64,000 bases of DNA, taken from assembly GCA_020696385.1 (NCBI GenBank), contig JAEHCQ010000002.1, forward strand, positions 64,001-128,000. Reading direction: 5' to 3'. How positions within the stretch are numbered: the first letter of the stretch is position 1; every line of letters begins with the position of its first letter. Below are positions 1 to 64,000 of the stretch, piece by piece. Made by a program: the position numbers and the translations under genes. The stretch is from Methanobacteriota archaeon. Lineage in GTDB: Archaea > Thermoplasmatota > Thermoplasmata > SG8-5 > JAGLSY01. Below the pieces are notes generated by a model. That model was not told where the DNA came from. It saw only the letters and a list, made by a program, of their open reading frames with translations, and did not search any database.

Positions 1-199
1 GGTATGATTCAGGTATCAGCTCCACATTATAGCTCTTCAATATGGGGCCTATCAAAAGACCTATGAATATCAAAATAAGAATATCTGGCACTTTTGTTTT
101 TTCAAAGAGCAGGGAACCTAAGAAGCCTATACAAATGATTGCCCCGATCCCCGCAAAAGCTGTTAAAACGTTGAGTGCCATGACTACCATTTTCCACAT
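1..199 (-). CDS. Cation:proton antiporter (CPA/NhaP-like), N-terminal part; runs off the window edge
   Basis: Manual translation from ATG 199 (or 181): MWKMVVMALNVLTAFAGIGAIICIGFLGSLLFEKTKVPDILILIFIGLLIGP. The ++P.+++L+.+G+++GP pattern is typical of the first helices of CPA antiporters. Confidence 0.7.
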   Translation of the reverse strand, partial: MWKMVVMALNVLTAFAGIGAIICIGFLGSLLFEKTKVPDILILIFIGLLIGPILKSYNVELIPESY

Positions 200-259
200 G
201 GTTGATGAGTTATTAATAATTTCTGTAATTATTACGATTTTTATAGGTATGTGTGTGTT

Positions 260-1081
260 CTATCCCTCAGAATTATAGAGATCGGCAAGCTTAAGCAACA
301 TATCGCCGCGTGTTTCCTTGATGGTGGGTCGGAACTGCCTGGCCACATCCAATTCTGAAAGGTCCACCTCTGCCTCGATGATATCTTCCTCGAACAATGG
401 GCCCTTTGCCAGTACCCCGCCTCTTGGTCCAATCAGGGCATCGCCTCCCCAGAAGACCATATTGTGCTCGGTCCCTACCAGATTGGTGTAGGCGAAGAAT
501 ATCGTATTCTCAATGGCTCTGGCCTCCATGATCTTTTCGAAGAATTCACGGGTTGCCGATGGTGATGCGGATATGCAAACGACCATATCCGCCCCTTTGA
601 GAGCGTAATATTTGGTCAGTTCTGGAAAGAAGATGTCAAAACATATGATGATGGCCACCTTGCCCACGGGTGTATTAAAAATAGGATATACTGGCCCTCC
701 AGGTGCGAAATATGTCTCTTCCTCAAAGGGTCCGAAATTGACAAGGTGGGTTTTTCTTGTCATTGACACCGAGCCGTCAGGTAGAGCGATCAGGGCGGAA
801 TTGTACAGGATACCCTGTTTTTCCATGTCACGTTCCGGCATGCCGACGATTATTGCTTTTTCACTATCACTGGCCATTTGGGATATTGCTTTGACAGATG
901 GGCCTTCGATAGTTTCGGAAAGGGCCATGACCTGATCCTTGATAGTGTATCCGGTCAGGAACATCTCGGGGAAGACCACAAGTTCTGCCTCAGTATTATC
1001 CAGAACTTCCCTCATTTTGTTCAAGTTGGCTTCCTTGTCACCCAGTTTTGATCTCACCTGTGCCAGTGCTATCTTCTTCAT
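260..1081 (-). CDS. Carbon-nitrogen hydrolase (nitrilase superfamily)
   Basis: E-K-C triad motifs VFPEM, RKTHL, ICFDIFFPE; also ARAIEN and N.VG...FWG. Confidence 0.9.
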   Translation of the reverse strand: MKKIALAQVRSKLGDKEANLNKMREVLDNTEAELVVFPEMFLTGYTIKDQVMALSETIEGPSVKAISQMASDSEKAIIVGMPERDMEKQGILYNSALIALPDGSVSMTRKTHLVNFGPFEEETYFAPGGPVYPIFNTPVGKVAIIICFDIFFPELTKYYALKGADMVVCISASPSATREFFEKIMEARAIENTIFFAYTNLVGTEHNMVFWGGDALIGPRGGVLAKGPLFEEDIIEAEVDLSELDVARQFRPTIKETRGDMLLKLADLYNSEG

Positions 1082-2025
1082 GGGGTGAGTAATGCGATTT
1101 TCTTTAATATGTTTTTGTCAATATGCCCCTTCTCTCTGATCTTGACAGCATCCAGAAGCGCATTGTTGAGCTTCGCCTCAATGCCCTTTCCCAGACCCAT
1201 ACGGACTATTACGCCATTTATGTGGTCGATCTCCGTCCTCCGGGTCGCTTCGACATCCTGGAGCATGCTGGACATGTTCTTCGCGGTCCTGCGGGCGATG
1301 TTCAGGGTCATATTGATAATTTCATCCCTGATCAGTTCCATACCAATGGAATTCCCAACACTCACACCCTCAGATACTATCTTTCTCACCAGATCGACAA
1401 GTTCTGGATCTTCCAAAATGGCCCCGTTCGGCTCTCCCAGCAATGCGGTGATGGGGTTGATGGCCGAATTGACAATGGCCTTCGCCCATATCTCCTTCCC
1501 GATATCATCGGAAATAGTGGTGATTATACCACTGGCCGTGAAGATATCGGCCAGTGTTCGTATCTTTTCATCATCATCACATGACAAATGACCGATCACG
1601 GTATCGCCAATACCACCGTGCCTTATCATACCAGGATCCAGTCTCGTGGCTCCATGGCTGGTGATCCCGCCAATTATGTTCGTGTCCGGGACATATTTCT
1701 GTATGGTCTCCACATTGCCCAAACCATTCTGAAAAGTCATTATCCGAGTGTCCTGGCCGATCACAGGAAGACATTGTTCAATGGCTTCCTCTGTGTCATA
1801 AGCCTTGACAGCCAGTATCACGATGTCCGGTATACTGGTCTTATCAATGTCCTCGATATTCATAACACATCTGGGCCATGCATGAAGTAATGTAGCTCCC
1901 TCGATCTTGAGGCCATTGTCACGCATGGCCTTAATATGCTGACCTCTTCCGACAAGAGTTACCTCATTATGACTGGACAGAAGGCCTCCGAATAAACTGC
2001 CCAGAGCTCCAGCTCCCATTATCAT
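1078..2025 (-). CDS. panE: 2-dehydropantoate (ketopantoate) 2-reductase
   Basis: GAGALG, AVKAYD, FQNGLG, SSMLQD..RRTEIDHING motifs. ATGA overlap with the nitrilase gene. True start may be CTG at 2034. Confidence 0.9.
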   Translation of the reverse strand: MIMGAGALGSLFGGLLSSHNEVTLVGRGQHIKAMRDNGLKIEGATLLHAWPRCVMNIEDIDKTSIPDIVILAVKAYDTEEAIEQCLPVIGQDTRIMTFQNGLGNVETIQKYVPDTNIIGGITSHGATRLDPGMIRHGGIGDTVIGHLSCDDDEKIRTLADIFTASGIITTISDDIGKEIWAKAIVNSAINPITALLGEPNGAILEDPELVDLVRKIVSEGVSVGNSIGMELIRDEIINMTLNIARRTAKNMSSMLQDVEATRRTEIDHINGVIVRMGLGKGIEAKLNNALLDAVKIREKGHIDKNILKKIALLTP

Positions 2026-2067
2026 TATATTCAGTCGAAGGCCTCCATTGACATTGGCTCCTTTGGA

Positions 2068-3624
2068 CTAGCCAGATACTGAAGGCACATTGTCATCATA
2101 TCCCTGCATGTGTACCACACGCTGTGGGAATGGGATGTCAATTCCTTCTTCGCAGTATCTTCTGAAGATCTCCTCTCTCATCTCGCCACCAACTCTCCAT
2201 TGATCATCCAAGTGGAAGACCCAGGTGTAAAGTTTGAGGTTTATGGCTGAATCTCCAAATTCTACAAGTCTGACAAATGGTGCACTGCCTTCCTCCTGCA
2301 TGACGTCCTTATGTGCAGTAGCCACTTCCAGCATTATGGCCTTCGCCTTGTGGATATCGGCCTTGTAATCGATGCCGATGGTCACCTTGACCTTCATCTT
2401 GTTATCTGGCTCAGTTAAGTTGATGACTTTCTCATTGGCGATCTTGCTGTTGGGCAGGATGATCATATCATGATCGAAGGTATTGTAGAGCTTGGTGCTC
2501 CTCATACCGATATTCTCCACACGGCAGTAATCTCCATTCTCCATAAGGACCAGGTCGCCCACCTTGAAGGGGCGGTCGGTCAGCAGGAACATACCGGATA
2601 TGAAATTGCCCAGTGTGTCCTGAGCCGCGAAAGCGATGACCAATCCCATGATCCCCATTCCAGCAACCAGCATGGTTGGGTCTATTCCGAATAGATTGAG
2701 GACAGCGATCGTCGCGACCATGAATATGACGATCATCCCTACTTTTTCAAACAAAGGCAGGGCGACATCATCCATCGTGGTCTCGCTCTTCTCCGCATAG
2801 GACTTGCCCCATATCAGAAGAACATCCTGGAATATCTTGTAAACCATCCAGGATCCCAGTAATATGACCATTAAGGTGAACAGAGTCTCAAATATGTTCA
2901 AGTAAGACCAGGGGATATCCAATACCCTGAGTGAGTGGATGAAACCAAAGGACACGATCAAGTAGAATACTGGGCCTTTGACTATGGCCAGTATAAGATC
3001 GTCAATCTCTGTCTTTGTCTTTTTTGTGAAGTGTTTGACAACTGGATCCAATACAAAGAAAATGATAGCTCCTACCAGTATCCAAATGCCGACCGTGATT
3101 AAGAAAACACCCCATTCATTATCAAGTTGCTCGACAGCAGCCAGGTAATTTGGTATCATGTCAAAGGCCTTGGTTGGAGGGATGTACGCTCCGCCGGATA
3201 CAGTGGTCGTCGTGGTCCCTATATCTCTATTCCAGATATCCTCGGTCACAACATCCGTCACCATGGAATCCACTGTTATCTCGTGAGTTGGATAATCCCT
3301 TGATGCCGGAGCCGATACAATGAGCTCGATAGTGTAGAATTCACCAGGTTCCAACATTAGATATGAGTCGGTGAACTCCGCTTCCCAGCCATATTGCTCG
3401 GCCGGATCATTGAGGAATATCATATTGGGATCTGTTCCATTATTGTACAGTCCCCATCGATAGGTCACGGTCTCTGTCATCTCCACACTCTTTTCATAAT
3501 CATCCAGTGGGAAAACATGGATATCGCCCTCGGCTGCCTGGGCATTGCCAGATAGAAGGGGTACCATTATCATTGATATGACAGCGATCAATAGCAGAGC
3601 AGAGGTGAATTGCCTATTTTTCAT
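2068..3624 (-). CDS. MscS-family mechanosensitive channel with signal peptide and extracellular beta-rich N-terminal domain
   Basis: AFAAQDTLGNFISG, DRPFKVGD, IGMRST, EFGDSAINL, IDIPFPQR; N-terminal signal peptide ending AQA. Confidence 0.9.
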   Translation of the reverse strand: MKNRQFTSALLLIAVISMIMVPLLSGNAQAAEGDIHVFPLDDYEKSVEMTETVTYRWGLYNNGTDPNMIFLNDPAEQYGWEAEFTDSYLMLEPGEFYTIELIVSAPASRDYPTHEITVDSMVTDVVTEDIWNRDIGTTTTTVSGGAYIPPTKAFDMIPNYLAAVEQLDNEWGVFLITVGIWILVGAIIFFVLDPVVKHFTKKTKTEIDDLILAIVKGPVFYLIVSFGFIHSLRVLDIPWSYLNIFETLFTLMVILLGSWMVYKIFQDVLLIWGKSYAEKSETTMDDVALPLFEKVGMIVIFMVATIAVLNLFGIDPTMLVAGMGIMGLVIAFAAQDTLGNFISGMFLLTDRPFKVGDLVLMENGDYCRVENIGMRSTKLYNTFDHDMIILPNSKIANEKVINLTEPDNKMKVKVTIGIDYKADIHKAKAIMLEVATAHKDVMQEEGSAPFVRLVEFGDSAINLKLYTWVFHLDDQWRVGGEMREEIFRRYCEEGIDIPFPQRVVHMQGYDDNVPSVSG

Positions 3625-3755
3625 CTTATATCCTCCAAATTCATCTCTTGAACTAATACCTACCTTATAAAACTTGTTTTATGTTTCTAATAGTTATATG
3701 CATTTGAACATTTGAAGGGTGTATTATTTAATGCATCGATACTATCCATATATCG

Positions 3756-4808
3756 ATGCTTGAAAGACCCAGCATGGAATATAATGAGGGTTATCCATAT
3801 CTAAATGGGAAGCCAAAAAGCCTGTTCGATGAAGTCCATGACATCTTTAAAGATCTGTCATGGTTTTCCACTTTCCCACTGTATCTGGCCATGCTGATAT
3901 TCAGCTGGATCCTACTCATATACCAAACACCGGAAGTGCTTGACTGGGGTGGAGCTGGAGGACAGGGTGGGATCTACATCACCCTGGTGCCTTGGCCTAT
4001 GGGATTTTACATCACTGGCATCTCTTTCCAGATATGGTTCATTGGCATAGTTGCCACAGTGACCCTCGTCATCTTTTACGGGCTATACGATCTCTACAAA
4101 GAAAGCAAGATGCCGAACTTCGGGCCCTCATCGAAAAGGGTCAGTGATCTGGATCTCACTGCCAGATTCTTCTTCGCTTCCATGTTCTTCGTATATGGGT
4201 ATTACATAATGCTCGATATGCTGGGCATCAATCCAGTGGTTCCGGATTTTGGCTCAATGCCGATCGGACAAATGATATTCGGCATCGTGAATGCGACCAT
4301 CAATGAAGAGCTCATATCGAGAGTGATGCTGATCGGAATACCTCTCATGATCATGCATACCTGGAACATCGGTCCAAGAATAGCCGAGTCTAAAGGCGGG
4401 AATGATATCAAGACCAAGATCAAGCTGTTGATGGGGGGTGATATCCCCATCAATTATGCCACCATCATCCTGATTATCTTATCTTCCGTGATATTCGCCG
4501 CTGCTCATGTCATCGGAAGCTGGGACATGTACAAATTCCTGCCAACACTCGTAAGCGGCATGATGCTGGGATACCTATATGTGAAAAGAGGATTGCACAC
4601 ATCCATACTCTTCCACTTCTCGACAAATTTCATATTCTTCTCAGCCCAATTATGGCAGGGTGATATGACCATTCTTATCATCACTGGTGTCACATTATTG
4701 CTCTGGATGATAGTGGGCGGATACCACATGTTGATGATCCTCTATTCTATCGCCAAATATTTCGATGAGGTTCTTTCCGCAAGTGGTCCGAGCAATAGGC
4801 GATATTGA
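3756..4808 (+). CDS. CPBP (CAAX/Abi-type) intramembrane glutamic metalloprotease
   Basis: EELISR, FAAAH and H...N (LFHFSTN) motifs in a polytopic membrane protein. Confidence 0.85.
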   Translation: MLERPSMEYNEGYPYLNGKPKSLFDEVHDIFKDLSWFSTFPLYLAMLIFSWILLIYQTPEVLDWGGAGGQGGIYITLVPWPMGFYITGISFQIWFIGIVATVTLVIFYGLYDLYKESKMPNFGPSSKRVSDLDLTARFFFASMFFVYGYYIMLDMLGINPVVPDFGSMPIGQMIFGIVNATINEELISRVMLIGIPLMIMHTWNIGPRIAESKGGNDIKTKIKLLMGGDIPINYATIILIILSSVIFAAAHVIGSWDMYKFLPTLVSGMMLGYLYVKRGLHTSILFHFSTNFIFFSAQLWQGDMTILIITGVTLLLWMIVGGYHMLMILYSIAKYFDEVLSASGPSNRRY

Positions 4809-4857
4809 TTATCTGGCAGATCATTGATCGATGTAAAATATCCAATGAGGGAAAGCT

Positions 4858-5607
4858 CTACAGGCCATGCAGATGATCCCGTCCAGATATCGCATCTTCC
4901 AGGGAACGTGATTCTATTATGAAATTGCCCTCATGGTCTGCCAATCCATCCATCACCATCTTGAAATCGATATCGCCAGCTCCCAGGGACATGTGTTTGT
5001 CCCCATCTCCAACATTGTCGCTGAGATGGATATTTGAAAAGCCGGGCTTCACTTGAAGGAACTCCGGTATCTGGCCACTAAGATTCGCATGCCCGACATC
5101 GAAGCACATTCCTATATCCAGGCCATCGACCATTTCCCGAAGCTCGGATGCTTTGTGACATATGGTGTATTTCATGGGAGGCATATTTTCCAGAGCCAGT
5201 GTGGTTGAGAATTCCGCACAGCCCTTTGATAGAGTCTCCAGGCTTTCACGTGTAAGCCTGGGTACGCGGTCCTTGCCATACCACTGGATCGGCCCCAGCT
5301 TGCCAGGATGGACAGTGACAATGTCTATTCCCAGATCATTTGCCAGTTCCATGATTTCCATGATCACGCCTATGGAATATTTTCTTGTTCTCTCATCGAA
5401 GGCAGCTAGATTGATATCACTGAAAGGAGCGTGGATTTGGAATCTCATCGAGCTGATATCCATGATATCCTTCAGGTCTTTGTGAATATCAGGCAAAAAA
5501 TGATCAGCCTCTGACACTATCTCCCATAGGTCGAAATGTGGCTCTATAGACTCAAGCATATCCTCGAAAGGACTGAGGGAGAACAAGGGACATGAGATGC
5601 CTATCAT
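4858..5607 (-). CDS. Sugar phosphate isomerase/epimerase (AP endonuclease 2 / xylose isomerase-like TIM barrel)
   Basis: HAPFSDINLA, VHPG, LENM, FDVGHA, IHLSDN.G..D.H motifs. Start moved to the ATG at 5607. Confidence 0.85.
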   Translation of the reverse strand: MIGISCPLFSLSPFEDMLESIEPHFDLWEIVSEADHFLPDIHKDLKDIMDISSMRFQIHAPFSDINLAAFDERTRKYSIGVIMEIMELANDLGIDIVTVHPGKLGPIQWYGKDRVPRLTRESLETLSKGCAEFSTTLALENMPPMKYTICHKASELREMVDGLDIGMCFDVGHANLSGQIPEFLQVKPGFSNIHLSDNVGDGDKHMSLGAGDIDFKMVMDGLADHEGNFIIESRSLEDAISGRDHLHGL

Positions 5608-5608
5608 T

Positions 5609-6016
5609 TCAATCCCCCAGACCCTTGTCCTTATTTTTGATGTTATTATCAATCTTATTTGTTGGGAGAATGGAATCCAACATCGCCTCTGGGTCATCGA
5701 TCTCGATAATCACTTTAATATCTCCCAATACTGAATTTCCATCCACGAAATTCACTTTGGAGACATAGGCCACTTGTTTGTTCAAAAAGAATTTTATCTT
5801 ATTTTTGAACGATCCCTTGTGCAACACCTGCCTGGCTGTATCCCTGATCCTTTGTTGGTTGATCATTTTGAGGAGAACGTCAATATTGGGTGAAACTCCG
5901 TTAATAATATCATCTTCTACCTCGAGCTTCGCCTCGGGAAAGATGTTCATTATCGCCTGGACAACCTTCTCATGATCCTCGGTCTTGCCATAAATGGATG
6001 ATACAAGGCATTTCAT
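5609..6016 (-). CDS. DUF54/UPF0201 archaeal RNA-binding protein
   Basis: TED.EKV..AI.NIFP, QRIRDTAR, LNKQVAY motifs. Confidence 0.85.
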   Translation of the reverse strand: MKCLVSSIYGKTEDHEKVVQAIMNIFPEAKLEVEDDIINGVSPNIDVLLKMINQQRIRDTARQVLHKGSFKNKIKFFLNKQVAYVSKVNFVDGNSVLGDIKVIIEIDDPEAMLDSILPTNKIDNNIKNKDKGLGD

Positions 6017-6109
6017 AAACCACCATAAGAAAGATTATGATTAAAAGATTTCTGAATTTCAAATTGTATAGAACACATACTGGAATATATTAACCAGTGA
6101 AAGTCAAAT

Positions 6110-7063
6110 TCAAGACTCGGATTCCTCAATATTGGATCTAACCGCGTGGCGAACTGCAGCCTCGGAATTATGGCTGGATGACCATCCCAGGCCGGCGATC
6201 TTATCAACGGATAGCCGCATTCTCGGAACATCGCCTTTCCATCCAATTTTTCCCCCTGTGTATGTGAATTCAGTATCTTTTAGACCGAGTTCCTCCACAA
6301 CGATCTCCGCGATGCGCGTGACATCGACCCAGTCCGAGCTGGCAAGGTTGAACACATTGGCCATGTCATCGGATCCTTTTATCCCGAAAAGTATCGCATC
6401 GGCGCATTCTCCAACGAGCAAATAGGATTTACTCTGAGTCCCATCTCCAAGTATCTCCATACTCTTCGGATCCTTCTTGAGCTTGGCAATGAAATCGATT
6501 ATCACGCCATGGGTGGCTCTTTCCCCGATTATATTGGCAAATCGGAATATCCAAATCTGCATATCGAAGGAGCTGGCATAGGCTGATATCAAACCCTCGC
6601 ATGCCAGTTTTGAAGCTCCATAAAGCGATATGGGAAGCATTGGACCATAATCTTCTGGAACAGCAAATCCATCCTGTTCTCCATAAACTGTCTGGCTGGA
6701 TGAGAAAGCTATCTTCCGCACACCCGCCTGCCTCATGGCATCCAGCACATTGTAAGTGGCGATCGTCCCCTGCTGGAGATCGTAATCCGTGTTCAATGTA
6801 CCATGACGAACATCTGGATTGGATGCCAGATGTATGACAAAATCTATGCCATCCATGGCCTTTATCAGGGATGGGAGATCCAGTGTATCGGCCTCTATGA
6901 CCTTGAAACCTTCCTTTCCTTCATGGTGAGAGATGAATTCCCTCCTACCACTACTGAAGTTATCGTAAATGGTCACCTGGTTGTTCACCTGGTCATTTTC
7001 CATCAGTCTATCGACGATGTGGCTGCCTATGAAGCCTGCGCCTCCTGTTACAAGATAATGCAT
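6110..7063 (-). CDS. NAD-dependent epimerase/dehydratase (UDP-glucose 4-epimerase-like)
   Basis: VTGGAGFIGSH, SS..VYG, YGASK, FRFANIIG. Confidence 0.9.
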   Translation of the reverse strand: MHYLVTGGAGFIGSHIVDRLMENDQVNNQVTIYDNFSSGRREFISHHEGKEGFKVIEADTLDLPSLIKAMDGIDFVIHLASNPDVRHGTLNTDYDLQQGTIATYNVLDAMRQAGVRKIAFSSSQTVYGEQDGFAVPEDYGPMLPISLYGASKLACEGLISAYASSFDMQIWIFRFANIIGERATHGVIIDFIAKLKKDPKSMEILGDGTQSKSYLLVGECADAILFGIKGSDDMANVFNLASSDWVDVTRIAEIVVEELGLKDTEFTYTGGKIGWKGDVPRMRLSVDKIAGLGWSSSHNSEAAVRHAVRSNIEESES

Positions 7064-7175
7064 ATGGCAGATTGATGAACGAAATCGTATTTAATGATTA
7101 TCTATCATCATGAGCCTAGGATCGATGTGTCACTATCACCAAAATAGTTAAATGGGGTTCGCTTTTGCGTCACCT

Positions 7176-8348
7176 ATGAATATTCTCATCATTCCGACCA
7201 CGGATTGGCTTTGCCATCCAACACCACACAGGCATCATTATCTGGCTGAATTCATGACCGATAATAATGAAGTTCATGTTTTGTATTTTGATATATTCAG
7301 AGGTGAAAAAACATGGAATACAAAAGCAAAGCTGATTCCGGCAGGGGGATTGTCATTTGACAACCTTCTTTTGTATTACTCGATTAATGCTCCGATCCAT
7401 TACTTAACCTTGAGAAAATTCATTAAAAATAATAATATAGATGTTATCTATGGGGCACATCCTGTTTCCAATCTTCTGGCTCTCAAAATCGCAAAGAATA
7501 TGAAAAAGAAGCAAAGACCCCTTTGTGTGTTTGATTTCAATGATTTCTTCCCAGAAGGGGCTTCATTATATTACTCAAATAAGCTCCTTCGGAAGACAAT
7601 TAAAACCGTGGCAGAAAAGTTCCTTGTAAAGAATCTGAGAGACTCAGATATTGTAGTTACAGTGTCCTCTATAATGAAGGAATATGCAGAAGAAAAAGGT
7701 GCAAATGAGGTTCACCTTGTAACCAATGGAGTAGACCTAAAGCGGTTCAAACCGGAAGAACCAGATAAGATATTGAAGAAAAAATATCGACTTGGAGACA
7801 ATGTAATTGGTTTCATTGGAACCATGGAGCGCTGGTTTGACATTGAAATGCTGCTTAATGCTCTTAAAAAAATTCATTCTCATATTCCAGATGCACAATT
7901 ATTGCTTGTAGGGGGAAGTATAAAGACCGATTATCTGGACCAATTAAAAAAGCGAGCTGGGACTTTAGGAATATCTGACTCGGTCATTTTCACAGGCATA
8001 GTACCATATGATGAGGTTTCAAAATATATCAACCTCATGTCAGTGGGGGTCATCCCGCCAATCTCAAAGGATCTTTTTATGGGGAAGATAGCACTACCCA
8101 ACAAACTATTTCAGTATTCTGCCTGTGGGAAACCGATATTGACCTACCCTATGCCCGAGATAATGAATGTAGGGGGCAGTGCGATTGAAACATTCGAGGA
8201 TGAAAAACAATTTGTCCAAAAATGTGTTAATATACTGAATGAGGGGGAAGAGAACAAAGAGGGGCTGGAACTGGCTGAGAATTTTGACTGGAGAAACCAA
8301 TGTAATAAGCTTATAGAAATATTCCAGGCGAGGCCATTGGAGGAATGA
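7176..8348 (+). CDS. Glycosyltransferase family 4
   Basis: VTNGVDL, FIGTM, FTGIVPYDEV, LPNKLFQYSACGKPI. Confidence 0.85.
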   Translation: MNILIIPTTDWLCHPTPHRHHYLAEFMTDNNEVHVLYFDIFRGEKTWNTKAKLIPAGGLSFDNLLLYYSINAPIHYLTLRKFIKNNNIDVIYGAHPVSNLLALKIAKNMKKKQRPLCVFDFNDFFPEGASLYYSNKLLRKTIKTVAEKFLVKNLRDSDIVVTVSSIMKEYAEEKGANEVHLVTNGVDLKRFKPEEPDKILKKKYRLGDNVIGFIGTMERWFDIEMLLNALKKIHSHIPDAQLLLVGGSIKTDYLDQLKKRAGTLGISDSVIFTGIVPYDEVSKYINLMSVGVIPPISKDLFMGKIALPNKLFQYSACGKPILTYPMPEIMNVGGSAIETFEDEKQFVQKCVNILNEGEENKEGLELAENFDWRNQCNKLIEIFQARPLEE

Positions 8349-9478
8349 GAATGAGCAGGATCATCATGCTATTGTTCAATAATTATTCTCCAGATCCTAG
8401 AGTGAAACAGGAGGCTGATACCCTTGCCTCTGCAGGGCATGAGGTTATGATATTCTCCTGGAAAAGGAATGCGGGATCCACAGCATTTAAGGAGAAAAAA
8501 TTCAGAGTCATAAATACAGGACCACATTTGCCAGATGATTTCAGTACTAAAGATGCTTTATCTCAAGCTATCATCAAGCTATATTCAGTTTGCAGATTTT
8601 CATCCAAAACATTCTTCAGTACAATAAAAAATAAAATGGATATAGTCCATGCACATGACTTGGACATGCTACCATTGGGAGTTTTAATATCAAAGATCAA
8701 GGGCATCCCAGTAGTATATGATTCCCATGAAATCTACCCACAGATGGTTGCCAGAGACATGAAATGTGCCGTCAAGCCTCTGAAATTTGTTGAGAAATTC
8801 TTAATAAAGTATGTCACCCGGATAATCACTGTAACAAAATATCACAAAGAATATTTTGAAAATATGGGTGCCAGTAATATCATTGTAGTCACCAATTGCA
8901 AAACAATCAAATCCACCAAATATGATCCACCACACAATGAGAAGTTCACTCTGATTTACATTGGTGGATTCAACAGAACCAGGTTCCTCCATGAGGCCAT
9001 AGAAGTATGTGGAAATATCGACGGTATCGAATTCAAGATCGCCGGGTATGGTCAAAACGCTAAGGAATTGGAAAAAGAAGCGAGCGAGGCTCCCATGAGG
9101 AATGTGATATATTTAGGAAGGATACCTGGGGAGGAAGTAATTGCAATGACTGGTGAAGCAGATGCAGTGATGTGCATGCTTGATCCGAAAAATTACAATA
9201 ATCGCGTTGGACCACCAAATAAGATCTTCGAAGCTATGGTTTCCGGAAGGCCCATCATAGCGACAAAAGGTACTTTCAGCGGTGAAGTTGTGGAGAAAGA
9301 GCGAATTGGACTGGCTGTTAATTTCACAAAGGATGATTTCAGGAATGCTGTGATACAATTAAGAGATGACCGAGACTTAAGGAGAGATCTAGGCATGAGA
9401 TCGTTGGAGACAGCCTTGACCAAGTACAATTGGAATCAAGAAGGTGAGAAACTCTTAGCCACATACAATAAACTGTAA
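8345..9478 (+). CDS. Glycosyltransferase family 4
   Basis: DPRVKQEA, VHAHDL, VYDSHE, PNKIFEAMVSGRPII. ATGA-coupled to the upstream GT. Confidence 0.9.
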   Translation: MRMSRIIMLLFNNYSPDPRVKQEADTLASAGHEVMIFSWKRNAGSTAFKEKKFRVINTGPHLPDDFSTKDALSQAIIKLYSVCRFSSKTFFSTIKNKMDIVHAHDLDMLPLGVLISKIKGIPVVYDSHEIYPQMVARDMKCAVKPLKFVEKFLIKYVTRIITVTKYHKEYFENMGASNIIVVTNCKTIKSTKYDPPHNEKFTLIYIGGFNRTRFLHEAIEVCGNIDGIEFKIAGYGQNAKELEKEASEAPMRNVIYLGRIPGEEVIAMTGEADAVMCMLDPKNYNNRVGPPNKIFEAMVSGRPIIATKGTFSGEVVEKERIGLAVNFTKDDFRNAVIQLRDDRDLRRDLGMRSLETALTKYNWNQEGEKLLATYNKL

Positions 9479-9494
9479 GATTTTCGAATTGTTT

Positions 9495-10964
9495 TTAAGA
9501 CCTGGATGTGAATATTTTCCATACATTTCTAACCATGCTCAGAGACCCGGCCTTTAGCATGATCATTGATCCGAAATACAGCAATATACCAAGAACGATC
9601 ATACCAAACAAGATCACAATATTGACATCAATGGCAGATCTCAAAAGATTAATGGCCAGATACATGATGATGGAAGAGAATATCGACTTTGCCAGAAATG
9701 ATCTGTCCAATTTGAACCTGAGAAAACGCTTGGAATAATGAACAGTGATCGCGGCCAATATGAAGAAAGCACCAATTGTGGCAAAGGCTGCGCCTATCAT
9801 TCCAAATATCGGAATTAATACTATATTGAGCATTAGATTGATCAGTGATACCAGTATCGAAATTCCACCAATCAATTTTGTTCGCTTTGCAAGGACAATT
9901 GTTTGAGAGTATACCGCTGATATACCCCAGAACAATGCTCCAGCCCCTACGATCGGGACTATGAGATATCCTTCACTGGCAATAGCCTCTGTTGCTATGA
10001 TCTCAAGAACATCCCTTGAAAAAAGAGCTAAGCCTGCTAGTGCGGGTATTGATATGAATATCACTAATTTGGCGGATAATGAAAGGTATTTTCTCACTTC
10101 CTTTTTCTGGTTCTTATCATACATATCCGAAAGTATGGAAGGCAGAACAAAAACCAGTGGTGCACTAAATATTGAAAGCATGAACCCAAGCATGTATGCA
10201 GGGGAGTAGACTCCAACCATTCCAACGCCCAGATACATTGCCAGCAAGTACCTGTCACCAGAATTGGTTATCCATGATGCGAAGTTCGATGGTATTGTCG
10301 GAATGCCGAAATTCAATAGTTTTTTGATTCTTGAAAATGAAGGCATGGTGATTCCAATGTCCTTGATTATCAAAACAAGCAGTATGCAGAACAGGATGAC
10401 ATTCGTGACAAGTATGGAAAACACTGATTCATAGAGGCCTAGATCATTCAGGATGAAGTAATATACCATGAATACCAGTACATAATTTTGGAACAATATT
10501 CCAAAGGAATATAGTTTCATCTTAAGTAGAGCTCTGAAATAATTCAAGAATAGTAGATTAATAGAATAAAATGGAAATACTAGGGCCATCAATATCACAA
10601 GTTCAGTCATGTCATTGAAGAGAATTGAGGATATCATAGGAGCCAAAAAGAATAGTGCCACGGAAACTATCAGTGACGCTACCAGCACGATCATGAATGA
10701 TGAGTAAAATAGCTCTTTTTTTACCCTATTGCTTTTATTGCCAGACATGAAACGAACAAGAGAAAATGGCAGTCCAAGAGTGAAAACATAGCTCAACATG
10801 GTCAAGGTAACGATGACCAGTATCCACATTCCATAGCTTTCCCCTCCGAGGATCTTAGTTATTAGGGGCAGAAGAAGAAAGCCTCTGAGTGTCACCAGTA
10901 TTCGGGTTATGCCAACAAGGCCAACATTGGATGCAAACTTCTTATACTGTATTGTCACGATCAA
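9495..10964 (-). CDS. Wzx/MOP-family oligosaccharide flippase
   Basis: About 12-14 hydrophobic segments; PLITKILG.E.YG, DRYLL..LG..VGVYS, LIP.FG.IGAA.AT. Confidence 0.9.
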   Translation of the reverse strand: MIVTIQYKKFASNVGLVGITRILVTLRGFLLLPLITKILGGESYGMWILVIVTLTMLSYVFTLGLPFSLVRFMSGNKSNRVKKELFYSSFMIVLVASLIVSVALFFLAPMISSILFNDMTELVILMALVFPFYSINLLFLNYFRALLKMKLYSFGILFQNYVLVFMVYYFILNDLGLYESVFSILVTNVILFCILLVLIIKDIGITMPSFSRIKKLLNFGIPTIPSNFASWITNSGDRYLLAMYLGVGMVGVYSPAYMLGFMLSIFSAPLVFVLPSILSDMYDKNQKKEVRKYLSLSAKLVIFISIPALAGLALFSRDVLEIIATEAIASEGYLIVPIVGAGALFWGISAVYSQTIVLAKRTKLIGGISILVSLINLMLNIVLIPIFGMIGAAFATIGAFFILAAITVHYSKRFLRFKLDRSFLAKSIFSSIIMYLAINLLRSAIDVNIVILFGMIVLGILLYFGSMIMLKAGSLSMVRNVWKIFTSRS

Positions 10965-11051
10965 CCAATAACACTCTCCATATAAAAATATGTTATATTA
11001 TTGTATAAGGAATGAGTGATATATTATAAGATAGAATTATCTGTTGAACTA

Positions 11052-11059
11052 TTTATATA
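11052..11059 (+). promoter_or_regulatory. Probable archaeal TATA box (TTTATATA)
   Basis: Consensus TATA about 40 nt upstream of ATG 11099, in an AT-rich divergent intergenic region. Confidence 0.45.
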
Positions 11060-11098
11060 CTTATAGAATAATATGATTCCGAAACGGCAGGTTCAGAT

Positions 11099-12703
11099 AT
11101 GCAAAATGTGGATGAACAGAAGGATCTTATCAACTGGTTCAAGGAATGGTCAAACAAGGAGATATTTGATGGAAAGAATATCAAGGATCTTCTTGGGTAT
11201 GATGATTATTCATTTTGGTGGTTCATGGATTTCTATATTTACAATAATTTGCAACAAAGAATGAATGGCCAGATTCCAGAGAATCATAAATTGAAAGTAG
11301 CTCTAGCTCCCCATTATTTACTGTTCAGAGCAATAATACGAAAGCTATATAGTTCGATCCTGATGCCTTGGAAGCCTGCGTCTGACAAGGCTGCGGTAAT
11401 GGTAATGAGCCACCGGATCAACTGGAGAGTGAATAGCCGGACTGGTAAAAAAGAAGATCAGTTATTCGACCATATAATCGAGGAACTTGAGAATAAAGGC
11501 CTGAATGTCCTGGCTCTGGATAGAAATCAGGATATGGGATTTAATATATTGAAGGAAAAAAGGAAGCTGAAGCCAGGCCTTTGGAGGCCTGTTGAATCAT
11601 ATGCAAAATTATCAGATATTCTATTTGCTTTTCGCATAAATTCACAATTCAAGCGGAAGTTCAGATCAATTAGGGAAAGTGAGAGATTTAAAAGATCCCT
11701 GGTATACGAAGGGAAGGACATGGGCGATCTCATACTCGAGCCCATGGAGTTGGCCTTCAATTATATTCCAATGGAGGCACTGATCCAAATAAGAGGAATT
11801 GAGAATGCTGTCAGGGATGAGAAATTGAAACTGATGATCCTAAGCCATGAATATGGAACCTATGGCAAGGCTGCTTTTATTGCTGGTAAGAAGACGAAAA
11901 TAAAAACACTGACTATCCAGCATGGTGTCATTCACCCATATCACATGGGATACATTCACACAAAAAACGAGATAGGACAATGGTCACCAAAACATTGTCC
12001 TTTGGCAGATAAGATGGCTGTTTTTGGTGATTATACAAAGGATTTTCTGGTCAATGATTGTAATTCTCCAGATCCTTCCATTGCAATTGTCGGTCAACCA
12101 AAATATGATGTTCTTTATGAGCCAGATAAACATTATAATAAGGCAAAATTCATCAAAGAGAATAAAATCGATGTGAATAAAACATCGATCCTTGTGGCCA
12201 CCCAGAGTGTTCCGGTGATGAGACAGAGAGAAATATTTTTTGAAAACATTATGAAGCTGTCTAAAATTCCAGATGTTCAATTATTAATCAAGCCTCATCC
12301 TGGTGAAGATATTGCATGGCACAAAGCGATGATGGACAAAATAGGTCTAAAGGCCCCGATGATCGATCCCAAATCAGATATTTTTGAGGCCATCAATGCC
12401 ACAGATATCATGGCAACTTTCAATTCCACAACGGCAATTGAAGCTATCATGATGGGCAAGGGGGTGGTGATACTCAACCTGACTGGCCAAGAGGACATAT
12501 TACCCTTTGTAGCAAGCGGGGGGGCCTTGGGGATCTATGATGAAAAGGATCTCATACCCACTGTTTCAAAGATGATGGATGACAAGAAAACAAAAGAAGC
12601 GCTCGCAATAGGAAGGGAGCGGTTCATACAAGAGCATATGCACAAAAATGATGGTAGATCTACAGAAAGGTTCGTCATGCTGGCCATCGAGATGATGAAA
12701 TAG
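11099..12703 (+). CDS. GT-B-fold surface-carbohydrate protein; candidate CMP-nonulosonate transferase
   Basis: IQHG, D..AVFG, VGQPKYD, IKPHPGE, STTAIEA..GK.V motifs as in TagF/capsule/sialyltransferase-like proteins. Abuts the NulO operon. Confidence 0.65.
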   Translation: MQNVDEQKDLINWFKEWSNKEIFDGKNIKDLLGYDDYSFWWFMDFYIYNNLQQRMNGQIPENHKLKVALAPHYLLFRAIIRKLYSSILMPWKPASDKAAVMVMSHRINWRVNSRTGKKEDQLFDHIIEELENKGLNVLALDRNQDMGFNILKEKRKLKPGLWRPVESYAKLSDILFAFRINSQFKRKFRSIRESERFKRSLVYEGKDMGDLILEPMELAFNYIPMEALIQIRGIENAVRDEKLKLMILSHEYGTYGKAAFIAGKKTKIKTLTIQHGVIHPYHMGYIHTKNEIGQWSPKHCPLADKMAVFGDYTKDFLVNDCNSPDPSIAIVGQPKYDVLYEPDKHYNKAKFIKENKIDVNKTSILVATQSVPVMRQREIFFENIMKLSKIPDVQLLIKPHPGEDIAWHKAMMDKIGLKAPMIDPKSDIFEAINATDIMATFNSTTAIEAIMMGKGVVILNLTGQEDILPFVASGGALGIYDEKDLIPTVSKMMDDKKTKEALAIGRERFIQEHMHKNDGRSTERFVMLAIEMMK

Positions 12704-12704
12704 A

Positions 12705-13439
12705 TCATTTCAATTCTTTCTGCTCTATATCACGATTAATTTCAGCAAGTTCTGGTTTGGATCCTAAAAGTGAGATGACATCCATGATCTCTATCAATTT
12801 AGGTGACTCGTATAATTTACTGTATATTTTTTCTATCAATTGAAAATCCTCAGGAGTATCGACACAAAGTCTATATTCGGGATGTGCCAGTCCCTCGTCC
12901 GCTGGCACATTATTAAGCTTGAACTTAACTGGATTCTGATAGAAGTATGGCGTAACATGTTCCCTCTGGAATATTTCATTTGTTTCCTGTCCAGCCAGCT
13001 TCAGCAGATCGGTTGAAAATATCTCAATATCCAAACCTCTTGGATATGTGCGTTCCAGAGTATTGGATGTGTAGTCCGCTCCTGTTTTGATGTGGCTCTC
13101 AATAACCTTATCTATCGTATGGGGGTCAATAAGCGGACAATCCGAGGTGATACGAACTATCATGTCAAGTTCGTATTTTGCCGCGGCTCCAAGATATCTG
13201 GACAATACATCATCCTCAGAACCTCGAAATAATCCCGTATCGGTCATGCTTGCTATCTCGACAAGAGGGTCATCCTGTGGATTTGTAGTTATGGCCAGTA
13301 TGACATAATCGATCTTTTCAGATGCTTTCACACGCTCTATCACGTGCCATAAAAGAGAATGGCCGGACAAGTCCTTGAGCACCTTGTTTGGAAGCCTGGT
13401 GGATGTTGTTCTAGCCTGTATGATCGCTCCGATCTTCAT
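12705..13439 (-). CDS. spsF: SpsF-type nonulosonate cytidylyltransferase
   Basis: IIQARTTSTRLPNKVL, GSEDDVLSRY, RITSDCP, YPRGLD.E, REHVT, RLCVDT.ED. Confidence 0.9.
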   Translation of the reverse strand: MKIGAIIQARTTSTRLPNKVLKDLSGHSLLWHVIERVKASEKIDYVILAITTNPQDDPLVEIASMTDTGLFRGSEDDVLSRYLGAAAKYELDMIVRITSDCPLIDPHTIDKVIESHIKTGADYTSNTLERTYPRGLDIEIFSTDLLKLAGQETNEIFQREHVTPYFYQNPVKFKLNNVPADEGLAHPEYRLCVDTPEDFQLIEKIYSKLYESPKLIEIMDVISLLGSKPELAEINRDIEQKELK

Positions 13440-14182
13440 GACTGTCCACCTCTCTGTAATAATAATTTGAGCTTCATAAGATTATCAAGATCGTCAGAAA
13501 AGCTAGCTCTTGGAGTTTCTAGAGTTAAATAAGCATCATTTGGTAATATGTCCATCAGATGCTTAATATCATAATCACCATCTCCAATATGCAGATGCTC
13601 ATCCTCTGGTTTGGCCATGTGGCCATCAGCAATGTGAAATACCTTTGGCTTCAAAGTCAAGAATTCGGTCATAAACTCCTGATATGGAACTGATAAGCTA
13701 CCTGCGGCCTTCATCGCATGATTGAGGTCAAGGCAAAATCCTAATTTGCCTTTCAATTGATTTATTTGGGAAGGGCTGTATCCGACCATCATTTCTCCAT
13801 TGAGACCAAGCATGGGCATATTTTCCAGCAGAATACGGTCATCGTCGATCTTCGCTAAAAAAGACATTGCGACATCAATTTCTTCAAATCCAGGATGCAT
13901 TATCATATATTTTGCATCCAGTTCATCCGCCCATCGGATGCTGTCATTCAGTAATCCACGAGAGATACTGGCCGAGCTTTTGTCAGATATATTGAAGCCC
14001 CATCTCTCTGTTGTGATGTGGATGATGTAGGGCACATCAAGGTCCTTGAAAGCCTTGATGTCAGTGCCTGGAACTGGTGTCAATTCTATGTATTGGAATT
14101 TATCATCATCGATCATATCGACTGCATCAACCAGCATGTCATTGTTCGATGACCATAATTTCAATCCAAAGTCAATGTTCAT
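13436..14182 (-). CDS. AP-endonuclease-2-like metal-dependent TIM-barrel protein
   Basis: IH, MHPG, LENMP, LDLNHA, FHIADG, DEHL, LETP metal-ligand pattern. Confidence 0.75.
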   Translation of the reverse strand: MNIDFGLKLWSSNNDMLVDAVDMIDDDKFQYIELTPVPGTDIKAFKDLDVPYIIHITTERWGFNISDKSSASISRGLLNDSIRWADELDAKYMIMHPGFEEIDVAMSFLAKIDDDRILLENMPMLGLNGEMMVGYSPSQINQLKGKLGFCLDLNHAMKAAGSLSVPYQEFMTEFLTLKPKVFHIADGHMAKPEDEHLHIGDGDYDIKHLMDILPNDAYLTLETPRASFSDDLDNLMKLKLLLQRGGQS

Positions 14183-14192
14183 GACAACCTCA

Positions 14193-14735
14193 TCATTCTA
14201 TCTCGATAATATCATATTTATAGCTGCCTTTGATGGACTGCCAGTCCTTCTTAAAAATGGCCATCCTGACAATGTTCTTGTATTCTCCCTTCTTGAAAAT
14301 ATGGTCAATGAAAGTACCTTCTATCTTTGACCCGAACTTCTGATGGATCTGAACTACCATTTCATTGTCATCAAAGACCTCGCAGCATAATTTATTCATG
14401 TCCAACTTGAAGAATACATGGTCATACATATTGCATTCCAGACTGCGAGCAATGCCCTTGCCCCTGAAAGATGTATCCGCAATATAATAGGCCCAGAAGC
14501 ACCGTTTATTGGTCCTATCTATTTCTGACAGATTAATAACACCAATATCAGTACCATCGAATTCGATCATCCAGTACAGATATTCACTACTTTCTGATAC
14601 ATTGTCGAACCAGGCCTTTTGAGATTCCCTGGTCAATTCAATATCAGTGTACATGTATTTCGTAACTTCTGGGAGCATTCTCCATTCCATTACCTTGTAA
14701 ATATCCTCTTCTGCCATTTTCCTTAATTTCAACAT
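14193..14735 (-). CDS. pseH: PseH-like GNAT N-acyltransferase
   Basis: V.EWR..PEV..YMYTD, WAYYI, RGKG, KLCCEV...N..V...H.KFG..EG. GAGG RBS before ATG 14735. Confidence 0.8.
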   Translation of the reverse strand: MLKLRKMAEEDIYKVMEWRMLPEVTKYMYTDIELTRESQKAWFDNVSESSEYLYWMIEFDGTDIGVINLSEIDRTNKRCFWAYYIADTSFRGKGIARSLECNMYDHVFFKLDMNKLCCEVFDDNEMVVQIHQKFGSKIEGTFIDHIFKKGEYKNIVRMAIFKKDWQSIKGSYKYDIIEIE

Positions 14736-14745
14736 GCCAATACCT

Positions 14746-15141
14746 CTATAAGACCTTGACAAGAGCTGTCCCGTCTATCACCAGCTCTTCATTCTGATTC
14801 AGGCACCGTGTGCTCAATAAGACCTTGCCCTTATCCAGTAATTCGATTATCTCCACCCGGGCAGTTATAGTGTCATTGATCCTGACAGGAGCGATGTACT
14901 TCACTTCCTGCTTAATCAATATCGAGCCAGGGCCGGGCAGTTCATTCGCTATGACTGATGATATCAAACCTACAGAAAGAACACCATGAACAATTCGTCC
15001 TTTGAAGATCGTGTTCTGTGCATAATCCTCATCCAGATGAACAGGGTTGAAATCACCAGAGACCTTGGCAAATGATTGCACATCCTCATCTGTTATCTGT
15101 TTAGAAACCTCAGCTATCTGGCCTACCTCGAGTTCTGTCAT
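14746..15141 (-). CDS. MaoC/PhaJ-family (R)-specific enoyl-CoA hydratase
   Basis: FA.VSGDFNPVHLD..YA..T.F.GRIVHG and LPGPG: the hydratase-2 motif. Confidence 0.9.
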   Translation of the reverse strand: MTELEVGQIAEVSKQITDEDVQSFAKVSGDFNPVHLDEDYAQNTIFKGRIVHGVLSVGLISSVIANELPGPGSILIKQEVKYIAPVRINDTITARVEIIELLDKGKVLLSTRCLNQNEELVIDGTALVKVL

Positions 15142-15145
15142 ATTA

Positions 15146-16180
15146 TCATTCCACCATTTCCCACATTATCCATTCATCTTCTTTGATGTCTGCTTTGGCC
15201 TTTCGGCCTATCAATTTATCCATCTGTTTAGGAGCTATCCCATATGCTGGCCTCTTGATAATCAGCATTTCCTTTGTGATGGTTTCTCCCATAATGATAT
15301 CACAATTGGCGTGAATGCTACGCCTACCCTTCATGTAATTCTCCTCTTTCTCCAGAGCAGATACTTCCTTAAGGCCAGTTCCGAAGGCCAGTTCCAAATC
15401 CCGAATATTGCTTACCAGAGTCCTTAACTCGTCTGGCTCTATGGCGAAGGAATGATCAGGACCGTCCATGTTCCTGTCCATTGTGAAATGTTTTTCAATT
15501 ACGCACGCCCCCATAGCGACCGCGGCCAATGGAAGATGTATCCCGAGTGTGTGGTCTGAAAATCCAACAGGATTAGCAAAGGCATCTTTCAATGTCTGGA
15601 TGGCCCTAAGATTGACAATATCTGGAGGGCTGGGATAAACTGAATTGCAATGAAGTAAAGCAACTTCACTGTTACCCACTGAACTGGCTACTTGAATAGC
15701 GTCCTGTATCTCCTCCATACTGGCCATCCCGGTCGAGATTATCAATGGCTTGGACTTACTAGCAGTGTATTTTATCAGTTCCAGATCCACTATCTCGAAG
15801 GATGCTATCTTGAATGAATTGGAATGAGCATCCAGAAGATCCGCGGCCTCATTATCGAAGGGCGTGGCCATGAACTCGATCCCTGCGTTTTTGCAATAGT
15901 CCGATAGCAGGGAAATCCACTCCCTGGGGGTTTCATTCTTCTTGATCAATTCATAAATATCCTGATTATCCAGGGATTTGAATCCAGGCGTGTTCTTCGA
16001 ATATAGGTTCTCAGCCTTGAATATCTGGAACTTCACGGCATCCGCGCCTGCCTCGATCGCAGCATCAATGAGCTGTTTGGCAATATCAAAGTCACCATTA
16101 TGATTGGAGCCAGCTTCCGCAATGACGTATACCGGGTGGCCGTCGCCTATCTTCCTTCCATTTATCTCCATGGTCCTCAT
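15146..16180 (-). CDS. Nonulosonic acid synthase (NeuB/PseI/LegI family) with C-terminal SAF domain
   Basis: IAEAGSNHNG, KIASFE, ISTGM, LHCNSVYP, GFSDHT, IEKHFT, GPDH. Confidence 0.95.
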   Translation of the reverse strand: MRTMEINGRKIGDGHPVYVIAEAGSNHNGDFDIAKQLIDAAIEAGADAVKFQIFKAENLYSKNTPGFKSLDNQDIYELIKKNETPREWISLLSDYCKNAGIEFMATPFDNEAADLLDAHSNSFKIASFEIVDLELIKYTASKSKPLIISTGMASMEEIQDAIQVASSVGNSEVALLHCNSVYPSPPDIVNLRAIQTLKDAFANPVGFSDHTLGIHLPLAAVAMGACVIEKHFTMDRNMDGPDHSFAIEPDELRTLVSNIRDLELAFGTGLKEVSALEKEENYMKGRRSIHANCDIIMGETITKEMLIIKRPAYGIAPKQMDKLIGRKAKADIKEDEWIMWEMVE

Positions 16181-16181
16181 A

Positions 16182-17381
16182 TTATCTCGTTCTATAATGG
16201 TCTGTGACCTTCTTTACAGCTTCTATGGTATCCTGCACATCCTGGGCGGACATCGTATGATGGAGAGGGATAGTCAATATCTGGCTGGCTATTTTTTCCG
16301 TGGTGAGATACTGACCCCTCATGTCTCCGAATTTATCTTGATAGTATGGATGATGGTGGATTGGAATGTAATGAACGTTCACACCTATGTTCTCGGCTCT
16401 CAGAGCCTTGAAGATGGTTCCCCTGTCAACTGAGAAATAGTCCTTATCGAAGAGCAAGGTGAAAAGGTGCCAGCCATGCTCGACATCATCGCTCACAAAT
16501 GGAATTGCCACACCCTCGATCCCAGAAAGCTCTTTATCATAAACTGCAACCACTCCCTTCCGTCTCTGGTGGAATTGCTCAAGTTTTCTCAGCTGGCCAA
16601 GACCCAAAGCGGCCTGGATGTCGGTCATTCGGTAATTGAATCCCAGCTCCTGCATCTCGTAGTACCAGCCACCATCACTTCCAAATCTCTTGACACCATC
16701 CTTGTTAATGCCATGATTTCTCAACATGAGGAGCCTTTCATAATATTCCTCATTGTTCGTGGTCACCATACCGCCTTCGCCAGTGGTCATGTTCTTGACC
16801 GGATGGAAGCTGAAGCAGGTCATATCGCTCAAACCACCCATTCTTCGGCCTTTGTATTTGGCTGAGACCGAGTGACAGGCATCCTGGATGAACACAAGAT
16901 CATCATCTTCACACATGTCCCGGAACTCGTCAATAGCACAGGGATGACCAGCATAGTCCACAGGCACAATGGCCTTTGTCCTGTCATTTATTAATTCACC
17001 CGCCTTTTTCGGGTCAAGATTGTATGTGATCGCCTCAATATCGGAGAACACTGGCTTTGCACCGGTATATATCACGCTATTGGACGTGGCTGCAAAACTG
17101 AAAGGAGTGGTGATGGCCTCATGCCCTTTCTTCAGGCCAGCAGCCAGCATGGCCAGATGTAGCGCGGAAGTGCCAGAACTCACGGCCACAGCGAATTTAG
17201 AGCCCGTATACTGCGCGAACTCATTCTCAAACTTCCTCAAAACAGGGCCAGTTGTTATCCAATCAGAACGGAGAACTTCTTCGACCAGCTTGATATCTGC
17301 ATCAGAAATAGATTGCTTGCCGTATGGTAGAAATGTATCACGAACAGGCTTTCCGCCATCTACAGCCAGCTTATCAGCCAT
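16182..17381 (-). CDS. pseC: PseC-like DegT/DnrJ aminotransferase
   Basis: LPYGKQSI, SDWITTGP, DACHS, FSFHPVKNMTTGEGG, LGFNYRMTDIQAALG. Confidence 0.85.
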   Translation of the reverse strand: MADKLAVDGGKPVRDTFLPYGKQSISDADIKLVEEVLRSDWITTGPVLRKFENEFAQYTGSKFAVAVSSGTSALHLAMLAAGLKKGHEAITTPFSFAATSNSVIYTGAKPVFSDIEAITYNLDPKKAGELINDRTKAIVPVDYAGHPCAIDEFRDMCEDDDLVFIQDACHSVSAKYKGRRMGGLSDMTCFSFHPVKNMTTGEGGMVTTNNEEYYERLLMLRNHGINKDGVKRFGSDGGWYYEMQELGFNYRMTDIQAALGLGQLRKLEQFHQRRKGVVAVYDKELSGIEGVAIPFVSDDVEHGWHLFTLLFDKDYFSVDRGTIFKALRAENIGVNVHYIPIHHHPYYQDKFGDMRGQYLTTEKIASQILTIPLHHTMSAQDVQDTIEAVKKVTDHYRTR

Positions 17382-18324
17382 CTTTCATTTCCTCCAGCAT
17401 CCAGGCCTCCAGCTTATCAATGCCTTCCTTCAGTGTGGTTCGGGGAGTCCAGTTAAGCATGCTTTTGGCCTTTGTGGAATCACATACGAGCTTCTGTATC
17501 TCGCTCTGAGGGTGATGGTGCTCAATATGTTTTATCCTGCTTTCGTCCCCCATCACGACCATGGCCAGATCATTAATGTCTATGTCTTCGCCAGTGCCTG
17601 CGTTTATGACCTCGCCAACTGCTTTTTCAGATATGGAAGCAGTGTAGATGAAATCTGCACAATCTTCCACATAGAGAAGATCCCTGGTCTGGGTGCCATC
17701 TCCGAAGATATTCAGGTCCTTGCCATCCAGCTTGTTCTTCACGAATATCGAGACCACTCCGCCCTCCATATTGGTCTTCTGATGGGGACCGTATGTATTG
17801 AAGGGTCTGAGTATCGTAACTGGGTGTCCCAAGCCATGATAGTAGGATATTGCCAAATCCTCGGCCGCGAGCTTCGAACCCGCATACGGGGAAGCTGGTT
17901 TTACCGCCGATAGCTCGCTCAGGGGCTTTTCCAGGGCCACATCGTACACCATGCAGGTGCCGATTATCACGACCTTGGTATTGTGCTTCACGGCATTTTC
18001 CAGCACATTGTAGGTACCAATGACATTGTTGAGAAATGCTTTATGGGGCTCATCCAGACTCTCCTGGACATTGATCTGGGCTGCCAAATGCACGCAGATA
18101 TCCGGGTCGAGATTGAAAGATGAGGATATCTCACCCATATTGGCTACATCGCCGATTGTGAGGCCATGGAAATTGCCCTTTCCTTCGAAGGCCAGTATAT
18201 TCTCCTTATTTCCATTGGAGAGATTGTCGATAATCCAGACATCATGACCCTCATCGAGGAATCTTTTCACCACCCATCGGCCAATAAAACCTGCTCCGCC
18301 AGTTACCAATATCTTCATTTTCAT
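17374..18324 (-). CDS. NAD-dependent nucleotide-sugar epimerase/dehydratase
   Basis: VTGGAGFIG, YAGSK, RPFNTYGP, GDGTQTRD. Confidence 0.9.
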   Translation of the reverse strand: MKMKILVTGGAGFIGRWVVKRFLDEGHDVWIIDNLSNGNKENILAFEGKGNFHGLTIGDVANMGEISSSFNLDPDICVHLAAQINVQESLDEPHKAFLNNVIGTYNVLENAVKHNTKVVIIGTCMVYDVALEKPLSELSAVKPASPYAGSKLAAEDLAISYYHGLGHPVTILRPFNTYGPHQKTNMEGGVVSIFVKNKLDGKDLNIFGDGTQTRDLLYVEDCADFIYTASISEKAVGEVINAGTGEDIDINDLAMVVMGDESRIKHIEHHHPQSEIQKLVCDSTKAKSMLNWTPRTTLKEGIDKLEAWMLEEMKDG

Positions 18325-19343
18325 ACCTCCAAAAGTGAAGCCCGGGATAGAATATCCTTTATCTGGCTCTGATCCAATAGCTCAACATCCTTTGAATTGT
18401 AATTGGGTGATCCAATCTTCGACATAGCTTCGTACTTGGAATATGATATGCCAGACAAGTTAGCCTCTGGCAGAACGATGTACAGGTCATCGGCATCATA
18501 GGATCTTATTATCTCATTCTCTGTCATAAGCTCTTCATAAAGCTTCTCGCCAGGTTTTATGCCAATATTCTGGATATCGACGGAACCCGGGTCTATCCCC
18601 AGCTTCTCGCTCATGTCCGCGATAACGGTTTTAGCAATATCAATTATCCTCGCACTGGGCATCTTGAGGATGAATGTCTCTCCACCCAGCATGATATCCG
18701 ATGCTTTCAAGACCAGGGATGTCGCACCAGCCTCGGACATGATGAAACGGGTCATCCTCTCATCGGTGATGGTCATCTTTCTCTGACCCCTTATCTGGTC
18801 CTTCCACAGGGGTATTATGGAGCCACTGGAACCCAGGACATTGCCGAACCTCACGCATGAGAACTTGGTCTTTTTCTTACCACTGTAATTGTTGGCTGCT
18901 ATGACCAGTTGCTCTCCCAGGAGCTTGGTCGTACCCATGACATTGGTCGGATTCACGGCCTTGTCACTGCTGGTATAGACAACTTTATCAACATTATTAT
19001 TCAAAGCCGCCTTTATCATATTCTGCGCTCCCAGTACATTTGTCTTCACAGCTTCAAAGGGACTGTATTCACAAACGCCCACATGCTTCAGGGCAGCACA
19101 GTGGAACACGATATCGATGTCTTCCATGGCCATATCCAGTCTATCATAGTTCCTCATATCCCCCAGAAAAAATCTTAAATTATCCCCAGAGAAAATCTGC
19201 TGGGTATTGAAAAGCCCAGCCTCATCATTATCAAAGATACGTATCACTTTGGGTTTGTGCCCCATCAATTGTTTTACAAGCGCTTGCCCAATCGTGCCAC
19301 AACCACCAGTGACCAATATGTTCTTTCCAGATAGACCATTCAT
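18321..19343 (-). CDS. UDP-GlcNAc 4,6-dehydratase (PseB/PglF/CapD family)
   Basis: TGGCGTIG, HCAALKHV, SSDKAVNP.NVMGTTK, VRFGNVLGS.GS, MTRF, GIKPGEKLYEEL. Confidence 0.9.
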   Translation of the reverse strand: MNGLSGKNILVTGGCGTIGQALVKQLMGHKPKVIRIFDNDEAGLFNTQQIFSGDNLRFFLGDMRNYDRLDMAMEDIDIVFHCAALKHVGVCEYSPFEAVKTNVLGAQNMIKAALNNNVDKVVYTSSDKAVNPTNVMGTTKLLGEQLVIAANNYSGKKKTKFSCVRFGNVLGSSGSIIPLWKDQIRGQRKMTITDERMTRFIMSEAGATSLVLKASDIMLGGETFILKMPSARIIDIAKTVIADMSEKLGIDPGSVDIQNIGIKPGEKLYEELMTENEIIRSYDADDLYIVLPEANLSGISYSKYEAMSKIGSPNYNSKDVELLDQSQIKDILSRASLLEV

Positions 19344-19478
19344 ATTAACACCATCGACACAAAACCATGGTCGAATATAAAATGCTTACGACCTAGTTAC
19401 TTTTGTAGATATTTCACTAAACGGCCATGGTTGATATTTTGTTAATCCTTATATAGGAAATATCAATATGCGGGTATA

Positions 19479-21677
19479 ATGAAGGATGTTAATGGAGTCA
19501 TTGAAAAATTCCAAATTATGAAATCCAGTGTCAAAAATGGCATCGGAGATATAATTTCAAAATTATCACTACAGCTGATCATTATCATTGCACTTATTTT
19601 CACCATATGCTTTGCGGTCGTTCTGATCTTATTTGGAGCAAATGGCTTTGAAATAATTAAATTCTTTGTTTATCAAATATTTTACATCCAGATACCAGGG
19701 CTTGTAGGATTGATTATCATAAAATATAAGACCACATTGATAAAGAGATTGATTGTCGGGTATGCTTTGGGACTTTTCTTTGAAATATCTACCTTTGCCA
19801 TATGGACATATTTGAATATACAATTCATGCATTATTTCTTTCTCCCAGCCATATCAATAATATTCGTTGCTCAATATCTAATAAAGCAGAAAGGGATTAG
19901 CATTCTAAAGCCAATAAAAGACCTAAAAATATCATGGGAACATAAAGTTGTTGCTATCTTCTTTTTTATTTTTGGAGTCACATTGTTTCTATTTTTTATT
20001 AAATATTTTACATTGAACCCTTTGCCAGGATCTACGAACTTCATCAATTATTATCAGGATCTGGTTTGGCATATTGGCAATACGGCGGAGATAAAGCATC
20101 ACTTCCCTCCACAGGACCCACGTGTTGCTGGCATAGGATTCAATTATTATTATTTCGTCAATCTTCACCTTGCTTCAGCTTCTGTTTTGACGAATATCAA
20201 TGTAGCTACCATTGTTTATCGTTTTTATCTAATACCATTCTTCATGTTCATTACATTGGGAATTTATGAATTAGGGAAAACAATTGGCAATAATAATTAT
20301 AAAAATGGAATCATTTCTGTTATTTTTACAATATTCACAGGTTCTCTTTCATACATTTTCATGAAATTAGGGATACAAGGAGCTGAAATGATGTTCATAT
20401 ACAATTTCTTCAGAGTATTGTATTCGAGTCCAACCTTTGTATTTGGATTGCTTTTCTTTATCCCACTACTTTGGATCTGTTTGGAAAATATCCATAAGGG
20501 TATTGGAAAGAGCTCAGTAATTATCTTTTGTGTGTTTATATTCATGAGCATTGGTTCAAAAGCAACAGTAGTACCAGTTATCTTAGGAGGTCTGGTGCTA
20601 TTATTTTTATATATCATTATTTTAAGAAGAGATCTTCTTTCCTCGATAGGTAAAATGACCATAGTGATGATTGGATGTACTCTTGCCATATTTGCACCCA
20701 TGTATTATATCATGTATTCAAAACATCAAAGCATATTGTCAATTCAGCCTCTGAATAGTATCAAAATCACATTCGCATATAGATATATAATGGACATCTT
20801 TGAAAATTCCAGCCTTGCTAATTATTCTATATTGATTATTATATTTTCTGTTATATTCGTAATAATTGGATTCTATGGTTTCCGATTATTGTTCATTGCC
20901 TCACATCTTGCCAGGATAAAGAATAAAACTGTTGATATTAATGAACTTTTCATGTTCTCAATATTTTTCGTATCTGCAATGGCAACTTACCTGATAAGTG
21001 AAAAAAGTAGTGGTGAGTATTACTTCCTAATGTATGGGCTGGTCGGATTAAATATCCTTTGTGGTATTGGCTTTATTTCACTATTTATTCAAAGCCCAAA
21101 GATCCGATTCAAGAGAGTGATGGTACTTATTACCACTATCTTGATAATAATCTCACTTTTAACGGTCTTCATGGTCCATATTTACATATCTCCCAATGAT
21201 GTGAAATATCTAACCTCGGATGAAGATGCATATCAGAAAATCTTTCCAAGACGATATGAATTACAATTATCAAAAGACCATTATGAAGCACTCAGATACC
21301 TGGAAAAGGAAACGCCCAAGGATTCAATAATATTGAGCTATAGGTTTTATAGAGAGCATGACCAGTCGCAAGCTTCACAAAGCAATGCACGTTATTTTTA
21401 TTATTCTGCTTTTTCAGAAAGGAGATTTGTACTTGAGGGATATGCTTATGGTAACATACCTTCAGATGTTTTTACTGAAAGAAAAAGTGATATCATATCA
21501 TTCTTCACCACCAATGACTCAGCTATTGCAGAAGAAATATTAATCAAATACAATGTGGATTATGTATTTGTTGACCAATGGGTCAATAACACCTTGTCTT
21601 TCGATACAGAATATATCTTATCGCTATATTATGAGAACGACACCATCAATATCTATTCGGTCAATTTAGACCCGTGA
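19479..21677 (+). CDS. Polytopic membrane protein; probable GT-C-fold lipid-donor glycosyltransferase
   Basis: More than 14 TM segments; first external loop QDLVWH...PP.DP; C-terminal soluble domain EALRYL..ETPKDS...SAFSERR...KYNVDYVFVD. AT-rich. Confidence 0.6.
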   Translation: MKDVNGVIEKFQIMKSSVKNGIGDIISKLSLQLIIIIALIFTICFAVVLILFGANGFEIIKFFVYQIFYIQIPGLVGLIIIKYKTTLIKRLIVGYALGLFFEISTFAIWTYLNIQFMHYFFLPAISIIFVAQYLIKQKGISILKPIKDLKISWEHKVVAIFFFIFGVTLFLFFIKYFTLNPLPGSTNFINYYQDLVWHIGNTAEIKHHFPPQDPRVAGIGFNYYYFVNLHLASASVLTNINVATIVYRFYLIPFFMFITLGIYELGKTIGNNNYKNGIISVIFTIFTGSLSYIFMKLGIQGAEMMFIYNFFRVLYSSPTFVFGLLFFIPLLWICLENIHKGIGKSSVIIFCVFIFMSIGSKATVVPVILGGLVLLFLYIIILRRDLLSSIGKMTIVMIGCTLAIFAPMYYIMYSKHQSILSIQPLNSIKITFAYRYIMDIFENSSLANYSILIIIFSVIFVIIGFYGFRLLFIASHLARIKNKTVDINELFMFSIFFVSAMATYLISEKSSGEYYFLMYGLVGLNILCGIGFISLFIQSPKIRFKRVMVLITTILIIISLLTVFMVHIYISPNDVKYLTSDEDAYQKIFPRRYELQLSKDHYEALRYLEKETPKDSIILSYRFYREHDQSQASQSNARYFYYSAFSERRFVLEGYAYGNIPSDVFTERKSDIISFFTTNDSAIAEEILIKYNVDYVFVDQWVNNTLSFDTEYILSLYYENDTINIYSVNLDP

Positions 21678-22809
21678 TCACTCTCTTCGTGTGCATACTG
21701 ATGTAATCAATCTCTTCTTCAGTTAAGCCGTAAAACATTGGTAGTCTGATCAATCGTTTACTTAGGTCGTCAGTAATTGGCAGGTCGCCACATTTGTCAT
21801 CCATTTTAAGACCCATTGGAGAAGAATGTAGTGGAATGTAATGGAAAACAGCATGTATCCCATTTTCATTTAGTTCTTTTAGTGTGGCATTTCGCTCTTT
21901 TTCGCTATTTAGAATCAAATAGAACATATGGTAGTTTGATTCACAATCCTTTGGTATTGACGGTAGTTGAATAAGACCCATTTCTTGCAAACCTCTAAAA
22001 TTTTCATAATAAGAATCAAAGGTCTTCTTTCTATTAGATTGGATCGGTTCCAAATTTTGAAGTTGTGCATATAGAAATCCTGCAGATAACTCAGATAATA
22101 AATAACTGGAACCTATATCTACCCAGGTATATTTATCAACTTTACCCTCAAAGAAATTTTTGCGATTCGTTCCTTTTTCTCGGATAATCTCTGCCCTTTC
22201 GAAAAATATCTCATCATTTAGTACGATCGCCCCCCCCTCTCCGCAAGTGTAATTCTTTGTCTCATGGAAGCTGTATGTTCCAATATCTCCAATCGTGCCC
22301 AAATAATCATTCTTGTATCTGCTATTCACCCCTTGTGCGGCATCTTCAATGACATATAAACCGTGATCCTTGGCAATTTTCATGATCTTATCCATATCAC
22401 ATCCGGTACCAGCATAATGAACCGGCATTATTGCCTTAGTTCTATCTGTGATGTTTTCTTCAATTAATTTTTCATCAATATTGAGTGTGTCATCACGTAT
22501 ATCTACGAATTTCGGAACACCGCCGTATAGTATAAAGGAATTAGCACTGGATACAAAGGTATAGGAGGGGCAAATAACCTCATCTCCTTTAGTAATATCC
22601 ATTAATAATGAACCTAGTTCTAATGCATGTGTACAGGAGGGTGTGAGGAGTATTTTCTTTGCAGAAAATTTCTCTTCCATGATCTTTTGGCATTTATCTG
22701 TAAATGGTCCATCTCCAGATAATTTTTCATTTTGAATTACTTTTTTCATGTGCTCGATTTCGATACCAAGAACTGGTGGTTTGTTGAATGGGATATTCAT
22801 ATTATACAC
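21661..22809 (-). CDS. wecE: dTDP-4-amino-4,6-dideoxygalactose transaminase
   Basis: IPFNKP, LSGDGPFT, LTPSCTHALE, EDAAQ, SFHETKN...GEGG, REKGTNR..F..G.VDKYTWVDIGSSYL (RffA/WecE signature). Confidence 0.92.
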   Translation of the reverse strand: MYNMNIPFNKPPVLGIEIEHMKKVIQNEKLSGDGPFTDKCQKIMEEKFSAKKILLTPSCTHALELGSLLMDITKGDEVICPSYTFVSSANSFILYGGVPKFVDIRDDTLNIDEKLIEENITDRTKAIMPVHYAGTGCDMDKIMKIAKDHGLYVIEDAAQGVNSRYKNDYLGTIGDIGTYSFHETKNYTCGEGGAIVLNDEIFFERAEIIREKGTNRKNFFEGKVDKYTWVDIGSSYLLSELSAGFLYAQLQNLEPIQSNRKKTFDSYYENFRGLQEMGLIQLPSIPKDCESNYHMFYLILNSEKERNATLKELNENGIHAVFHYIPLHSSPMGLKMDDKCGDLPITDDLSKRLIRLPMFYGLTEEEIDYISMHTKRVITGLN

Positions 22810-22822
22810 TCTTATCTGAATG

Positions 22823-23170
22823 CTAGAGGTTATAGATAACTATTCCTAAGAATATAGCCATCAATCCTACTAATCTATATTTGGTTAAGTTCTCCTTATA
22901 GAAGATATAAGCACCCATAACGACAAAAACATAATTTAAACCTGTAAAGGAAAAGGCAACCCCCAATTCCATTCTACTCAATGCTAGCAAATAAAAGATT
23001 GGAGCGATTAAAATCACAAATGCCCCCATGATGATATATTTATTAAGCATACCTTTAATGACCAAACTAACTTTTTTATCATCTGGAATAAGTCCCGCTC
23101 CCTTTTTTATAAGAAGCTGAGCGGTCACAGTTAAAGCCACCATTATAAGGATATAAGCATATTCAATCAT
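22823..23170 (-). CDS. SMR/EamA small membrane protein, ArnE/ArnF-like lipid-sugar flippase subunit
   Basis: Four TM segments; AQLL.KKG, LS..ELG.AF, F.E motif. Confidence 0.75.
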   Translation of the reverse strand: MIEYAYILIMVALTVTAQLLIKKGAGLIPDDKKVSLVIKGMLNKYIIMGAFVILIAPIFYLLALSRMELGVAFSFTGLNYVFVVMGAYIFYKENLTKYRLVGLMAIFLGIVIYNL

Positions 23171-23558
23171 TTTTATTCCCCCTTTCTCCCAGGTAAATAA
23201 TTGCAACTCCAATAGTCATAAGAGAACTGCCTATGATTTTCCAGCCTGTTATAGCCTCATTGAATATGAAATATGAGAATATTAACACCAACACATAGGA
23301 AATACTCATGAATGGATATGCAAAAGATAGATCCATTTGTCGGAGCACGAATATCCAAACAAGACCCTGAAGTATGAGGCACGTGTATCCTAAGATTATA
23401 AAGAAATTAAAAAAATCAAGAACATTAAAATTATCAATAGAAAGAGCATCTGAACCCATTTTTGCAAATATCTGGCCTAAGATCAATAAGATCAATGCCA
23501 CAAAAATCAAAAAATATTGTTTGACATGGTTTTCCATATTTTGATCTACGGAATTCAT
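23163..23558 (-). CDS. SMR/EamA small membrane protein, ArnE/ArnF-like lipid-sugar flippase subunit
   Basis: Four TM segments; GQI.AK.G, W..VL...DLS.AYP..S..YV, F.E. Confidence 0.8.
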   Translation of the reverse strand: MNSVDQNMENHVKQYFLIFVALILLILGQIFAKMGSDALSIDNFNVLDFFNFFIILGYTCLILQGLVWIFVLRQMDLSFAYPFMSISYVLVLIFSYFIFNEAITGWKIIGSSLMTIGVAIIYLGERGNKND

Positions 23559-24514
23559 ACCCATTTCTCTCCGATTATGTACTGTTTGCCATAGGACATT
23601 TCTCTTAATATCCTTCGAAGATACTCGCCGATCACACCAATAGCGATCAATATCGAGCCACTAAGGAGAGTAACAGCGACCATCAATGAATTCCACCCCA
23701 TGACACCATAGTTGGGGTCAAGCAATTTTCTTATTATTATCGTTACACCATAGCCAATGCTCAATGTGCTTATAATTACACCCATAATTCCAACAAAGGT
23801 TAGAGGGATAGAAGAGAAGTTGATGATCAGATTAAGAGAGAATTTGAACATCCTGTACAAGCCATAATTCGATTTGCCTGATTTTCGTTTCTCATGAATG
23901 ACCTCGACATTCGTGATCTTGTCCAATGGAACACTATTAGCGACAAAGGCTGGCAAATATATGTAGGAACTTTTTATCGTTGTAATATTCTCGATCGCTT
24001 CCCTGTTGTATATTACAAAGCTGGTGAGCTTGATATCTTTAGGTATCTTCAATATCTTATGATTCAGGCTTAGGAACCTATTGCTCAAAAAATTTTGAAA
24101 TCTACTATGATTTTTGGTTTTGAATCTACCATATACGACCCAATTACTATCATTTATCTTTTTGATCAATTTAGGTATCTCTTCAGGCGGATGTTGAAGA
24201 TCATCGTCCAAGGTTATTGCATATTTACCCTTGCTATGCTTTAGACCACAAAGGGTTGCATTATGCTGGCCAAAGTTCTGAATGAAATGGATCACCTTTA
24301 TTCGATCGTTCTTCGCATGCAGACTTTTTAATTTATTCCAGCTATCATCCTTGCTACAATCATCAACAAGGATTATCTCATAATCATCTGAAATGGATCT
24401 GAAAACCTCGATGATCCTGGATATGAGTAGATCGATAGTTCTCTCACTATTATATACTGGGATTATAATTGAATATTTAATATGACTATTCACAGAATTA
24501 CATCCATGCATCAA
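23555..24514 (-). CDS. GT2 polyprenyl-phosphate glycosyltransferase (ArnC/GtrB-like)
   Basis: SIIIPVYN, VDDCSKD, NFGQHNA..CG, DDDLQHPPEEIP, R..GKSNY, two C-terminal TMs, IGEYL. Confidence 0.9.
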   Translation of the reverse strand: MMHGCNSVNSHIKYSIIIPVYNSERTIDLLISRIIEVFRSISDDYEIILVDDCSKDDSWNKLKSLHAKNDRIKVIHFIQNFGQHNATLCGLKHSKGKYAITLDDDLQHPPEEIPKLIKKINDSNWVVYGRFKTKNHSRFQNFLSNRFLSLNHKILKIPKDIKLTSFVIYNREAIENITTIKSSYIYLPAFVANSVPLDKITNVEVIHEKRKSGKSNYGLYRMFKFSLNLIINFSSIPLTFVGIMGVIISTLSIGYGVTIIIRKLLDPNYGVMGWNSLMVAVTLLSGSILIAIGVIGEYLRRILREMSYGKQYIIGEKWV

Positions 24515-25440
24515 ATGTTCCTTTTCAAGGACCCTATATGATAGTTATAAAATGTATAATAAGGTTTGTATCCAATATTTATCCAGGCTCTTTGGACCAA
24601 ATAATTATTGATCTGAGTGGATGTGACTATGAACCTATCATCCTGGATACAATAGTTGGTGGCATATCTTATCATGTCCTCATAGACCTTTTTTCCTCTC
24701 ATTTTTTCACTTACTGCCGATAAGACCAATTCAATACAACTCGATTCATTTTCTATGGTCAGGAATGCCATTGGATCATCATCTACAAATGCACATATGA
24801 TCTGAGTATTTTCATCATCGATAGCATTTTTTATCCAATTCTGGTAAATTATCGGAGCCCTTTCCCTTGTAGCTGGGGCGATATGGTATTGGCTATAATA
24901 TTTTTCAAAAGATCGGTAGCCCATCTCTATTAATTCATCTCTGACCTTTTTTACACCATACATCTCCAATTCATTAATATTCAGATCTTGATTGATCTGA
25001 GCCAGTGGTTGGCTTAGATTACTTATAAAATAATTGACCGTACCACTACAAAAATTGTAAGCTAATGGAGAGCTGATCGTTCTATCTAGGAAGTTCAGAT
25101 TTTGTGATGGGATCTGGATAATATAATATTTATCTTCAATGTTCAAATTCTGTTCTAATTCATTCCACAGGTCCTCGTACAATTGCTCATATTCATCTTT
25201 AAATGTTTCTGGTGCATTGTGATAAAAAAACTTGACAAAATTTATGTCACTTCCGTATATGTCGCTTAGAATTGTTGAATGCTCCATCGAATATCCTAAT
25301 ATAGTCTCACCTTTGCTGAATATCGAGATCTTCTTTGAGCTATCATTTTTCAATTTTTCTATTTCATTAGAAATGATCTCTGGGTTTTTATTGATTATGA
25401 ATTCCGCAAATTTTTTTCTATTGAAATGATAATAGGCCAT
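24511..25440 (-). CDS. GNAT acetyltransferase, WecD/RffC-like
   Basis: C-terminal GNAT domain: AV....RGK..Y and VTSTQINN...QR.W...G. Located in the wecE operon. Confidence 0.7.
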   Translation of the reverse strand: MAYYHFNRKKFAEFIINKNPEIISNEIEKLKNDSSKKISIFSKGETILGYSMEHSTILSDIYGSDINFVKFFYHNAPETFKDEYEQLYEDLWNELEQNLNIEDKYYIIQIPSQNLNFLDRTISSPLAYNFCSGTVNYFISNLSQPLAQINQDLNINELEMYGVKKVRDELIEMGYRSFEKYYSQYHIAPATRERAPIIYQNWIKNAIDDENTQIICAFVDDDPMAFLTIENESSCIELVLSAVSEKMRGKKVYEDMIRYATNYCIQDDRFIVTSTQINNYLVQRAWINIGYKPYYTFYNYHIGSLKRNI

Positions 25441-25468
25441 TTTATCCCCCAGTACTTAATATCTTATA

Positions 25469-26188
25469 TCAATCGTCCTTAAAGTTCATCATCATCTTGT
25501 TCGCAAAGAGGTATGATTCAAAAGTTCCAGCATCTGTCCATTCACCATCCAATATGTCAAATGTCAGTTGATTTCTTTTTATATATTCATTATTCACTTG
25601 GGTGATCTCGTATTCACCTCTAGGAGATAGCCCGATATCTCGAATGATATCAAAGACCTGATCATCATACATGTAATATCCAATAACTGCATAATCACTA
25701 TCTGGCTTATCTGGCTTTTCATCAATCTTGACAATGTGGTGTTCATCAATAGCGGCAACCCCGTATCTTTCAGGTTCATCAACCTTTTTCAATAGTACTT
25801 TGGCACCTTTTTCTTGGTTGGAAAAATCCTTCACGAATTTGCTCAGGTTCTGTGTGGTGATATTGTCCCCCAGGATCACAAATATACGATCACCGCCTGC
25901 AAAATTCTCTGCCAAGGCCAAGGCATGTGCAATGCCCGAGGGAGATTCTTGAACTTTGTAAGTGAAATTGCATTGGAACTCACTACCACTGCCCAATAGA
26001 TTAACGATCTCTCCCATGTGTTCCGTGCTTGTGATGATCAATATGTCCGTAATCCCTGCTTCTACTAAGCGCTTTACAGGATTGAAGATCATCGGTTCTC
26101 TACCTATTGGCAATAAATGTTTATTAGTGACCTTGGTAAGTGGAAACAATCGAGTTCCTTTTCCTCCAGCCAACACAACACCCTTCAT
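25469..26188 (-). CDS. rmlA: Glucose-1-phosphate thymidylyltransferase
   Basis: MKGVVLAGGKGTRLFPLT..NKHLLP, ILGDN, EKP, SPRGEYEIT, WTDAGT. Confidence 0.9.
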   Translation of the reverse strand: MKGVVLAGGKGTRLFPLTKVTNKHLLPIGREPMIFNPVKRLVEAGITDILIITSTEHMGEIVNLLGSGSEFQCNFTYKVQESPSGIAHALALAENFAGGDRIFVILGDNITTQNLSKFVKDFSNQEKGAKVLLKKVDEPERYGVAAIDEHHIVKIDEKPDKPDSDYAVIGYYMYDDQVFDIIRDIGLSPRGEYEITQVNNEYIKRNQLTFDILDGEWTDAGTFESYLFANKMMMNFKDD

Positions 26189-26194
26189 AAGGAT

Positions 26195-27283
26195 TTACAT
26201 ACGATGCTTATTATTATATTTTTCGTAGCGTCCTGCCTCAATATCTTGAACCCATGAATAATTATCCAGATACCATCTTATTGTGTCTGTTATTCCATCT
26301 TCGAATTTTATTTCCGGCTTCCAGTCTGTTTTTCTTAATATTTTGCTATTATCCAATGAGTATCTAAAATCGTGCCCAGGCCTATCTTTTACAAAAGATA
26401 GCAGATCATAGTTGATTTTTTCAATATTTATATTGTGATCTATTTGATACGATTTATCATCCATAACCAGCGATCTCACTGTGTCTATTAAGATCTTTAC
26501 AATTTCGATATTTTGTTTTTCAGATCTCGCTCCTACATTGTAAATTTCACCAATTTTGCCATCATGAACTAAGGTATCAATGGCTTTGCAATGGTCTGAT
26601 ACATGGATCCAATCACGAATGTTCTTTCCATCACCATATATTGGCAATTGCTTACCGTCCAATATGTTCTTTATCATCAAAGGTATTAGTTTTTCAGGAA
26701 ATTGATGCGGGCCATAATTGTTCGAACAACGTGTGATTATCAATGGAAAATCATAGGTCTCATGGAAAGAGCCCGCGATCAAGTCTGCGGAGGCTTTCGA
26801 AGCAGAATATGGACTCCTGGGATTCAGAGGTGTGTTTTCAGTGAAATCCCCATCCTTTCCTAAAGAGCCATACACTTCATCAGTGGATATCTGGATAAAT
26901 CGAGTTCCTTCTCTGTATTCTGAATCATGGATCTGCCACATATTTTTGGCAATATTTAGTAGGTTATGGGCACCCATCACATTTGATCTAATGAAAATAT
27001 CTGAGCTTTCAATACTTCTATCAACATGAGATTCTGCAGCGAAATTAATTACAATATCTGGTGAATAATCTTCAAACAACTTAGAGACCAAAAGAGTGTT
27101 TGTAATGTCTCCACATACAAAACCAATTGATTTGGATTCAATCTCGGCCTTAATGTTCATTATATTACCAGCATAGGTCAAACTATCCAATACCATACAT
27201 TTTGCAGTAGGATCGGTCTCCACAATATGTTTCACATAATTGGAACCAATAAAGCCTGCTCCGCCACTTATTAGAAAACGCAT
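26195..27283 (-). CDS. rmlB: dTDP-glucose 4,6-dehydratase
   Basis: D.LTYAGN, NFAAESHVDRSI, ISTDEVYG, PYSASKAS.D, CSNNYGP.QFPEKLIP, DRPGHD.RY. Confidence 0.95.
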   Translation of the reverse strand: MRFLISGGAGFIGSNYVKHIVETDPTAKCMVLDSLTYAGNIMNIKAEIESKSIGFVCGDITNTLLVSKLFEDYSPDIVINFAAESHVDRSIESSDIFIRSNVMGAHNLLNIAKNMWQIHDSEYREGTRFIQISTDEVYGSLGKDGDFTENTPLNPRSPYSASKASADLIAGSFHETYDFPLIITRCSNNYGPHQFPEKLIPLMIKNILDGKQLPIYGDGKNIRDWIHVSDHCKAIDTLVHDGKIGEIYNVGARSEKQNIEIVKILIDTVRSLVMDDKSYQIDHNINIEKINYDLLSFVKDRPGHDFRYSLDNSKILRKTDWKPEIKFEDGITDTIRWYLDNYSWVQDIEAGRYEKYNNKHRM

Positions 27284-27351
27284 GAATATCATGAGTAGAA
27301 ATCTTTGTGCATATAAAATGTTTACCCAAGCATTGTTCTCTGAAGATGGTA

Positions 27352-29001
27352 TCAGGGTCTATATGTATATGCCTCAAATGCACCATTATCATAAAATTTA
27401 TTGGTTGTTACATTATCTTGAAATTGATCATAAAGGAAATTGATTCTTTTACCAACAATATTTGAAGCCAGAGCATAGTCATCAAATACTAATATTGAAT
27501 TGTTGATAAAATCTCCTCTCGCAGATAGAGCACGTATATTCCTATCTGATGCAAAACCTGTCATGACCGTAGCTCCCTGCTCAGCATATATGGTCTCATT
27601 AGTTGTTCTATTGACTAAAAAAATTGAAGCCCCCAAATTACTATCAGATATTATTGCCTCGTTCTCTACATTGAATATTGAAGACATGTTGATAATCGAT
27701 AGAAATAATAGTATAGCTACCAGAATTGGTATGAATTTCATGTTCTTCTTTAATTTTATTTTGGATGATAAAATGAACATGAACGCTAGAGGGACCAGTA
27801 TCATGAAATAGAAAAACAGACCGCGATTATGTAAATGTGAGCCAGAGTAAGCTATGGCCGCGATAAATGCTAGTGATATGCCAACTATCCAGCCAATATA
27901 AATGCCCTTCAAGTCTTTATCTCTTCTATGAACAAATAAGTACATAATCGAAAACAGACCAAATAATAAAAATAATATCAGACGGAGAGTGGATATTGGA
28001 TTCCCCAACCATCCACTAATCAAGGTGCCGAGCGTTGTCGGAAGGGTCACAATGCTATCGATAATGTAAGAAAAATCCCCAGTAAATGAATTAATACTTA
28101 TCAATGATAATGTTATAACAATGAAAATAGCCAGCATAATGAATGTCATGATGTTTGATTTGGGTGTAGAGCCCTCGACCCTCTGGATATAATGCTCTTT
28201 ATAGTAGTTCCATAGAACCATTGAGAATATAATTCCACCAAGATAAATACAAGTCGTCGGATGAGATATTATAAGGCTTAGAATAAGCAAAAGTCCTGTT
28301 ATTTGCCAGATGCGTGAAGATTTAAAATAAAGAGCGATTATGATAAGGGGAAATATGATCAGACCAATAGATTGGGGTGAGAAATGAAATTGCAACCACG
28401 CATTCATTAATATGTGGGTCAATAATGCAAGCTTTCTGACCATATCATTCTTGGAAATATGCTGAATTAATACATAGTATCCGAGTAAGAATATAATAGA
28501 TGAGAAAATTGGATAATATTTTAGAAAGTCATAAGAGTGTATGCCAGACATTTCAAGGCCTATAGCACTGTATAAGAAGGTTCCTGGCCAGCTCATATAG
28601 AGCGTTATATCTGATGAAGGTATGTGCCCATAGCTCAAGATCAATGAGACATTCTCGAAATGATTCCAAGGATCGGTAACCCTTGCATTTGGCTCTATGA
28701 GCACTGGAGTCACCCATACCATGATATTCAGTATGATTATCTGGAACATGAAAAAATATTTTGGAACACAATCGATCATTATTATGATCCCACTGATCAA
28801 ACTGAAAATTCCAAGCCAAAACCATATAGGTATGACTTGATAGAGACCAAATATATTATCTGGATGAACCCACCAGACCTGGTAAGTGGCTATCAGATAA
28901 AGCCAGAGAACGACTCCCATAAGGGTAAGGAGGGATCCCATTATCTTTCGTTGTTTAACTGATCCTTCGGTTAAAAATGGGAAAATATCCTGCCAATCCA
29001 T
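27352..29001 (-). CDS. Polytopic membrane protein, GT-C-like (DUF2206/DUF6541-like)
   Basis: About 13 TM segments; external loop R..DPW.H...I...GHI...Y..WPG; F.PQ and I.HP.T motifs; short C-terminal domain. Confidence 0.55.
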   Translation of the reverse strand: MDWQDIFPFLTEGSVKQRKIMGSLLTLMGVVLWLYLIATYQVWWVHPDNIFGLYQVIPIWFWLGIFSLISGIIIMIDCVPKYFFMFQIIILNIMVWVTPVLIEPNARVTDPWNHFENVSLILSYGHIPSSDITLYMSWPGTFLYSAIGLEMSGIHSYDFLKYYPIFSSIIFLLGYYVLIQHISKNDMVRKLALLTHILMNAWLQFHFSPQSIGLIIFPLIIIALYFKSSRIWQITGLLLILSLIISHPTTCIYLGGIIFSMVLWNYYKEHYIQRVEGSTPKSNIMTFIMLAIFIVITLSLISINSFTGDFSYIIDSIVTLPTTLGTLISGWLGNPISTLRLILFLLFGLFSIMYLFVHRRDKDLKGIYIGWIVGISLAFIAAIAYSGSHLHNRGLFFYFMILVPLAFMFILSSKIKLKKNMKFIPILVAILLFLSIINMSSIFNVENEAIISDSNLGASIFLVNRTTNETIYAEQGATVMTGFASDRNIRALSARGDFINNSILVFDDYALASNIVGKRINFLYDQFQDNVTTNKFYDNGAFEAYTYRP

Positions 29002-29013
29002 CAGTTATTCCTC

Positions 29014-29949
29014 CTATGCGACATTTACATCTATCCACAGATGGATCTCTCTATATACAGTTGGGTCATCATCCTTATATAATTCCATGGTGAGTTTATA
29101 TTGGCCTGCATAGTCTATCTGAAATGCAAAGAAGGTCTCATTAATCTGTTCATGCTCTAAGGCTATGTCATAGGAAGATAGTGTAATATTCTGTCTTTGA
29201 CCAGTGGTGTTAAGCAGACTGATAATTATTATATAGTTTGTTGATTCATACTCATGACAAACTGTCCCTATGGTTATTGTTTTAGTCTCATTAGTTGTCA
29301 TATTTAAAGGAAGATCAGTAATTCCCCTATTTTGATCCAATACATAGAACTCTGTAAAATTCTCCCCCTCCAATGGATTGGTCAAAACATATGCCAGTGT
29401 AAACCCACTGATTATCAAAGAGATCACCAGAACAATGGCTATGAACTTGTCTTCTGGTTCTTCAGCATTTTGGAATATATTTATCTTCTCCACAGGCATT
29501 GTGAAACGATCTGCCTCGGGGATCAGAGATCGTCTGTACCAGCCCATACCACATACAAAAACTATAAAAATTATCAAAAAGGCCAGAATGGGCTTAAGGG
29601 ATATCTCAGAAATGAAATTCAAGATTATACCAATAAATGCCAATATAACTATGCTCAATCCGAAACTCAATACGATCCTTTCAATTACCTTTATTCCGCG
29701 GGTGTTGGTCTCATTTCCCTTGCTATTTTCAGCTTCATACACTGTGTGATTTTCAGGCCATAAAAATGAAACAAAGGCATATCCTGGGAAAAAAATAACA
29801 ATTGGCAAAGCAAATATGATACGTATGAGATTACCACCAGGTAATAAAATGATGGAAATAGCAGAAACTAAAGACAATATAATTACTATTATCAAATCCA
29901 GGGGATAAGTGTTCTTTTTGATAATTGCAGGGATGTTAACAGGCTCCAT
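29014..29949 (-). CDS. DUF1616-domain membrane protein
   Basis: F.PGYA....LWP, ERIVLSFGLSI, E.FTEFYVL, YRE.HLWI.V. Confidence 0.85.
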   Translation of the reverse strand: MEPVNIPAIIKKNTYPLDLIIVIILSLVSAISIILLPGGNLIRIIFALPIVIFFPGYAFVSFLWPENHTVYEAENSKGNETNTRGIKVIERIVLSFGLSIVILAFIGIILNFISEISLKPILAFLIIFIVFVCGMGWYRRSLIPEADRFTMPVEKINIFQNAEEPEDKFIAIVLVISLIISGFTLAYVLTNPLEGENFTEFYVLDQNRGITDLPLNMTTNETKTITIGTVCHEYESTNYIIIISLLNTTGQRQNITLSSYDIALEHEQINETFFAFQIDYAGQYKLTMELYKDDDPTVYREIHLWIDVNVA

Positions 29950-30620
29950 TATTCTTCCTCCTCTCCTAAAACACCTCTTTTGAGGTAAAACTTCTTATTA
30001 ATATAACTCTCCACCACTGAATCATGCGAAGCAATAATAACCGTCGCACCAAATTCCTTATTGGCCTTTTTAAATGCTTCCATCACGATATCACAATTTT
30101 CCATGTCAAGAGATGCAGTGGGCTCATCCGCAAGTAGGACCGTTGGGCTATTAGCCAGTGCCCTGGCAACAGCCACTCTTTGTCTTTCACCGCCACTTAG
30201 TTCATTTGGATATTTACTTGAATATTCATATAGTTCGAATGTCTTCAGAAGCTCCCTAACCTTCCAATCACCATCATGCCACTTTGCGATTTTCATTGGC
30301 AGAAGGACATTCTCGAAAACTGTGAGATCATTTATAAGATTATGAGCCTGGAAAACAATACCTATCCTGTGAAGTCTGATGCTGGCCAATTCCTTATCTG
30401 ACAATTCCCCAGTATTGTATCCATTAAGGAATATCTCGCCTTTGGAAGGGGTGTCGATGCATCCTATGAGATTGAGCAATGTTGTCTTTCCACTTCCAGA
30501 TCTACCTTTGATCAATACCATATCATTGGATTTGATGGTCATGCTTATGCCCTTTAGGATCTCCTTCCTATTGTCATAGGATTTCCATACATCCTTCAGT
30601 ACTATGTCCATTTGCTTCAT
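29949..30620 (-). CDS. ABC transporter ATP-binding protein (LolD/MacB-like)
   Basis: GRSGSGKTT, VFQ, LSGGERQR, LADEPT, SHD. Confidence 0.92.
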   Translation of the reverse strand: MKQMDIVLKDVWKSYDNRKEILKGISMTIKSNDMVLIKGRSGSGKTTLLNLIGCIDTPSKGEIFLNGYNTGELSDKELASIRLHRIGIVFQAHNLINDLTVFENVLLPMKIAKWHDGDWKVRELLKTFELYEYSSKYPNELSGGERQRVAVARALANSPTVLLADEPTASLDMENCDIVMEAFKKANKEFGATVIIASHDSVVESYINKKFYLKRGVLGEEEE

Positions 30621-30785
30621 GGTCGATCTTCCAGTTAAACAGGCAATGGGGCTCTCCATCAGTGCAGTATAGAGCATTTTGGACAGTTACTGTGTTCAAC
30701 TATCCAATGAGTGACCCCAAATTCTGGAAAATCCTAAACTGATTTAATATTAAACCCTTTCGGATCAGTTAGTATCATGATATAT

Positions 30786-31490
30786 TCACTCAGATATCAC
30801 TGGAGTGGTGACAAAAGCATTCTTTCTTCTTATCAGCCTTAGCCATCCATGCTCGTGTTTCGTACGCCTCATCTTGACACAACGTATTCGAAGCTGTACA
30901 TCTGTTTCGCCAACATCATGCAATCGCAGGTAAATGATGCCATCTGCCAGGAAATCCTCATTATTGGCCACCATTAGTTCACTACCTTGTGTGATCTCGG
31001 ATATCAAAAATACTGTTGAATCCATCTCCTTCAGGAATCTTATAAAGTGAAAGAGATCGACCCTTGGCGAATTGAGCTCTGCCAAAGAATAAAGAGCAGC
31101 CAGGGAATCAACCACGATGAAATCAAAATCCTCCATCTCCGCTCTCTTTTGAATATATTTACTCAATATGCCAAGCCAATTACGACCATGTTCTTCTTCC
31201 TGATGACCCATCCTTATCTTTCCCACATCGACCATGTACAATTCCAAGTCGTCCAGGCCAGTCATACCAAGATCCTGCATGGCTCCCTTCAGGCCTTCAT
31301 ACCCTTCTTCAAGTGACAGGTATAGCCCACGCTTATGCTCTCTCTTCGCATTCTCGTACATTATACTGAAAGTAAGGGATGTCTTCATGGTTCCAGGAGT
31401 TCCACATATCAATACGACATGCCCCTTGGGTATTCCTCCACCCAGATTATCATCGAAGCCCTCAATGTAAGTTTTGATCTTTTCCACCAT
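30786..31490 (-). CDS. Single-domain KaiC-like (RAD55-family) ATPase
   Basis: GFD..LGGGIP, Walker A GTPGTMKT, SLEE, VVDS, ISE, LADGII, VKMR. Confidence 0.9.
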   Translation of the reverse strand: MVEKIKTYIEGFDDNLGGGIPKGHVVLICGTPGTMKTSLTFSIMYENAKREHKRGLYLSLEEGYEGLKGAMQDLGMTGLDDLELYMVDVGKIRMGHQEEEHGRNWLGILSKYIQKRAEMEDFDFIVVDSLAALYSLAELNSPRVDLFHFIRFLKEMDSTVFLISEITQGSELMVANNEDFLADGIIYLRLHDVGETDVQLRIRCVKMRRTKHEHGWLRLIRRKNAFVTTPVISE

Positions 31491-31681
31491 GAAATCAACT
31501 CGTGCATACTCTATAGTACCCAGATAGCGATGATGATATTAAAATGTGAAGTACGCGTACTCAATAATGGTAATACATGTAAACTACCAGGCCATAAATG
31601 ACCTGGCGTTACTGCTTATATGATATGGATGCTAGGTCACTTATGTCTGTATGTTTACAAACAAGGCCATATGCTCAATTT

Positions 31682-31705
31682 CTCGAAGCTTTACTCAGCT
31701 TCGAG
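31682..31705. repeat. Perfect 9-bp inverted repeat (ctcgaagct N6 agcttcgag) in a divergent intergenic region
   Basis: Read directly from the sequence; possible operator or hairpin. Confidence 0.5.
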
Positions 31706-31755
31706 TTTAGATGAATGATAATGATGAGCATACGGCGGTCTACTTTTTTTACTGG

Positions 31756-31797
31756 GGTCGATTCATCCCCAGCCTAAAGACTGGGGCGTTTTCGACC
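31756..31797. mobile_element. Orphan IS200/IS605-end-like (REP-like) imperfect palindrome
   Basis: ggtcga-ttcat-ccccagcc-taaa-gactgggg-cgttt-tcgacc resembles the ATTCATCCCC..TAAA..GGGG subterminal hairpins of IS200/IS605 elements. No transposase nearby. Confidence 0.5.
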
Positions 31798-31858
31798 TTT
31801 AACAGTAAAATGGAAAAATATACAAAATAATTAATACTCATTTTGATTACTCCATAAT

Positions 31859-32419
31859 ATGACTGGAAATAATATTTTTCTTCCAAAGAAAATGTTCCTC
31901 ACAAAGGGAATAGGAAAGCACAAGGAGAAATTAAGTAGCTTCGAGCTGGCTCTTAGAAATGCAGGTATAGAGAAATATAACCTGGTCAGAGTATCATCCA
32001 TATTTCCACCAGGATGTAAAATAATATCCAAAGCCAAGGGTCTGGAAATGTTGAAACCTGGTCAGATAGTCTTCTGTGTAATTGCTGAAAATGCATCAAA
32101 TGAACCGAACCGCCTTATGGCCGCCTCCATTGGTGTCGCGATCCCAAAGAAGACAGAGCATTATGGGTATCTTAGCGAGCATCATTCCTTTGGACAGAAA
32201 GATAAAGTGGCTGGAGAATACGCCGAGGATCTGGCAGCTGAAATGCTGGCTTCCACTTATGGAATAACCTTCAATGTCGATGCCAGCTACAATGAGAAGA
32301 AAGATTTCTTCAAAATAGATGGCAGGATAGTCAATACAAGAAATCATACCATATCAGCAGTATGTGATAAGAATGGATTGTGGACGACTGTCATATCAGT
32401 CGCGGTTCTTGTACTATAG
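31859..32419 (+). CDS. pdaD: Pyruvoyl-dependent arginine decarboxylase
   Basis: SFELALRNAGIEKYNLVRVSSIFPP (Ser-Ser autocleavage site), GYLSEHH, YAEDLAAEMLAST. Confidence 0.93.
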   Translation: MTGNNIFLPKKMFLTKGIGKHKEKLSSFELALRNAGIEKYNLVRVSSIFPPGCKIISKAKGLEMLKPGQIVFCVIAENASNEPNRLMAASIGVAIPKKTEHYGYLSEHHSFGQKDKVAGEYAEDLAAEMLASTYGITFNVDASYNEKKDFFKIDGRIVNTRNHTISAVCDKNGLWTTVISVAVLVL

Positions 32420-32496
32420 AATATCTGTGAAATACCAACTCTGTAAAGTATCAACATCATAGGGGTCTGGCTTTTCGAAGTCGAACTTTGTAAGTT

Positions 32497-33867
32497 TCAA
32501 CTTCTCAAAGTTCGAGTTATAGCGAATTCTTTGTTCCTCAAGGCTACAGGATGATATGGATTGATCTTCAATACCTCTTCATAACACTGTATGGCCTCGT
32601 CGAACTTTCCTTCAGATTGTAAAAGAGCGGCTTTATTGAGCCAGACCCCGATATCCATCTTATCGAGTTGCAGGGCTTTGTCATAGCACTCCAGAGCATC
32701 CTTATTATTACCAAGCACCCTGTAAGTGACGCCGAGATTTGACCAAATTCCGGGATCCTTCGGGCTTATATCCAGGGCCTTACGATACCATGTTATTGCT
32801 TCATCGGTCTTGCCCAGAGTTCTGAGTAAAATACCTTTATTGGACATCAGATCAGCATCATTTGGGTTCAATTCGAGTGATTTGTCATAGCACAATAAAG
32901 CCTCTCCCAATAGTCCCAGACGATGCAGAGATACGCCTTTGTTGAACCAGGCCCAGGAATCATTCGGGTTCTCTTCCAAAGCCATATCAAAGCATTCAAC
33001 AGCCTGTTCACTCTTGCCCATTTTTTCCAATGCCACCCCTCTATTGAACCAGGAATCATCCTCTGGTCTTGTATTGAAATCATATGCTGATATTTCATCT
33101 TTTGTTAGATCAGACATAGGCTTCCTGGTCTCAGATAATCTCTTCACAGGCGGTTCCTCGGCCTTTGGTGGCTCTTCCGGCTCTTCCGGTTCTTCTGGAT
33201 CAGCCTCATCATGAGTTGGCTCTTCTGTTTTCTTCGTCTTGAGCTTTCCAGATATCTTTGCTTCATGCCTTGAAGGAATTACCTTTTCATCGGATTCCAA
33301 TGATGGTTTTACATGATCTGCTTTGAACTCATATCCGCAGATATCACATGTATCTACATCTGTGTGCCACATGGCACCGCATTCAGGACATTCTAGCTTA
33401 TTTCCAGTCAACATTATATTTCGCACATCCTTTATCTGATCGAATTTTCTGGCCAATGCATTTGAGATCTCCTCATTTATGGATCCTGGATTCAGAGGTA
33501 CTATGAGACTGGAGCCGTTTTTAGCCGCAAATTTACCTAGATCTGATAGGAACTCTTCCGTAACATCATATCCGTTCTCCAATATTAGATATTCGACCTC
33601 GTCTATCATCACAATGCATTCTTTATGGCTCTTCATGAACTTTTTCAGGGTTTTGAGAACCTCACCAGTGAGGGCTTTGGGATCCGTGGGGTCTGAAAGC
33701 CAAATGAATTTCGCCTTCTTAAGGTTATACTCTTTCTTCAGCTTGCGCGGTAATTTGGTTGTCAGGCATATGCATGGTATTCCATGCTTGTCGAACTCTG
33801 CGAAGAGCTCGAAAGTGAAATTCGTTTGTGTTTCGTATATTAGATGATTTTTCCCTCTCTCTATCAT
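32497..33867 (-). CDS. DUF835 (inactive KaiC-like) domain + double Zn ribbon + TPR repeats
   Basis: LTT..P, IWLS, ID.VEYLILENGY (DUF835); CPEC...CDIC; about 6 W.N.G TPR units. Confidence 0.85.
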   Translation of the reverse strand: MIERGKNHLIYETQTNFTFELFAEFDKHGIPCICLTTKLPRKLKKEYNLKKAKFIWLSDPTDPKALTGEVLKTLKKFMKSHKECIVMIDEVEYLILENGYDVTEEFLSDLGKFAAKNGSSLIVPLNPGSINEEISNALARKFDQIKDVRNIMLTGNKLECPECGAMWHTDVDTCDICGYEFKADHVKPSLESDEKVIPSRHEAKISGKLKTKKTEEPTHDEADPEEPEEPEEPPKAEEPPVKRLSETRKPMSDLTKDEISAYDFNTRPEDDSWFNRGVALEKMGKSEQAVECFDMALEENPNDSWAWFNKGVSLHRLGLLGEALLCYDKSLELNPNDADLMSNKGILLRTLGKTDEAITWYRKALDISPKDPGIWSNLGVTYRVLGNNKDALECYDKALQLDKMDIGVWLNKAALLQSEGKFDEAIQCYEEVLKINPYHPVALRNKEFAITRTLRS

Positions 33868-33889
33868 GCTACCTTCCCCATATTAAATT

Positions 33890-35650
33890 CTACACCAACC
33901 CTCGCCTCTCCAGTTCCTTCAAAGCGATCTCCCTGTTCTTGACTGCGAGTCTTCTACCAGGGTCTATCTGCATCGCTTTGTCATAACATTCTATTGCCTC
34001 CTTCAAGAGGCCCATACTGCCAAGGACAACACCTTTATTGCTCCAAACTCCCGCATCTCTTGGATTGATCTCTATGGCCTTATCATAAGCTTCTATGGCC
34101 TCTTTTATCCTTCCAGCACTTCTCAAAGCAATACCCTTATTGCTCCAAATACTTGAATCACCTGGATTGACCTGAAGACCCATATTGTAAGAATCAATAG
34201 CTTCCTCAACACGACCCAATGTTCTCAGTGCGATCCCCCTGTTACCCCAGACCTCACTATCATTTGGATTGATCTGAGTGACAAGATCATAACATTCAAG
34301 AGCTTGTTCTATCCTTCCCAACATCTGAAGTACAACACCCTTATTGAATAAAGATTCGGCATGAGCTGGGTCTATGGCAAGAGCACTGTCATAATGTTTG
34401 ATAGCGTCCTCGAACTTCCTCTGTCTTCCAGCGGCAATGCCCATATTGAATTTTTCACTGACCTGGGCCTTCTCTGTTGGTGAAAGACGCCTTTTCACAA
34501 GCCTTCCTTTGATATGCTTCTCCATTGCATCGTTTATATCCATGGATAGAGAATCCAGATTCTTACGGGAACCTCGGAGTTTGCTTACATCTCCATCATA
34601 ATCACTGAGCACATTTTTATATTGGTCTTCCACACCGCTGATATTCTTATGCAATGCCTCTTTGATGTCGCCCATTATCTTGTGCAGATATTCCTCGGCC
34701 TTGCCCGAAAATATCAGAGCAACAGATACATATTTCCCATCTGCAATGAGGATGATATATCCTTTCACATCTATTCTGCTAAATTCAGATGATTCTTCAG
34801 ATGCGAAGGAATTGTTTATGAAGTCCAGAATTGCCTGTAACATGCCCCCGATGAGATCTGGATCGATAAGATCCTGGTCTCTCCAGGTTTTCCTCTGGAT
34901 CAGTGTTCCCGTGCTCCTGTGAATGAGATATATATCCTCGATCTCCAGGTCTGGAAGGTCATCATCTTCCATAGGTATCTCCTGGGTGGCTAATGGGTCA
35001 GGTGGGGCATCTATCCTCAGATCCTGCGGTGTGGACATTGCTGGCTGGGATTGCGCAGCAGGAGTGTATGAAGTTGGAGAGGGAGTATATGATGCAGGTG
35101 TAGGGGAAGGCGCAGGAGCCGGCGCGGTTGGCTGAGGTTGTGGAGCTGGCTCTGGCTTGCCCGCGATCTCATTTATTGTTCCAACCTTGTCAAAATCCCT
35201 AGAAAGAGTTGTCACTGTTTCCTTATTGAATGAATTGGGATTAATGGCTATCATGACGGTTCCGCCATTCATGGACGCCAGGTCATTCGTGCGTTTTATG
35301 AACTTCCTTACCTTGTCATATTCATTCTCCAGGGTCAGATAAGCAAAACCATCGAGCAAGAGTACTGATTCTTCATGTGCCTTCAGGAACTTGTTTATCA
35401 CCCTTGTTATTTCGAAATCCAATCTTGTGGGAACAAGAGTATCGGGCTCATTGCTGGAGTCCGATAGCCAGTATATCTTTGCCTCTTCAGATAGACCATA
35501 TATTTTCTTCAATTTCTTTGGATATAGGGTCGTTATACAGAGACCTGGAACCCCCGATTTGACCACTTCGTCAAATAGTCTAAAGGTCTCATCGGTCTTG
35601 TCCTCGTAAATAAGATAGTTCAATCCTGTGTCAATAGCCGTTTGCCTCAC
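33890..35650 (-). CDS. DUF835 domain + Pro-rich linker + longin-like domain + TPR repeats
   Basis: GLCITT.YP, YWLS, PTRLDFE, LLDG..YL..EN; PAP linker; IYLIH..G.LI...D.DLIGGMLQAI.DF..SF; about 5 TPRs. Confidence 0.85.
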   Translation of the reverse strand: MRQTAIDTGLNYLIYEDKTDETFRLFDEVVKSGVPGLCITTLYPKKLKKIYGLSEEAKIYWLSDSSNEPDTLVPTRLDFEITRVINKFLKAHEESVLLLDGFAYLTLENEYDKVRKFIKRTNDLASMNGGTVMIAINPNSFNKETVTTLSRDFDKVGTINEIAGKPEPAPQPQPTAPAPAPSPTPASYTPSPTSYTPAAQSQPAMSTPQDLRIDAPPDPLATQEIPMEDDDLPDLEIEDIYLIHRSTGTLIQRKTWRDQDLIDPDLIGGMLQAILDFINNSFASEESSEFSRIDVKGYIILIADGKYVSVALIFSGKAEEYLHKIMGDIKEALHKNISGVEDQYKNVLSDYDGDVSKLRGSRKNLDSLSMDINDAMEKHIKGRLVKRRLSPTEKAQVSEKFNMGIAAGRQRKFEDAIKHYDSALAIDPAHAESLFNKGVVLQMLGRIEQALECYDLVTQINPNDSEVWGNRGIALRTLGRVEEAIDSYNMGLQVNPGDSSIWSNKGIALRSAGRIKEAIEAYDKAIEINPRDAGVWSNKGVVLGSMGLLKEAIECYDKAMQIDPGRRLAVKNREIALKELERRGLV

Positions 35651-35902
35651 CCCTGAGTCAATTACTTGAATACTATGACGGTGTTATATGGCTTTACCAT
35701 TAATATCTTTTTGGAGAATAAGAGGATCAAAAGCTGAAAATGGGGTCGGTTAGAGCATTATGCAAAATATGACCTCTAAAGATCATCAATATATTGCCGG
35801 ATGTATGCTTAGTATTCTTTGCCATATATACATTATTATAGTTAATTATGGGTAAACAATAAATAATACATTGTGCAATCAGTAGCCAGGTGCTAAAAGT
35901 TT

Positions 35903-37204
35903 ATGAAATTGGATAATCACCCAAAACCCAGAACCATCTACATTGTTGCCATATTCACATTGGTAGCTTCCATAGTTTTAATATCTGGGATATCGGATTC
36001 GGTGGTTTCGGCCGAGCAGACCAGGGCTATAACATCTCAGGAAAGGTATGAGACCTTGCCCTTCAGTCCAGGCAGCCTGATAATTCCGATGGATGAGAAA
36101 CAGAATGAGAAAATGCATGCCTTTGGCATGCTTCATGCTCTTTTAAGAAATGAGACCGTATGCTACAGGCTCATCGGACCTCCAGCTTCTTTCATAAACA
36201 CCATACAATTTCCAAATGGGACCAATTATTCCGGTGGCCCAATGATCCTATTGGAGTACAATATCACATTATTTGATGAAATAAAGGATCAATTTCCCCT
36301 TGTTACCATTCATGAAGTTTCAGAGACCTTTGTTGGCCAGAGGGTGTACAAGATAGAGGAACCTACAAAGGTATTGATAATAGGTAGAGAGGGCACAGAC
36401 TATCAGGAAAGCCTGTCTGCGGAACTATTGAATGATATGAAGATACCTTACAAGGTCAAACAGATATGGCATATCTATCCAGATTCGACTGATTTCCTGG
36501 ATAATGATCTCATAATTATCGAAGACCCAGGTGAGAACGGAGAAATGAGGAGCTGGAAGAGAGACATGATAAGATCCGCTGTGGGTAGTGGTCGGAACTT
36601 CATATTCATTGGTAAGGCCGTCAAGGACCTTCCAAAAATATTTCCCATGAGTGTGAGTCTTTATGCTGTCAATGATAAGATCAACTTCCAGGCCACATTT
36701 GACAATATCGGAGAATCTCCATCCCAATATCATGGATCTGATATCGTCAATGTGACCACCAGTAACTCGATAGCCACAACTCCCATGTTCGAAGATATGA
36801 AACCCATGCTCTATGCAGAGGGGTTTGATGCCCAGATACTATTTGCATCATATTTCAGATATGGAGATGGGACCGTGGAGATATTCTCCTTCGATCCAGA
36901 GGACCAAGTGGGAGAAATGAGAGAGATGGCCTCCATATTCCTGGGTAACAGGTTCGTACAGGCTCCCCCGGCACCATTGAAAGCGCCATTGCCATTGGCT
37001 CCGTCCGCAATGCCAGTTCCGGCTCCAACTTTACCACCACCACCACCACCGCCACCACCGCCGCCTCCAAGCGTGCCGATGGCGACGGCCATACCTGCGC
37101 AGTATCTATTCGCAGGTTTTGCTGGGCTTGCATTGGGTGACAGGATAAAGAGCAAGACCAAGCCTAAAGTCGCCGTAAGGCAGAAGATCAAGATAAGTAC
37201 ATGA
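35903..37204 (+). CDS. Secreted/surface protein with a poly-proline stalk and hydrophobic C-terminal segment
   Basis: N-terminal signal/TM segment; GSLIIPMD domain; 12 consecutive Pro; AIPAQYLFAGFAGLAL followed by a basic tail. Confidence 0.7.
   Translation: MKLDNHPKPRTIYIVAIFTLVASIVLISGISDSVVSAEQTRAITSQERYETLPFSPGSLIIPMDEKQNEKMHAFGMLHALLRNETVCYRLIGPPASFINTIQFPNGTNYSGGPMILLEYNITLFDEIKDQFPLVTIHEVSETFVGQRVYKIEEPTKVLIIGREGTDYQESLSAELLNDMKIPYKVKQIWHIYPDSTDFLDNDLIIIEDPGENGEMRSWKRDMIRSAVGSGRNFIFIGKAVKDLPKIFPMSVSLYAVNDKINFQATFDNIGESPSQYHGSDIVNVTTSNSIATTPMFEDMKPMLYAEGFDAQILFASYFRYGDGTVEIFSFDPEDQVGEMREMASIFLGNRFVQAPPAPLKAPLPLAPSAMPVPAPTLPPPPPPPPPPPPSVPMATAIPAQYLFAGFAGLALGDRIKSKTKPKVAVRQKIKIST
37034..37069 (+). 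repeat. CCN trinucleotide run encoding 12 prolines
   Basis: cca x5, ccg, cca, cca, ccg, ccg, cct, cca. Confidence 0.9.
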
Positions 37205-37207
37205 GGG

Positions 37208-38323
37208 TTGAATATGAAAATAATAAGAATGCTAGGATTTGCGATCGTGATGTCATTCATCTTCAGCATGGCATTTAGTGCCGTATGCTGTCATGATAAT
37301 GATGGAGCCAATATTCATGATGAGGCAATAGCTCAGACAGAAGGAACAAGACAGGGATTTGTAGGATGGCAACATGCTAGCTTTGATGAGAATCTGGAAG
37401 TGGACTATGCGCCCGTCAACCCCAAGCCCACGGACCCGATCAGAATAACTATCAGGTCACTTGAACCGGATGTCACCATACAAATGGCCTATGTAGATAT
37501 CACTGTCACCTATCCGCAGGGTGGAGTAGCCACCGGTGGAAGGACATTCCTCAGAGTTACTGAAACAGAAATGAAATGCCTGATCGGCCCCTATGATGTT
37601 AATGGAACCACGGTGGCCTTCTTCATAAATGCTTATGATTACAACAATGTGCCCATGCAGTCTCCAGTATACACCATCAATGTCATGGGAGAAGAGAGAA
37701 CAGGTGGCTGGAACAGACTGACTTTCGATGATAATATAAAACTCACACAAACACCCGTATCACCAAATGCCAGTGAAGCCGTCAATATAATAATTGAATC
37801 CAGAGATAGTATCCCCATAGAGGGAGCCAATCTATACTTCCTTTACAAACCGATCGGAGGAGCAGTGGAGTCTGGAGGATGGGCCTTTGACAGGGTGAAC
37901 ATGACTACAATGGAGAGGGAAATACCCGCTAATTTCCATCCAGCTGGCGCGAATATATCTTACTGGATAGTGGCGTGGGATGAATACAGTAATCTGACAA
38001 AGTCAGAACCCATGAATTATTCTGTTCCTGGTATAGTTCTATTCAATTATCCCTTCGAGTATACGATAAAAGAACCAAATGGGGATGTGGATAATTCAAA
38101 ATGGTACCCGGACAATATCACACTTTTTTCCCTGGCTGGGATAGGAATAATAATGATCCCCCTCCTTGCCTATCTGAAGTCCGAAGAGAATAAGAAGATG
38201 AAGAAGAAGGATGACCTTATCATAAAGGAAAAGGATAAGGAGATACTGGGTGGAATTAAAGAAGAAGAAATTGAACCCGATAAAGATGATGATCCAGAAA
38301 CAGATGAGGAGGGTTCAATATGA
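37208..38323 (+). CDS. Single-pass membrane protein with two tandem Ig-like extracellular repeats
   Basis: Signal peptide; duplicated unit (FD.N....PV.P.....I.I.S....I..A.....GG..F.RV..T.M...I....G.....I.A.D..N...S..Y); C-terminal TM and charged tail. Confidence 0.75.
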   Translation: MNMKIIRMLGFAIVMSFIFSMAFSAVCCHDNDGANIHDEAIAQTEGTRQGFVGWQHASFDENLEVDYAPVNPKPTDPIRITIRSLEPDVTIQMAYVDITVTYPQGGVATGGRTFLRVTETEMKCLIGPYDVNGTTVAFFINAYDYNNVPMQSPVYTINVMGEERTGGWNRLTFDDNIKLTQTPVSPNASEAVNIIIESRDSIPIEGANLYFLYKPIGGAVESGGWAFDRVNMTTMEREIPANFHPAGANISYWIVAWDEYSNLTKSEPMNYSVPGIVLFNYPFEYTIKEPNGDVDNSKWYPDNITLFSLAGIGIIMIPLLAYLKSEENKKMKKKDDLIIKEKDKEILGGIKEEEIEPDKDDDPETDEEGSI

Positions 38324-40992
38324 ATGCGCAAACTGAAATGGCAAAGCCATCAATGATATTTGGACTTACCAATAATCTGAGAAAGATAGCATCGGAGGAG
38401 TCAAAGCATCCGAGATTCGTCATAGTCCTGATGTTCTTCATCCTGGGATTGTTCGGGGCATCGTGGATACCCTTCCTCCCATGGTGGATGGCGATCATCG
38501 TGGCTTTCATCATTGCCGCGATATCATATGGTTTTCCATTCCTATCAATGGTCGTGCTCAGTATTTTCGTAATAGGAGCTGCTGGATATCAGACCGCGGA
38601 GTTCGGACTGTTCATGATGCTCTTCTCCATGGTGGTATTGATAATATCCATGTTCGATTGGAAACTGGGATTCCTGGTATTCCTTTCGATATTCCTGTCC
38701 AGGTTCGGGCTTTCATTGATGGTGCCAATGGTGGCAGCCACATTGTTCCCTCTATTATTGTCCCTATCCACCATCGTGCTCACAGGGGTGTTCCTCACCT
38801 TCATGACCACATGTGGAAACTTGACAGTCGCGGGTATGCTGGTTGGCCCAGTACATGATACCAGCTTCATAGCCTTTTACAAGCCAGTAGTTACTAACTT
38901 CGTACCTTCTGACCTTGGTTCCGCCCTGGGCTCGATCCAGAACGCGGAGATGGACATGATGGGGCAGGTCATAGGTGATAATCTTGGCCTTTCAATAATG
39001 CCCATAATCCAGGTAATATTATGGGGATTCGTGGCCTTCCTGGTATACTGGTTCTTCAACAGAAAGAGATCACATGGCAAGAAGTTAGATGTCAAGATGA
39101 CACTACTGCCAGCTTCAATAGCCGCAGGGGTCTTCATCGGATCTTTAAGCTTCATGCTCACACCAACCACAAATGGAATACTGGCAGGCATCATAATCAT
39201 TCCAATGGTCATGGCCTCCATCCTTCTTGGGAAGGCAGGACATGAGTATTTCTTCACTTACTTTGTCAATCTGGAGATCGAGACCAATGTCGGAACCAGG
39301 ATATCGGAGATGGATAATCTGGGAGAAAGCAGTTTCCAATTGATCGGGGGTCTGGATGATGTTAAAGAAGATATCAAGGAATCCATCATGATGCCGCTTT
39401 TGATGAGCGATATAACTGCCAAATATGGCGTGGAAGCTCCTCATGGTATCCTTCTCTTTGGTCCACCAGGTTGTGGAAAGACAATGCTGATGAAGGCACT
39501 GGCCAATGAGCTCAAGGTGGAGATGATCACCATAAAATGTTCCGATATCATGTCAAAATGGTATGGGGAGAGTGAGAACAAGCTCGCGGACTTATTTGAA
39601 ACTGCAAGGGAGAGAAGGCCATGTATCATCTTCTTTGATGACATGGAAGCAATGGCCAAGCACAGAGACCTGTACGCTGGAGATGATGTCACACCAAGAC
39701 TTTTGAGTATCATGCTGGCCGAGCTTGACGGTATGGATAATGCCGCAGGCATCATACTTGTCGGAACCACGAACAAGCCAGAGCTTATAGATCCGGCTCT
39801 TCTCAGGCCTGGAAGGTTCGACAAGATCATATACGTACCACCGCCAGATGTCGATGAGAGAATGGAAATCCTCAAGGTCCATCTGCGCAACAGGCCGGTA
39901 GAAGAGAATATCGACATGCGCCTTGCTGCATTGAAATCAGAAAGGTTCTCGGGAGCGGATCTTTCAAACCTTGCCAAAGAGGCCGCGGTCATCGCGATGA
40001 GAAGATCTGTGGAGAGTGGTGAAGATTCAGTGATCACTGGAGAGGATCTTGTAACAGTGGCCACGACAGTCAAACCCAGTATCAATCTGGCCATGCTGAA
40101 AGAATATGAGCTTCTCAAAATGGATTATGAAAGGAAGATGCATCATGGCGAGAGAGATGAGAAATGGCAGAAGATCAAATGGGAAGATGTTGCAGGCGCG
40201 GATAGAACAAAGAAGGATATCCGCGGATATATCGATATCCTGACCAAAGAGCCTAAGATATTGGAAGATTTCCGCCTGAAGACAGGACGTGGGATGTTAT
40301 TGTTCGGACCTCCTGGTTGCGGAAAGAGCCATATTATGAAGGCCGCGGCCAATGAGCTGAAGATACCTTTGCAGGTCATAAGCGCGCCCGAGATGATAGG
40401 AACTGGTTTGGGAACCATGCCAGTTAATCAAATATTCTTCCGGGCGAGGGAGAACACGCCGTCAATTCTGATGATAGAGAACATCGATGCCCTGGGATCA
40501 AGAGAATCATTCGAGAATCCAGAGGCTTTCAATGTGATATCCCAGATACTTGATGAGGTCGACAATGTCGAGGCCAGGGAGCATGTGCTTATAGTGGCAA
40601 CCACCAATGATCCGGACAGCCTTCACCCCAGCTTGATGAGGCCAGGTAGGTTCGATAAGATATTCCTAGTACCACCACCCAGCTCCAAGGCCAGGAAAGA
40701 GACCTTTAAGATCTATCTGAAATACATACCAATAGCATCCGATGTTGATGACGAACTACTGGATATACTGGCGATGAAGACCAGTGGATACAGCAATGCG
40801 GATATAGCCGCCATAGTCGATGAAGCAAAGCTTACAGCGGTCGTCAACAATGATCCAGATGGTGAAGTGTGTGAAAGAACTGTGTGCAAGGACCATCTAT
40901 TGAATGCGCTAAAAATGGTGGAGACATCCATCACGAAGGAATATCTGGAATCGACAAAGAAGTTCATGGAGAGATACAAAGTGAGGAAGTAA
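38320..40992 (+). CDS. Polytopic membrane domain fused to tandem Cdc48/VAT-type AAA+ domains
   Basis: About 310-aa hydrophobic N-terminus. D1: IGGL, GPPGCGKT, SKWYGESE, DPALLRPGRFD, FSGADL. D2: W.DVAG, GPPGCGKS, RPGRFD, YSNADI. Confidence 0.92.
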   Translation: MNAQTEMAKPSMIFGLTNNLRKIASEESKHPRFVIVLMFFILGLFGASWIPFLPWWMAIIVAFIIAAISYGFPFLSMVVLSIFVIGAAGYQTAEFGLFMMLFSMVVLIISMFDWKLGFLVFLSIFLSRFGLSLMVPMVAATLFPLLLSLSTIVLTGVFLTFMTTCGNLTVAGMLVGPVHDTSFIAFYKPVVTNFVPSDLGSALGSIQNAEMDMMGQVIGDNLGLSIMPIIQVILWGFVAFLVYWFFNRKRSHGKKLDVKMTLLPASIAAGVFIGSLSFMLTPTTNGILAGIIIIPMVMASILLGKAGHEYFFTYFVNLEIETNVGTRISEMDNLGESSFQLIGGLDDVKEDIKESIMMPLLMSDITAKYGVEAPHGILLFGPPGCGKTMLMKALANELKVEMITIKCSDIMSKWYGESENKLADLFETARERRPCIIFFDDMEAMAKHRDLYAGDDVTPRLLSIMLAELDGMDNAAGIILVGTTNKPELIDPALLRPGRFDKIIYVPPPDVDERMEILKVHLRNRPVEENIDMRLAALKSERFSGADLSNLAKEAAVIAMRRSVESGEDSVITGEDLVTVATTVKPSINLAMLKEYELLKMDYERKMHHGERDEKWQKIKWEDVAGADRTKKDIRGYIDILTKEPKILEDFRLKTGRGMLLFGPPGCGKSHIMKAAANELKIPLQVISAPEMIGTGLGTMPVNQIFFRARENTPSILMIENIDALGSRESFENPEAFNVISQILDEVDNVEAREHVLIVATTNDPDSLHPSLMRPGRFDKIFLVPPPSSKARKETFKIYLKYIPIASDVDDELLDILAMKTSGYSNADIAAIVDEAKLTAVVNNDPDGEVCERTVCKDHLLNALKMVETSITKEYLESTKKFMERYKVRK

Positions 40993-40993
40993 G

Positions 40994-41335
40994 ATGGAAA
41001 CATTATCCTGGATACTGATCATATCCACAATAATCTTTGCCGCACTTGGGATCTGGGGAATACGATACCCCAGATCGGCCAAAGATTGGAATAAAGATAG
41101 AGCGGAGACCATGTCCTTGTTCTTCAGTATGATGATTTTCCTGGTCTTTTTCCTTTTGATGTGGTACGTGGTCGGGGTGATCGACTGGCCAGATTCCATG
41201 GATCTCATTATCTGGAGCTCGATCATAATATTCCTGTCACTTATCCTGGCAGCCATATTCTTGCCAAAAGGTACGATGATGAACTGGGGCAAGAAGGGTA
41301 AGAAGGTGAAGACCGCGGACGACGATGACGATTGA
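40994..41335 (+). CDS. Small three-TM membrane protein
   Basis: Three hydrophobic segments and a charged tail; starts 1 nt after the AAA stop codon. Confidence 0.75.
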   Translation: METLSWILIISTIIFAALGIWGIRYPRSAKDWNKDRAETMSLFFSMMIFLVFFLLMWYVVGVIDWPDSMDLIIWSSIIIFLSLILAAIFLPKGTMMNWGKKGKKVKTADDDDD

Positions 41336-41363
41336 TAATAAACATCTAAATTATTAAAAATGA

Positions 41364-41396
41364 AGATCCAGGGGTGTTTCAAACACCCCTGGATCT
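41364..41396. terminator. Perfect 16-bp inverted repeat between convergent genes; probable bidirectional terminator
   Basis: agatccaggggtgttt-c-aaacacccctggatct. Confidence 0.65.
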
Positions 41397-41437
41397 ATTG
41401 TTTAGGAATTGGCTCATCACCTATGATTAATATTGAT

Positions 41438-42697
41438 TCATCTGTGGTGAAGTTCCTTCGCCGCGATAACACTCAGACCCTTCTTGGTCAAAGCATCTGC
41501 CGTCTTGTTAACAGCCAAGTGCTTGTCCATGTAATTCTGGGTTAGGTCATCCATCATCCCGTTCTTTATGACATCTTCCTTGGGCAGGAAGTATTCCAGT
41601 ATGTCAGATGGATGGCTTCTTGACTCCTCGATGTCCATATCCCCGCCCTCGTGCTTGGCACTGATGTTCGGAACGGTCTTGGCAATATGCATCAATTCAT
41701 CACGACGGTCGTATGGCTGGCGCACGATGCTCTTGTATGATTCGAATATATGATGTTCGAATCTGACCACATCGTCCAGGTTCATGGCCTTTCTGATCTC
41801 CGCACTTATCTCGATGGTCTCATTATTCACCGAATTGGAGAAGTTGAAACCAATAAGGGAAGTTGTGCCGTCCCCTCTGCTGAATAATTTGGCAGCCATC
41901 AGGGTCCAGAATATGGAGTATGGATTGTCATTACCCATGAATACCGATATTTTAAACTCATTGTTCACACCCAGCTTGTGAAGCATGTAGGCCAGCATCA
42001 CAGTTCCTGGGTTGACATTGAGCACCTGGTTAACACCGTAATTTGTGTAATAATACAGGAACTCGTCGATCCATTTTAGTCCATAATCATTTGGCTGGCC
42101 CACACCACCGAAATAACCGGTGATGGTCTCCGGACCGCCAAGATGGACATTGGATCCGTCCGTTCCTTTGGTGTCCAGTGTCTCACAAACACTGGCGCCA
42201 ATGATCTTCATCGCGGCCTGAACCGCCAAAAGATCATTATCATCTTCTTGCTCCTTCATCATTCGAACACGAATGAAACGACCTGGCATCAATTCCTGAT
42301 TGGCTATTGCCTGTCTGGCTTCCTTCATGAAGAAAGGAAAGTACTGAAGAGCACTGATCTCAAGAGTTACGGCGATGTCATCATCGAACTCCAGCCCAGC
42401 AGCATTATCACCCACTATCTTCTTCTTGTAATCCTGAATACTGATGAAAGCTCCATTGTCCCTCTGTTCTATCAGCCATTTAAGATCCGCAAGGTATGGT
42501 GAGTTCTTGGCTTCCAGCTGGCCAAGGAGATTCTCCAGCTTTCCAGCCTCCTCCGCCTTCCTGTTTATCTCATCCACTCCGCCATACTTGTCAATGATAG
42601 CAAGGAGATCATTGACCAACCTGTTATCTGGATCCATTAGAAAATCATTTATCTCATTCAATCTTTTATCAGATATCTTTAACATTTCTCTGCTCAT
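41438..42697 (-). CDS. Soluble protein of unknown function (enzyme-like)
   Basis: 419 aa from ATG 42697 with GGAGG RBS; Gly/Asp/His-rich motif block ETLDTKGTDGSNVHLGGPETITGYFGGVGQPND. Confidence 0.75.
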   Translation of the reverse strand: MSREMLKISDKRLNEINDFLMDPDNRLVNDLLAIIDKYGGVDEINRKAEEAGKLENLLGQLEAKNSPYLADLKWLIEQRDNGAFISIQDYKKKIVGDNAAGLEFDDDIAVTLEISALQYFPFFMKEARQAIANQELMPGRFIRVRMMKEQEDDNDLLAVQAAMKIIGASVCETLDTKGTDGSNVHLGGPETITGYFGGVGQPNDYGLKWIDEFLYYYTNYGVNQVLNVNPGTVMLAYMLHKLGVNNEFKISVFMGNDNPYSIFWTLMAAKLFSRGDGTTSLIGFNFSNSVNNETIEISAEIRKAMNLDDVVRFEHHIFESYKSIVRQPYDRRDELMHIAKTVPNISAKHEGGDMDIEESRSHPSDILEYFLPKEDVIKNGMMDDLTQNYMDKHLAVNKTADALTKKGLSVIAAKELHHR

Positions 42698-42795
42698 ATT
42701 TTTGCCTCCCGATATATAAAACGGTATTGAAATAGGGTTAATAAAGATTGTGAAATTCAATAAATACTTTAAGCATTGAGACCATATTAGATATT

Positions 42796-43191
42796 GTGGA
42801 CTATGAGAAGACACTGGAGGATATCCAGGAAGCCCTGGAGCTATTAGCCAGTCAGCCCGATATTCCGATAATCGTGGAAGGCCGCAAGGATGTCAGGGCC
42901 TTGCGGGAGCTTGGAATTGAGGGGGTCATAATAATTTTGAATGATGGCAATTCGATAATAGACACCTGCACGAGTTTATCGAAAGAACACTCAAAAGCCA
43001 TAATCCTCACCGATTGGGACAGGAAAGGTGGACAGCTGGCTCGCCTGCTGATGGAAGCACTGGAGGCCAATGACATGAAATATGACACTGATATTAGAGC
43101 GACGATATCCAGGCTGTCGAAAAAAGAAATAAAAGATATTGAGTCATTGCCGAAATACTTAGCCAGGCTGGAAGAGAAGGTGAGAGGATAG
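42796..43191 (+). CDS. Stand-alone TOPRIM-domain protein (small primase-like/UPF0292)
   Basis: IIVEG.KD..AL..LG and IILTDWD..G. Confidence 0.88.
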   Translation: MDYEKTLEDIQEALELLASQPDIPIIVEGRKDVRALRELGIEGVIIILNDGNSIIDTCTSLSKEHSKAIILTDWDRKGGQLARLLMEALEANDMKYDTDIRATISRLSKKEIKDIESLPKYLARLEEKVRG

Positions 43192-43236
43192 ACCGCAAGT
43201 CTAATATGTGGGACTTGCGATTCTCAGTGTAGAGGG

Positions 43237-43818
43237 TTGAGGGTGGACACAGAAAATAAAGATGAATATTTTGAATTCCTGAATAATAAAAAGCCCCAGG
43301 CAAACCTATTTTTAAAGTCTGATAAACCTTATATTTGGAATGATCTGCATAAACAATTAATGAGCACTGCCATTATCGGCATAGTGGTCTTTTCTATAAC
43401 TCATATTTTGGGAGTTCTATTTCCAGTTGGATCTGATACATTTTCTTTAGAAGGGTTTTTTACGAACTGGGCATGGGTATTTGTAGTTCTGGGATTCATT
43501 TTGATCATAATGGCGATGATCTCTTTGAGAAATACTGGCTATTATAGATATGTGGTTTTTTTACCAGGGGAAATTCCAGAACAATATGAATCCATATTGG
43601 AAGATAAATTGAAAGATATTGGGGCAGATTTATTAATTATCAATCAAGGAGATCCCTTCAATAATGATCAAATTAAACCTAATTTGGTGATGATTGGTAA
43701 AGTCAGCGCAAGACCTGTTTTAACAGTTTATGTAGAGATCGAGTCTCATCAGGAGGATTTTGCAATCATTCGAAAACCTATTGACGAGTCCTTTGTATGG
43801 ATAGAAAGTAATGTTTGA
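43237..43818 (+). CDS. Hypothetical two-TM membrane protein, AT-rich
   Basis: 193-aa ORF with two hydrophobic segments; flanked by hairpins at 43194-43219 and 43808-43831. Confidence 0.55.
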   Translation: MRVDTENKDEYFEFLNNKKPQANLFLKSDKPYIWNDLHKQLMSTAIIGIVVFSITHILGVLFPVGSDTFSLEGFFTNWAWVFVVLGFILIIMAMISLRNTGYYRYVVFLPGEIPEQYESILEDKLKDIGADLLIINQGDPFNNDQIKPNLVMIGKVSARPVLTVYVEIESHQEDFAIIRKPIDESFVWIESNV

Positions 43819-43848
43819 TCAAAAACATTACCTCTGCCCAAATTCCAC

Positions 43849-43912
43849 ACCCGGCTTAACAAACTATTCTCCCAACAAGGGTGGGTCTCAGTGTGTTGTC
43901 AGTGAGGTGGGG
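43849..43912 (+). repeat. Non-coding repeat module A, copy 1
   Basis: 55/64 nt identical by manual alignment to 59545-59608, same orientation. Confidence 0.85.
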
Positions 43913-43961
43913 GCCTGGAAGGCGGGAGATACAATAATATGCAGAGCGATAATTATGCGAA

Positions 43962-44158
43962 CATGCCCCGTCTGGATGATTCATATAATATTTAGCAGGG
44001 CGGGGTACTATATTCGGTGATGATTCAAGTGACAGTTGCGATGTGCCAGTAGGAAAATAAACTCCTCGCTCAAGACAAGTCTAAGTTCATATTTCTAGCC
44101 TTGTTCAAAATGCGAGGAGGAAAATAAAGCCCCGCCTCGATCAAAGCAGGGGCGGGGT
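43962..44158 (+). repeat. Non-coding two-hairpin repeat module B, copy 1 (carries a nested insertion)
   Basis: 43962-44016 is 50/55 identical to the reverse complement of 59446-59500. Second GCCCCG..GGCGGGG hairpin at 44129-44158. Confidence 0.8.
44062..44119. mobile_element. 58-bp MITE-like insertion with 8-bp terminal inverted repeats and a 9-bp flanking direct repeat
   Basis: gaaaataaa | ctcctcgc ... gcgaggag | gaaaataaa. Absent from the homologous copy at 59.4 kb. Confidence 0.6.
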
Positions 44159-44266
44159 CCTTATCCTCACCCAACATAACAAACGAACACGACACACCTC
44201 CGCCCTAGCTTATCAAATACTCATTTCCCACCACAAACCCTTTTATTCCCCCACCTCAATGTACAA

Positions 44267-44764
44267 ATGGTGGAAAAAATGGAATTATTAACCGTCAAAA
44301 TAAACAACCCGGATGAACTGAACATCATCATAGGCCAATCGCATTTTATCAAGACCGCGGAAGACATCTACGAGGCCATGGTGAACACCGTGCCCAATGT
44401 GAAGTTCGGTGTAGCTTTCTGCGAGGCCTCGGTCAATCGCCTGGTCAGGGTGGAGGGAAATGATGATGAATTGAAAAAACTGGCTGCGGAAAATGCGTAT
44501 GCGATCTCCGCCGGTCACATATTCTTCCTCATCATGAGGGACGCGTTCCCTATCAATGTCCTCAGGTCGATAAAGAATGTACCTGAGGTCTGCAATATAT
44601 TCTGCGCCACTGCCAATGCCGTTGAAGTGATAATTGCGGAAAGCGAGCAGGGGCGAGGTATATTGGGTGTCATAGATGGCCAGCCCCCACTTGGGATCGA
44701 GGATGCGGAAGCAGAGGCCACGAGGAAGGAATTCCTGAGGAAGATCGGATACAAGCGATCATGA
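44267..44764 (+). CDS. Adenosine-specific kinase family (DUF355)
   Basis: NIIIGQSHFIKT.ED, FG.AFCEAS, AGH.F, FCATAN, QGRGILGVIDG, RK.FLR.IGYKR. Confidence 0.9.
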   Translation: MVEKMELLTVKINNPDELNIIIGQSHFIKTAEDIYEAMVNTVPNVKFGVAFCEASVNRLVRVEGNDDELKKLAAENAYAISAGHIFFLIMRDAFPINVLRSIKNVPEVCNIFCATANAVEVIIAESEQGRGILGVIDGQPPLGIEDAEAEATRKEFLRKIGYKRS

Positions 44765-44838
44765 GTGTGATCAATCCTTTGTTTGGCATAAAATCATAAA
44801 ACCAAATACCTAAATATCGATGACCATTTCTACCCCTG

Positions 44839-47124
44839 ATGGTAGAGGAAAGCCAGCCTATTAGTGATACGAAAGTCGAGGTCAAATTGAAGAGAGACCT
44901 CGGTCTCTTCAGTATTTTGATGATCGGGCTTGGGCCGACACTTGGTTCCACCATCTTTCTTCTTGTAGGATTTGGCCTTGAGATCGCAGGACCTGGGCTT
45001 GTGCTTGTTTTTGTCCTGAACTTCATTGTCACGGTCTTCACAGCCATGGCCTATGCCGAGCTCAGTAGTGCCTTCCCTGATACTGGAGGAGGGTATCTGT
45101 GGGTGAAGGAAGGAATGCCACAACCTATTGGTTTCCTGGCGGGCTGGATGTCCTGGTTCGGGCATTGTATCGTGACAAGTTTCTACGTCTTTGGTTTTGG
45201 AAAAGGAGTTATGTGGATACTGGAGGCTAATGAGATCGCCATACCCTTTGACGCAGACCTTCTTGTGAAATCATTGGCAGTCGCAGTGTGTTTGGTCTTC
45301 ATTTTGATCAACTACAGAGGGACAAAAGAAACTGGTAAATCCAGTATCTATATCACACTTGTTCTCATCGTCATTATATCCATATTCATCATTTCTGGAA
45401 TTATCTACATAATTCTAAATCCTGGAGCGCATGGAGGGGATGTGACCTCGGTCGTCAGCAATCCGATACCAAATGGCTGGGGTTCTATCCTGATAGCCAT
45501 GGGATTCACATTCATTGTTTTCGAGGGTTATGAGATAATCTCTCAATGTGGAGAGGAATGTATCGATCCTCTCAAAAATGTGCCAAAGGCAAGCTGGCTA
45601 TGTATCATCATATCCACCATCATCTTCGTCCTGGTGGCCGCTGTTTGTACAGGGGTGATTGACTGGACGACCATCGGGCACACGGTTGCAGGAGATGATG
45701 TTGTGGCCCACGTGGCAGACATCACTATTCCCAAATACGGTATACTTCTGGTAGCCACAGGTGTTATCCTCGGAACACTGGCAGCTATCAACTCCACCTT
45801 ATTTTCATCATCCAGGGTGTCATACGCCATGGGTCGTGATGGAGCCCTTCCTGATGCCTTTGGCACACTCAGTAAAAAGAAGAACACGCCTCATGTGGCC
45901 ATATTCACCAGTGGAGCCATCGTCATAATGATGACATTGTTCCTCCCAATCGAGGATATCGCAGCTTCGGCCGATATCATGTTCCTTCTGCTCTTCTTCT
46001 TCGTGAACCTGGCTGCCATCACTCTCAGGTATAAAAGACCGGATATCAAACGGCATTATATGATGCCATTCTTCCCATGGGTCCCGATAATCGGTATTGG
46101 AACTAAATTTGTTCTGGCCATAGGATTGTGGTGGGAGTTCCCCATGGCCTGGGTAATTGCCGTCGTGTGGATCGAGATCGGCCTGATGGCCTTCTATCTG
46201 TATGGTGGAAAGGAGAAGATCGAGAAGACCGATCACCCGGATGAAGTAGCTGAAAGGGCAAGCAAAAAGAAGGGAAAGAAATACAAGATCCTGGTACCTG
46301 TTACAAGCGATGAGCAGAGATCTCTTGTTAAGTTCGCCGCCCTGGTCGCCAGAGTGGAGAATGCGGAGATATACCTGGTTAAGGTGATCGAGCAGGCAAA
46401 GGGTGAGCCCGTGGATTCGATGGCCTATAAAGAACTGGCACCTCATATCAAGGTAGTGGACAAGCTGAAGAAGATACTTGACAGAGAGCAGATAAAATGC
46501 CACAGTAAAGTCCTGATCTCCAGGCTGGCTTCCGATGCGATACTGGATCTCATAAATGAAGAAAAGATAGATCTGACGATAATCGGATGGAGAGGACAGA
46601 CAAAGCCTGGTCAGATCTTTGGACACAATATTGATGAAATGGTCCAGAAGGCGAACAGTGATGTCATCGTGTTCAAATCCAAAGAGATGAGCAAGGAAGT
46701 GAAGAAGATACTCGTGGTCTCCACCCCCGAGTGGCATTCCAGTTATGCGACCAATTATTCGATTCTTATCGCGAAACAGGATTATTCCCACATCACGATA
46801 TTCAGCGCAAGCGCGACCGAGGCTAAAAGAATTGAGGAAGACAAGTATGCGGACAAATTGACGCAGTTATGCCACATTCATGATGTCGAGTATACGAAGA
46901 AGGTCATCATGGTCGATAATATCGAGGATGCCATAGTGAAAGAAGCCGCTGATCATGACCTGGTTGTCTTCGGAGCCGCAGAAGAATGGACATTGAAGAA
47001 GTATGCCTTTGGCAGTATGCAGGACAGGATGGCGAAAAGTATACAGAAGCCAATACTCATGGTGAGGAAGATCACACAAAGATCCAACATATCGGATGAT
47101 CCAGTATCTGATAAAGAGGATTAG
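44839..47124 (+). CDS. APC-family amino acid permease fused to two universal stress protein (USP) domains
   Basis: LKRDLGL, AYAELSSAFP..GGGY, FEGYE, SRV..AMGRDG.LP; USP motifs KILVP, DL.IIGWRG, KILV, DLVVFGA. Confidence 0.92.
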   Translation: MVEESQPISDTKVEVKLKRDLGLFSILMIGLGPTLGSTIFLLVGFGLEIAGPGLVLVFVLNFIVTVFTAMAYAELSSAFPDTGGGYLWVKEGMPQPIGFLAGWMSWFGHCIVTSFYVFGFGKGVMWILEANEIAIPFDADLLVKSLAVAVCLVFILINYRGTKETGKSSIYITLVLIVIISIFIISGIIYIILNPGAHGGDVTSVVSNPIPNGWGSILIAMGFTFIVFEGYEIISQCGEECIDPLKNVPKASWLCIIISTIIFVLVAAVCTGVIDWTTIGHTVAGDDVVAHVADITIPKYGILLVATGVILGTLAAINSTLFSSSRVSYAMGRDGALPDAFGTLSKKKNTPHVAIFTSGAIVIMMTLFLPIEDIAASADIMFLLLFFFVNLAAITLRYKRPDIKRHYMMPFFPWVPIIGIGTKFVLAIGLWWEFPMAWVIAVVWIEIGLMAFYLYGGKEKIEKTDHPDEVAERASKKKGKKYKILVPVTSDEQRSLVKFAALVARVENAEIYLVKVIEQAKGEPVDSMAYKELAPHIKVVDKLKKILDREQIKCHSKVLISRLASDAILDLINEEKIDLTIIGWRGQTKPGQIFGHNIDEMVQKANSDVIVFKSKEMSKEVKKILVVSTPEWHSSYATNYSILIAKQDYSHITIFSASATEAKRIEEDKYADKLTQLCHIHDVEYTKKVIMVDNIEDAIVKEAADHDLVVFGAAEEWTLKKYAFGSMQDRMAKSIQKPILMVRKITQRSNISDDPVSDKED

Positions 47125-47163
47125 TTCTCACTATACCTGTTAATATTGATGAAGTATTTTGAA

Positions 47164-48531
47164 TCAGTTGAAGGATGATAGTGCTATTCCATCCTTCTTC
47201 AATCTCTCATGGATGGCTTTGATAATCTCAGAGCGTACTATATCACCCTGTGATGGATCTAAAACCCAGGCATTGACACGGTAGATCGATGTATCCTTTG
47301 ATATGGACAATAATCGGATAGTGATTGGATATTTCGGATCCTGGCCAGAAACACCTGCAGAGGAAGCTGTGATTACATCCTCAATAACCTTGAATTCCAC
47401 CTCGGAGCTTATTGGGATATCTATGTCCAGTCTAAGACCATCTACTGTAGTGAAGTTGTGAATGGTGGAGTCCATGACCTTATTGTTTGGAATGTCCATG
47501 AAATCACCGAAATTGGTCCTCACCCTTGTGAAGATCAGGTGCTGTTCGACTACCTCTCCAACATCCTCATCACCCAATTTGACCCAATCTCCCTTGTTTA
47601 TACTGTCTGTAAGCAGAAGGATAATTCCAGATATCGCATTTTTCATACCTGGTGATGTTCCGATAATTAGTAAGATGCTGATAGTTAATCCTATTATGAC
47701 AAAGACAACAAGTTCCAAATGTGGGAATCTCAGAATATCCAGGATGATCATAAGGGTGACGACAAAGGCCAGCCAATAAAGCAAATACCTGATCAAGGTC
47801 CTCACCAGATCAATAAGCTTGTTGGGGATCTTCGTGGGCTTGGATTTGAAATCATCCAGCATCATCGATGTAAGTTTTCCTACCAGGTATAGCACTACGA
47901 GAATAGTGATAAGGGAAAGAACCTCCTGCAAAAGCAGAGAGCCATCCATTCCAGCGAATCCCATTACATTGAATATCTGGTCCCTGACTTCTTGGTTCGG
48001 GGTGGTCAGCAGACCTACCAGAAATGCTATGACTATTCCAAAGAACAATAATATGTATTTCACAAAGCCTTGTGCGAAATCCAAGATACCGGATTTCATC
48101 ATCGCGTCAGGATCTTGCTTGGCCTCTGCTCCTTTTATGGATATCCACACTGAGCTTAACTGAGCAAGCAACAGGAAGCTGAAAAAGGTCACTCCCGCCA
48201 TCAATATGAAGATATAATCAAGGGTGAATTCAAAAAGCGTGATGAAAATATCGATATCCAACATCGCGCCAGCATAAAGAATGGATATCAGGATGAAGAT
48301 TATACTCATCACCCTTACAGCCGAGAATACAGAGTCCAGTGTTCGATCATCCACATAGGTTCTCTCTTTCAATTTGAGGAAACTTATGTATCTCGATAGA
48401 TGAGAGAATATGAAAAGTAATACCGTGAATAGGACTATCCCTATTACCACTAGGAGCGCGTAATCTTCCGGCCCTGCTTCATTCATGATGCCGGTCATTA
48501 TTTTCGAACTGCTTGCCAACATGTTATCCAC
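47164..48531 (-). CDS. MscS-family mechanosensitive channel with extra N-terminal TMs
   Basis: NAISGIILL....GDWV.LG...G.V, IPN.K....I.NF. Confidence 0.85.
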   Translation of the reverse strand: MDNMLASSSKIMTGIMNEAGPEDYALLVVIGIVLFTVLLFIFSHLSRYISFLKLKERTYVDDRTLDSVFSAVRVMSIIFILISILYAGAMLDIDIFITLFEFTLDYIFILMAGVTFFSFLLLAQLSSVWISIKGAEAKQDPDAMMKSGILDFAQGFVKYILLFFGIVIAFLVGLLTTPNQEVRDQIFNVMGFAGMDGSLLLQEVLSLITILVVLYLVGKLTSMMLDDFKSKPTKIPNKLIDLVRTLIRYLLYWLAFVVTLMIILDILRFPHLELVVFVIIGLTISILLIIGTSPGMKNAISGIILLLTDSINKGDWVKLGDEDVGEVVEQHLIFTRVRTNFGDFMDIPNNKVMDSTIHNFTTVDGLRLDIDIPISSEVEFKVIEDVITASSAGVSGQDPKYPITIRLLSISKDTSIYRVNAWVLDPSQGDIVRSEIIKAIHERLKKDGIALSSFN

Positions 48532-48593
48532 AATGGGATGAAATAATCGATTATTTATATTTATGCACAGAAGCTGAAGAATTGGTATGAATA

Positions 48594-51500
48594 TTACTGG
48601 GATAGGGATACTTTCCTCTTCCTACGAACAATACTGAATATGACCATTGGCATGAAGATGACAAATGCGAATGTGCTGTATTCGGATATGATTATGACCA
48701 TCGTGCCAGATGCGAACATCACCCATGTTATTCCGGCATTGGTATTACTGCCTGCTGTGTAATGAGGTGCACCGATCAGGACATCGTTCTTGCTATTACC
48801 ATCCAGGTCGCCCACCTTACACACGGACCAACCGAAATGAGAACTGGCATTGTATGAATAGTTGACATAATCCGCATTGGAGGCACTGATGGTACTGGCC
48901 ATGGTGGCAGAGCCATTGAAAATATACACCGCTCCTTTTCCACTACTGTAATACGGTGCTCCGACGATGACGTCGTCATATGTGTCGCCATTGAAGTCAT
49001 CCAGACCATGGACGGAGTAGCCGAATTTGTCGCCTGAGGATTCGCCTGTAATTGTGACATTGGCCGAGGCAGGGCAATAATACTCGATAGAAATACTATG
49101 TAAAACAGGGGTGGCAGAACCATTTCCATTCATCTCCACTTTGTATCTGAGCTGGCTTCCGGCTGGTTCTCCATTGCTAAATGAATATTCGGAGCCAGAA
49201 GTCAAAGACGGGCTGTAGGTGGTACCTCCATCCCTGGAGACTTTGACTGTCATGGTTTGGCTATTAAGAGTCGCACTCCATGTGGGTGTTACCGATCCGA
49301 CATAATCACCTGCTGTATATGTGTCTGATTCCACATATCCATACGTGTCCACGATATATGTGCTAAGTTTAACATTATCAAGATAGGCCACGGTCGCAGC
49401 TGTTCCAGTTTGGAAAGTAATTATTCCAACATCAACATCATTTATCAGTTCAGCACCGGTTGCTCTGGAGACACCATCAATATAAATGTCATATACAGAT
49501 GGCGTTGCCGAGCAATCAACATCAAGCTGGAAATGATACCATTGATTAGCATTATATGTCTGCAATACCTGAATAGCGCCATCGTAGTATATTATTGTGC
49601 CATCAGTGTAAAACAACATTTGTATGCCAGCTGTATAATCAGACTCTGGTCCAAGAATCTGGAACCAGCCAGTTGTTGTGGTGACACGAGCATCAAATTC
49701 TATAGTGAATGTTGTTGAAAGAGGCATGGACGTCTTGGTAATGTTCACCCTATCAGTGGTGTCTGTGAATTTGACACTGTTATATCCGGAAACACTTTGA
49801 TCATCACTTACTTCAATGGAGCCGCCGGTTTCAGTCACTGTCCATCCACCAGGGTCATCTGAGATTGTTTGAGCATCGAAGTTCTGTGGATTGGTCAAAT
49901 TTACATCCCCAGCGGAAACAGCAAATGTACTGTTGAGGTCTCCGGTATTGAAATCTGCCTGAGTGGTGTTTGATATAGTGCTGGAAGTGAGTCCCATAAT
50001 TGGACTTCCGTAATAGATATAGGCATTTCCATTCGCGGTCCCTGGTGAGCCTATGATGACATCGTCATTTCCATTATTATCAACATCTCCAGCATCAGCC
50101 ACGGACCATCCGAAATGTGTTTTGATAGACGCGCCAGAGACTCTGAGGTACATGTGATCAATGTATACTGTGTCGAGATTAGAATCACTAGTGGATGCAT
50201 CAATCACACCGATATAGAGTGTACCTGTAAAGGCATCCAATGTAGCATCTGAGAAAGATTGGTAAGAATCATCATCGCTTGTTTTTGTGACATCTAACAT
50301 TTTTGTCCAGGAGCTGACGAGACCACTTCCTGTTGTGGAATAGTAAAACTCCATATTCTCTGAATCCTGATTGGTTCTATTGGCCTCCAGATAGAATCTA
50401 GTATCAGTTCCAGTAGTAATACCGGCCATGGTCCATTTATGTTCCAATCTAGTTGAAGCGACCGTTAAGGTGGTGTTCACGCACATATAGTCGATTTCCA
50501 GAGTATCTGCCTGGCTGCCATCAGTAGAGACATTGTCAACAACACCCACATAAAATGCCCCTCCAATGAATCCATCCGCGTCAAGGTCGAATGTGTAGGT
50601 TGTCTGTGCCTGGGCATCGACCGAGAACATGTATGTCCATGCGGCAGTTCCGACATCTCCAGAATTTGTTTCAGCATAATAGAACATGAACTCATCATCC
50701 GGTGTGCCTCCAGAATCCCAGCCAGCGCGAAGCTGGAATTCGTACTGTAGCGCAGAAGATGGGATCGTTGTAAATGTCCATTTGTGCTCGAGGCTGTAGT
50801 GAGATGGGATTGTAACAGACATCGTTACATTTACATCATCCAACCAAACAGCTTCCCCATTTGAACCATGTGCACGCCACTGGATCTGGAAAGCACTATG
50901 CAGATATTGTGAATCGGTTATCGTCTCTTGATAGTTATACCAAGTATCCTCAGTAGATTGCAGGGTTGCCAAATCCTCTATGAGATCCCAAGTTCCAGTG
51001 TTATCATAGTAATAGAGTCCATATTCAGTTGCATCTGCATCATCTTCGCGCCACCAGAAGTCAACAGTGATACTGGTTGCAGATGCTGTATCCATTGATG
51101 GTGATTGAAGGGTACCAGATACACCTGCACCAGTGGAGCCATCAAAATCCGCAGAGTACGTACCGGTATTTGCATAATCGGTTTCCGGGTTCCAAGCCGT
51201 TCCTGCGGCTTCGGTCCAATCGGCGGGCCAAGAGGTACTCTCAAAGCTCTCTGTGGGGATCAAAGTAATAGTACTGATCCCGCCAGTCACCAGTGCCTCT
51301 ACAATGTCCTGTGTTGTACCATCCAGATTCGCCGTTTCTGTATAATCATTCACATTGGATCCAGTATTTGATTGGTTGTAGGTTTCAGATGTGGCAAAAT
51401 CCTCATCATAGGTCGCAGCTGCGCTGACCTCGGTTATGCTCTCATAGCCATCATTCTGGGTCTGGGTACTAGTATGTGTGTTCGTCACTGTTCCAGTATC

Positions 51501-54500
51501 AGCGATGTCCGCTCCTGTGGTGAAATCTGTGGATGCAAATTGAGGTATTCCAGCGATCACCTTGTATGGCGTTGATACAAAGTACATGTGATCCACATAT
51601 AGGGTATCATTGACCGTATTACCCGTGCTCCTATCCGCATCAATGACCCCCACATAGACAATTCCAGAAAGGCCAGATAATGTATCATCTGTGTAAGATT
51701 GATATGAACCATCGTCAGTTGTCTTTGTCACTGTGACCATCTTGGTCCAACCAGAGGAGCCTACTGTCCCAGTGCCAGCTGTGGAATAATAGAATTCGAA
51801 ATTATCTCCTTCTGTATTGGAGGTGTGGTTTGCCTCAAGGTAGAATGTATTCTGTGATTTGGATGTCAAAGATATGTTCCATTTATGCTCCAGACTACTT
51901 ACTTTCGGAACATAGGTCACCACTACATCATCTACATAAGCATCTTCATTGAGAGAGGTTCTGTATAGATAGAAGCGTATTGCCAGATTTGGATTGTCAT
52001 TGGCAGAAGCTGGCAGGAGGAAAGATTTATCCGCATAGGCTAAATCTCCAGTTAGTTCTTCAAGTATGACATAGCCAGACCCGACGTCATACTCTGCTCT
52101 GAAATAATCCACTCCCGAATCCAGCCCATTTGTGGCAACGGAATAAGATAAAGTTATACTGTCTTTTCCAGTTGAATCTATTGTTCTGGCGATCGAATTT
52201 GTAGTCACTGAATTCGCGCTTCCCAGATCGCAAGAATAAGTACCTGTATTAACATTCTCAGTACTGGCAAGAGGATCGCCAACAACAGTCCAGCCACCGG
52301 TTGTCAGATCGCCACTTTCAAATCCGTCACTGAAGAATGATGTTCCGCCTCCAGATCCTCCACCCCAAATCTCTTCGATCTCCTCATACCCATCATTACT
52401 GGATTGGGTGCTTGTGTATGTGTTGGTGAGAGTTCCACTAACTGACCAATCAGTGTCCGCGGTCTCACTTGTGGGTAAGCTGAACACATAGGCCTTCTCG
52501 TTCCCAGGCTCCCCGACTATGACCTCGCTTCCAGCACTTCCATCAGTATTTCCTGCTGTGGAAACCGAGAAGCCGAAATTACCATTGGACACAGTTCCGT
52601 TCAATGATACATCTGCTGTTGCGGCTGTAGTTGGTATACTGCCATCACCGTAGAATATGTATGCTTTACCCTTGCCGGAATTGGCATATGGCGCGCCCAC
52701 TATGACATCTGAATTTCCTGAATTGTCATAGTTGCCAGCACCACTCACGCTCGCTCCAAAATCATCACCACTGGCCGCCCCTGTCAGTGTGACATTCGCG
52801 CTCGTAGTTCCTAGGTCCCAACTGCCATCACCGGTAACCTCCTCCCAGTTGAGACCCTTTCCATAGAATATGTACGCATTGCCATTTGTCGTATCTGGCG
52901 CGCCCACTATAATATCATCAAAACCATCATTATCCACATCACCAGCATCGCTCACATCCCAACCAAAATGATCACCAGATGCAGCGCCTGTTATAGTGAC
53001 ATTGGCGAATGCCGCCTGCATGTAATTGCTATTCGATGTGTTGAAACCGTAATATCCAAAGAATACGTAAGCGCGACCTTCATTACCACTGGCACCAGGA
53101 GCTCCCACCACCACATCCGGGTAATTGTCATTATTTACATCTCCAGCATATGAGACATTCCATCCAAATAGATCACTGGCCGCTGATCCATTACCAGATG
53201 TGACCTCGGCCAACTGTAGCATATCCCCGGCCATTGGGGAATCAGATTCTGATCCGGATCGAGTAGCTGGTAGTGTCAGAGGAGTGTCTTCCTCCGTGGC
53301 TGTATCCGAATTCTCATTCCAGGAGATCGTCTCGAAGCTGGCAGATATATCACCCGTAGTCTGTATATCCAGCATGACCTCCAATTGTTTTGAATCATAT
53401 TGGAAATCAGGCATTGTGATCTCGGTCCAGTCCCATTCTCCCTGTGATCGGCCTGTGAACTCCCTGGTCGATGATGATTTTATATCACCATATTTGCCAG
53501 TGAATTCAATTACGTAATCCACACCCAGTCCAGAGCGTGAGTATCCCGTGGTCGTGTCATTGTCCGCATCAACATATATAATGGATCGATCATAGCCATT
53601 CAATGCCGGCACGGGGTCTTCTGGACCTATGTATCTGGTCACCTTGGTATCCTCATTATAGAGTTCTTCGTCAGTTCCACCAGCATTGTAGTCGATCTCA
53701 CCATCACCATCATCATCATTGGAATCCGTATCCAATATGCCATCATTGTTGAAATCGAATTCATAGCCCGGTTCATACTGATCCAATATGCCATCACCAT
53801 CACTATCCACCTGAGAAGGAGTTGTTGATGGAGGTGGAGGTGTGGAAGAAGGTGCCCTGGTACTGGCTGTTATAGGAACACTGGCCCCTCCCATGAAATC
53901 GCCATTTGTCCTTAAGTAAAAGGCTAATTTGGAGCCATCATTGTATGCTCCATATTTACTGATATCGATGGAAGGATTTGAGCCAGTAGTGGGTTCTTCT
54001 ATCTCATCATTCGAGGATGAGGACCAGTCACTGAAACCTCCATCTATCATCACCCCGATCGGAACAACATCAATGTATCCCAGATCATGACTTGAGGAGC
54101 CCGTAGTAAGTGATGCAATCCCTCCAGTCACTGATATCCCTGCGGAGCTGGTTATCTGTGCCCCTATTGTGGTTCCAGAGCCGGCAGATGCAGAAATGTC
54201 CACAGCGACCGTGAAGCTCTGTGTTTGTCCCGCGGGTATGGTGATACCGCCCATATTCAGGTTTATAGTGGATGATAATTGTGAGGTCTCGGCTACGGAA
54301 CTACCCGCACTGTTCAATACCCTGGCCGAAGTTATGGATGATAATGGGGCCGTGCCCTTGAAAGCGATCTGTATGGATTCCAGAACAGCATCTATTTCCG
54401 TCGCTGTAGCATCAAAGCCGAGAAGTGACTGGCCTGCACCGGAGAGTGTCTCCGAACACACACTTCGCTGGTCTATACTAAGAATAGCCAGGGAATTACT

Positions 54501-57221
54501 GACTAGATGATCTGATTTGTCATGATATCCATCATATGATTGTGAATGTACTGCGACCGTGACTGGGCCTGGATCCACCATGTCCAAAGCGGACCAGGCT
54601 ATTTGAGTCTCGACAGTCTGATCCTGTGATCGGGAAACTATGTTACCAACAGAAGTGTAACCATGCCAATCATCATTGTCACTGCCTCTGAATGTGTATA
54701 ACTGGGATCCGACAACATTTCCATTCCAGCCTTTGATCTCCAGCATGAAATCAGCTCCCATTCCTTCGAACATGTAGCCGGTTGTATGATCCTGATCTGT
54801 ATCTAGGAACAGGTGGAACACGTCCATAAGACCAGCATCAGTGACAGGCTCCCCAGCCATTATCTGGCCATTATCAACCACACTGATATGGAAAGAAAGG
54901 TATTTGTCATCATTATTTTCCACAGCAACGCCGACAATATCGATATTTGGATTGAAATCCACACCCTCTGATTGGGATGTTGTCTCGGCGACTCCTTCCC
55001 AATCGGAGAATTCTCCATCAATGACTATGCTGTCTGCTTCGACTGGGGGTGGTGAAAAGGACACCATCGGTATGAGCAGAAGAAGAACAGCGACCAGAGG
55101 GATGATGTATAGTTTCCATTTATTTCGACGAGCCTCACGATTGAACCTGGCCCCTCCTAAACCATTGGTCATTCCGGTCCCATTTGTAAGGCCATTGGTC
55201 ATACCATTTCGTAGTGTCCGGAGACCATTCGTAAGGCCATTGGTGACACCAGTCCCATTTGTGACACCGTTTGTAAGTCCATTGGTTATTCCATTTGTAA
55301 GACCGTTGGTCATGCCATTAGTGCGACCAAGACCATTTGTAAGGCCGTTGGTCATGCCATTAGTGCGACCAAGACCATTTGTAAGGCCGTTGGTCATGCC
55401 ATTAGTGCGACCAAGACCATTTGTAAGGCCGTTGGTCATGCCATTAGTGCGACCAAGACCATTTGTAAGGCCGTTGGTCATGCCATTAGTGCGGCCAAGA
55501 CCATTTGTAAGGCCGTTGGTCATGCCATTAGTGCGACCAAGACCGTTTGTAAGGCCGTTGGTGACACCATTGGTCATACCGTTGGTTCTTCCCTGACTAC
55601 CTTTAGCCAGACCATTTGTCAAGCCTTTACGGACGCCGTTGGTCATGCCCCTATCCTTCGCCACAGGTGGTTGGGATCGGAGTGGTTTGGTAACGGATTC
55701 TATCTTTCTTGCATCGTCCTCAGAGATAGGCTCTGGCTTGTGAGGCATAGCCTCCGCACCCTCTGAGAAGAGATGAGCCAGTTCATCTATCGCCGCTTCA
55801 TCATCCTCAGATATATCTGGAGCAGGAGCCTTGAAAGCCTCTGGCTCTGAATCTAGAGGCTTTACTGTTGATTCGATCAATCCGATCTCATCATCATCCA
55901 GATCCAGGGAATCCAGATCTTCGGAGAGATCAAGATCTAATGAATCCAGCTTATTCGTTATGCTATCCAGAATATCTGATTCTTCATCAGATACCTCATG
56001 GATATGACCGGGCATATCCATGTCTTTATCATCCAGATCCAAAATATCGTTCTGGATCTGCCTCTGCTTTGCCAGCCAGACCTCCTTATCCACCTCGGTG
56101 TCATCCTCTACGGATTCCAACTCGAGGAGCAGGTCTTCCATTTCATCATCGGTTTCAGTAATGGCTGTTGTCACACCAAGCTCCATCGCCCTTTTGTAGC
56201 AAGATGCGGCTTTCTTATGTTCGCCCATTTGTGTGAAGACCTCGGCCTTCATATTCCAGACCCCGGGATAATTGGCATCCAATCTGGTGATCTCATTCAG
56301 GGCCTCGATAGCCTCCTCGTTCCTTTCCATTTTTGACAATACTTCGCCTTTCAGGAACCATTGCTCGATATCCGAAGGATCTGATCGGATCCTGTCCTCG
56401 ATATCATTTAATTGTAAAGTGAGGTCATCATCAATAGCACTTTCTGCCTCATCCTTGAACTTCATACCACATTGATAGCATACATTGTCCCCTTTTTCCA
56501 ATATCGTGCTACATAATGGACAGGCGAACTCCTCGACGGCTTCTTCTATATGCAATTCATCAATGACTGGCTGGCCGATACCCTCAGACTTCTCATCCAG
56601 TGTGACGATTATCTTGATCTTCTGGGCGGATTTAAGGGCTATACCTTCGACAGATAATAGCTCCTCCACACTCGCATCTCTCAGATCATCCACAGTTCTG
56701 AATCCTGCATCGTAGAGAGCCTTGGCCTTTAGAGATCCCAACCCTGGTACGGTTGTCAATAATTGAATGGCCTTGGTCTGTCGCTGCCTGCTGGGGTTTT
56801 CCAATTCCTCGACCTGCATCTGCTCCAGTATCTCATTCACGCTTTCTTTTGATCCCAGAATACTATTGAGCGGGTGGTCTTTATCGGGGATTGCATTTTT
56901 AAGATTATTAAGAAGAAGGTCACTGGCACTATCAAAATTACCAGTTCCAGCCTGGGCTCTGGCAATATTCAAAGTAAGTCCAGGAGTACTTGGAGCCAGA
57001 TCTTTGACTCTGTTAAAGCATTTGATCGCATCTTGATCCTTGCCAAGTGATAAAAGGGTCTCTCCATAAGCCATCCACAGCCTTGGATTATTGGGATTGG
57101 AATTGAGTAGTCTCTTTTGTCTTTCCAAAAGTGACTCACCTACTTTGGCAGGCTTGGAATCTGAGGCTTTTCCCCATTTGGAGATGAAGTCCTCTGTGAA
57201 CCGTTTCTTATCTGGCGCCAT
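48594..57221 (-). CDS. Giant (~2,875 aa) membrane-spanning protein: TPR, HhH, Zn ribbon, TPR, (xTNG)n, TM, extracellular beta domains, Ca-binding Dx[DN]xDG motifs, 7 FG-GAP blades, PEF-CTERM-like tail
   Basis: Motifs read from the translation; ATG 57221 has a GGAG RBS. Confidence 0.9.
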   Translation of the reverse strand: MAPDKKRFTEDFISKWGKASDSKPAKVGESLLERQKRLLNSNPNNPRLWMAYGETLLSLGKDQDAIKCFNRVKDLAPSTPGLTLNIARAQAGTGNFDSASDLLLNNLKNAIPDKDHPLNSILGSKESVNEILEQMQVEELENPSRQRQTKAIQLLTTVPGLGSLKAKALYDAGFRTVDDLRDASVEELLSVEGIALKSAQKIKIIVTLDEKSEGIGQPVIDELHIEEAVEEFACPLCSTILEKGDNVCYQCGMKFKDEAESAIDDDLTLQLNDIEDRIRSDPSDIEQWFLKGEVLSKMERNEEAIEALNEITRLDANYPGVWNMKAEVFTQMGEHKKAASCYKRAMELGVTTAITETDDEMEDLLLELESVEDDTEVDKEVWLAKQRQIQNDILDLDDKDMDMPGHIHEVSDEESDILDSITNKLDSLDLDLSEDLDSLDLDDDEIGLIESTVKPLDSEPEAFKAPAPDISEDDEAAIDELAHLFSEGAEAMPHKPEPISEDDARKIESVTKPLRSQPPVAKDRGMTNGVRKGLTNGLAKGSQGRTNGMTNGVTNGLTNGLGRTNGMTNGLTNGLGRTNGMTNGLTNGLGRTNGMTNGLTNGLGRTNGMTNGLTNGLGRTNGMTNGLTNGLGRTNGMTNGLTNGITNGLTNGVTNGTGVTNGLTNGLRTLRNGMTNGLTNGTGMTNGLGGARFNREARRNKWKLYIIPLVAVLLLLIPMVSFSPPPVEADSIVIDGEFSDWEGVAETTSQSEGVDFNPNIDIVGVAVENNDDKYLSFHISVVDNGQIMAGEPVTDAGLMDVFHLFLDTDQDHTTGYMFEGMGADFMLEIKGWNGNVVGSQLYTFRGSDNDDWHGYTSVGNIVSRSQDQTVETQIAWSALDMVDPGPVTVAVHSQSYDGYHDKSDHLVSNSLAILSIDQRSVCSETLSGAGQSLLGFDATATEIDAVLESIQIAFKGTAPLSSITSARVLNSAGSSVAETSQLSSTINLNMGGITIPAGQTQSFTVAVDISASAGSGTTIGAQITSSAGISVTGGIASLTTGSSSHDLGYIDVVPIGVMIDGGFSDWSSSSNDEIEEPTTGSNPSIDISKYGAYNDGSKLAFYLRTNGDFMGGASVPITASTRAPSSTPPPPSTTPSQVDSDGDGILDQYEPGYEFDFNNDGILDTDSNDDDGDGEIDYNAGGTDEELYNEDTKVTRYIGPEDPVPALNGYDRSIIYVDADNDTTTGYSRSGLGVDYVIEFTGKYGDIKSSSTREFTGRSQGEWDWTEITMPDFQYDSKQLEVMLDIQTTGDISASFETISWNENSDTATEEDTPLTLPATRSGSESDSPMAGDMLQLAEVTSGNGSAASDLFGWNVSYAGDVNNDNYPDVVVGAPGASGNEGRAYVFFGYYGFNTSNSNYMQAAFANVTITGAASGDHFGWDVSDAGDVDNDGFDDIIVGAPDTTNGNAYIFYGKGLNWEEVTGDGSWDLGTTSANVTLTGAASGDDFGASVSGAGNYDNSGNSDVIVGAPYANSGKGKAYIFYGDGSIPTTAATADVSLNGTVSNGNFGFSVSTAGNTDGSAGSEVIVGEPGNEKAYVFSLPTSETADTDWSVSGTLTNTYTSTQSSNDGYEEIEEIWGGGSGGGTSFFSDGFESGDLTTGGWTVVGDPLASTENVNTGTYSCDLGSANSVTTNSIARTIDSTGKDSITLSYSVATNGLDSGVDYFRAEYDVGSGYVILEELTGDLAYADKSFLLPASANDNPNLAIRFYLYRTSLNEDAYVDDVVVTYVPKVSSLEHKWNISLTSKSQNTFYLEANHTSNTEGDNFEFYYSTAGTGTVGSSGWTKMVTVTKTTDDGSYQSYTDDTLSGLSGIVYVGVIDADRSTGNTVNDTLYVDHMYFVSTPYKVIAGIPQFASTDFTTGADIADTGTVTNTHTSTQTQNDGYESITEVSAAATYDEDFATSETYNQSNTGSNVNDYTETANLDGTTQDIVEALVTGGISTITLIPTESFESTSWPADWTEAAGTAWNPETDYANTGTYSADFDGSTGAGVSGTLQSPSMDTASATSITVDFWWREDDADATEYGLYYYDNTGTWDLIEDLATLQSTEDTWYNYQETITDSQYLHSAFQIQWRAHGSNGEAVWLDDVNVTMSVTIPSHYSLEHKWTFTTIPSSALQYEFQLRAGWDSGGTPDDEFMFYYAETNSGDVGTAAWTYMFSVDAQAQTTYTFDLDADGFIGGAFYVGVVDNVSTDGSQADTLEIDYMCVNTTLTVASTRLEHKWTMAGITTGTDTRFYLEANRTNQDSENMEFYYSTTGSGLVSSWTKMLDVTKTSDDDSYQSFSDATLDAFTGTLYIGVIDASTSDSNLDTVYIDHMYLRVSGASIKTHFGWSVADAGDVDNNGNDDVIIGSPGTANGNAYIYYGSPIMGLTSSTISNTTQADFNTGDLNSTFAVSAGDVNLTNPQNFDAQTISDDPGGWTVTETGGSIEVSDDQSVSGYNSVKFTDTTDRVNITKTSMPLSTTFTIEFDARVTTTTGWFQILGPESDYTAGIQMLFYTDGTIIYYDGAIQVLQTYNANQWYHFQLDVDCSATPSVYDIYIDGVSRATGAELINDVDVGIITFQTGTAATVAYLDNVKLSTYIVDTYGYVESDTYTAGDYVGSVTPTWSATLNSQTMTVKVSRDGGTTYSPSLTSGSEYSFSNGEPAGSQLRYKVEMNGNGSATPVLHSISIEYYCPASANVTITGESSGDKFGYSVHGLDDFNGDTYDDVIVGAPYYSSGKGAVYIFNGSATMASTISASNADYVNYSYNASSHFGWSVCKVGDLDGNSKNDVLIGAPHYTAGSNTNAGITWVMFASGTMVIIISEYSTFAFVIFMPMVIFSIVRRKRKVSLSQ
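55291..55562 (-). repeat. Coding tandem repeat: six near-identical 42-bp units plus a partial unit (GLGRTNGMTNGLTN)
   Basis: Unit ccatttgtaaggccgttggtcatgccattagtgcgaccaaga starts at 55291, 55333, 55375, 55417, 55459 and 55501. Confidence 0.95.
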
Positions 57222-57406
57222 GGTCTCCCTAAATCCCTTTCTATACAAATTGGTAAATACAGTAACTGCCCAGGTTTATACTTACCATTATTGCATAAAC
57301 AACAATTAATTAGAATGCGAGGGGTATATATGAATGTTCTATGTAAAAATATACAACCACTGTATTATAGTATAGTTAGTATATTACAAAATAGTTTTAA
57401 CGATAA

Positions 57407-58114
57407 TTAGACCAGTGCTCTTTCGATCGGATGATAAGGAATCTCCAAACGCTCTTGAGCATTACCAATATTTATTGTGATAACAAGTCCCCTGCCCTTT
57501 ATCTCCTTGATCTCGGGTTTGAGATGCTCGGCCTCCATCCTTTTTATGAGGCTGGCCCTGAAAGATTTTAGATTTGATCTTTCAGTCTTTGACAATTCCT
57601 TTATCTTGCTTGTCGGGTAATACCTCAAATGTCTTCCATCCTTCAGCACGGATATCAGACCAGAATCTTCCAATCGATCGAGTACGGACCTCGAGCAGAT
57701 CTTATCCCCCATGGCCAATTTCAATTCCCCAGTGCTTGATCCAGGTTCCTTGATTATCTGCTTGAAGACAATATTGTGTGAAAGATCATTTAATAGGCTT
57801 ATAGCTCTTTTCGAATCATCCTCTTTCAGCATGCCAGTTGGAAAATACACGGCCTTGTTGAAAAAAACCTTGCTCTTCACATATTCCCTCTCCTCGAGAA
57901 CATCCAGATGCCATATCACGGTCGGCCTGGAAAGTGAAAGTTCTGAAGAAATGCGGGAAATACTGATGCATGGTGTCAGGCATAGAAGCTGAAATATATC
58001 CTTCCGATTAGAATTCGAGATCACACTGGCCTTTCTTCGGGACCTTGTGTCTTCCTCCTTATCCGGGAGCTTGTCCTCCACCACCCTTTTCAATGCATCT
58101 CCTATCTTTTCCAT
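57407..58114 (-). CDS. Double winged-HTH transcriptional regulator (ArsR-like)
   Basis: NR..IF..L...P......IS..L.LS..TV.WHL..L; second wHTH EPG....EL.....L.RL...GLI...KDGR..RYYP. Confidence 0.85.
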   Translation of the reverse strand: MEKIGDALKRVVEDKLPDKEEDTRSRRKASVISNSNRKDIFQLLCLTPCISISRISSELSLSRPTVIWHLDVLEEREYVKSKVFFNKAVYFPTGMLKEDDSKRAISLLNDLSHNIVFKQIIKEPGSSTGELKLAMGDKICSRSVLDRLEDSGLISVLKDGRHLRYYPTSKIKELSKTERSNLKSFRASLIKRMEAEHLKPEIKEIKGRGLVITINIGNAQERLEIPYHPIERALV

Positions 58115-58124
58115 TGGAGATCAC

Positions 58125-59048
58125 CTAATTCTCATCTATCAGTTCATATTCTGATAGTATCTGTGTCAGTATATACTCGGGATCCAGATGGCCGATATCC
58201 TCCTGGGATATTTTATTGATGGTCCTTATTAGGCTCTGTCTGACCTTGGGAGTTAGCTTTGCCCTTTTTTCTTTTGGTAATTGCTCAAATATCCCATTCA
58301 ACAATGAGGTCATGTCCACGACATTTTTGGGAACTTGACTGGCAAGCTTGGCCTTTTGAGCGATTATGCCACTTCCTCTAACGATAGTGTATGGGTGCCA
58401 GAATCTGCTGTGCTTGCTACTTCGGCACTTGATTATCTTCATCTCTCTTTTTTCCGGGCTGTCATGACTTCTGTATCTGAGATGAATGACATTATCAGCC
58501 AGATACATCGGAATTACCAATTCTGGACCTGACAGGTCACCAACAACACCGTGTTCTTCCAGGGTGCACACCACTGTTCCAATATTTCTCGTTCCTCTGA
58601 GAAGTGAGGAAACTAAGTCCCTTTGCTCATATTTGTCCTCAGTGGACCAGAGCACGGGCGTGAGAGGATCGATGACTATCCTGGCATTGTATCCTTTCCA
58701 TTCATCAACAAAGCCTGCCAGTTCTGTCTTGATAAAATCCGAGAACTCACGACCTCCAGCATCGACGAAGATCAGCATTCCCTTATCGATATAATCTTCA
58801 ACATCTTCCCAACCCATCTCTATCACGCCTTTGATGATCTGCTTCGGGCTCTCGTCCAGGGTGATGAAGATAGCATCCTCTCCCAGTTCCAGACCTCGCT
58901 TCAGGAAATAAGTTGCGAAAGTGGTCTTTCCAGCACCAGAAGTACCAATAACCGCAGTTATCGTATTCTCATTAATACCCCCATCCATCAGACTGTTCAG
59001 TCCATAAACACCGCTCTTGATCTTTTTCAAAGGTATGTGGCTCACCAC
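58125..59048 (-). CDS. KaiC-like (RAD55-family) ATPase with C-terminal helical extension
   Basis: SGVYGL..L.DGGI, GTSGAGKTT, ITLDE, IVIDP, TLEE, YLADNVIHL, IKCR. Confidence 0.9.
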   Translation of the reverse strand: MVSHIPLKKIKSGVYGLNSLMDGGINENTITAVIGTSGAGKTTFATYFLKRGLELGEDAIFITLDESPKQIIKGVIEMGWEDVEDYIDKGMLIFVDAGGREFSDFIKTELAGFVDEWKGYNARIVIDPLTPVLWSTEDKYEQRDLVSSLLRGTRNIGTVVCTLEEHGVVGDLSGPELVIPMYLADNVIHLRYRSHDSPEKREMKIIKCRSSKHSRFWHPYTIVRGSGIIAQKAKLASQVPKNVVDMTSLLNGIFEQLPKEKRAKLTPKVRQSLIRTINKISQEDIGHLDPEYILTQILSEYELIDEN

Positions 59049-59257
59049 CCAAGGGAATCCAATTTCTTTTCCTTCTTCGTGGCCTTCTTAAATTCCTTGT
59101 AGTGTTCCTTGCAGATCTTGACCTTGCTACCACTGCCAGTCAGACTGTGGTTAAGTTCTTTATCCACCTTCTTCCTTGATAAGGATCGGGCTGATTCGTT
59201 CTTGCAGTTGGAGACCTCGCACATGACGATCTCATCTGCTTTTCTTTCTTTGGCCAT
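59042..59257 (-). CDS. Small basic Zn-binding protein
   Basis: C.V..C....RSLS ... CKEHYKE.KK; overlaps the KaiC start. Confidence 0.75.
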   Translation of the reverse strand: MAKERKADEIVMCEVSNCKNESARSLSRKKVDKELNHSLTGSGSKVKICKEHYKEFKKATKKEKKLDSLGW

Positions 59258-59365
59258 GGTATTCTTTAATCATGTATGGATATTAAAATGTATCGAAGAT
59301 AATTAGAGGCGAATACGATGGCCAAAGATTAAGAACCCGCCATCGTGTTTAGGATTTCAGAAAGA

Positions 59366-59500
59366 TTGATCTCCCCGCCCATCGTTGAACTCCTGACGGG
59401 GCTTCAAATCTCAGAGCACTCTGTATTTGTCACTCGCTGGGTCATCGAATATAGTACCCCGCCCTGATGAATGCTCTATGAATCATCCAGACGGGGCATG
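59366..59500 (-). repeat. Non-coding two-hairpin repeat module B, copy 2
   Basis: Minus strand: catgccccgtctggatga...cagggcggggtactatattcg...agtgaca...gaagccccgtc...gggcggggagatcaa. Confidence 0.8.
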
Positions 59501-59544
59501 CTTGAATGCAAATGCCTTGCAGAGATTCAGATCAGTTTTATCCA

Positions 59545-59608
59545 ACCCAGCTTGACAAGCTATTCTCCCATCAAGGGTGGGTCTCAGTATTTTCTCAGTA
59601 TGGTGGGG
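59545..59608 (+). repeat. Non-coding repeat module A, copy 2
   Basis: 55/64 identical to 43849-43912. Confidence 0.85.
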
Positions 59609-59640
59609 ATCGGAAGAAGGGCACGGTCATAGTTTATGAT

Positions 59641-60081
59641 CTACCTCTGCTCTTCGTCCATTATCTCTCTCAAAAATGTATCGGCCGCTTCCATCGCATT
59701 CTCTTTATTGGCCGGATAAGCCCCTGTCTTTAGGGAGCAATTTATGATATTCTTATTGTTCGCGAGTTTGATCTGGCCTTCATAAGCCAGATCTTTGCTT
59801 ATCCTGATATGTAGATTACAATTATCATCCATTCTGTCATCCATCTTTTCAAGCATTTCCTCAATTATTCCAGTGCCCTTCAATTTTTTGAGGAAAGCCT
59901 TGATGTCTCGATTTCTGGATATCGTGGCCTCCAAGATAGTGATGGGATTGCCAAAATGGCCTTCTGTCCGGATCTCTGATATCTCCGCATCGTCTATCAG
60001 GAAGGTCAGTGCTTTCCTGACCTTTTCCTCGGATTCCGTTGCCTGGATGAATGTTCTTAAATGCACTCGAAGGAACGCCAT
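59641..60081 (-). CDS. DUF54-family RNA-binding protein (exosome-associated type)
   Basis: ATE.EEKV..AL, EGHFGNPI..L, L..R..K..AY.G, AYPA.KE. Confidence 0.85.
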   Translation of the reverse strand: MAFLRVHLRTFIQATESEEKVRKALTFLIDDAEISEIRTEGHFGNPITILEATISRNRDIKAFLKKLKGTGIIEEMLEKMDDRMDDNCNLHIRISKDLAYEGQIKLANNKNIINCSLKTGAYPANKENAMEAADTFLREIMDEEQR

Positions 60082-60176
60082 TGACCCATAATGATACATG
60101 ATGTATCTAAAACTTAGCACTAATTATCACTTAATTATAAAAAGCAGTTCTTATATCCCCATGCGGGTGAGGCAAA

Positions 60177-60722
60177 ATGATCGAAATAAGATTTCATGGT
60201 CGGGGAGGCCAGGGAGCAGTTATTGCATCCAATATTCTTGCTGAAGCAGCATTCCTTGAGGGGAAGTCAGTTTCAGCTTTTCCATACTTCGGTGTGGAAA
60301 GAAGAGGAGCCCCGGTCACCGCGTACACGAGAATAGATGATAAAGAGATCAGAGTGAAGTCCGGTATCTATGAGCCAGACTATGTCGTAGTGATGGATCA
60401 ATCGCTTATCAAAGCAGTTGATGTGGTTGCTGGATTGAAGCCGGGTGGAAAGGTCATAATCAATACCACCAGGAGTCCTGGTGACTTTGATCTTGGAGAT
60501 GCGGATGTTTACACTGTCGATGCTACTGGCATCGCCATAGACAATCGCCTTGGAAGCAAGGCGGCTCCTATCGTGAACAGTGCTATTCTTGGTGGTTTTG
60601 TCAAGATATCTGGCGTGGTGGAGCTTGATTCACTCCTGAAAGGCGTGAGGTCTCTTGCTCCTGTGAAGAAGGAAGAGAATGCGACCGCGGCCGATCAGGC
60701 ATATTCAAAGGTGGTGGAATAG
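60177..60722 (+). CDS. porC: Pyruvate/2-oxoisovalerate:ferredoxin oxidoreductase gamma subunit
   Basis: [33 protein letters not shown]...LG. Confidence 0.92.
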
Positions 60723-61003
60723 TGGGAATGGAAAAGTACAAAGGCTACAAGGACCTGCCAATAATGCCGATAACTGACACCCCGTCAACGGTCAACCAGA
60801 CAGGTTTCTGGAAGACTTTCAAGCCAATTTTCGAGATGGATAAATGTATTAAATGTAACATATGCTGGAAATTCTGTCCCGAGCCCGCGATAACACTGGA
60901 TGAAGAAGGATATCCAGTGATCGCATTATTCCACTGCAAAGGATGTGGGATATGCGCGAATGAATGTCCAAAGGACGCGATCAAGATGGTAATGGAGGAG
61001 TAA
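60722..61003 (+). CDS. porD: Pyruvate/2-oxoisovalerate:ferredoxin oxidoreductase delta subunit (2x[4Fe-4S])
   Basis: TG.W..KP, CIKCNICWKFCP, CKGCGICANECP. Confidence 0.92.
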   Translation: MGMEKYKGYKDLPIMPITDTPSTVNQTGFWKTFKPIFEMDKCIKCNICWKFCPEPAITLDEEGYPVIALFHCKGCGICANECPKDAIKMVMEE

Positions 61004-61005
61004 TC

Positions 61006-62196
61006 ATGGTGAGATCAGTTATTAGTGGAAATTCAGCATCTGCCTACGGTGCGAAGATTGCAAGGGCCGAGGTCATTGCAGCCTACCCAATTACACCGCA
61101 GACCTCCATAATAGAGAAGATCGCCAATTTCGTGGCCAATGGCGAGTTCAAGACCGAATTCGTCAAGGTGGAGAGCGAGCATAGCGCGATGGCCGCGTGT
61201 GTGGCCGCCTCACTTACAGGAGCAAGGACCTACACGGCCAGTTCCTCCCATGGTTTACTATTAATGCACGAGATGCTGATATGGGCATCTGGCGCGAGGA
61301 CACCCGTTGTGATGTCCAATGTCAATAGAGCGAACGGCCCACCCTGGAGTGTGTGGGCGGATCAGCATGACACGATGGCCCAGAGAGATACTGGGTGGAT
61401 GCAAATTTACTGTGAGAGCAATCAGGAAGTGCTCGATTCGATATTGATGCAATACAAGGTCGGGGAGTCCCCAGACATAATGATACCATCCATGATAATC
61501 GAGGATGCTTTCATTCTTTCACATACAGTTGAGCCAGTTGATATCCCGGATCAGGATGCGGTGGATGATTTCCTGCCTCCTTTTGCCCCGGAAAAGAAAC
61601 TGGATCCAGATGACCCGCATGGCTTCGGAAGTCTCGTGATGCCCGAATGGTATATGGAATTCCGGTACAAGATCGCGGAATCCATGGACCTGGCCCGAGA
61701 CAGGATCAGGGAAGTGGAGAAGGACTTCGAGAAAAGGTTCGGAAGATCATACGGCGGCTTGATGGATTTCTATGAAGTTGAAGATGCGGACGCTGTCCTG
61801 ATGATAGGCGGCAGCGTGGCCAGTACGGCCAAGGAAGTCATTGACAAGATGCGCAAAGAAGGAAAGAAGGTTGGATTGGCGCGTGTCAGATACTTCAGAC
61901 CCTTCCCAGTTGACGAGGTCAGATGGCTGGCCAAGAAAGTTAATCGAATAGGAGTGGTCGACCGCAGTTATTGCTTCGGTCATGGTGGACCGATCGCGGC
62001 CGAAGTTTACGGCGCGCTCTTACCCACTGGCGACAGACCGATAGTTAAGAATTTCATCGCCGGCCTTGGTGGAAAGGACATAACCCCAGAGGTTCTGGAG
62101 AGACTCTTCAACAAGATGCTGGTCACCAATGAGAGTGGTACGGAGAAAGAGATCGAATGGGTGGATGTCAAAGGACATAGCTTGGGGGTGGAATGA
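61006..62196 (+). CDS. porA: Pyruvate/2-oxoisovalerate:ferredoxin oxidoreductase alpha subunit
   Basis: AAYPITPQT, VESEHSA, TASSS.GL..MHE, RDTGW.Q, FRPFP, GLGG.D. Confidence 0.95.
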   Translation: MVRSVISGNSASAYGAKIARAEVIAAYPITPQTSIIEKIANFVANGEFKTEFVKVESEHSAMAACVAASLTGARTYTASSSHGLLLMHEMLIWASGARTPVVMSNVNRANGPPWSVWADQHDTMAQRDTGWMQIYCESNQEVLDSILMQYKVGESPDIMIPSMIIEDAFILSHTVEPVDIPDQDAVDDFLPPFAPEKKLDPDDPHGFGSLVMPEWYMEFRYKIAESMDLARDRIREVEKDFEKRFGRSYGGLMDFYEVEDADAVLMIGGSVASTAKEVIDKMRKEGKKVGLARVRYFRPFPVDEVRWLAKKVNRIGVVDRSYCFGHGGPIAAEVYGALLPTGDRPIVKNFIAGLGGKDITPEVLERLFNKMLVTNESGTEKEIEWVDVKGHSLGVE

Positions 62197-62237
62197 ATGC
62201 GAGAGCAAAGCGATTGCATTTATAATCCCGAAATGAG

Positions 62238-63161
62238 ATGGAGGGATTCATGATGGCGAAGCTAACGATTCCAGAAGAAGAACTGATGTACCCCGGACAC
62301 GTAGGATGTCTGGGCTGTGGAGCGACACTGGCCATGAGATACACACTCAAGGCTCTGGGACAGAGAACGATCATCAGTGTGCCCGCATGCTGCTGGGCCG
62401 TCATGCCAGGTGTGTTCCCGCTCACCTGTCTGAAGATCCCCATGCTGTACACGGCTTTTGAAACCACTGGAGCCTCGATATCTGGCATCAGGGCCGCACT
62501 GGATGCAAAAGGTATCGATGATATCACTGTCGTCGGCTGGGCCGGGGATGGTGGGACCGCGGATATCGGTATCCAGGCATTGTCCGGAGCTGTTGAGAGA
62601 GGTACGGACGTGATGTACATAATGTATGATAATGAAGCTTACATGAACACGGGCGTGCAGAGAAGCTCCGCAACTCCAATTGGAGCATGGACGACCACCA
62701 CGCCAGTCGGTACGACCAAGGACTGGAAGAAGATGCCGAAGAAGGACATGGTGGAGATCATGGTCGCTCACAAAATACCATACACCGCGACGATGAGCAT
62801 CAGCCATCCAGAGGACATGATCAAGAAATTGCAAAAGGCCCAGAAGATCAAGGGCCCGAAGTTCATCCACATCTATGCACCTTGCCCTACGGGATGGCGC
62901 ATGGCCCCGGATAAAACAGTGGAAATTGCGAAGATGGCTGTCGATTCAGGTGCTTTCCCACTTTATGAGGTGGAGGATGGTATCTACACCATCACCAGGA
63001 AGCCGAAGGAACTGAAGCCAGTCATGCCATATTTGGCAATGCAGGGCAGATTTAGACATCTTCCCCAAGAAGAGCTGGATGGCATACAATTGGGCATTCA
63101 GAAAAGATGGAAAAGACTTCTCAAGCTTGAGGAGTTCACAAGAGATTTGGAGGGAGAATAA
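62238..63161 (+). CDS. porB: Pyruvate/2-oxoisovalerate:ferredoxin oxidoreductase beta subunit (TPP-binding)
   Basis: GH..C.GCG, GDGGTADIG.QALSG, DNEAYMNTG.QRS, PCPTGW. Confidence 0.95.
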   Translation: MEGFMMAKLTIPEEELMYPGHVGCLGCGATLAMRYTLKALGQRTIISVPACCWAVMPGVFPLTCLKIPMLYTAFETTGASISGIRAALDAKGIDDITVVGWAGDGGTADIGIQALSGAVERGTDVMYIMYDNEAYMNTGVQRSSATPIGAWTTTTPVGTTKDWKKMPKKDMVEIMVAHKIPYTATMSISHPEDMIKKLQKAQKIKGPKFIHIYAPCPTGWRMAPDKTVEIAKMAVDSGAFPLYEVEDGIYTITRKPKELKPVMPYLAMQGRFRHLPQEELDGIQLGIQKRWKRLLKLEEFTRDLEGE

Positions 63162-64000
63162 TGGCAATGCACCCGGTACTTGACAAGGACGTGAACAAGA
63201 AGATATTCCTACTTGGGAATGAAGCTATCGTCAGAGGCGCTCTTGAAGCTGGACTTGATATCGCGGCCGCTTACCCAGGAACACCATCATCGGAGATCGG
63301 TAATACGTTTGACAAGATGGGCGAAGATGCGGGAGTGTACTTCGAATACTCCACCAATGAGAAGGTGGCCATGGAAGTGGCTGCCGCCGGAAGCGCATGT
63401 AATCTCAGAGCCATGACCTTCATGAAGCATGTGGGACTCAATGTGGCAGCGGACGCGTACATGACCATCGCCTACACAGGTGTTAGAGGCGGTATGGTGA
63501 TGGTGTGCGCGGATGACCCTTCATGCCATTCGAGCCAGAACGAGCAAGATAATCGTTACTATGCCAGATTGGCCAATATCCCCATGCTGGAACCTTCATC
63601 ATGCTCCGAGGCAAAGGAGATGACCAGGCTGGGCTTCGATCTTTCTGAAGAGATCGAACTTCCTATACTTCTAAGAACGACCACCAGGATCAATCACATG
63701 AGAGGGATCGTGAACCTCGGACCTCTTGTACCTGGGAAGGGAAAGGGTTATTTCGACAAGGATCCGGGCAGGTTCGTCACCATACCCGCCCATGCCAGGA
63801 CTGGCCACATCAACCTTCTGAAAAGAATGGAGAAGGCGATGGAGATATCGGAAAACTCGCCTTTCAACAAGGTCATCGATCTCGGAGGGGACGAGATCGG
63901 CATCGTGGCCTCGGGAGCGGCTTACAATTATGTGATCGATTACATGAAAAGCAATGGCATCAAGGGAAAAGTGCTGAAGCTCGGAATGAGCCATCCAGTG
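63161..64000 (+). CDS. iorA: Indolepyruvate:ferredoxin oxidoreductase alpha subunit, partial (runs off the window edge)
   Basis: Manual translation: LLGNEAIVRGALEAG..AAYPGTPSSEI, NEKVAMEVA, MKHVGLNVAAD, DDPSCHSSQNEQDNR. TAATG-coupled to porB. Confidence 0.95.
   Translation, partial: MAMHPVLDKDVNKKIFLLGNEAIVRGALEAGLDIAAAYPGTPSSEIGNTFDKMGEDAGVYFEYSTNEKVAMEVAAAGSACNLRAMTFMKHVGLNVAADAYMTIAYTGVRGGMVMVCADDPSCHSSQNEQDNRYYARLANIPMLEPSSCSEAKEMTRLGFDLSEEIELPILLRTTTRINHMRGIVNLGPLVPGKGKGYFDKDPGRFVTIPAHARTGHINLLKRMEKAMEISENSPFNKVIDLGGDEIGIVASGAAYNYVIDYMKSNGIKGKVLKLGMSHPV

Follow-up and report, generated by a model that had tools for sequence, protein, structure and literature searches.

A double AAA ATPase fused to an orphan membrane domain is encoded with surface-protein partners in a conserved four-gene cassette of some Thermoplasmatota

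A four-gene cassette (G1-G4) that is real and under selection was found in the window, a 64,000-nt stretch of the genome of an uncultured Methanobacteriota archaeon (GTDB phylum Thermoplasmatota; contig JAEHCQ010000002.1, positions 64,001 to 128,000). The machine that it would encode is restricted to some Thermoplasmatota and is built around G3, an ATPase with a membrane domain followed by two AAA modules, D1 and D2. Tentatively, and with a confidence somewhat short of even, we read the cassette as a dedicated membrane AAA dislocase or "winch", in which the D1 ring would pull on the tails of co-encoded surface proteins. The features are listed in Table 1.

Table 1. Features of the G1-G4 cassette and its flanks, in positions of the window
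Feature	Position	Strand	Description
Intergenic region	35651..35902	.	252 nt, AT-rich; separates divergent DUF835-TPR gene from G1
G1	35903..37204	+	433 aa, ATG start; signal/anchor, orphan ectodomain, Pro-rich rod, C-terminal module
G1 N-terminal hydrophobic segment	35924..36013	+	aa 8-37; signal peptide or anchor
G1 ectodomain module	36035..36976	+	aa 45-358; orphan
G1 Pro-rich linker	36968..37078	+	aa 356-392
G1 12-Pro run	37034-37069	+	aa 378-389
G1 C-terminal module	37079..37201	+	aa 393-433; marginally hydrophobic segment ending in Asp, ~20-aa basic tail
G2	37208..38323	+	371 aa, TTG start; signal, tandem repeats, TM, acidic cytoplasmic tail
G2 repeats	37361-37693, 37694-38038	+	two tandem ~110-aa beta-rich repeats
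G2 TM	38117-38173	+	aa 304-322; acidic tail after
G3	38320..40992	+	890 aa, ATG start; membrane-domain-D1-D2 AAA ATPase
G3 membrane domain	38410..39249	+	aa 31-310; ~10 TM helices, predicted N-in/C-in
G3 acidic extracellular loop	38845-38979	+	aa 176-220
G3 D1 AAA module	39355..40134	+	most conserved G3 region, identity 0.79
D1 Walker A	39460-39483	+	intact
D1 pore loop	39556-39567	+	KWYG, invariant
D1 Walker B variant	39631-39648	+	FFDDME
G3 D2 AAA module	40135..40989	+	identity 0.63
D2 Walker A	40306-40329	+	intact
D2 Walker B	40471-40488	+	MIENID, degenerate
G4	40994..41335	+	113 aa, 3 TM; directly downstream of G3
Inverted repeat	41364..41396	.	perfect 16 bp, between convergent genes, terminator-like

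The four co-oriented ORFs lie on the plus strand (35903-41335), with spacings of 3 nt between G1 and G2, -4 nt between G2 and G3 (an ATGA overlap) and 1 nt between G3 and G4. The ORF listing and an inverted-repeat check both agree with the first-pass annotation, which had described these gaps and a perfect 16-bp hairpin. An alternative in-frame ATG of G2 at 37214 would widen the G1-G2 gap to 9 nt, and the region upstream of G1 is presumed to hold its promoter. The hairpin arms (41364-41379 and 41381-41396; 16 nt each) are 100% complementary around a 1-nt loop, and as RNA the element has a minimum free energy of -28.7 kcal/mol (z = -5.5), with 0 of 200 shuffles folding as well. Since the G4 stop is 28 nt before it and a convergent ORF (41438..42814) ends 41 nt beyond it, the hairpin could serve either gene. 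Its core was seen again in a locus of a genus-mate (L013) and is absent from three other loci checked. All four ORFs are kept without stops in relatives, and G1-G4 are adjacent in 13 of 16 loci of related genomes, the remaining three comprising two cut by contig ends and one with a fused form. The genes flanking the cassette are not conserved beyond the window's own family. This adjacency, together with the co-occurrence of the partners, bears out the proposal that the genes form one conserved unit.

Co-occurrence was assessed in 41 related genomes, 21 with G3 and 20 without. G3 with its membrane domain is stop-free in these 21 genomes, which shows that the fusion of membrane and AAA domains is not the assembly artefact that the first reading had named as a possible refutation. 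Of the 21 genomes with G3, 20 carry a G1 orthologue, against 0 of the 20 without; for G2, strong matches occur in 21/21 and 0/20, respectively, plus two weak partial matches. Homologues thus accompany the partner genes almost always, a point on which the initial proposal had been staked; related genomes are not independent samples, so that perfect co-occurrence overstates the support. One genome of the same order (G009, 92% complete) is devoid of G1, G2 and G3. On a larger scale, the G3 membrane domain is rare: sampling 401 genomes of the phylum detected it in 38, and it forms 35 clusters among 1.84 billion proteins.

The architecture first described for G3, a membrane domain followed by D1 and D2, was recovered as PF00004 in two stretches (E 2.5e-72) and AAA_lid_3 in two stretches, behind about ten hydropathy peaks in the hydrophobic N-terminal 310 residues. 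The C-terminal part of G3 is wholly occupied by D2, and no protease family occurs among the best 25 of 39 Pfam families, in line with the earlier statement that a protease domain is missing. In D1, the Walker A, sensor and Arg-finger region are intact, and WYGESE is present in 22 of 22 family proteins. Within the window's order, DD(L/M/I)E takes the place of DE(I/V)D as the Walker B of D1 (6 of the 22 proteins examined), which could mean slow hydrolysis and hence a holder or switch instead of a processive puller. The D2 Walker A was located in nine of the 22 family proteins; among these nine, an aromatic-x-Gly pore loop was found in none, and the D2 Walker B is degenerate in six. The missing pore loop and degenerate Walker B of D2 point to D1 as the active ring. 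D2 is not a second motor ring, a correction to the first reading, and probably has a structural or regulatory role.

Among solved structures, VAT and p97 match best, both for D1 (E 1e-118) and for D2 (E 2e-82), and D1 is only 36-37% identical to D1 and D2 of the genome's own Cdc48 and 42% identical to its PAN. Like Cdc48, VAT and p97, G3 carries tandem classical-clade AAA modules with lids. However, the double-psi-barrel/beta-clam N-domain of Cdc48/VAT is absent and a membrane domain of ~10 TM helices stands in its place; the main motor ring, which in Cdc48/VAT is D2 with its aromatic pore loop, would be D1 (KWYG) in G3. The top NCBIfam model, CDC48 (TIGR01243), gives 443.3 bits, far under its cut-off of 802.65. 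Furthermore, G3 ends in YKVRK and lacks HbYX, whereas the genome's own Cdc48 and PAN have HbYX-type ends (YYA and MFA). The account of archaeal Cdc48 members in Forouzan et al. describes HbYX as their proteasome-docking motif (Forouzan et al., 2012; PMC3493965). The label "Cdc48-like" consequently stands for the tandem classical AAA modules, but most features of Cdc48 membership fail. A membrane-attached archaeal AAA protein, the Sulfolobus MBA, also figures in that account; its likeness to G3, an archaeal AAA protein on a membrane, is drawn from that description (Forouzan et al., 2012; PMC3493965).

An N-in/C-in topology of the G3 membrane domain is predicted from hydropathy and charge distribution, with a Lys/Arg-rich loop at aa 247-259 and a linker of ~35 residues leading to the AAA modules. 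The domain has no Pfam, NCBIfam or PDB match, and residues 20-335 of 15 G3 family members returned no meaningful Pfam hit at E<=10; the match to a characterised transporter or enzyme family that would have told against the first-pass reading did not turn up in these searches. In 23 near-full-length representatives, the positions conserved to at least 85% are only Pro, Gly, Trp, Leu and Phe, plus one Gln (Q91), so the domain does not look like an enzyme. Exosortases and archaeosortases are polytopic proteins with conserved catalytic Cys, Arg and His, and their targets carry a tripartite C-terminal signal. This family was considered and rejected: in the 23 representatives, every Cys, His and Arg position stays below 85% conservation, and there is no exosortase match in Pfam or NCBIfam.

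A working analogy is FtsH, in which a classical AAA ring likewise sits directly on membrane helices, in a position to draw membrane proteins toward the cytoplasm. FtsH differs in having one AAA module where G3 has two, two TM helices flanking a periplasmic domain where G3 has ~10, and an M41 protease domain, which is absent among the best 25 of 39 Pfam families of G3. Other AAA proteins, namely Msp1/ATAD1, Pex1-Pex6 and Bcs1, carry out ATP-driven membrane extraction or translocation without a built-in protease, and Pex1/6 has two rings, one of them the dominant motor. From these general features, G3 may be likened to them as a membrane-associated AAA protein free of a built-in protease. To our knowledge, they have a single-helix or separate anchor, and none combines a polytopic domain with co-encoded extracellular partners. 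These likenesses raise the alternative of general membrane-protein quality control, in which G3 would be an FtsH/Msp1-like extractase that feeds damaged or orphan membrane proteins to soluble proteases, with G1, G2 and G4 serving it as regulators or adaptors in the way that HflK/C serve FtsH. The placement of D1 right beneath the membrane with a complete pore loop would suit such a role, as would the membership of FtsH in the classical AAA clade (TIGR01241 389.7 bits for G3, cut-off 600) and the fact that no M41 peptidase (PF01434) was found in the 94%-complete genome. The patchy spread through the phylum is nevertheless unlike housekeeping; the genome already encodes Lon as well as a canonical Cdc48 and a PAN that both end in HbYX-type motifs, and G3 itself has neither a protease domain nor HbYX. 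In addition, the presence of the partners closely tracks that of the motor, and the tail module of G1-type proteins shows specific conservation. We consider quality control unlikely.

For G1, no Pfam (E<=1) or NCBIfam family was found, and its N-terminal segment is the only one passing the hydropathy threshold. The ectodomain shows 31 invariant columns in alignment A4 and no PDB match. An Atlas feature search with a G1 orthologue ranked DUF4350 (0.85) ahead of BPL_N (0.84) and ThuA (0.80), scores that, being below 0.9, count as leads only; as such a lead, the fold is possibly flavodoxin-like or GATase1-like. Comparison by hhalign of G1 with profiles of DUF4350 (PF14258), the GldG-like anchored ectodomain proteins linked to arCOG01314, was not significant (probabilities 0.2% and 1.0%). 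The same ectodomain module lies inside two giant surface proteins of a related genome (G023; E 4e-89 and 1e-74), encoded away from any ATPase gene, and a stand-alone G1 paralogue with 58% identity is encoded elsewhere in the window's genome, which indicates that G1-type modules also work outside the cassette. In the initial description, G1 was a secreted poly-Pro protein. The run of 12 prolines stood, but the conserved C-terminal segment of marginal hydrophobicity and its basic tail speak against simple secretion, and G1 is probably anchored at its C-terminus. Mean pairwise identity is higher in the C-terminal module (0.70) and the Pro-rich linker (0.69) than in the ectodomain (0.49-0.53). The C-terminal segment falls below the TM threshold in the hydropathy scan, so G1 may not cross the membrane, and the basic tail would then perhaps be extracellular. 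The G1 C-terminus also has a tripartite look.

G2 combines a signal-like N-terminal segment with internal repeats that align to each other over 107 columns (hhalign 99.9%, E 5e-32). The repeats and single TM segment of the earlier "single-pass tandem Ig-like protein" were thus recovered, whereas "Ig-like" found weak support, as of 24 family members 4 match Big_3_5 (best E 0.0034). G2 and G3 form one polypeptide in other Thermoplasmatota lineages: P0031 (1377 aa) and P0030 (1285 aa) carry the G2 ectodomain and TM fused ahead of the membrane domain, nine fused sequences align with 15 split ones, and the membrane domain begins only at residue 283-462 in 15 of 35 representative clusters. These fusions demand that the membrane domain start N-in, in agreement with the predicted topology, and they strengthen the idea, raised at the outset, that the surface proteins are physical partners of the ATPase. 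G2 may accordingly be pictured as a stoichiometric subunit, joined to G3 by translational coupling in the window and by fusion in other lineages. G4, with three hydrophobic segments as first described, has P26 and P66 invariant in an alignment of 27 sequences (A3). It follows G3 in 15 of 16 near loci, and a homologue of 116-148 aa does so in 11 of 12 distant loci, the exception in each set being cut by the contig or locus end; G4 would be a constant small subunit of the machine.

In all 12 distant loci, a 421-482-aa ORF precedes the fused ATPase. The upstream ORF of one locus (L049) encodes a VWA protein (E 4.6e-16), 10 of the 11 others are homologous to it, and DxSxS occurs in 8 of the 12. 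These VWA-type partners share with G1 only the C-terminal module (hhalign 97%, E 1e-10), namely the Pro-rich rod, the weakly hydrophobic segment and the basic tail. The extracellular VWA protein fills the G1 slot in other Thermoplasmatota lineages only, and in the window's G1 no Pfam or NCBIfam match to VWA was found. Furthermore, a giant co-oriented single-pass protein adjoins the cassette in 8 of the 12 distant loci. The three giants scanned are rich in Big_7/Big_13, one also with VWA, and seven of the eight have a TM anchor and a long charged cytoplasmic tail, the eighth being cut by the locus end.

Such neighbours bring up an export or assembly machine, by which large surface proteins would be moved or assembled outward in a new secretion or surface-assembly system; AAA translocation of the Bcs1 type is a thematic parallel. 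Classical AAA rings with such a pore loop draw substrate into the ring, however, which here, by analogy, would mean toward the cytoplasm. The signal-like N-terminal segments of G1 and G2 imply that Sec export suffices for both, and no giant adhesin gene is conserved beside the cassette in the window's own order. In favour of export, a similar parts list has been described for the arCOG01314-associated complex, predicted in that account to act in secretion or membrane remodelling: it pairs an AAA+ ATPase with an extracellular VWA protein and includes membrane proteins with Ig-like ectodomains, small proteins of 2-3 TMs and a protein with a signal peptide, a flavodoxin-like ectodomain and a C-terminal anchor (Makarova et al., 2015; PMC5898192). 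As described there, the arCOG01314 ATPase is of the soluble MoxR type (COG0714), unlike G3, a classical AAA protein fused to a membrane domain. Altogether, export appears distinctly unlikely. A MoxR-VWA system was rejected for the cassette itself, as the best models for G3 are PF00004 and the classical-clade CDC48, PAN and FtsH, and the window's G1 is without VWA. Anti-phage defence was likewise set aside: in PADLOC, only the AAA part matches the generic IetA and TRIP13, and G1, G2 and G4 match 0 families. No system like this cassette was found in the literature searched.

The VWA partners also suggest ATP-driven inside-out control of adhesion, in which nothing would be extracted and force sent along the G1 rod would make an extracellular binding module, VWA/MIDAS in other lineages, switch or retract, as in a motorised integrin-like receptor. 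The conserved Pro-rich rod and tail link the module to the motor side, the G1 tail is basic where that of G2 is acidic, and the D1 Walker B variant could suit a slow, holding motor. Yet the reasoning proceeds from architecture alone, and the window's G1 ectodomain is not VWA, hhalign finding the C-terminal module only; this kind of control is regarded as very improbable. A related version, a transmembrane force transmitter, is improbable as well. Here the AAA ring would grip the basic tail, the weakly hydrophobic segment would thread the centre of the membrane-domain ring and the polyproline rod would retract or switch the binding module, making an integrin-like device by which archaea would adhere or capture at the expense of ATP.

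In the preferred dislocase reading, the cassette would encode a multi-subunit integral-membrane AAA+ machine with G3 as its core, assembled as a hexamer as in its relatives. D1 would be the working ring, its entry pore facing the bilayer directly under a ring of membrane domains. The G1-type protein would be the client or effector, presenting a variable extracellular module (orphan here, VWA/MIDAS elsewhere) on a Pro-rich rod that ends in the marginally hydrophobic segment and a basic cytoplasmic tail. D1 would grip this tail, and possibly those of neighbouring single-pass proteins, and an ATP-dependent pull would retract the anchor or dislocate it from the membrane. With neither a protease domain nor HbYX, the machine would remodel, release or recycle surface proteins and not degrade them directly. 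We infer the hexamer, the pore orientation, the tail engagement and the direction and purpose of pulling, the first three by extrapolation from other classical AAA proteins. The first reading is supported in part, with its hexamer, its channel in the membrane domain and its path of the polypeptide as proposals. Against this reading, one central pore cannot serve six clients simultaneously.

The turnover of membrane proteins depends centrally on membrane-attached AAA unfoldases such as FtsH, Msp1 and Cdc48 with its membrane adaptors. Those known to us hold their motor at the membrane through one or two helices or through separate adaptors. Herein, a large orphan membrane domain is joined in one protein to a double AAA module related to Cdc48, and in sister lineages the fusions create a single polypeptide that runs from the cell surface to the cytoplasmic motor. 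If the partners are clients, the cassette would provide a compact, genetically defined system in which an AAA substrate is encoded beside its motor, suited to studying the pulling of polypeptides from or across a membrane and the remodelling of the surface in archaea without FtsH. With the cassette, the surface repertoire of Thermoplasmatota gains a membrane domain family that had no annotation, along with two orphan ectodomain modules.

The four co-oriented genes of the cassette encode a surface protein (G1), a single-pass protein (G2), an ATPase made up of a membrane domain and two AAA modules, D1 and D2 (G3), and a 3-TM protein (G4). ORF and repeat listings reproduced the arrangement reported in the first-pass annotation, with the same coordinates on the + strand, the same spacings (3 nt, a 4-nt ATGA overlap and 1 nt) and the perfect 16-bp hairpin. 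The inverted repeat 3' of G4 folds with -28.7 kcal/mol (z = -5.5), and 0/200 shuffles were as stable. As it lies between G4 and a convergent ORF (41438..42814), it may serve both. Its core also stands behind G4 in the locus of a genus-mate (L013) and was not found in the loci of three other relatives that were checked. Upstream of G1, a 252-nt AT-rich gap precedes a divergent gene.

Coordinates of the cassette and of related features (window positions unless a genome or locus is named)
Feature	Position	Strand	Remark
G1	35903..37204	+	433 aa ORF
G2	37208..38323	+	371 aa ORF, TTG start; alternative ATG six bases later
G3	38320..40992	+	890 aa ORF
G4	40994..41335	+	113 aa ORF
D1 Walker B variant	39631-39648	+	G3 motif survey
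Perfect 16-nt inverted repeat	41364-41379 / 41381-41396		3' of G4
KaiC-like ATPase gene	30786-31490
DUF835 + TPR protein	32497-33867	-	PF05763, E 4e-19
DUF835 + TPR protein, paralogue	33890-35650	-	PF05763, E 1e-26
2884-aa giant protein	48594-57248	-
Stand-alone G1 paralogue	G000:C46:106836-108209	-	outside the window, same genome
G1 ectodomain in giant 1705-aa surface protein (genome G023)	L072:1178-6292	+	E 4e-89
G1 ectodomain in giant 1588-aa surface protein (genome G023)	L073:3381-8144	-	E 1e-74

Of 41 related genomes, 21 carry G3 together with its membrane domain, spread over the four families of the window's order (4/4, 2/2, 1/2 and 11/13 genomes) and two other families of the class. All four genes were adjacent and co-oriented in 13 of the 16 loci fetched from related genomes; of the remaining three, two end at contig ends and one (L024) carries a fused form, in which the G2 and G3 homologues are one polypeptide. 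The genes flanking the cassette are common to the window's own family only. G1 was found in 20/21 G3-bearing genomes and in 0/20 others; the one G3-bearing genome that lacks it is 74% complete, and its G3 lies on a contig of 3.5 kb. Strong matches to G2 were obtained in 21/21 and 0/20 genomes, respectively, in addition to two weak partial matches. In G009, a 92% complete genome of the same order, G1, G2 and G3 are all absent. Since related genomes are not independent, this co-occurrence is taken as supportive and is given no statistic. All named relatives are MAGs assigned to Thermoplasmata or Thermoplasmatota. A locus from the same order belongs to 'Candidatus Proteinoplasmatales archaeon SG8-5', and for the order Candidatus Proteinoplasmatales uptake of labelled protein in marine sediment incubations is reported in PMC9123169.

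Of 401 genomes sampled across the phylum, 38 have the membrane domain (20/262 among the high-quality ones), mostly in a few families, for example in 19/24 and 6/9 genomes. This patchy distribution speaks against general membrane quality control by G3, as does the presence of Lon, Cdc48 and PAN in the genome; the absence of FtsH from the same genome speaks for it, and we regard such a role as rather unlikely.

In G023, the G2 homologue and G3 constitute one 1377-aa ORF (P0031), and the same build is found in P0030 (1285 aa). An alignment of nine fused sequences and 15 unfused G2 proteins covers both repeats and has 12 invariant columns, and in 15/35 representative clusters the membrane domain begins at residue 283-462. 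Furthermore, 12/12 examined loci from other lineages (hereafter distant loci) have one gene order, consisting of a 421-482-aa ORF, the fused ATPase (up to 1386 aa) and a 116-148-aa ORF, the last found in 11 loci, with the twelfth locus cut. This small ORF aligns with G4 (27 sequences), with the conserved motifs YP.G..DW and P.G. Thus, G2, G3 and G4 are the constant core of the cassette, and the G2-G3 fusion argues strongly for physical association of the core proteins. Synteny, co-occurrence in relatives and the G2-G3 fusions lend partial support to the earlier proposal of a trans-envelope machine: they favour a complex with partner proteins, with the channel and the mechanism put forward there standing as predictions. 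A profile search of PDB sequences with G2 returned no match.

Hydropathy indicates about 10 helices in the G3 membrane domain (aa 31-310), which also has an acidic loop of 45 residues (aa 176-220) and a loop rich in Lys/Arg (aa 247-259). Since the AAA part has to be in the cytoplasm, both ends of the domain are predicted to lie inside (N-in/C-in) and the long acidic loop to face outwards; the fused forms, which run from ectodomain through TM and Lys-rich linker to membrane domain, agree with this topology. For the domain, none of 15 members gave a meaningful Pfam or NCBIfam match, a profile search of PDB sequences yielded a single chance match (E 1.7), and a stored G3 homologue used as query in the Atlas gave no usable match. 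A search for an internal 5+5 repeat also found none. Among 1.84 billion representative proteins, a profile search recovered the domain in only 35 clusters, of which 25 reached E<=1e-30. Positions at least 85% conserved in 23 near-full-length representatives are confined to Pro, Gly, Trp, Leu and Phe plus one Gln (Q91), a pattern more in keeping with a scaffold or conduit than with an enzyme. A sortase-like enzyme was considered and rejected, as the order-conserved Cys, His and Arg vary across the family. In the most distant members, all from the representative library, the cytoplasmic modules are different: P0060 has a KaiC-like ATPase (PF06745, E 6e-35), P0035 only one AAA module plus a Vps4_C helix, and P0063 a coiled coil and a zinc ribbon. 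The membrane domain thus has the look of a platform that holds cytoplasmic ATPases at the membrane.

The motor itself is of a familiar type. The Pfam scan of G3 detected PF00004 in two stretches (E 2.5e-72) and two lids, with no family for the N-terminal part among the best 25 of 39 families. In the NCBIfam ranking CDC48 came first (443 bits), followed by PAN and FtsH, all under curated cut-offs. Among solved structures, Thermoplasma VAT and p97 are the best relatives of D1 (aa 338-605) as well as of D2 (aa 606-890), and it is their D2 that gives the best-aligned stretch. Pairwise BLAST with the paralogues encoded in the same genome gave 42% identity of D1 to PAN, 37% to Cdc48-D2 and 36% to Cdc48-D1; for D2, identity to the Cdc48 modules and PAN is 30-32%. 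Together, family scores, VAT/p97 matches and paralogue identities place the G3 motor, by sequence, in the classical AAA clade, nearest to Cdc48 and not as its orthologue.

In a motif survey of 22 G3 family proteins, D1 had GPPGCGKT and the pore loop WYGESE in all 22. Its Walker B is canonical DE(I/V)D in 16/22 and DD(L/M/I)E in 6/22, comprising the window's G3 and the closest unfused proteins (P0005, P0010, P0013, P0020 and P0033); this variant may slow hydrolysis. For D2, Walker A could be located in 9/22 proteins, and in none of these nine was an aromatic-x-Gly pore loop found; their D2 Walker B is intact in three and degenerate in six (MIENID in the window's G3). Mean pairwise identity within G3 is highest in D1 (0.79), followed by D2 (0.63) and the membrane domain (0.55). 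No HbYX motif was found at the G3 C-terminus (YKVRK); in the same genome, Cdc48 ends in YYA and PAN in MFA.

The G1 slot, which in the distant loci is a separate upstream ORF, is more variable. In L049, this ORF encodes a signal-bearing VWA protein (PF00092, E 4.6e-16), of which 10 of the 11 other upstream ORFs are full-length homologues, and a DxSxS MIDAS-type motif is kept in 8/12. Profile-profile comparison of the G1 family with these VWA-type partners detected homology in the C-module only (probability 97%, E 1e-10), the common region being a Pro-rich stretch, a short hydrophobic segment with an acidic end, and a basic tail. Within the G1 family, identity is 0.70 in the C-module, 0.69 in the Pro-rich linker and 0.49-0.53 in the ectodomain. 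The hydrophobic segment of the C-module is marginal and falls under the TM threshold used. The ectodomain is an orphan module with 31 invariant alignment columns and no match in a profile search of PDB sequences; single-sequence searches with G1 and G2 gave low-complexity or chance matches only. An Atlas feature search with a G1 orthologue pointed to DUF4350, BPL_N and ThuA clusters at 0.80-0.85, which, being all <0.9, serve as leads only. A DUF4350 assignment was unsupported, hhalign being without significance, and a diverged VWA was rejected at profile level as well, because the profile alignment reaches the C-module alone. The stand-alone G1 paralogue (58% identity) has a G1-type C-terminal module; divergent from it lies a gene for a 1078-aa surface protein with a peptide-binding SBP likeness, by eye only. 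The giant L072 and L073 proteins that contain the G1 ectodomain show lamin-tail-like repeats, also by eye.

A giant co-oriented ORF adjoins the cassette in 8/12 distant loci. The three that were scanned are Big_7/Big_13-rich, one with VWA in addition. Of the eight, one is cut by the locus end and the other seven each possess a TM and a long charged tail in the cytoplasm; four of these seven (L048, L055, L058 and L059), which lie upstream of the fused ATPase, end in a common C-terminal motif of the type ..SVMDA(D/E)LPSDK(D/E). The L048 giant ORF is Big_7-rich by Pfam, and its tail matches HHH_5 / RNA_pol_A_CTD; by eye, a helix-hairpin-helix-like stretch is present in three of the four motif-bearing tails, of which only that of L048 was scanned. 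The theme of the distant loci, as read from their predicted proteins, is a membrane AAA motor beside large surface or adhesion proteins whose tails reach into the cytoplasm. Outward export or assembly of adhesins is a further reading, to which we give a still lower probability than to quality control.

Other features of the window are recorded for completeness. The DUF835-TPR pair is divergent from the cassette and adjoins it in the window's own family only (L013, L014); a link through the C-terminal domain of P0064 as a DUF835 was rejected (BLASTP not significant, hhalign 1.5%). The 2884-aa giant protein combines TPR, helix-hairpin-helix and zinc-ribbon parts at its N-terminus with FG-GAP (integrin-alpha-type) repeats, a sialidase-like CBM and a C-terminal hydrophobic anchor, and has no linkage to the cassette in other families. 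Positions of about 20000-30000 are low in GC (0.34-0.37 versus about 0.45 elsewhere) and contain, besides an unannotated 549-aa ORF, genes for a DUF1616 (PF07760) membrane protein and an ABC ATPase; this stretch may be a surface or glycosylation island.

Altogether, a membrane-fused AAA motor with complete D1 ring motifs and a degenerate D2 ring is accompanied by membrane and surface proteins that are conserved and inherited together with it, and in the G1-type partner the rod-anchor-tail module is the sole part conserved across lineages. By analogy with classical AAA behaviour, G3 would form a hexamer with 60 helices around a central axis, the D1 entry face would lie ~35 residues under the last membrane helix, and the D1 pore loops would grip an extended polypeptide. 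In the simplest model, which we favour tentatively and at somewhat less than even confidence, D1 would engage and pull the basic tail of the G1-type protein, perhaps also those of giant surface proteins encoded nearby, and pulling would retract or dislocate the marginally hydrophobic G1 anchor. As G3 has neither a protease domain nor an HbYX motif, on-site degradation is not expected in this model, and the product would be released or passed on. Force transmission or an adhesion switch, operating without extraction, appears the least probable of the readings weighed here.

Among known systems, the arCOG01314-associated complex, predicted as a secretion or membrane-remodelling system (Makarova et al., PMC5898192), has a parts list resembling that of the cassette, with MoxR ATPase, VWA, Ig-like membrane, 2-3-TM and anchored flavodoxin-like ectodomain proteins (PMC5898192). 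However, its ATPase is soluble and of another clade, whereas that of the cassette is a membrane-fused classical AAA protein. A defence system was also considered and rejected, the cassette yielding generic AAA matches only. A polytopic-membrane Cdc48-like ATPase or a cassette of this kind was not described in the main texts searched, few of them from subscription journals. A cluster map of archaeal AAA proteins that contains an uncharacterised group, 'Mm0854' (Supplemental Fig. S1 of Forouzan 2012, PMC3493965), may be relevant to any earlier sighting of the G3 family. Motors of this type, and the concept of AAA unfoldases tethered to membranes, are already known; what is new is the membrane domain, its fusion to extracellular domains and the dedicated set of partners.

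Follow-up and report, generated by a model that had tools for sequence, protein, structure and literature searches.

The question raised by this locus is whether one giant gene of an uncultured Thermoplasmata archaeon encodes a receptor that connects the cell surface with the cytoplasm and, if so, to what it is coupled inside the cell. The gene lies on the minus strand of the window, by which we mean the whole 64,000-nucleotide stretch of DNA that was analysed, as do all protein-coding features located below by window coordinates. Its open frame (48594..57248) is unbroken and would give 2,884 residues if counted from a TTG. In an alignment with 11 orthologs, the start falls on the ATG at 57221 (MAPDKKRFTEDF...), which has a GGGAG ribosome-binding site 5 nt upstream, and with a stop codon at 48594-48596 this yields a coding sequence of 2,875 residues (48594..57221), the same coordinates as had been given in an earlier sequence-only reading of this DNA. 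The product is a real membrane-spanning surface protein.

That reading had also taken the protein to be a single chain, a claim on which a feature of the DNA has a bearing. Specifically, a 42-bp tandem repeat (6.5 copies, 98% identity, 55291-55562) sits inside the TNG-coding region 70 nt before the first transmembrane helix (TM1), and short-read assemblies often collapse tandem repeats of this kind. If two genes had been joined through the repeat, or if the product were cut after TM1, where VEA|DS offers a possible signal-peptidase site, the receptor would represent two separately acting halves. We consider this extremely improbable. The repeat unit corresponds to 14 codons, so an error in copy number would keep the frame, and A-x-A is not conserved after TM1 among 10 aligned orthologs. 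Moreover, relatives retain the cytoplasmic module, NG repeats, TM helix and ectodomain core in one ORF, in this order, in all 50 receptors from MAG contigs as well as in four paralogs from the same genome and at 16 distant loci, which bears out the single-chain claim. The sole split seen among relatives (L021, G004) falls within the ectodomain.

With respect to topology, the N-terminus of the receptor is not hydrophobic, and TM1 (residues 713-731, 55056..55112, Kyte-Doolittle 2.64, N-in) is preceded by RFNREARRNKWK. Across 50 family members, the 15 residues flanking TM1 contain on average 4.2 lysines plus arginines on the N side versus 0.64 on the C side, and the density of N-x-S/T sequons is 0.16 per 100 residues before TM1 versus 1.61 after it; the window protein itself has 2 sequons before TM1 and 24 after. 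These asymmetries argue indirectly that TM1 is a single membrane crossing that satisfies the positive-inside rule, with the N-terminus in and the ectodomain out. The cytoplasmic N-terminus and the exterior part proposed previously are thereby predicted for every relative examined.

In both composition and domain types, the N-terminal ~700 residues resemble cytoplasmic proteins (domain residue numbers follow P0001 numbering). The conserved N-terminal peptide KRFTEDFxxKW (57174..57206), a possible docking motif that is invariant in 12/12 aligned orthologs, is followed by TPR repeat 1 (residues 55-87, 56988..57086, Pfam scan), the helix-hairpin-helix (HhH) domain HHH_5 (residues 162-212, 56613..56765, Pfam 3.7e-12), the Zn ribbon Zn_ribbon_3 (residues 240-264, 56457..56531, CPLC...CYQC, Pfam), whose four Cys residues are invariant in the aligned orthologs, and TPR repeats 2-3 (residues 297-357, 56178..56360, Pfam scan). 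An acidic low-complexity linker (residues 371-560, 55569..56138, 27% D+E) then leads to a cytoplasmic TNG(L/M) repeat region adjoining the membrane (residues 561-705, 55134..55568). NG-rich repeats keep this place before TM1 across the family and are its most widespread cytoplasmic feature, and HhH, Zn ribbon(s) and TPR were found by Pfam in all 8 of the variant cytoplasmic parts of relatives. In the scans run, no Pfam family matched the N-terminal peptide, the membrane-adjacent NG-repeat motif or the ectodomain core, all three of which are newly defined here.

A module of this kind could also belong to a nucleic-acid tether, in which the HhH domain and Zn ribbons would bind DNA, the ectodomain would provide only an anchor or cell contact, and the protein, with the RecA-superfamily KaiC-like ATPase, would anchor or process DNA at the membrane, be it chromosomal, plasmid-borne or incoming. 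HHH_5 belongs to a type of domain that binds DNA, and the region bears a weak likeness to HhH regions of Hef and UvrC and to the N-terminal domain of RadA (NCBIfam E 8e-4 to 4e-3, well short of the cut-off in every case); some relatives have up to ~18 CxxC motifs in their cytoplasmic parts, and in the relative P0036 a fused KaiC-like domain is directly followed by HhH, an arrangement reminiscent of RadA but in the opposite domain order. However, (HhH)2-type domains also mediate protein-protein contacts, the TPR repeats and the conserved N-terminal peptide suggest docking of proteins, and some family members are without HhH. Nor was a nuclease, helicase or DNA-transport gene seen in the cassettes examined, and we regard a DNA tether as quite unlikely.

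The ectodomain spans ~2,115 residues between TM1 and the C-terminal anchor, and the two IDG.FSDW domains, DSDGDG-type motifs and FG-GAP repeats reported earlier were all located in its translation. Its conserved core (53289..55031) consists of a CBM9/DOMON-like β-sandwich (IDGEFSDW at residue 743), a sialidase-CBM-like β-sandwich and a second domain (IDGGFSDW at residue 1068) with a DxDxDG/TSP3-like Ca-loop insert; DSDGDG/DFNNDG/DDDGDG motifs of Ca type lie at residues 1148-1178. Comparison of a model of core domain 1 (model residues 8-189, block pLDDT mostly 70-89) with solved structures using VIA-align gave matches to CBM9 (1i82_A, Z 10.1, rmsd 3.4, 147 aligned of 189), glucodextranase (1ulv_A, Z 9.9), Sas6 (7uwu_A, Z 11.8) and a DOMON-like subunit (2ivf_C, Z 10.6), and core domain 2 matched a sialidase N-terminal CBM (6mnj_A, Z 12.7, rmsd 2.4, 126 aligned). 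At the sequence level, core domain 1 had no match among solved chains (best E 0.077) and none in Pfam. According to these models, the ectodomain starts with β-sandwiches of carbohydrate-binding type, the likeness being one of fold only.

Beyond the core, FG-GAP repeats (PF01839, 1.6e-28, 6 stretches in Pfam) are interrupted by two large inserts. The translation contains seven FG-GAP motifs in a 4+1+2 arrangement (residues ~1361, 1428, 1497, 1560, 2379, 2742 and 2808), three of which fit a strict pattern. Repeats 1-4 (residues ~1355-1600, 52449..53186, Pfam and translation motifs) precede insert 1 (50139..52448), in which an undefined ~170-aa module occurs twice, each time with a ~110-aa LEHKW module behind it; the insert also contains a third LEHKW module and a sub-threshold choice-of-anchor-J match at residues 2281-2365. 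Repeat 5 (50004..50138, translation motifs) separates this from insert 2 (49044..50003), where Pfam finds a Sialidase-like CBM (PF22585, residues 2507-2620), and repeats 6-7 (48714..49043, Pfam and translation motifs) complete the series. An AlphaFold2 model of the C-terminal 746 residues of the shortest ortholog had a mean pLDDT of 41.4, too low for use on propeller closure.

In terms of the integrin-alpha-like ectodomain that had been proposed, the seven FG-GAP repeats with DxDxDG-type Ca loops, the large modules inserted between them, the single-pass membrane attachment and a cytoplasmic part meeting adaptor-type (TPR) domains are shared with integrin alpha chains. Minimal family members, by comparison, have Lamin-tail and DUF11 domains and are devoid of FG-GAP, which marks these repeats as a clade-specific addition and makes the term integrin-like one of analogy only. 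Integrin alpha is a type I protein with a C-terminal TM, a short cytoplasmic tail and a beta subunit as heterodimer partner, whereas the cytoplasmic module here is N-terminal and ~700 residues long and the C-terminal tail has 10 residues, so that a type I orientation is ruled out. Foldseek does list integrin alpha chains, with TM-scores of at most 0.13, and the resemblance is one of analogy and not of membership. Distal ectodomain modules differ among the paralogs, in which Kelch/PKD domains are also seen.

A second hydrophobic segment (residues ~2852-2874) followed by RRKRK is present at the C-terminus, as the sequence-only reading had noted, but its interpretation as a plain second membrane anchor needs revision. 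The C-terminal anchor (48597..48713), composed of ISEYS, a hydrophobic helix and RRKRK, is the positional equivalent of the IPEF, TM and R/K elements of relatives, and aligns with the PEF-CTERM-type signals of relatives and paralogs, which end in (I/V/A)PE(F/L/Y), a TM helix and an R/K cluster. In the window protein and in its closest relative, SEY stands where the others have PEF, and neither matched TIGR03024 (with E allowed up to 10 for the window tail); the tail of the relative L084 passes (23.4 bits, cut-off 23), and the own-genome paralogs on C11, C33 and C48 carry PEF. PEF-CTERM proteins (TIGR03024) were reportedly described as archaeosortase substrates by Haft et al. in 2012, and the known ones bear an N-terminal signal peptide, in place of which the window protein has a 700-residue cytoplasmic domain with a TM anchor. 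Two matches to the exosortase family PF09721 exceed the cut-off in this genome (C50:13670-13960 and C22:18664-19320). The second TM may thus act in processing and not simply as an anchor, and we favor the view that the gene belongs to a large, so far unnamed family of giant surface proteins, which occur in uncultured Thermoplasmata and other Thermoplasmatota and are fixed in the membrane at each end.

Turning to the cytoplasmic partners, the receptor is the last gene of a same-strand cassette that runs from a small Zn protein through KaiC and a tandem winged-helix (wHTH) regulator, an order that had been recognized before and that our annotation of the neighbors reproduces. The 71-residue basic Cys/His protein (Zn71; 59042..59257, C-x4-C ... 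C-x2-H), without a match in Pfam, overlaps the start of the KaiC-like ATPase (307 residues, 58125..59048, PF06745 5.9e-38), and this is followed by the ArsR/SmtB-like tandem wHTH protein (235 residues, 57407..58114, HTH_24 1.3e-8). Walker A (GTSGAGKTT) and Walker B (RIVIDPLT) of the KaiC are intact and, together with TLDE, invariant in 12 orthologs, and its mean column identity of 81% is far above the conservation of the receptor; the stand-alone ATPase appears active. The same 64-kb window also holds a glycan-biosynthesis island.

This gene order is conserved, which answers the search for KaiC linkage in Thermoplasmatota that had been suggested. The 80 loci found via KaiC all come from uncultured Thermoplasmata/Thermoplasmatota MAGs, and wHTH follows KaiC at 71/76 assessable loci, while a core-bearing receptor follows KaiC at 47/54 loci with at least 4 kb of room and is absent at 7/54 KaiC-wHTH loci. 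These loci are not independent, as L039, L041, L042, L044, L047, L049, L051-L054 and L058 repeat contigs of L019-L027, L030 and L036, and L042 and L043 represent a single contig that appears in two MAG records. The wHTH family is present in 38/41 related genomes, and in 20 contexts around its matches KaiC lies directly upstream in 18 and a receptor downstream in 16. Four proteins of the genome itself (on C22, C11, C33 and C44) share the NG repeats, TM and core, with KaiC-wHTH upstream on C22 and C11, KaiC alone on C44 and neither on C33; at distant core-bearing loci KaiC is adjacent in only 4/16. The cassettes therefore recur in uncultured Thermoplasmata, with a linkage that is not universal. 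The parts of a cassette diverge together: Zn71 and the KRFTEDF peptide are confined to TPR-first cassettes, and the peptide lies at the receptor N-terminus in 17 loci of this clade; KaiC identity is 70-95% in TPR-first and ~50% in HhH-first cassettes.

A closer connection is seen among the 50 database proteins that share the ectodomain core, 18 of which carry a KaiC-like domain at their own N-terminus. Such a domain fused to the cytoplasmic end of the receptor is strong evidence for functional coupling of receptor and KaiC. All six fused domains tested score 66-97 bits with PF06745, yet the P-loop is degenerate (GPxGxEK[DEL] in 10/11 aligned) and the TLDE/TLEE stretch is replaced, mostly by VLSS, in 11/11, so the fused domains look catalytically dead and may serve as structural adaptors instead of taking part in signalling. 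One fused form is represented by 20 near-identical cluster members, each on its own contig among the 15 listed. At two distant loci the fused domain is DUF835, which the cited table of PMC5847659 gives as an inactivated KaiC.

The inactive look of the fused domains also fits a structural role, in which the protein would be a glycocalyx or adhesin scaffold of the envelope, tied to the membrane at both ends and reading no external signal. The platform and KaiC would then act inside-out, helping to assemble, position, turn over or quality-control so large a protein, the KaiC in a manner akin to the KaiC-like ArlH at the archaellum motor, and the wHTH protein would merely autoregulate the operon. 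Such a role accords with a large, modular, sequon-rich ectodomain whose FG-GAP, DUF11, Lamin-tail and (in paralogs) Kelch/PKD domains are of adhesin type, with PEF-CTERM-like anchors typical of surface proteins, with the glycan island, and with a weak, sub-threshold match of the window KaiC to ArlH (NF052589, 30.4 bits versus a cut-off of 215). In addition, 7/50 database relatives have a short cytoplasmic tail of NG repeats only, indicating that the ectodomain can exist without a signalling-type module. A dedicated DNA-binding regulator nevertheless accompanies KaiC and receptor (the 71/76 loci above), and the stand-alone KaiC keeps all catalytic motifs at a conservation well beyond that of the receptor. 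Furthermore, a genome holds several paralogous cassettes and these have diverged set by set, a pattern of cognate sensor-regulator pairs and unlike that of one structural protein, and we judge the scaffold account possible but rather improbable.

Our best reading is instead outside-in signalling via KaiC to the wHTH regulator by a doubly anchored surface protein, and we infer that the receptor is a candidate for a mode of environmental sensing that is little known in archaea. Here, the ectodomain would bind an extracellular polymer or surface, possibly with a different ligand for each paralog given the differing distal modules, and the HhH-Zn-ribbon-TPR platform would serve the KaiC-like ATPase as a docking site on the membrane. 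The nucleotide, phosphorylation or oligomer state of KaiC would respond to occupancy, clustering or tension of the ectodomain, and KaiC would in turn control the wHTH regulator and hence transcription. In a variant, regulated proteolysis at TM1 would free a cytoplasmic fragment, as in RsgI anti-sigma sensors, and if the C-terminal signal were processed by one of the two exosortase/archaeosortase-family proteins, the far end of the ectodomain would be tied to the membrane and form a loop. For this explanation as a whole we see the chances as evenly balanced.

We also predicted a complex of KaiC and wHTH with receptor residues 1-381, counted from the ATG, as partner. The ipSAE was 0.40 (runs 0.32, 0.40 and 0.41), whereas the best of 3 controls, a set that included one with KaiC replaced, scored 0.00. 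Contacts agreed to at least 41% among the runs and the partner pLDDT was at least 64; no interface was obtained. The ipSAE mark is reached by 58/80 solved complexes and 2/110 mismatched pairs, and those reaching it at 0.60 or under are only 7 of the 80 solved complexes and both passing mismatches, a calibration that holds roughly here given self-made alignments and three chains. The prediction lends weak support to a KaiC-wHTH-receptor complex; such a result is wrong more often than it is right unless the complex was likely beforehand.

In a bolder version, which we think doubtful, the cassettes would form a distinct archaeal class of transmembrane signalling, with an adhesion/glycan receptor, a hexameric KaiC-type transducer and a tandem-wHTH output. 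The HhH-Zn-ribbon-TPR platform and a conserved NG-repeat track would recruit the KaiC-type ATPase, the NG repeats serving as a KaiC- or membrane-docking element; active and inactivated KaiC modules would swap between separate and fused forms, and the system would work in both directions like integrins. If so, it would supply the first concrete input receptor for a proposed KaiC hub network. The passages cited here propose KaiC-like ATPases as a central archaeal signal-transduction hub (PMC5847659), a proposal of Makarova, Galperin & Koonin (2017, mBio) that includes the inactivated iKaiC proteins MEDS and DUF835 (via PMC5847659, PMC6393860). The locus resembles this hub in that a single-domain, P-loop-intact KaiC-family ATPase shares an operon with a wHTH protein and a putative input protein, the linkage to input and HTH output is conserved, and degenerate KaiC-like or DUF835 domains are fused to the membrane receptor in family members. 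It differs in that the input partner is a very large bitopic protein of the cell surface, CBM-type in its ectodomain core and PEF-CTERM-like at its end. A description of this combination was not found in the literature searched; the 2017 survey may list the neighborhood. The family in any case offers a concrete, testable candidate for a surface receptor genetically linked to an active-looking KaiC and a DNA-binding regulator, and fused to a KaiC-like domain in many relatives. When the phylum was sampled evenly, 33/301 genomes contained the ectodomain core, frequently as multiple copies whose outer modules differ, and the family may thus shape the attachment of abundant uncultured sediment and soil Thermoplasmatota to particles, polymers or other cells, and their sensing of these.

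Bacterial systems provide analogies of layout. RsgI anti-sigma-I sensors of Clostridium thermocellum are described in the cited portions of PMC10328401, PMC12203970 and PMC6852018 as sensing polysaccharides; they are bitopic and N-in, their cytoplasmic N-terminal part acts on a transcription factor, and extracellular carbohydrate-binding modules sense polymers, with several paralogs per genome bearing different sensor modules. The analogy is functional only. The archaeal host here has no sigma factors, coupling would run through a KaiC-like ATPase and a wHTH protein, and the receptor is anchored a second time at its C-terminus; no family for the N-terminal anti-sigma domain or the periplasmic autoproteolytic domain of RsgI was among the 25 listed of 28 Pfam families (E up to 0.1). 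One-component bitopic regulators of the ToxR/CadC type combine an N-terminal cytoplasmic domain of nucleic-acid-binding type, one TM helix and an external sensor. The receptor shares this layout, but its wHTH is a separate protein, its cytoplasmic part contains HhH, Zn ribbon and TPR, and a KaiC-like ATPase is involved.

A precedent for the KaiC step is available from archaea, where KaiC-family ATPases, as stated in the excerpt cited, switch partners with phosphorylation state and regulate halobacterial gas-vesicle expression (PMC4858521). The likeness to GvpD-GvpE lies in a KaiC-family ATPase involved in regulating gene expression, and the difference in the regulator, which is a tandem ArsR-like wHTH here. 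GvpD acts on the activator GvpE, and we know of no membrane receptor in the Gvp system. The paralogous KaiCs of this genome show weak GvpD_P-loop matches.

The receptor frame is unbroken on the minus strand from 57248 to 48594 in the ORF reading of the window. All 12 aligned orthologs share an N-terminus of the form M-x(2-4)-KRFTEDFxxKW, which places the start at the ATG at 57221, and a GGGAG ribosome-binding site lies 5 nt 5' of this codon. The length assumed in the sequence-only reading, 2,875 aa from ATG 57221, is therefore upheld, and a motif search recovered every sequence motif it had named in the protein. With respect to domain content, Pfam (residues numbered on P0001, the 2,884-aa translation from an upstream TTG) identifies a TPR at residues 55-87, HHH_5 at 162-212, a Zn ribbon at 240-264 and TPR again at 297-357, as well as six FG-GAP stretches and a sialidase-like CBM at residues 2507-2620. 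The TPRs are followed by an acidic linker (27%; residues 371-560) and a T/N/G repeat region (residues 561-705), the DNA of which is a 42-bp unit in 6.5 copies at 98% identity. A word-index homolog search with the N-terminal module returned 12 matches, none with an informative name: the protein itself, two true giant relatives and nine unrelated TPR proteins. The source genome also encodes a soluble 592-aa paralog of the cytoplasmic module with no TM helix (L004 5761-7539; G000:C44:155760-157538, minus strand), arranged as a double Zn ribbon, HhH, Zn ribbon, TPR, long acidic region and helical end, and 33% identical to the window protein over 220 aa.

Hydropathy reveals exactly two membrane-type segments in the window protein. 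The first, TM1, spans residues 713-731 and is immediately preceded by RFNREARRNKWK; the second spans residues ~2852-2874 and is immediately followed by RRKRK. Across 50 receptors from MAG contigs, the mean number of K+R residues is 4.2 in the 15 residues before TM1 and 0.64 in the 15 after it, N-glycosylation sequons are tenfold denser after TM1 (1.61 versus 0.16 per 100 aa), and the NG repeats lie almost wholly on its N-terminal side. The window protein itself has 2 sequons before TM1 and 24 after. Domains of cytoplasmic kinds (TPR, HhH, Zn ribbon) precede TM1, and those of surface kinds follow it. Taken together, charge bias, sequon density and domain kinds favor the cytoplasmic N-terminus and external ectodomain originally proposed, and this orientation is well supported, though not proven. 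A classical signal peptide was rejected, as 703 aa precede TM1 and the ortholog alignment contains no conserved peptidase site in the residues just after it.

The C-terminal segment had been read as a second TM helix with an RRKRK tail. The hydrophobic stretch and basic residues are indeed present, but comparison with relatives at this position points away from a plain TM helix. Specifically, the C-termini of relatives consist of (I/V/A)PE(F/L/Y) followed by a hydrophobic helix and clustered R/K residues; one such tail exceeds the PEF-CTERM cut-off (23.4 versus 23 bits), and others match related archaeal CTERM models weakly. PEF is found in the genome's own paralogs on contigs C11, C33 and C48, and the genome carries two exosortase/archaeosortase-family genes. 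Given these tails and these genes, an archaeosortase-type sorting signal is the most probable identity of the segment. This signal is possibly degenerate in the window protein, which, like its closest relative, has ISEYS at the PEF position and matched no CTERM model.

The conserved core of the ectodomain (residues ~740-1320) has no Pfam match. A search of solved structures with A5, a core profile without FG-GAP, gave nothing below E 0.077, and an ESM Atlas search with the core gave no usable match. An AlphaFold2 model of the core built from 10 sequences has a mean pLDDT of 63, with residues 10-345 mostly above 70. In a Foldseek search of the PDB, the whole 670-aa model reached no TM-score above 0.19 (sialidases, integrin alpha legs, RbmA, antigen I/II), which does not suffice to assign a fold. 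A VIA-align comparison of the core model with 48,161 chains yielded two clear matches at domain level. Model residues 8-189 correspond to CBM9 (1i82_A; Z 10.1, rmsd 3.4, 147 aligned), a glucodextranase C-terminal domain (Z 9.9), Sas6, a protein of starch adherence (Z 11.8), and subunits of DOMON-like type (Z 8.9-10.6), and residues 195-331 correspond to a sialidase N-terminal CBM (Z 12.7, rmsd 2.4, 126 aligned). A second domain of the core, with the motif IDGGFSDW, bears thrombospondin-type DxDxDG loops.

Distal to the core, minimal family members have Lamin-tail and DUF11 domains, and others have Kelch/PKD, BNR/sortilin-like or further modules. Among the loci tested, FG-GAP repeats occur only in the clade of the window protein; they are also found in P0027, a database relative fused to KaiC. 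The window protein has seven, grouped 4 + 1 + 2 with inserts of ~770 and ~320 aa, and the last adjoins the C-terminal anchor, which suggests that all seven may form one split propeller near the membrane. An AlphaFold2 model of an ortholog's FG-GAP region was unusable (pLDDT 41.4). In one relative, the part from FG-GAP onward is a separate, signal-bearing protein of 2,163 aa beside a 1,401-aa core receptor, a split that confirms the core as the unit and the rest as an add-on. The description of the ectodomain as integrin-alpha-like is thus borne out as far as the seven repeats are concerned, but not as integrin homology: FG-GAP is absent from minimal members, and the cytoplasmic module is N-terminal with a C-terminal tail of 10 aa, the opposite of the integrin orientation. 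Two further giant frames occur in the source genome: one spans 8,676 codons from stop to stop and has a TM helix and basic tail at its end (G000:C11:108577-134607, minus strand), and the other, on contig C50 (L005 4874-16000+), is an ORF that exceeds 3,709 aa, continues past the retrieved region and also contains the first core domain.

The receptor belongs to a family and is no isolated case, and its gene neighborhood is conserved. It is preceded on the same strand by genes for a tandem-wHTH protein, a KaiC-family protein and a 71-aa Cys/His protein, the last of which overlaps the start of the KaiC gene. In the source genome (2.28 Mb, 94% complete), four proteins combine NG repeats, a TM helix and the same ectodomain core: the window protein on C22 and paralogs on C11 (2,285 aa), C33 (1,457 aa) and C44 (1,798 aa). 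Upstream of the C11 paralog, a KaiC of its own (51% identical) and a wHTH (29%) are arranged as in the window; the C44 paralog is immediately preceded by a different KaiC, and the C33 paralog has neither KaiC nor wHTH upstream. The wHTH family is present in 38 of 41 related genomes, mostly in multiple copies; among 20 contexts around its matches, KaiC lies directly upstream in 18 and a receptor downstream in 16. A scan based on a KaiC alignment, with one genome per species, gave 80 loci, all from MAGs classified as uncultured Thermoplasmata, Thermoplasmatota or 'Methanomassiliicoccales'. A wHTH gene follows KaiC in 71 of 76 assessable loci, and where at least 4 kb of room was available, a core-bearing receptor follows in 47 of 54 loci, with none in 7. 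This conserved gene order supports the link to KaiC proposed from the window alone. As relatives are not independent, these counts describe conservation and are not statistics. Some loci duplicate contigs already included, and L042 and L043 represent a single 46,715-bp contig, cassette included, that was deposited in separate MAG records labeled Methanomassiliicoccales and Methanobacteriota. Two genomes (G004 and G021) also gave identical matches in the wHTH survey, so that counts across MAGs include duplicates.

Two cassette types can be distinguished. Receptors of the window type have an extra N-terminal TPR, the KRFTEDF peptide and, where TM1 is in view, 11-34 TNG motifs; their KaiC proteins are 60-95% identical to that of the window, and the small Zn protein, found in 15 of 73 loci, is in every case part of such a cassette. 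In the second type, the receptor begins with HhH and has 1-9 Zn ribbons, and KaiC is ~50% identical to that of the window. Pfam finds HhH, Zn ribbon(s) and TPR in 8/8 variant cytoplasmic parts, and some match to the N-module profile A1 occurs in 49 of 50 receptors from MAG contigs; per-domain A1 counts were set aside, as they miss HhH found by Pfam and TPR matches map to either TPR block. A tether to DNA via the HhH and Zn ribbons is a possible but less likely role for this module. The divergence of KaiC, wHTH and receptor as sets, with several cassettes per genome, fits cognate sensor-regulator pairs. An artefact is very unlikely, and a misassembled fusion was rejected, as the single-ORF order recurs in receptors of independent MAG contigs, in the genome's own paralogs and in distant loci.

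The strongest evidence here that KaiC and receptor work together is their fusion in some lineages, alongside an adjacent active-type KaiC in others. Profile A2, which covers the core and an FG-GAP blade, matched 41,976 of 1.84 billion representatives at E<=1e-3 and 6,297 at E<=1e-30, counts that are inflated by the blade and unusable as a family size. From 150 A2 matches listed, we hand-picked 50 database proteins whose best stretch covers the core, excluding the window protein; the remaining 99 matched mainly FG-GAP columns. Among these 50, 18 have an N-terminal KaiC-like domain. Pfam finds PF06745 at full length in 6/6 fused proteins tested (66-97 bits), with weak MEDS and DUF7504 co-matches. 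The fused P-loop reads GPxGxEK[D/E/L] rather than GxxGxGK[S/T] in 10 of 11 aligned domains, and the TLDE/TLEE stretch is replaced in 11/11, mostly by VLSS. In two distant loci, DUF835 forms the receptor N-terminus beside a stand-alone KaiC; MEDS and DUF835 are labeled inactivated KaiC domains in passages of PMC5847659. One fused form is a cluster of 20 near-identical members, and since the 15 listed each lie on a separate contig, the fusion is no assembly accident. Public names for the fused proteins are only 'FG-GAP repeat protein', 'ATPase domain-containing protein' and 'RAD55 family ATPase'. In two genomes of another class (L129 2098-9928 and L135 4722-12416), KaiC is followed by a DUF835 protein (1,329/1,388 aa), which has N-terminal DUF835 (inactivated KaiC) and a C-terminal end whose match to the core is limited to the first ~170 core positions, and then by a receptor (898/889 aa) with the rest of the architecture, a tandem receptor pair behind one KaiC.

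In terms of direct association, a complex of KaiC, wHTH and receptor residues 1-381 (the scored partner) was predicted with 12-row alignments for each. The ipSAE of 0.40 (runs 0.32, 0.40 and 0.41), compared with 0.00 for the best of three controls, is graded as weak support and shifts the odds of such a complex slightly and no more. In calibration, 58 of the 80 solved complexes passed the mark, as did 2 of the 110 mismatches, and the range up to 0.60 holds 7 of the 80 solved complexes and both passing mismatches. At least 41% of contacts agree between runs, partner pLDDT is at least 64, and the score falls to 0.00 when KaiC is replaced and wHTH kept.

Beyond the cassettes, 33 of 301 genomes sampled evenly across the phylum contain a match to A5, corresponding to 14 of 215 high-quality genomes and 24 of 138 genera; sampled members of several large families gave none (0/36, 0/35, 0/24, 0/21 and 0/18). 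In all 16 distant loci, a TM helix lies ~25 aa ahead of the core and the cytoplasmic part at the N-terminus measures 90-1,360 aa; KaiC is next door in only 4 of them. Their cytoplasmic parts give weak TPR, HhH, Zn-ribbon or DUF835 matches or nothing. Seven of the 50 database members picked from the 150 matches listed have short tails with little beyond GNGLTNGNG-type repeats. As it is kept even in these, no cytoplasmic feature is more widespread than the NG repeat, which is found with a conserved ...TNGLGxxRFxRE...WK segment ahead of TM1.

With the architecture, the conserved cassette, the fusions, the CBM-type folds and the intact catalytic motifs of stand-alone KaiC established, a signaling route can be proposed. 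The ectodomain would bind an external polymer or surface, the HhH-Zn-ribbon-TPR platform would hold KaiC at the membrane, the state of the ectodomain would alter KaiC, and KaiC would in turn control how active the wHTH regulator is. In the main rival reading, the protein is a structural adhesin and its KaiC partner acts inside-out; this may hold together with the signaling reading. In the gas-vesicle system of halobacteria, GvpD acts on the activator GvpE. As described in passages of PMC4858521, partners of KaiC-family ATPases change with phosphorylation state, and these ATPases also regulate halobacterial gas-vesicle expression, a precedent for a KaiC-family ATPase controlling gene expression. 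A second precedent is provided by RsgI sensors, which the abstracts of PMC10328401, PMC12203970 and PMC6852018 describe as bitopic proteins that carry external CBMs, occur as several paralogs in each genome and have an N-terminal fragment freed by intramembrane proteolysis; the receptor family is likewise bitopic, with external CBM-type domains and paralogs per genome.

KaiC hubs and inactivated-KaiC sensor fusions are already known, as are PEF-CTERM signals, FG-GAP, CBM9 and TPR as parts. The combination that we did not find in print brings together a giant double-anchored surface receptor that serves as KaiC partner or fusion host, a core domain that is new, a track of NG repeats and a wHTH dedicated to the receptor. 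The literature searched contained no description of the cassette; Makarova et al. 2017 (mBio; known via citing passages) and supplements lie outside that search, and the neighborhood tables in the 2016 and 2017 Makarova papers may be relevant to its novelty. With this family, the question of which inputs feed the KaiC network of archaea can be put to a direct test, hence its high interest.

Several observations concern the surroundings of these genes. Upstream of the window cassette, a 380-nt gap without a long ORF (59258-59640) contains an 11-nt inverted repeat (59312-59322/59339-59349; 91% complementary) ~55-90 nt before the Zn-protein start. Two upstream gaps contain only short imperfect inverted repeats and no common motif, and Rfam and tRNA scans of the window gave no match (Rfam including this gap). 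Convergent to the C44 receptor is a 1,191-aa protein (L003 7911-11486, minus strand) that has ~six TM helices and carries double Zn ribbons in its N-terminal part and TPRs in its C-terminal part; beside it lies yet another KaiC-family gene (L003 11629-12381, plus strand), making it a second kind of KaiC-linked membrane protein in this genome. A low-GC stretch of the window (19479-29949; 34-36% versus 40-50% elsewhere) carries glycan-biosynthesis genes (DegT/DnrJ aminotransferase, family-2 glycosyltransferase, GDP-mannose 4,6-dehydratase-like epimerase, DUF1616) and three ORFs of 309-732 aa with no Pfam match; its genes may supply glycans for sequon-rich surface proteins. Directly downstream of the receptor, 44839-47124 (plus strand) and 47164-48531 (minus strand) hold the genes for an MscS-type mechanosensitive channel and an amino-acid permease fused to two universal-stress-protein domains, and at the matching place a close relative (G002) retains a 762-aa multi-TM ORF.
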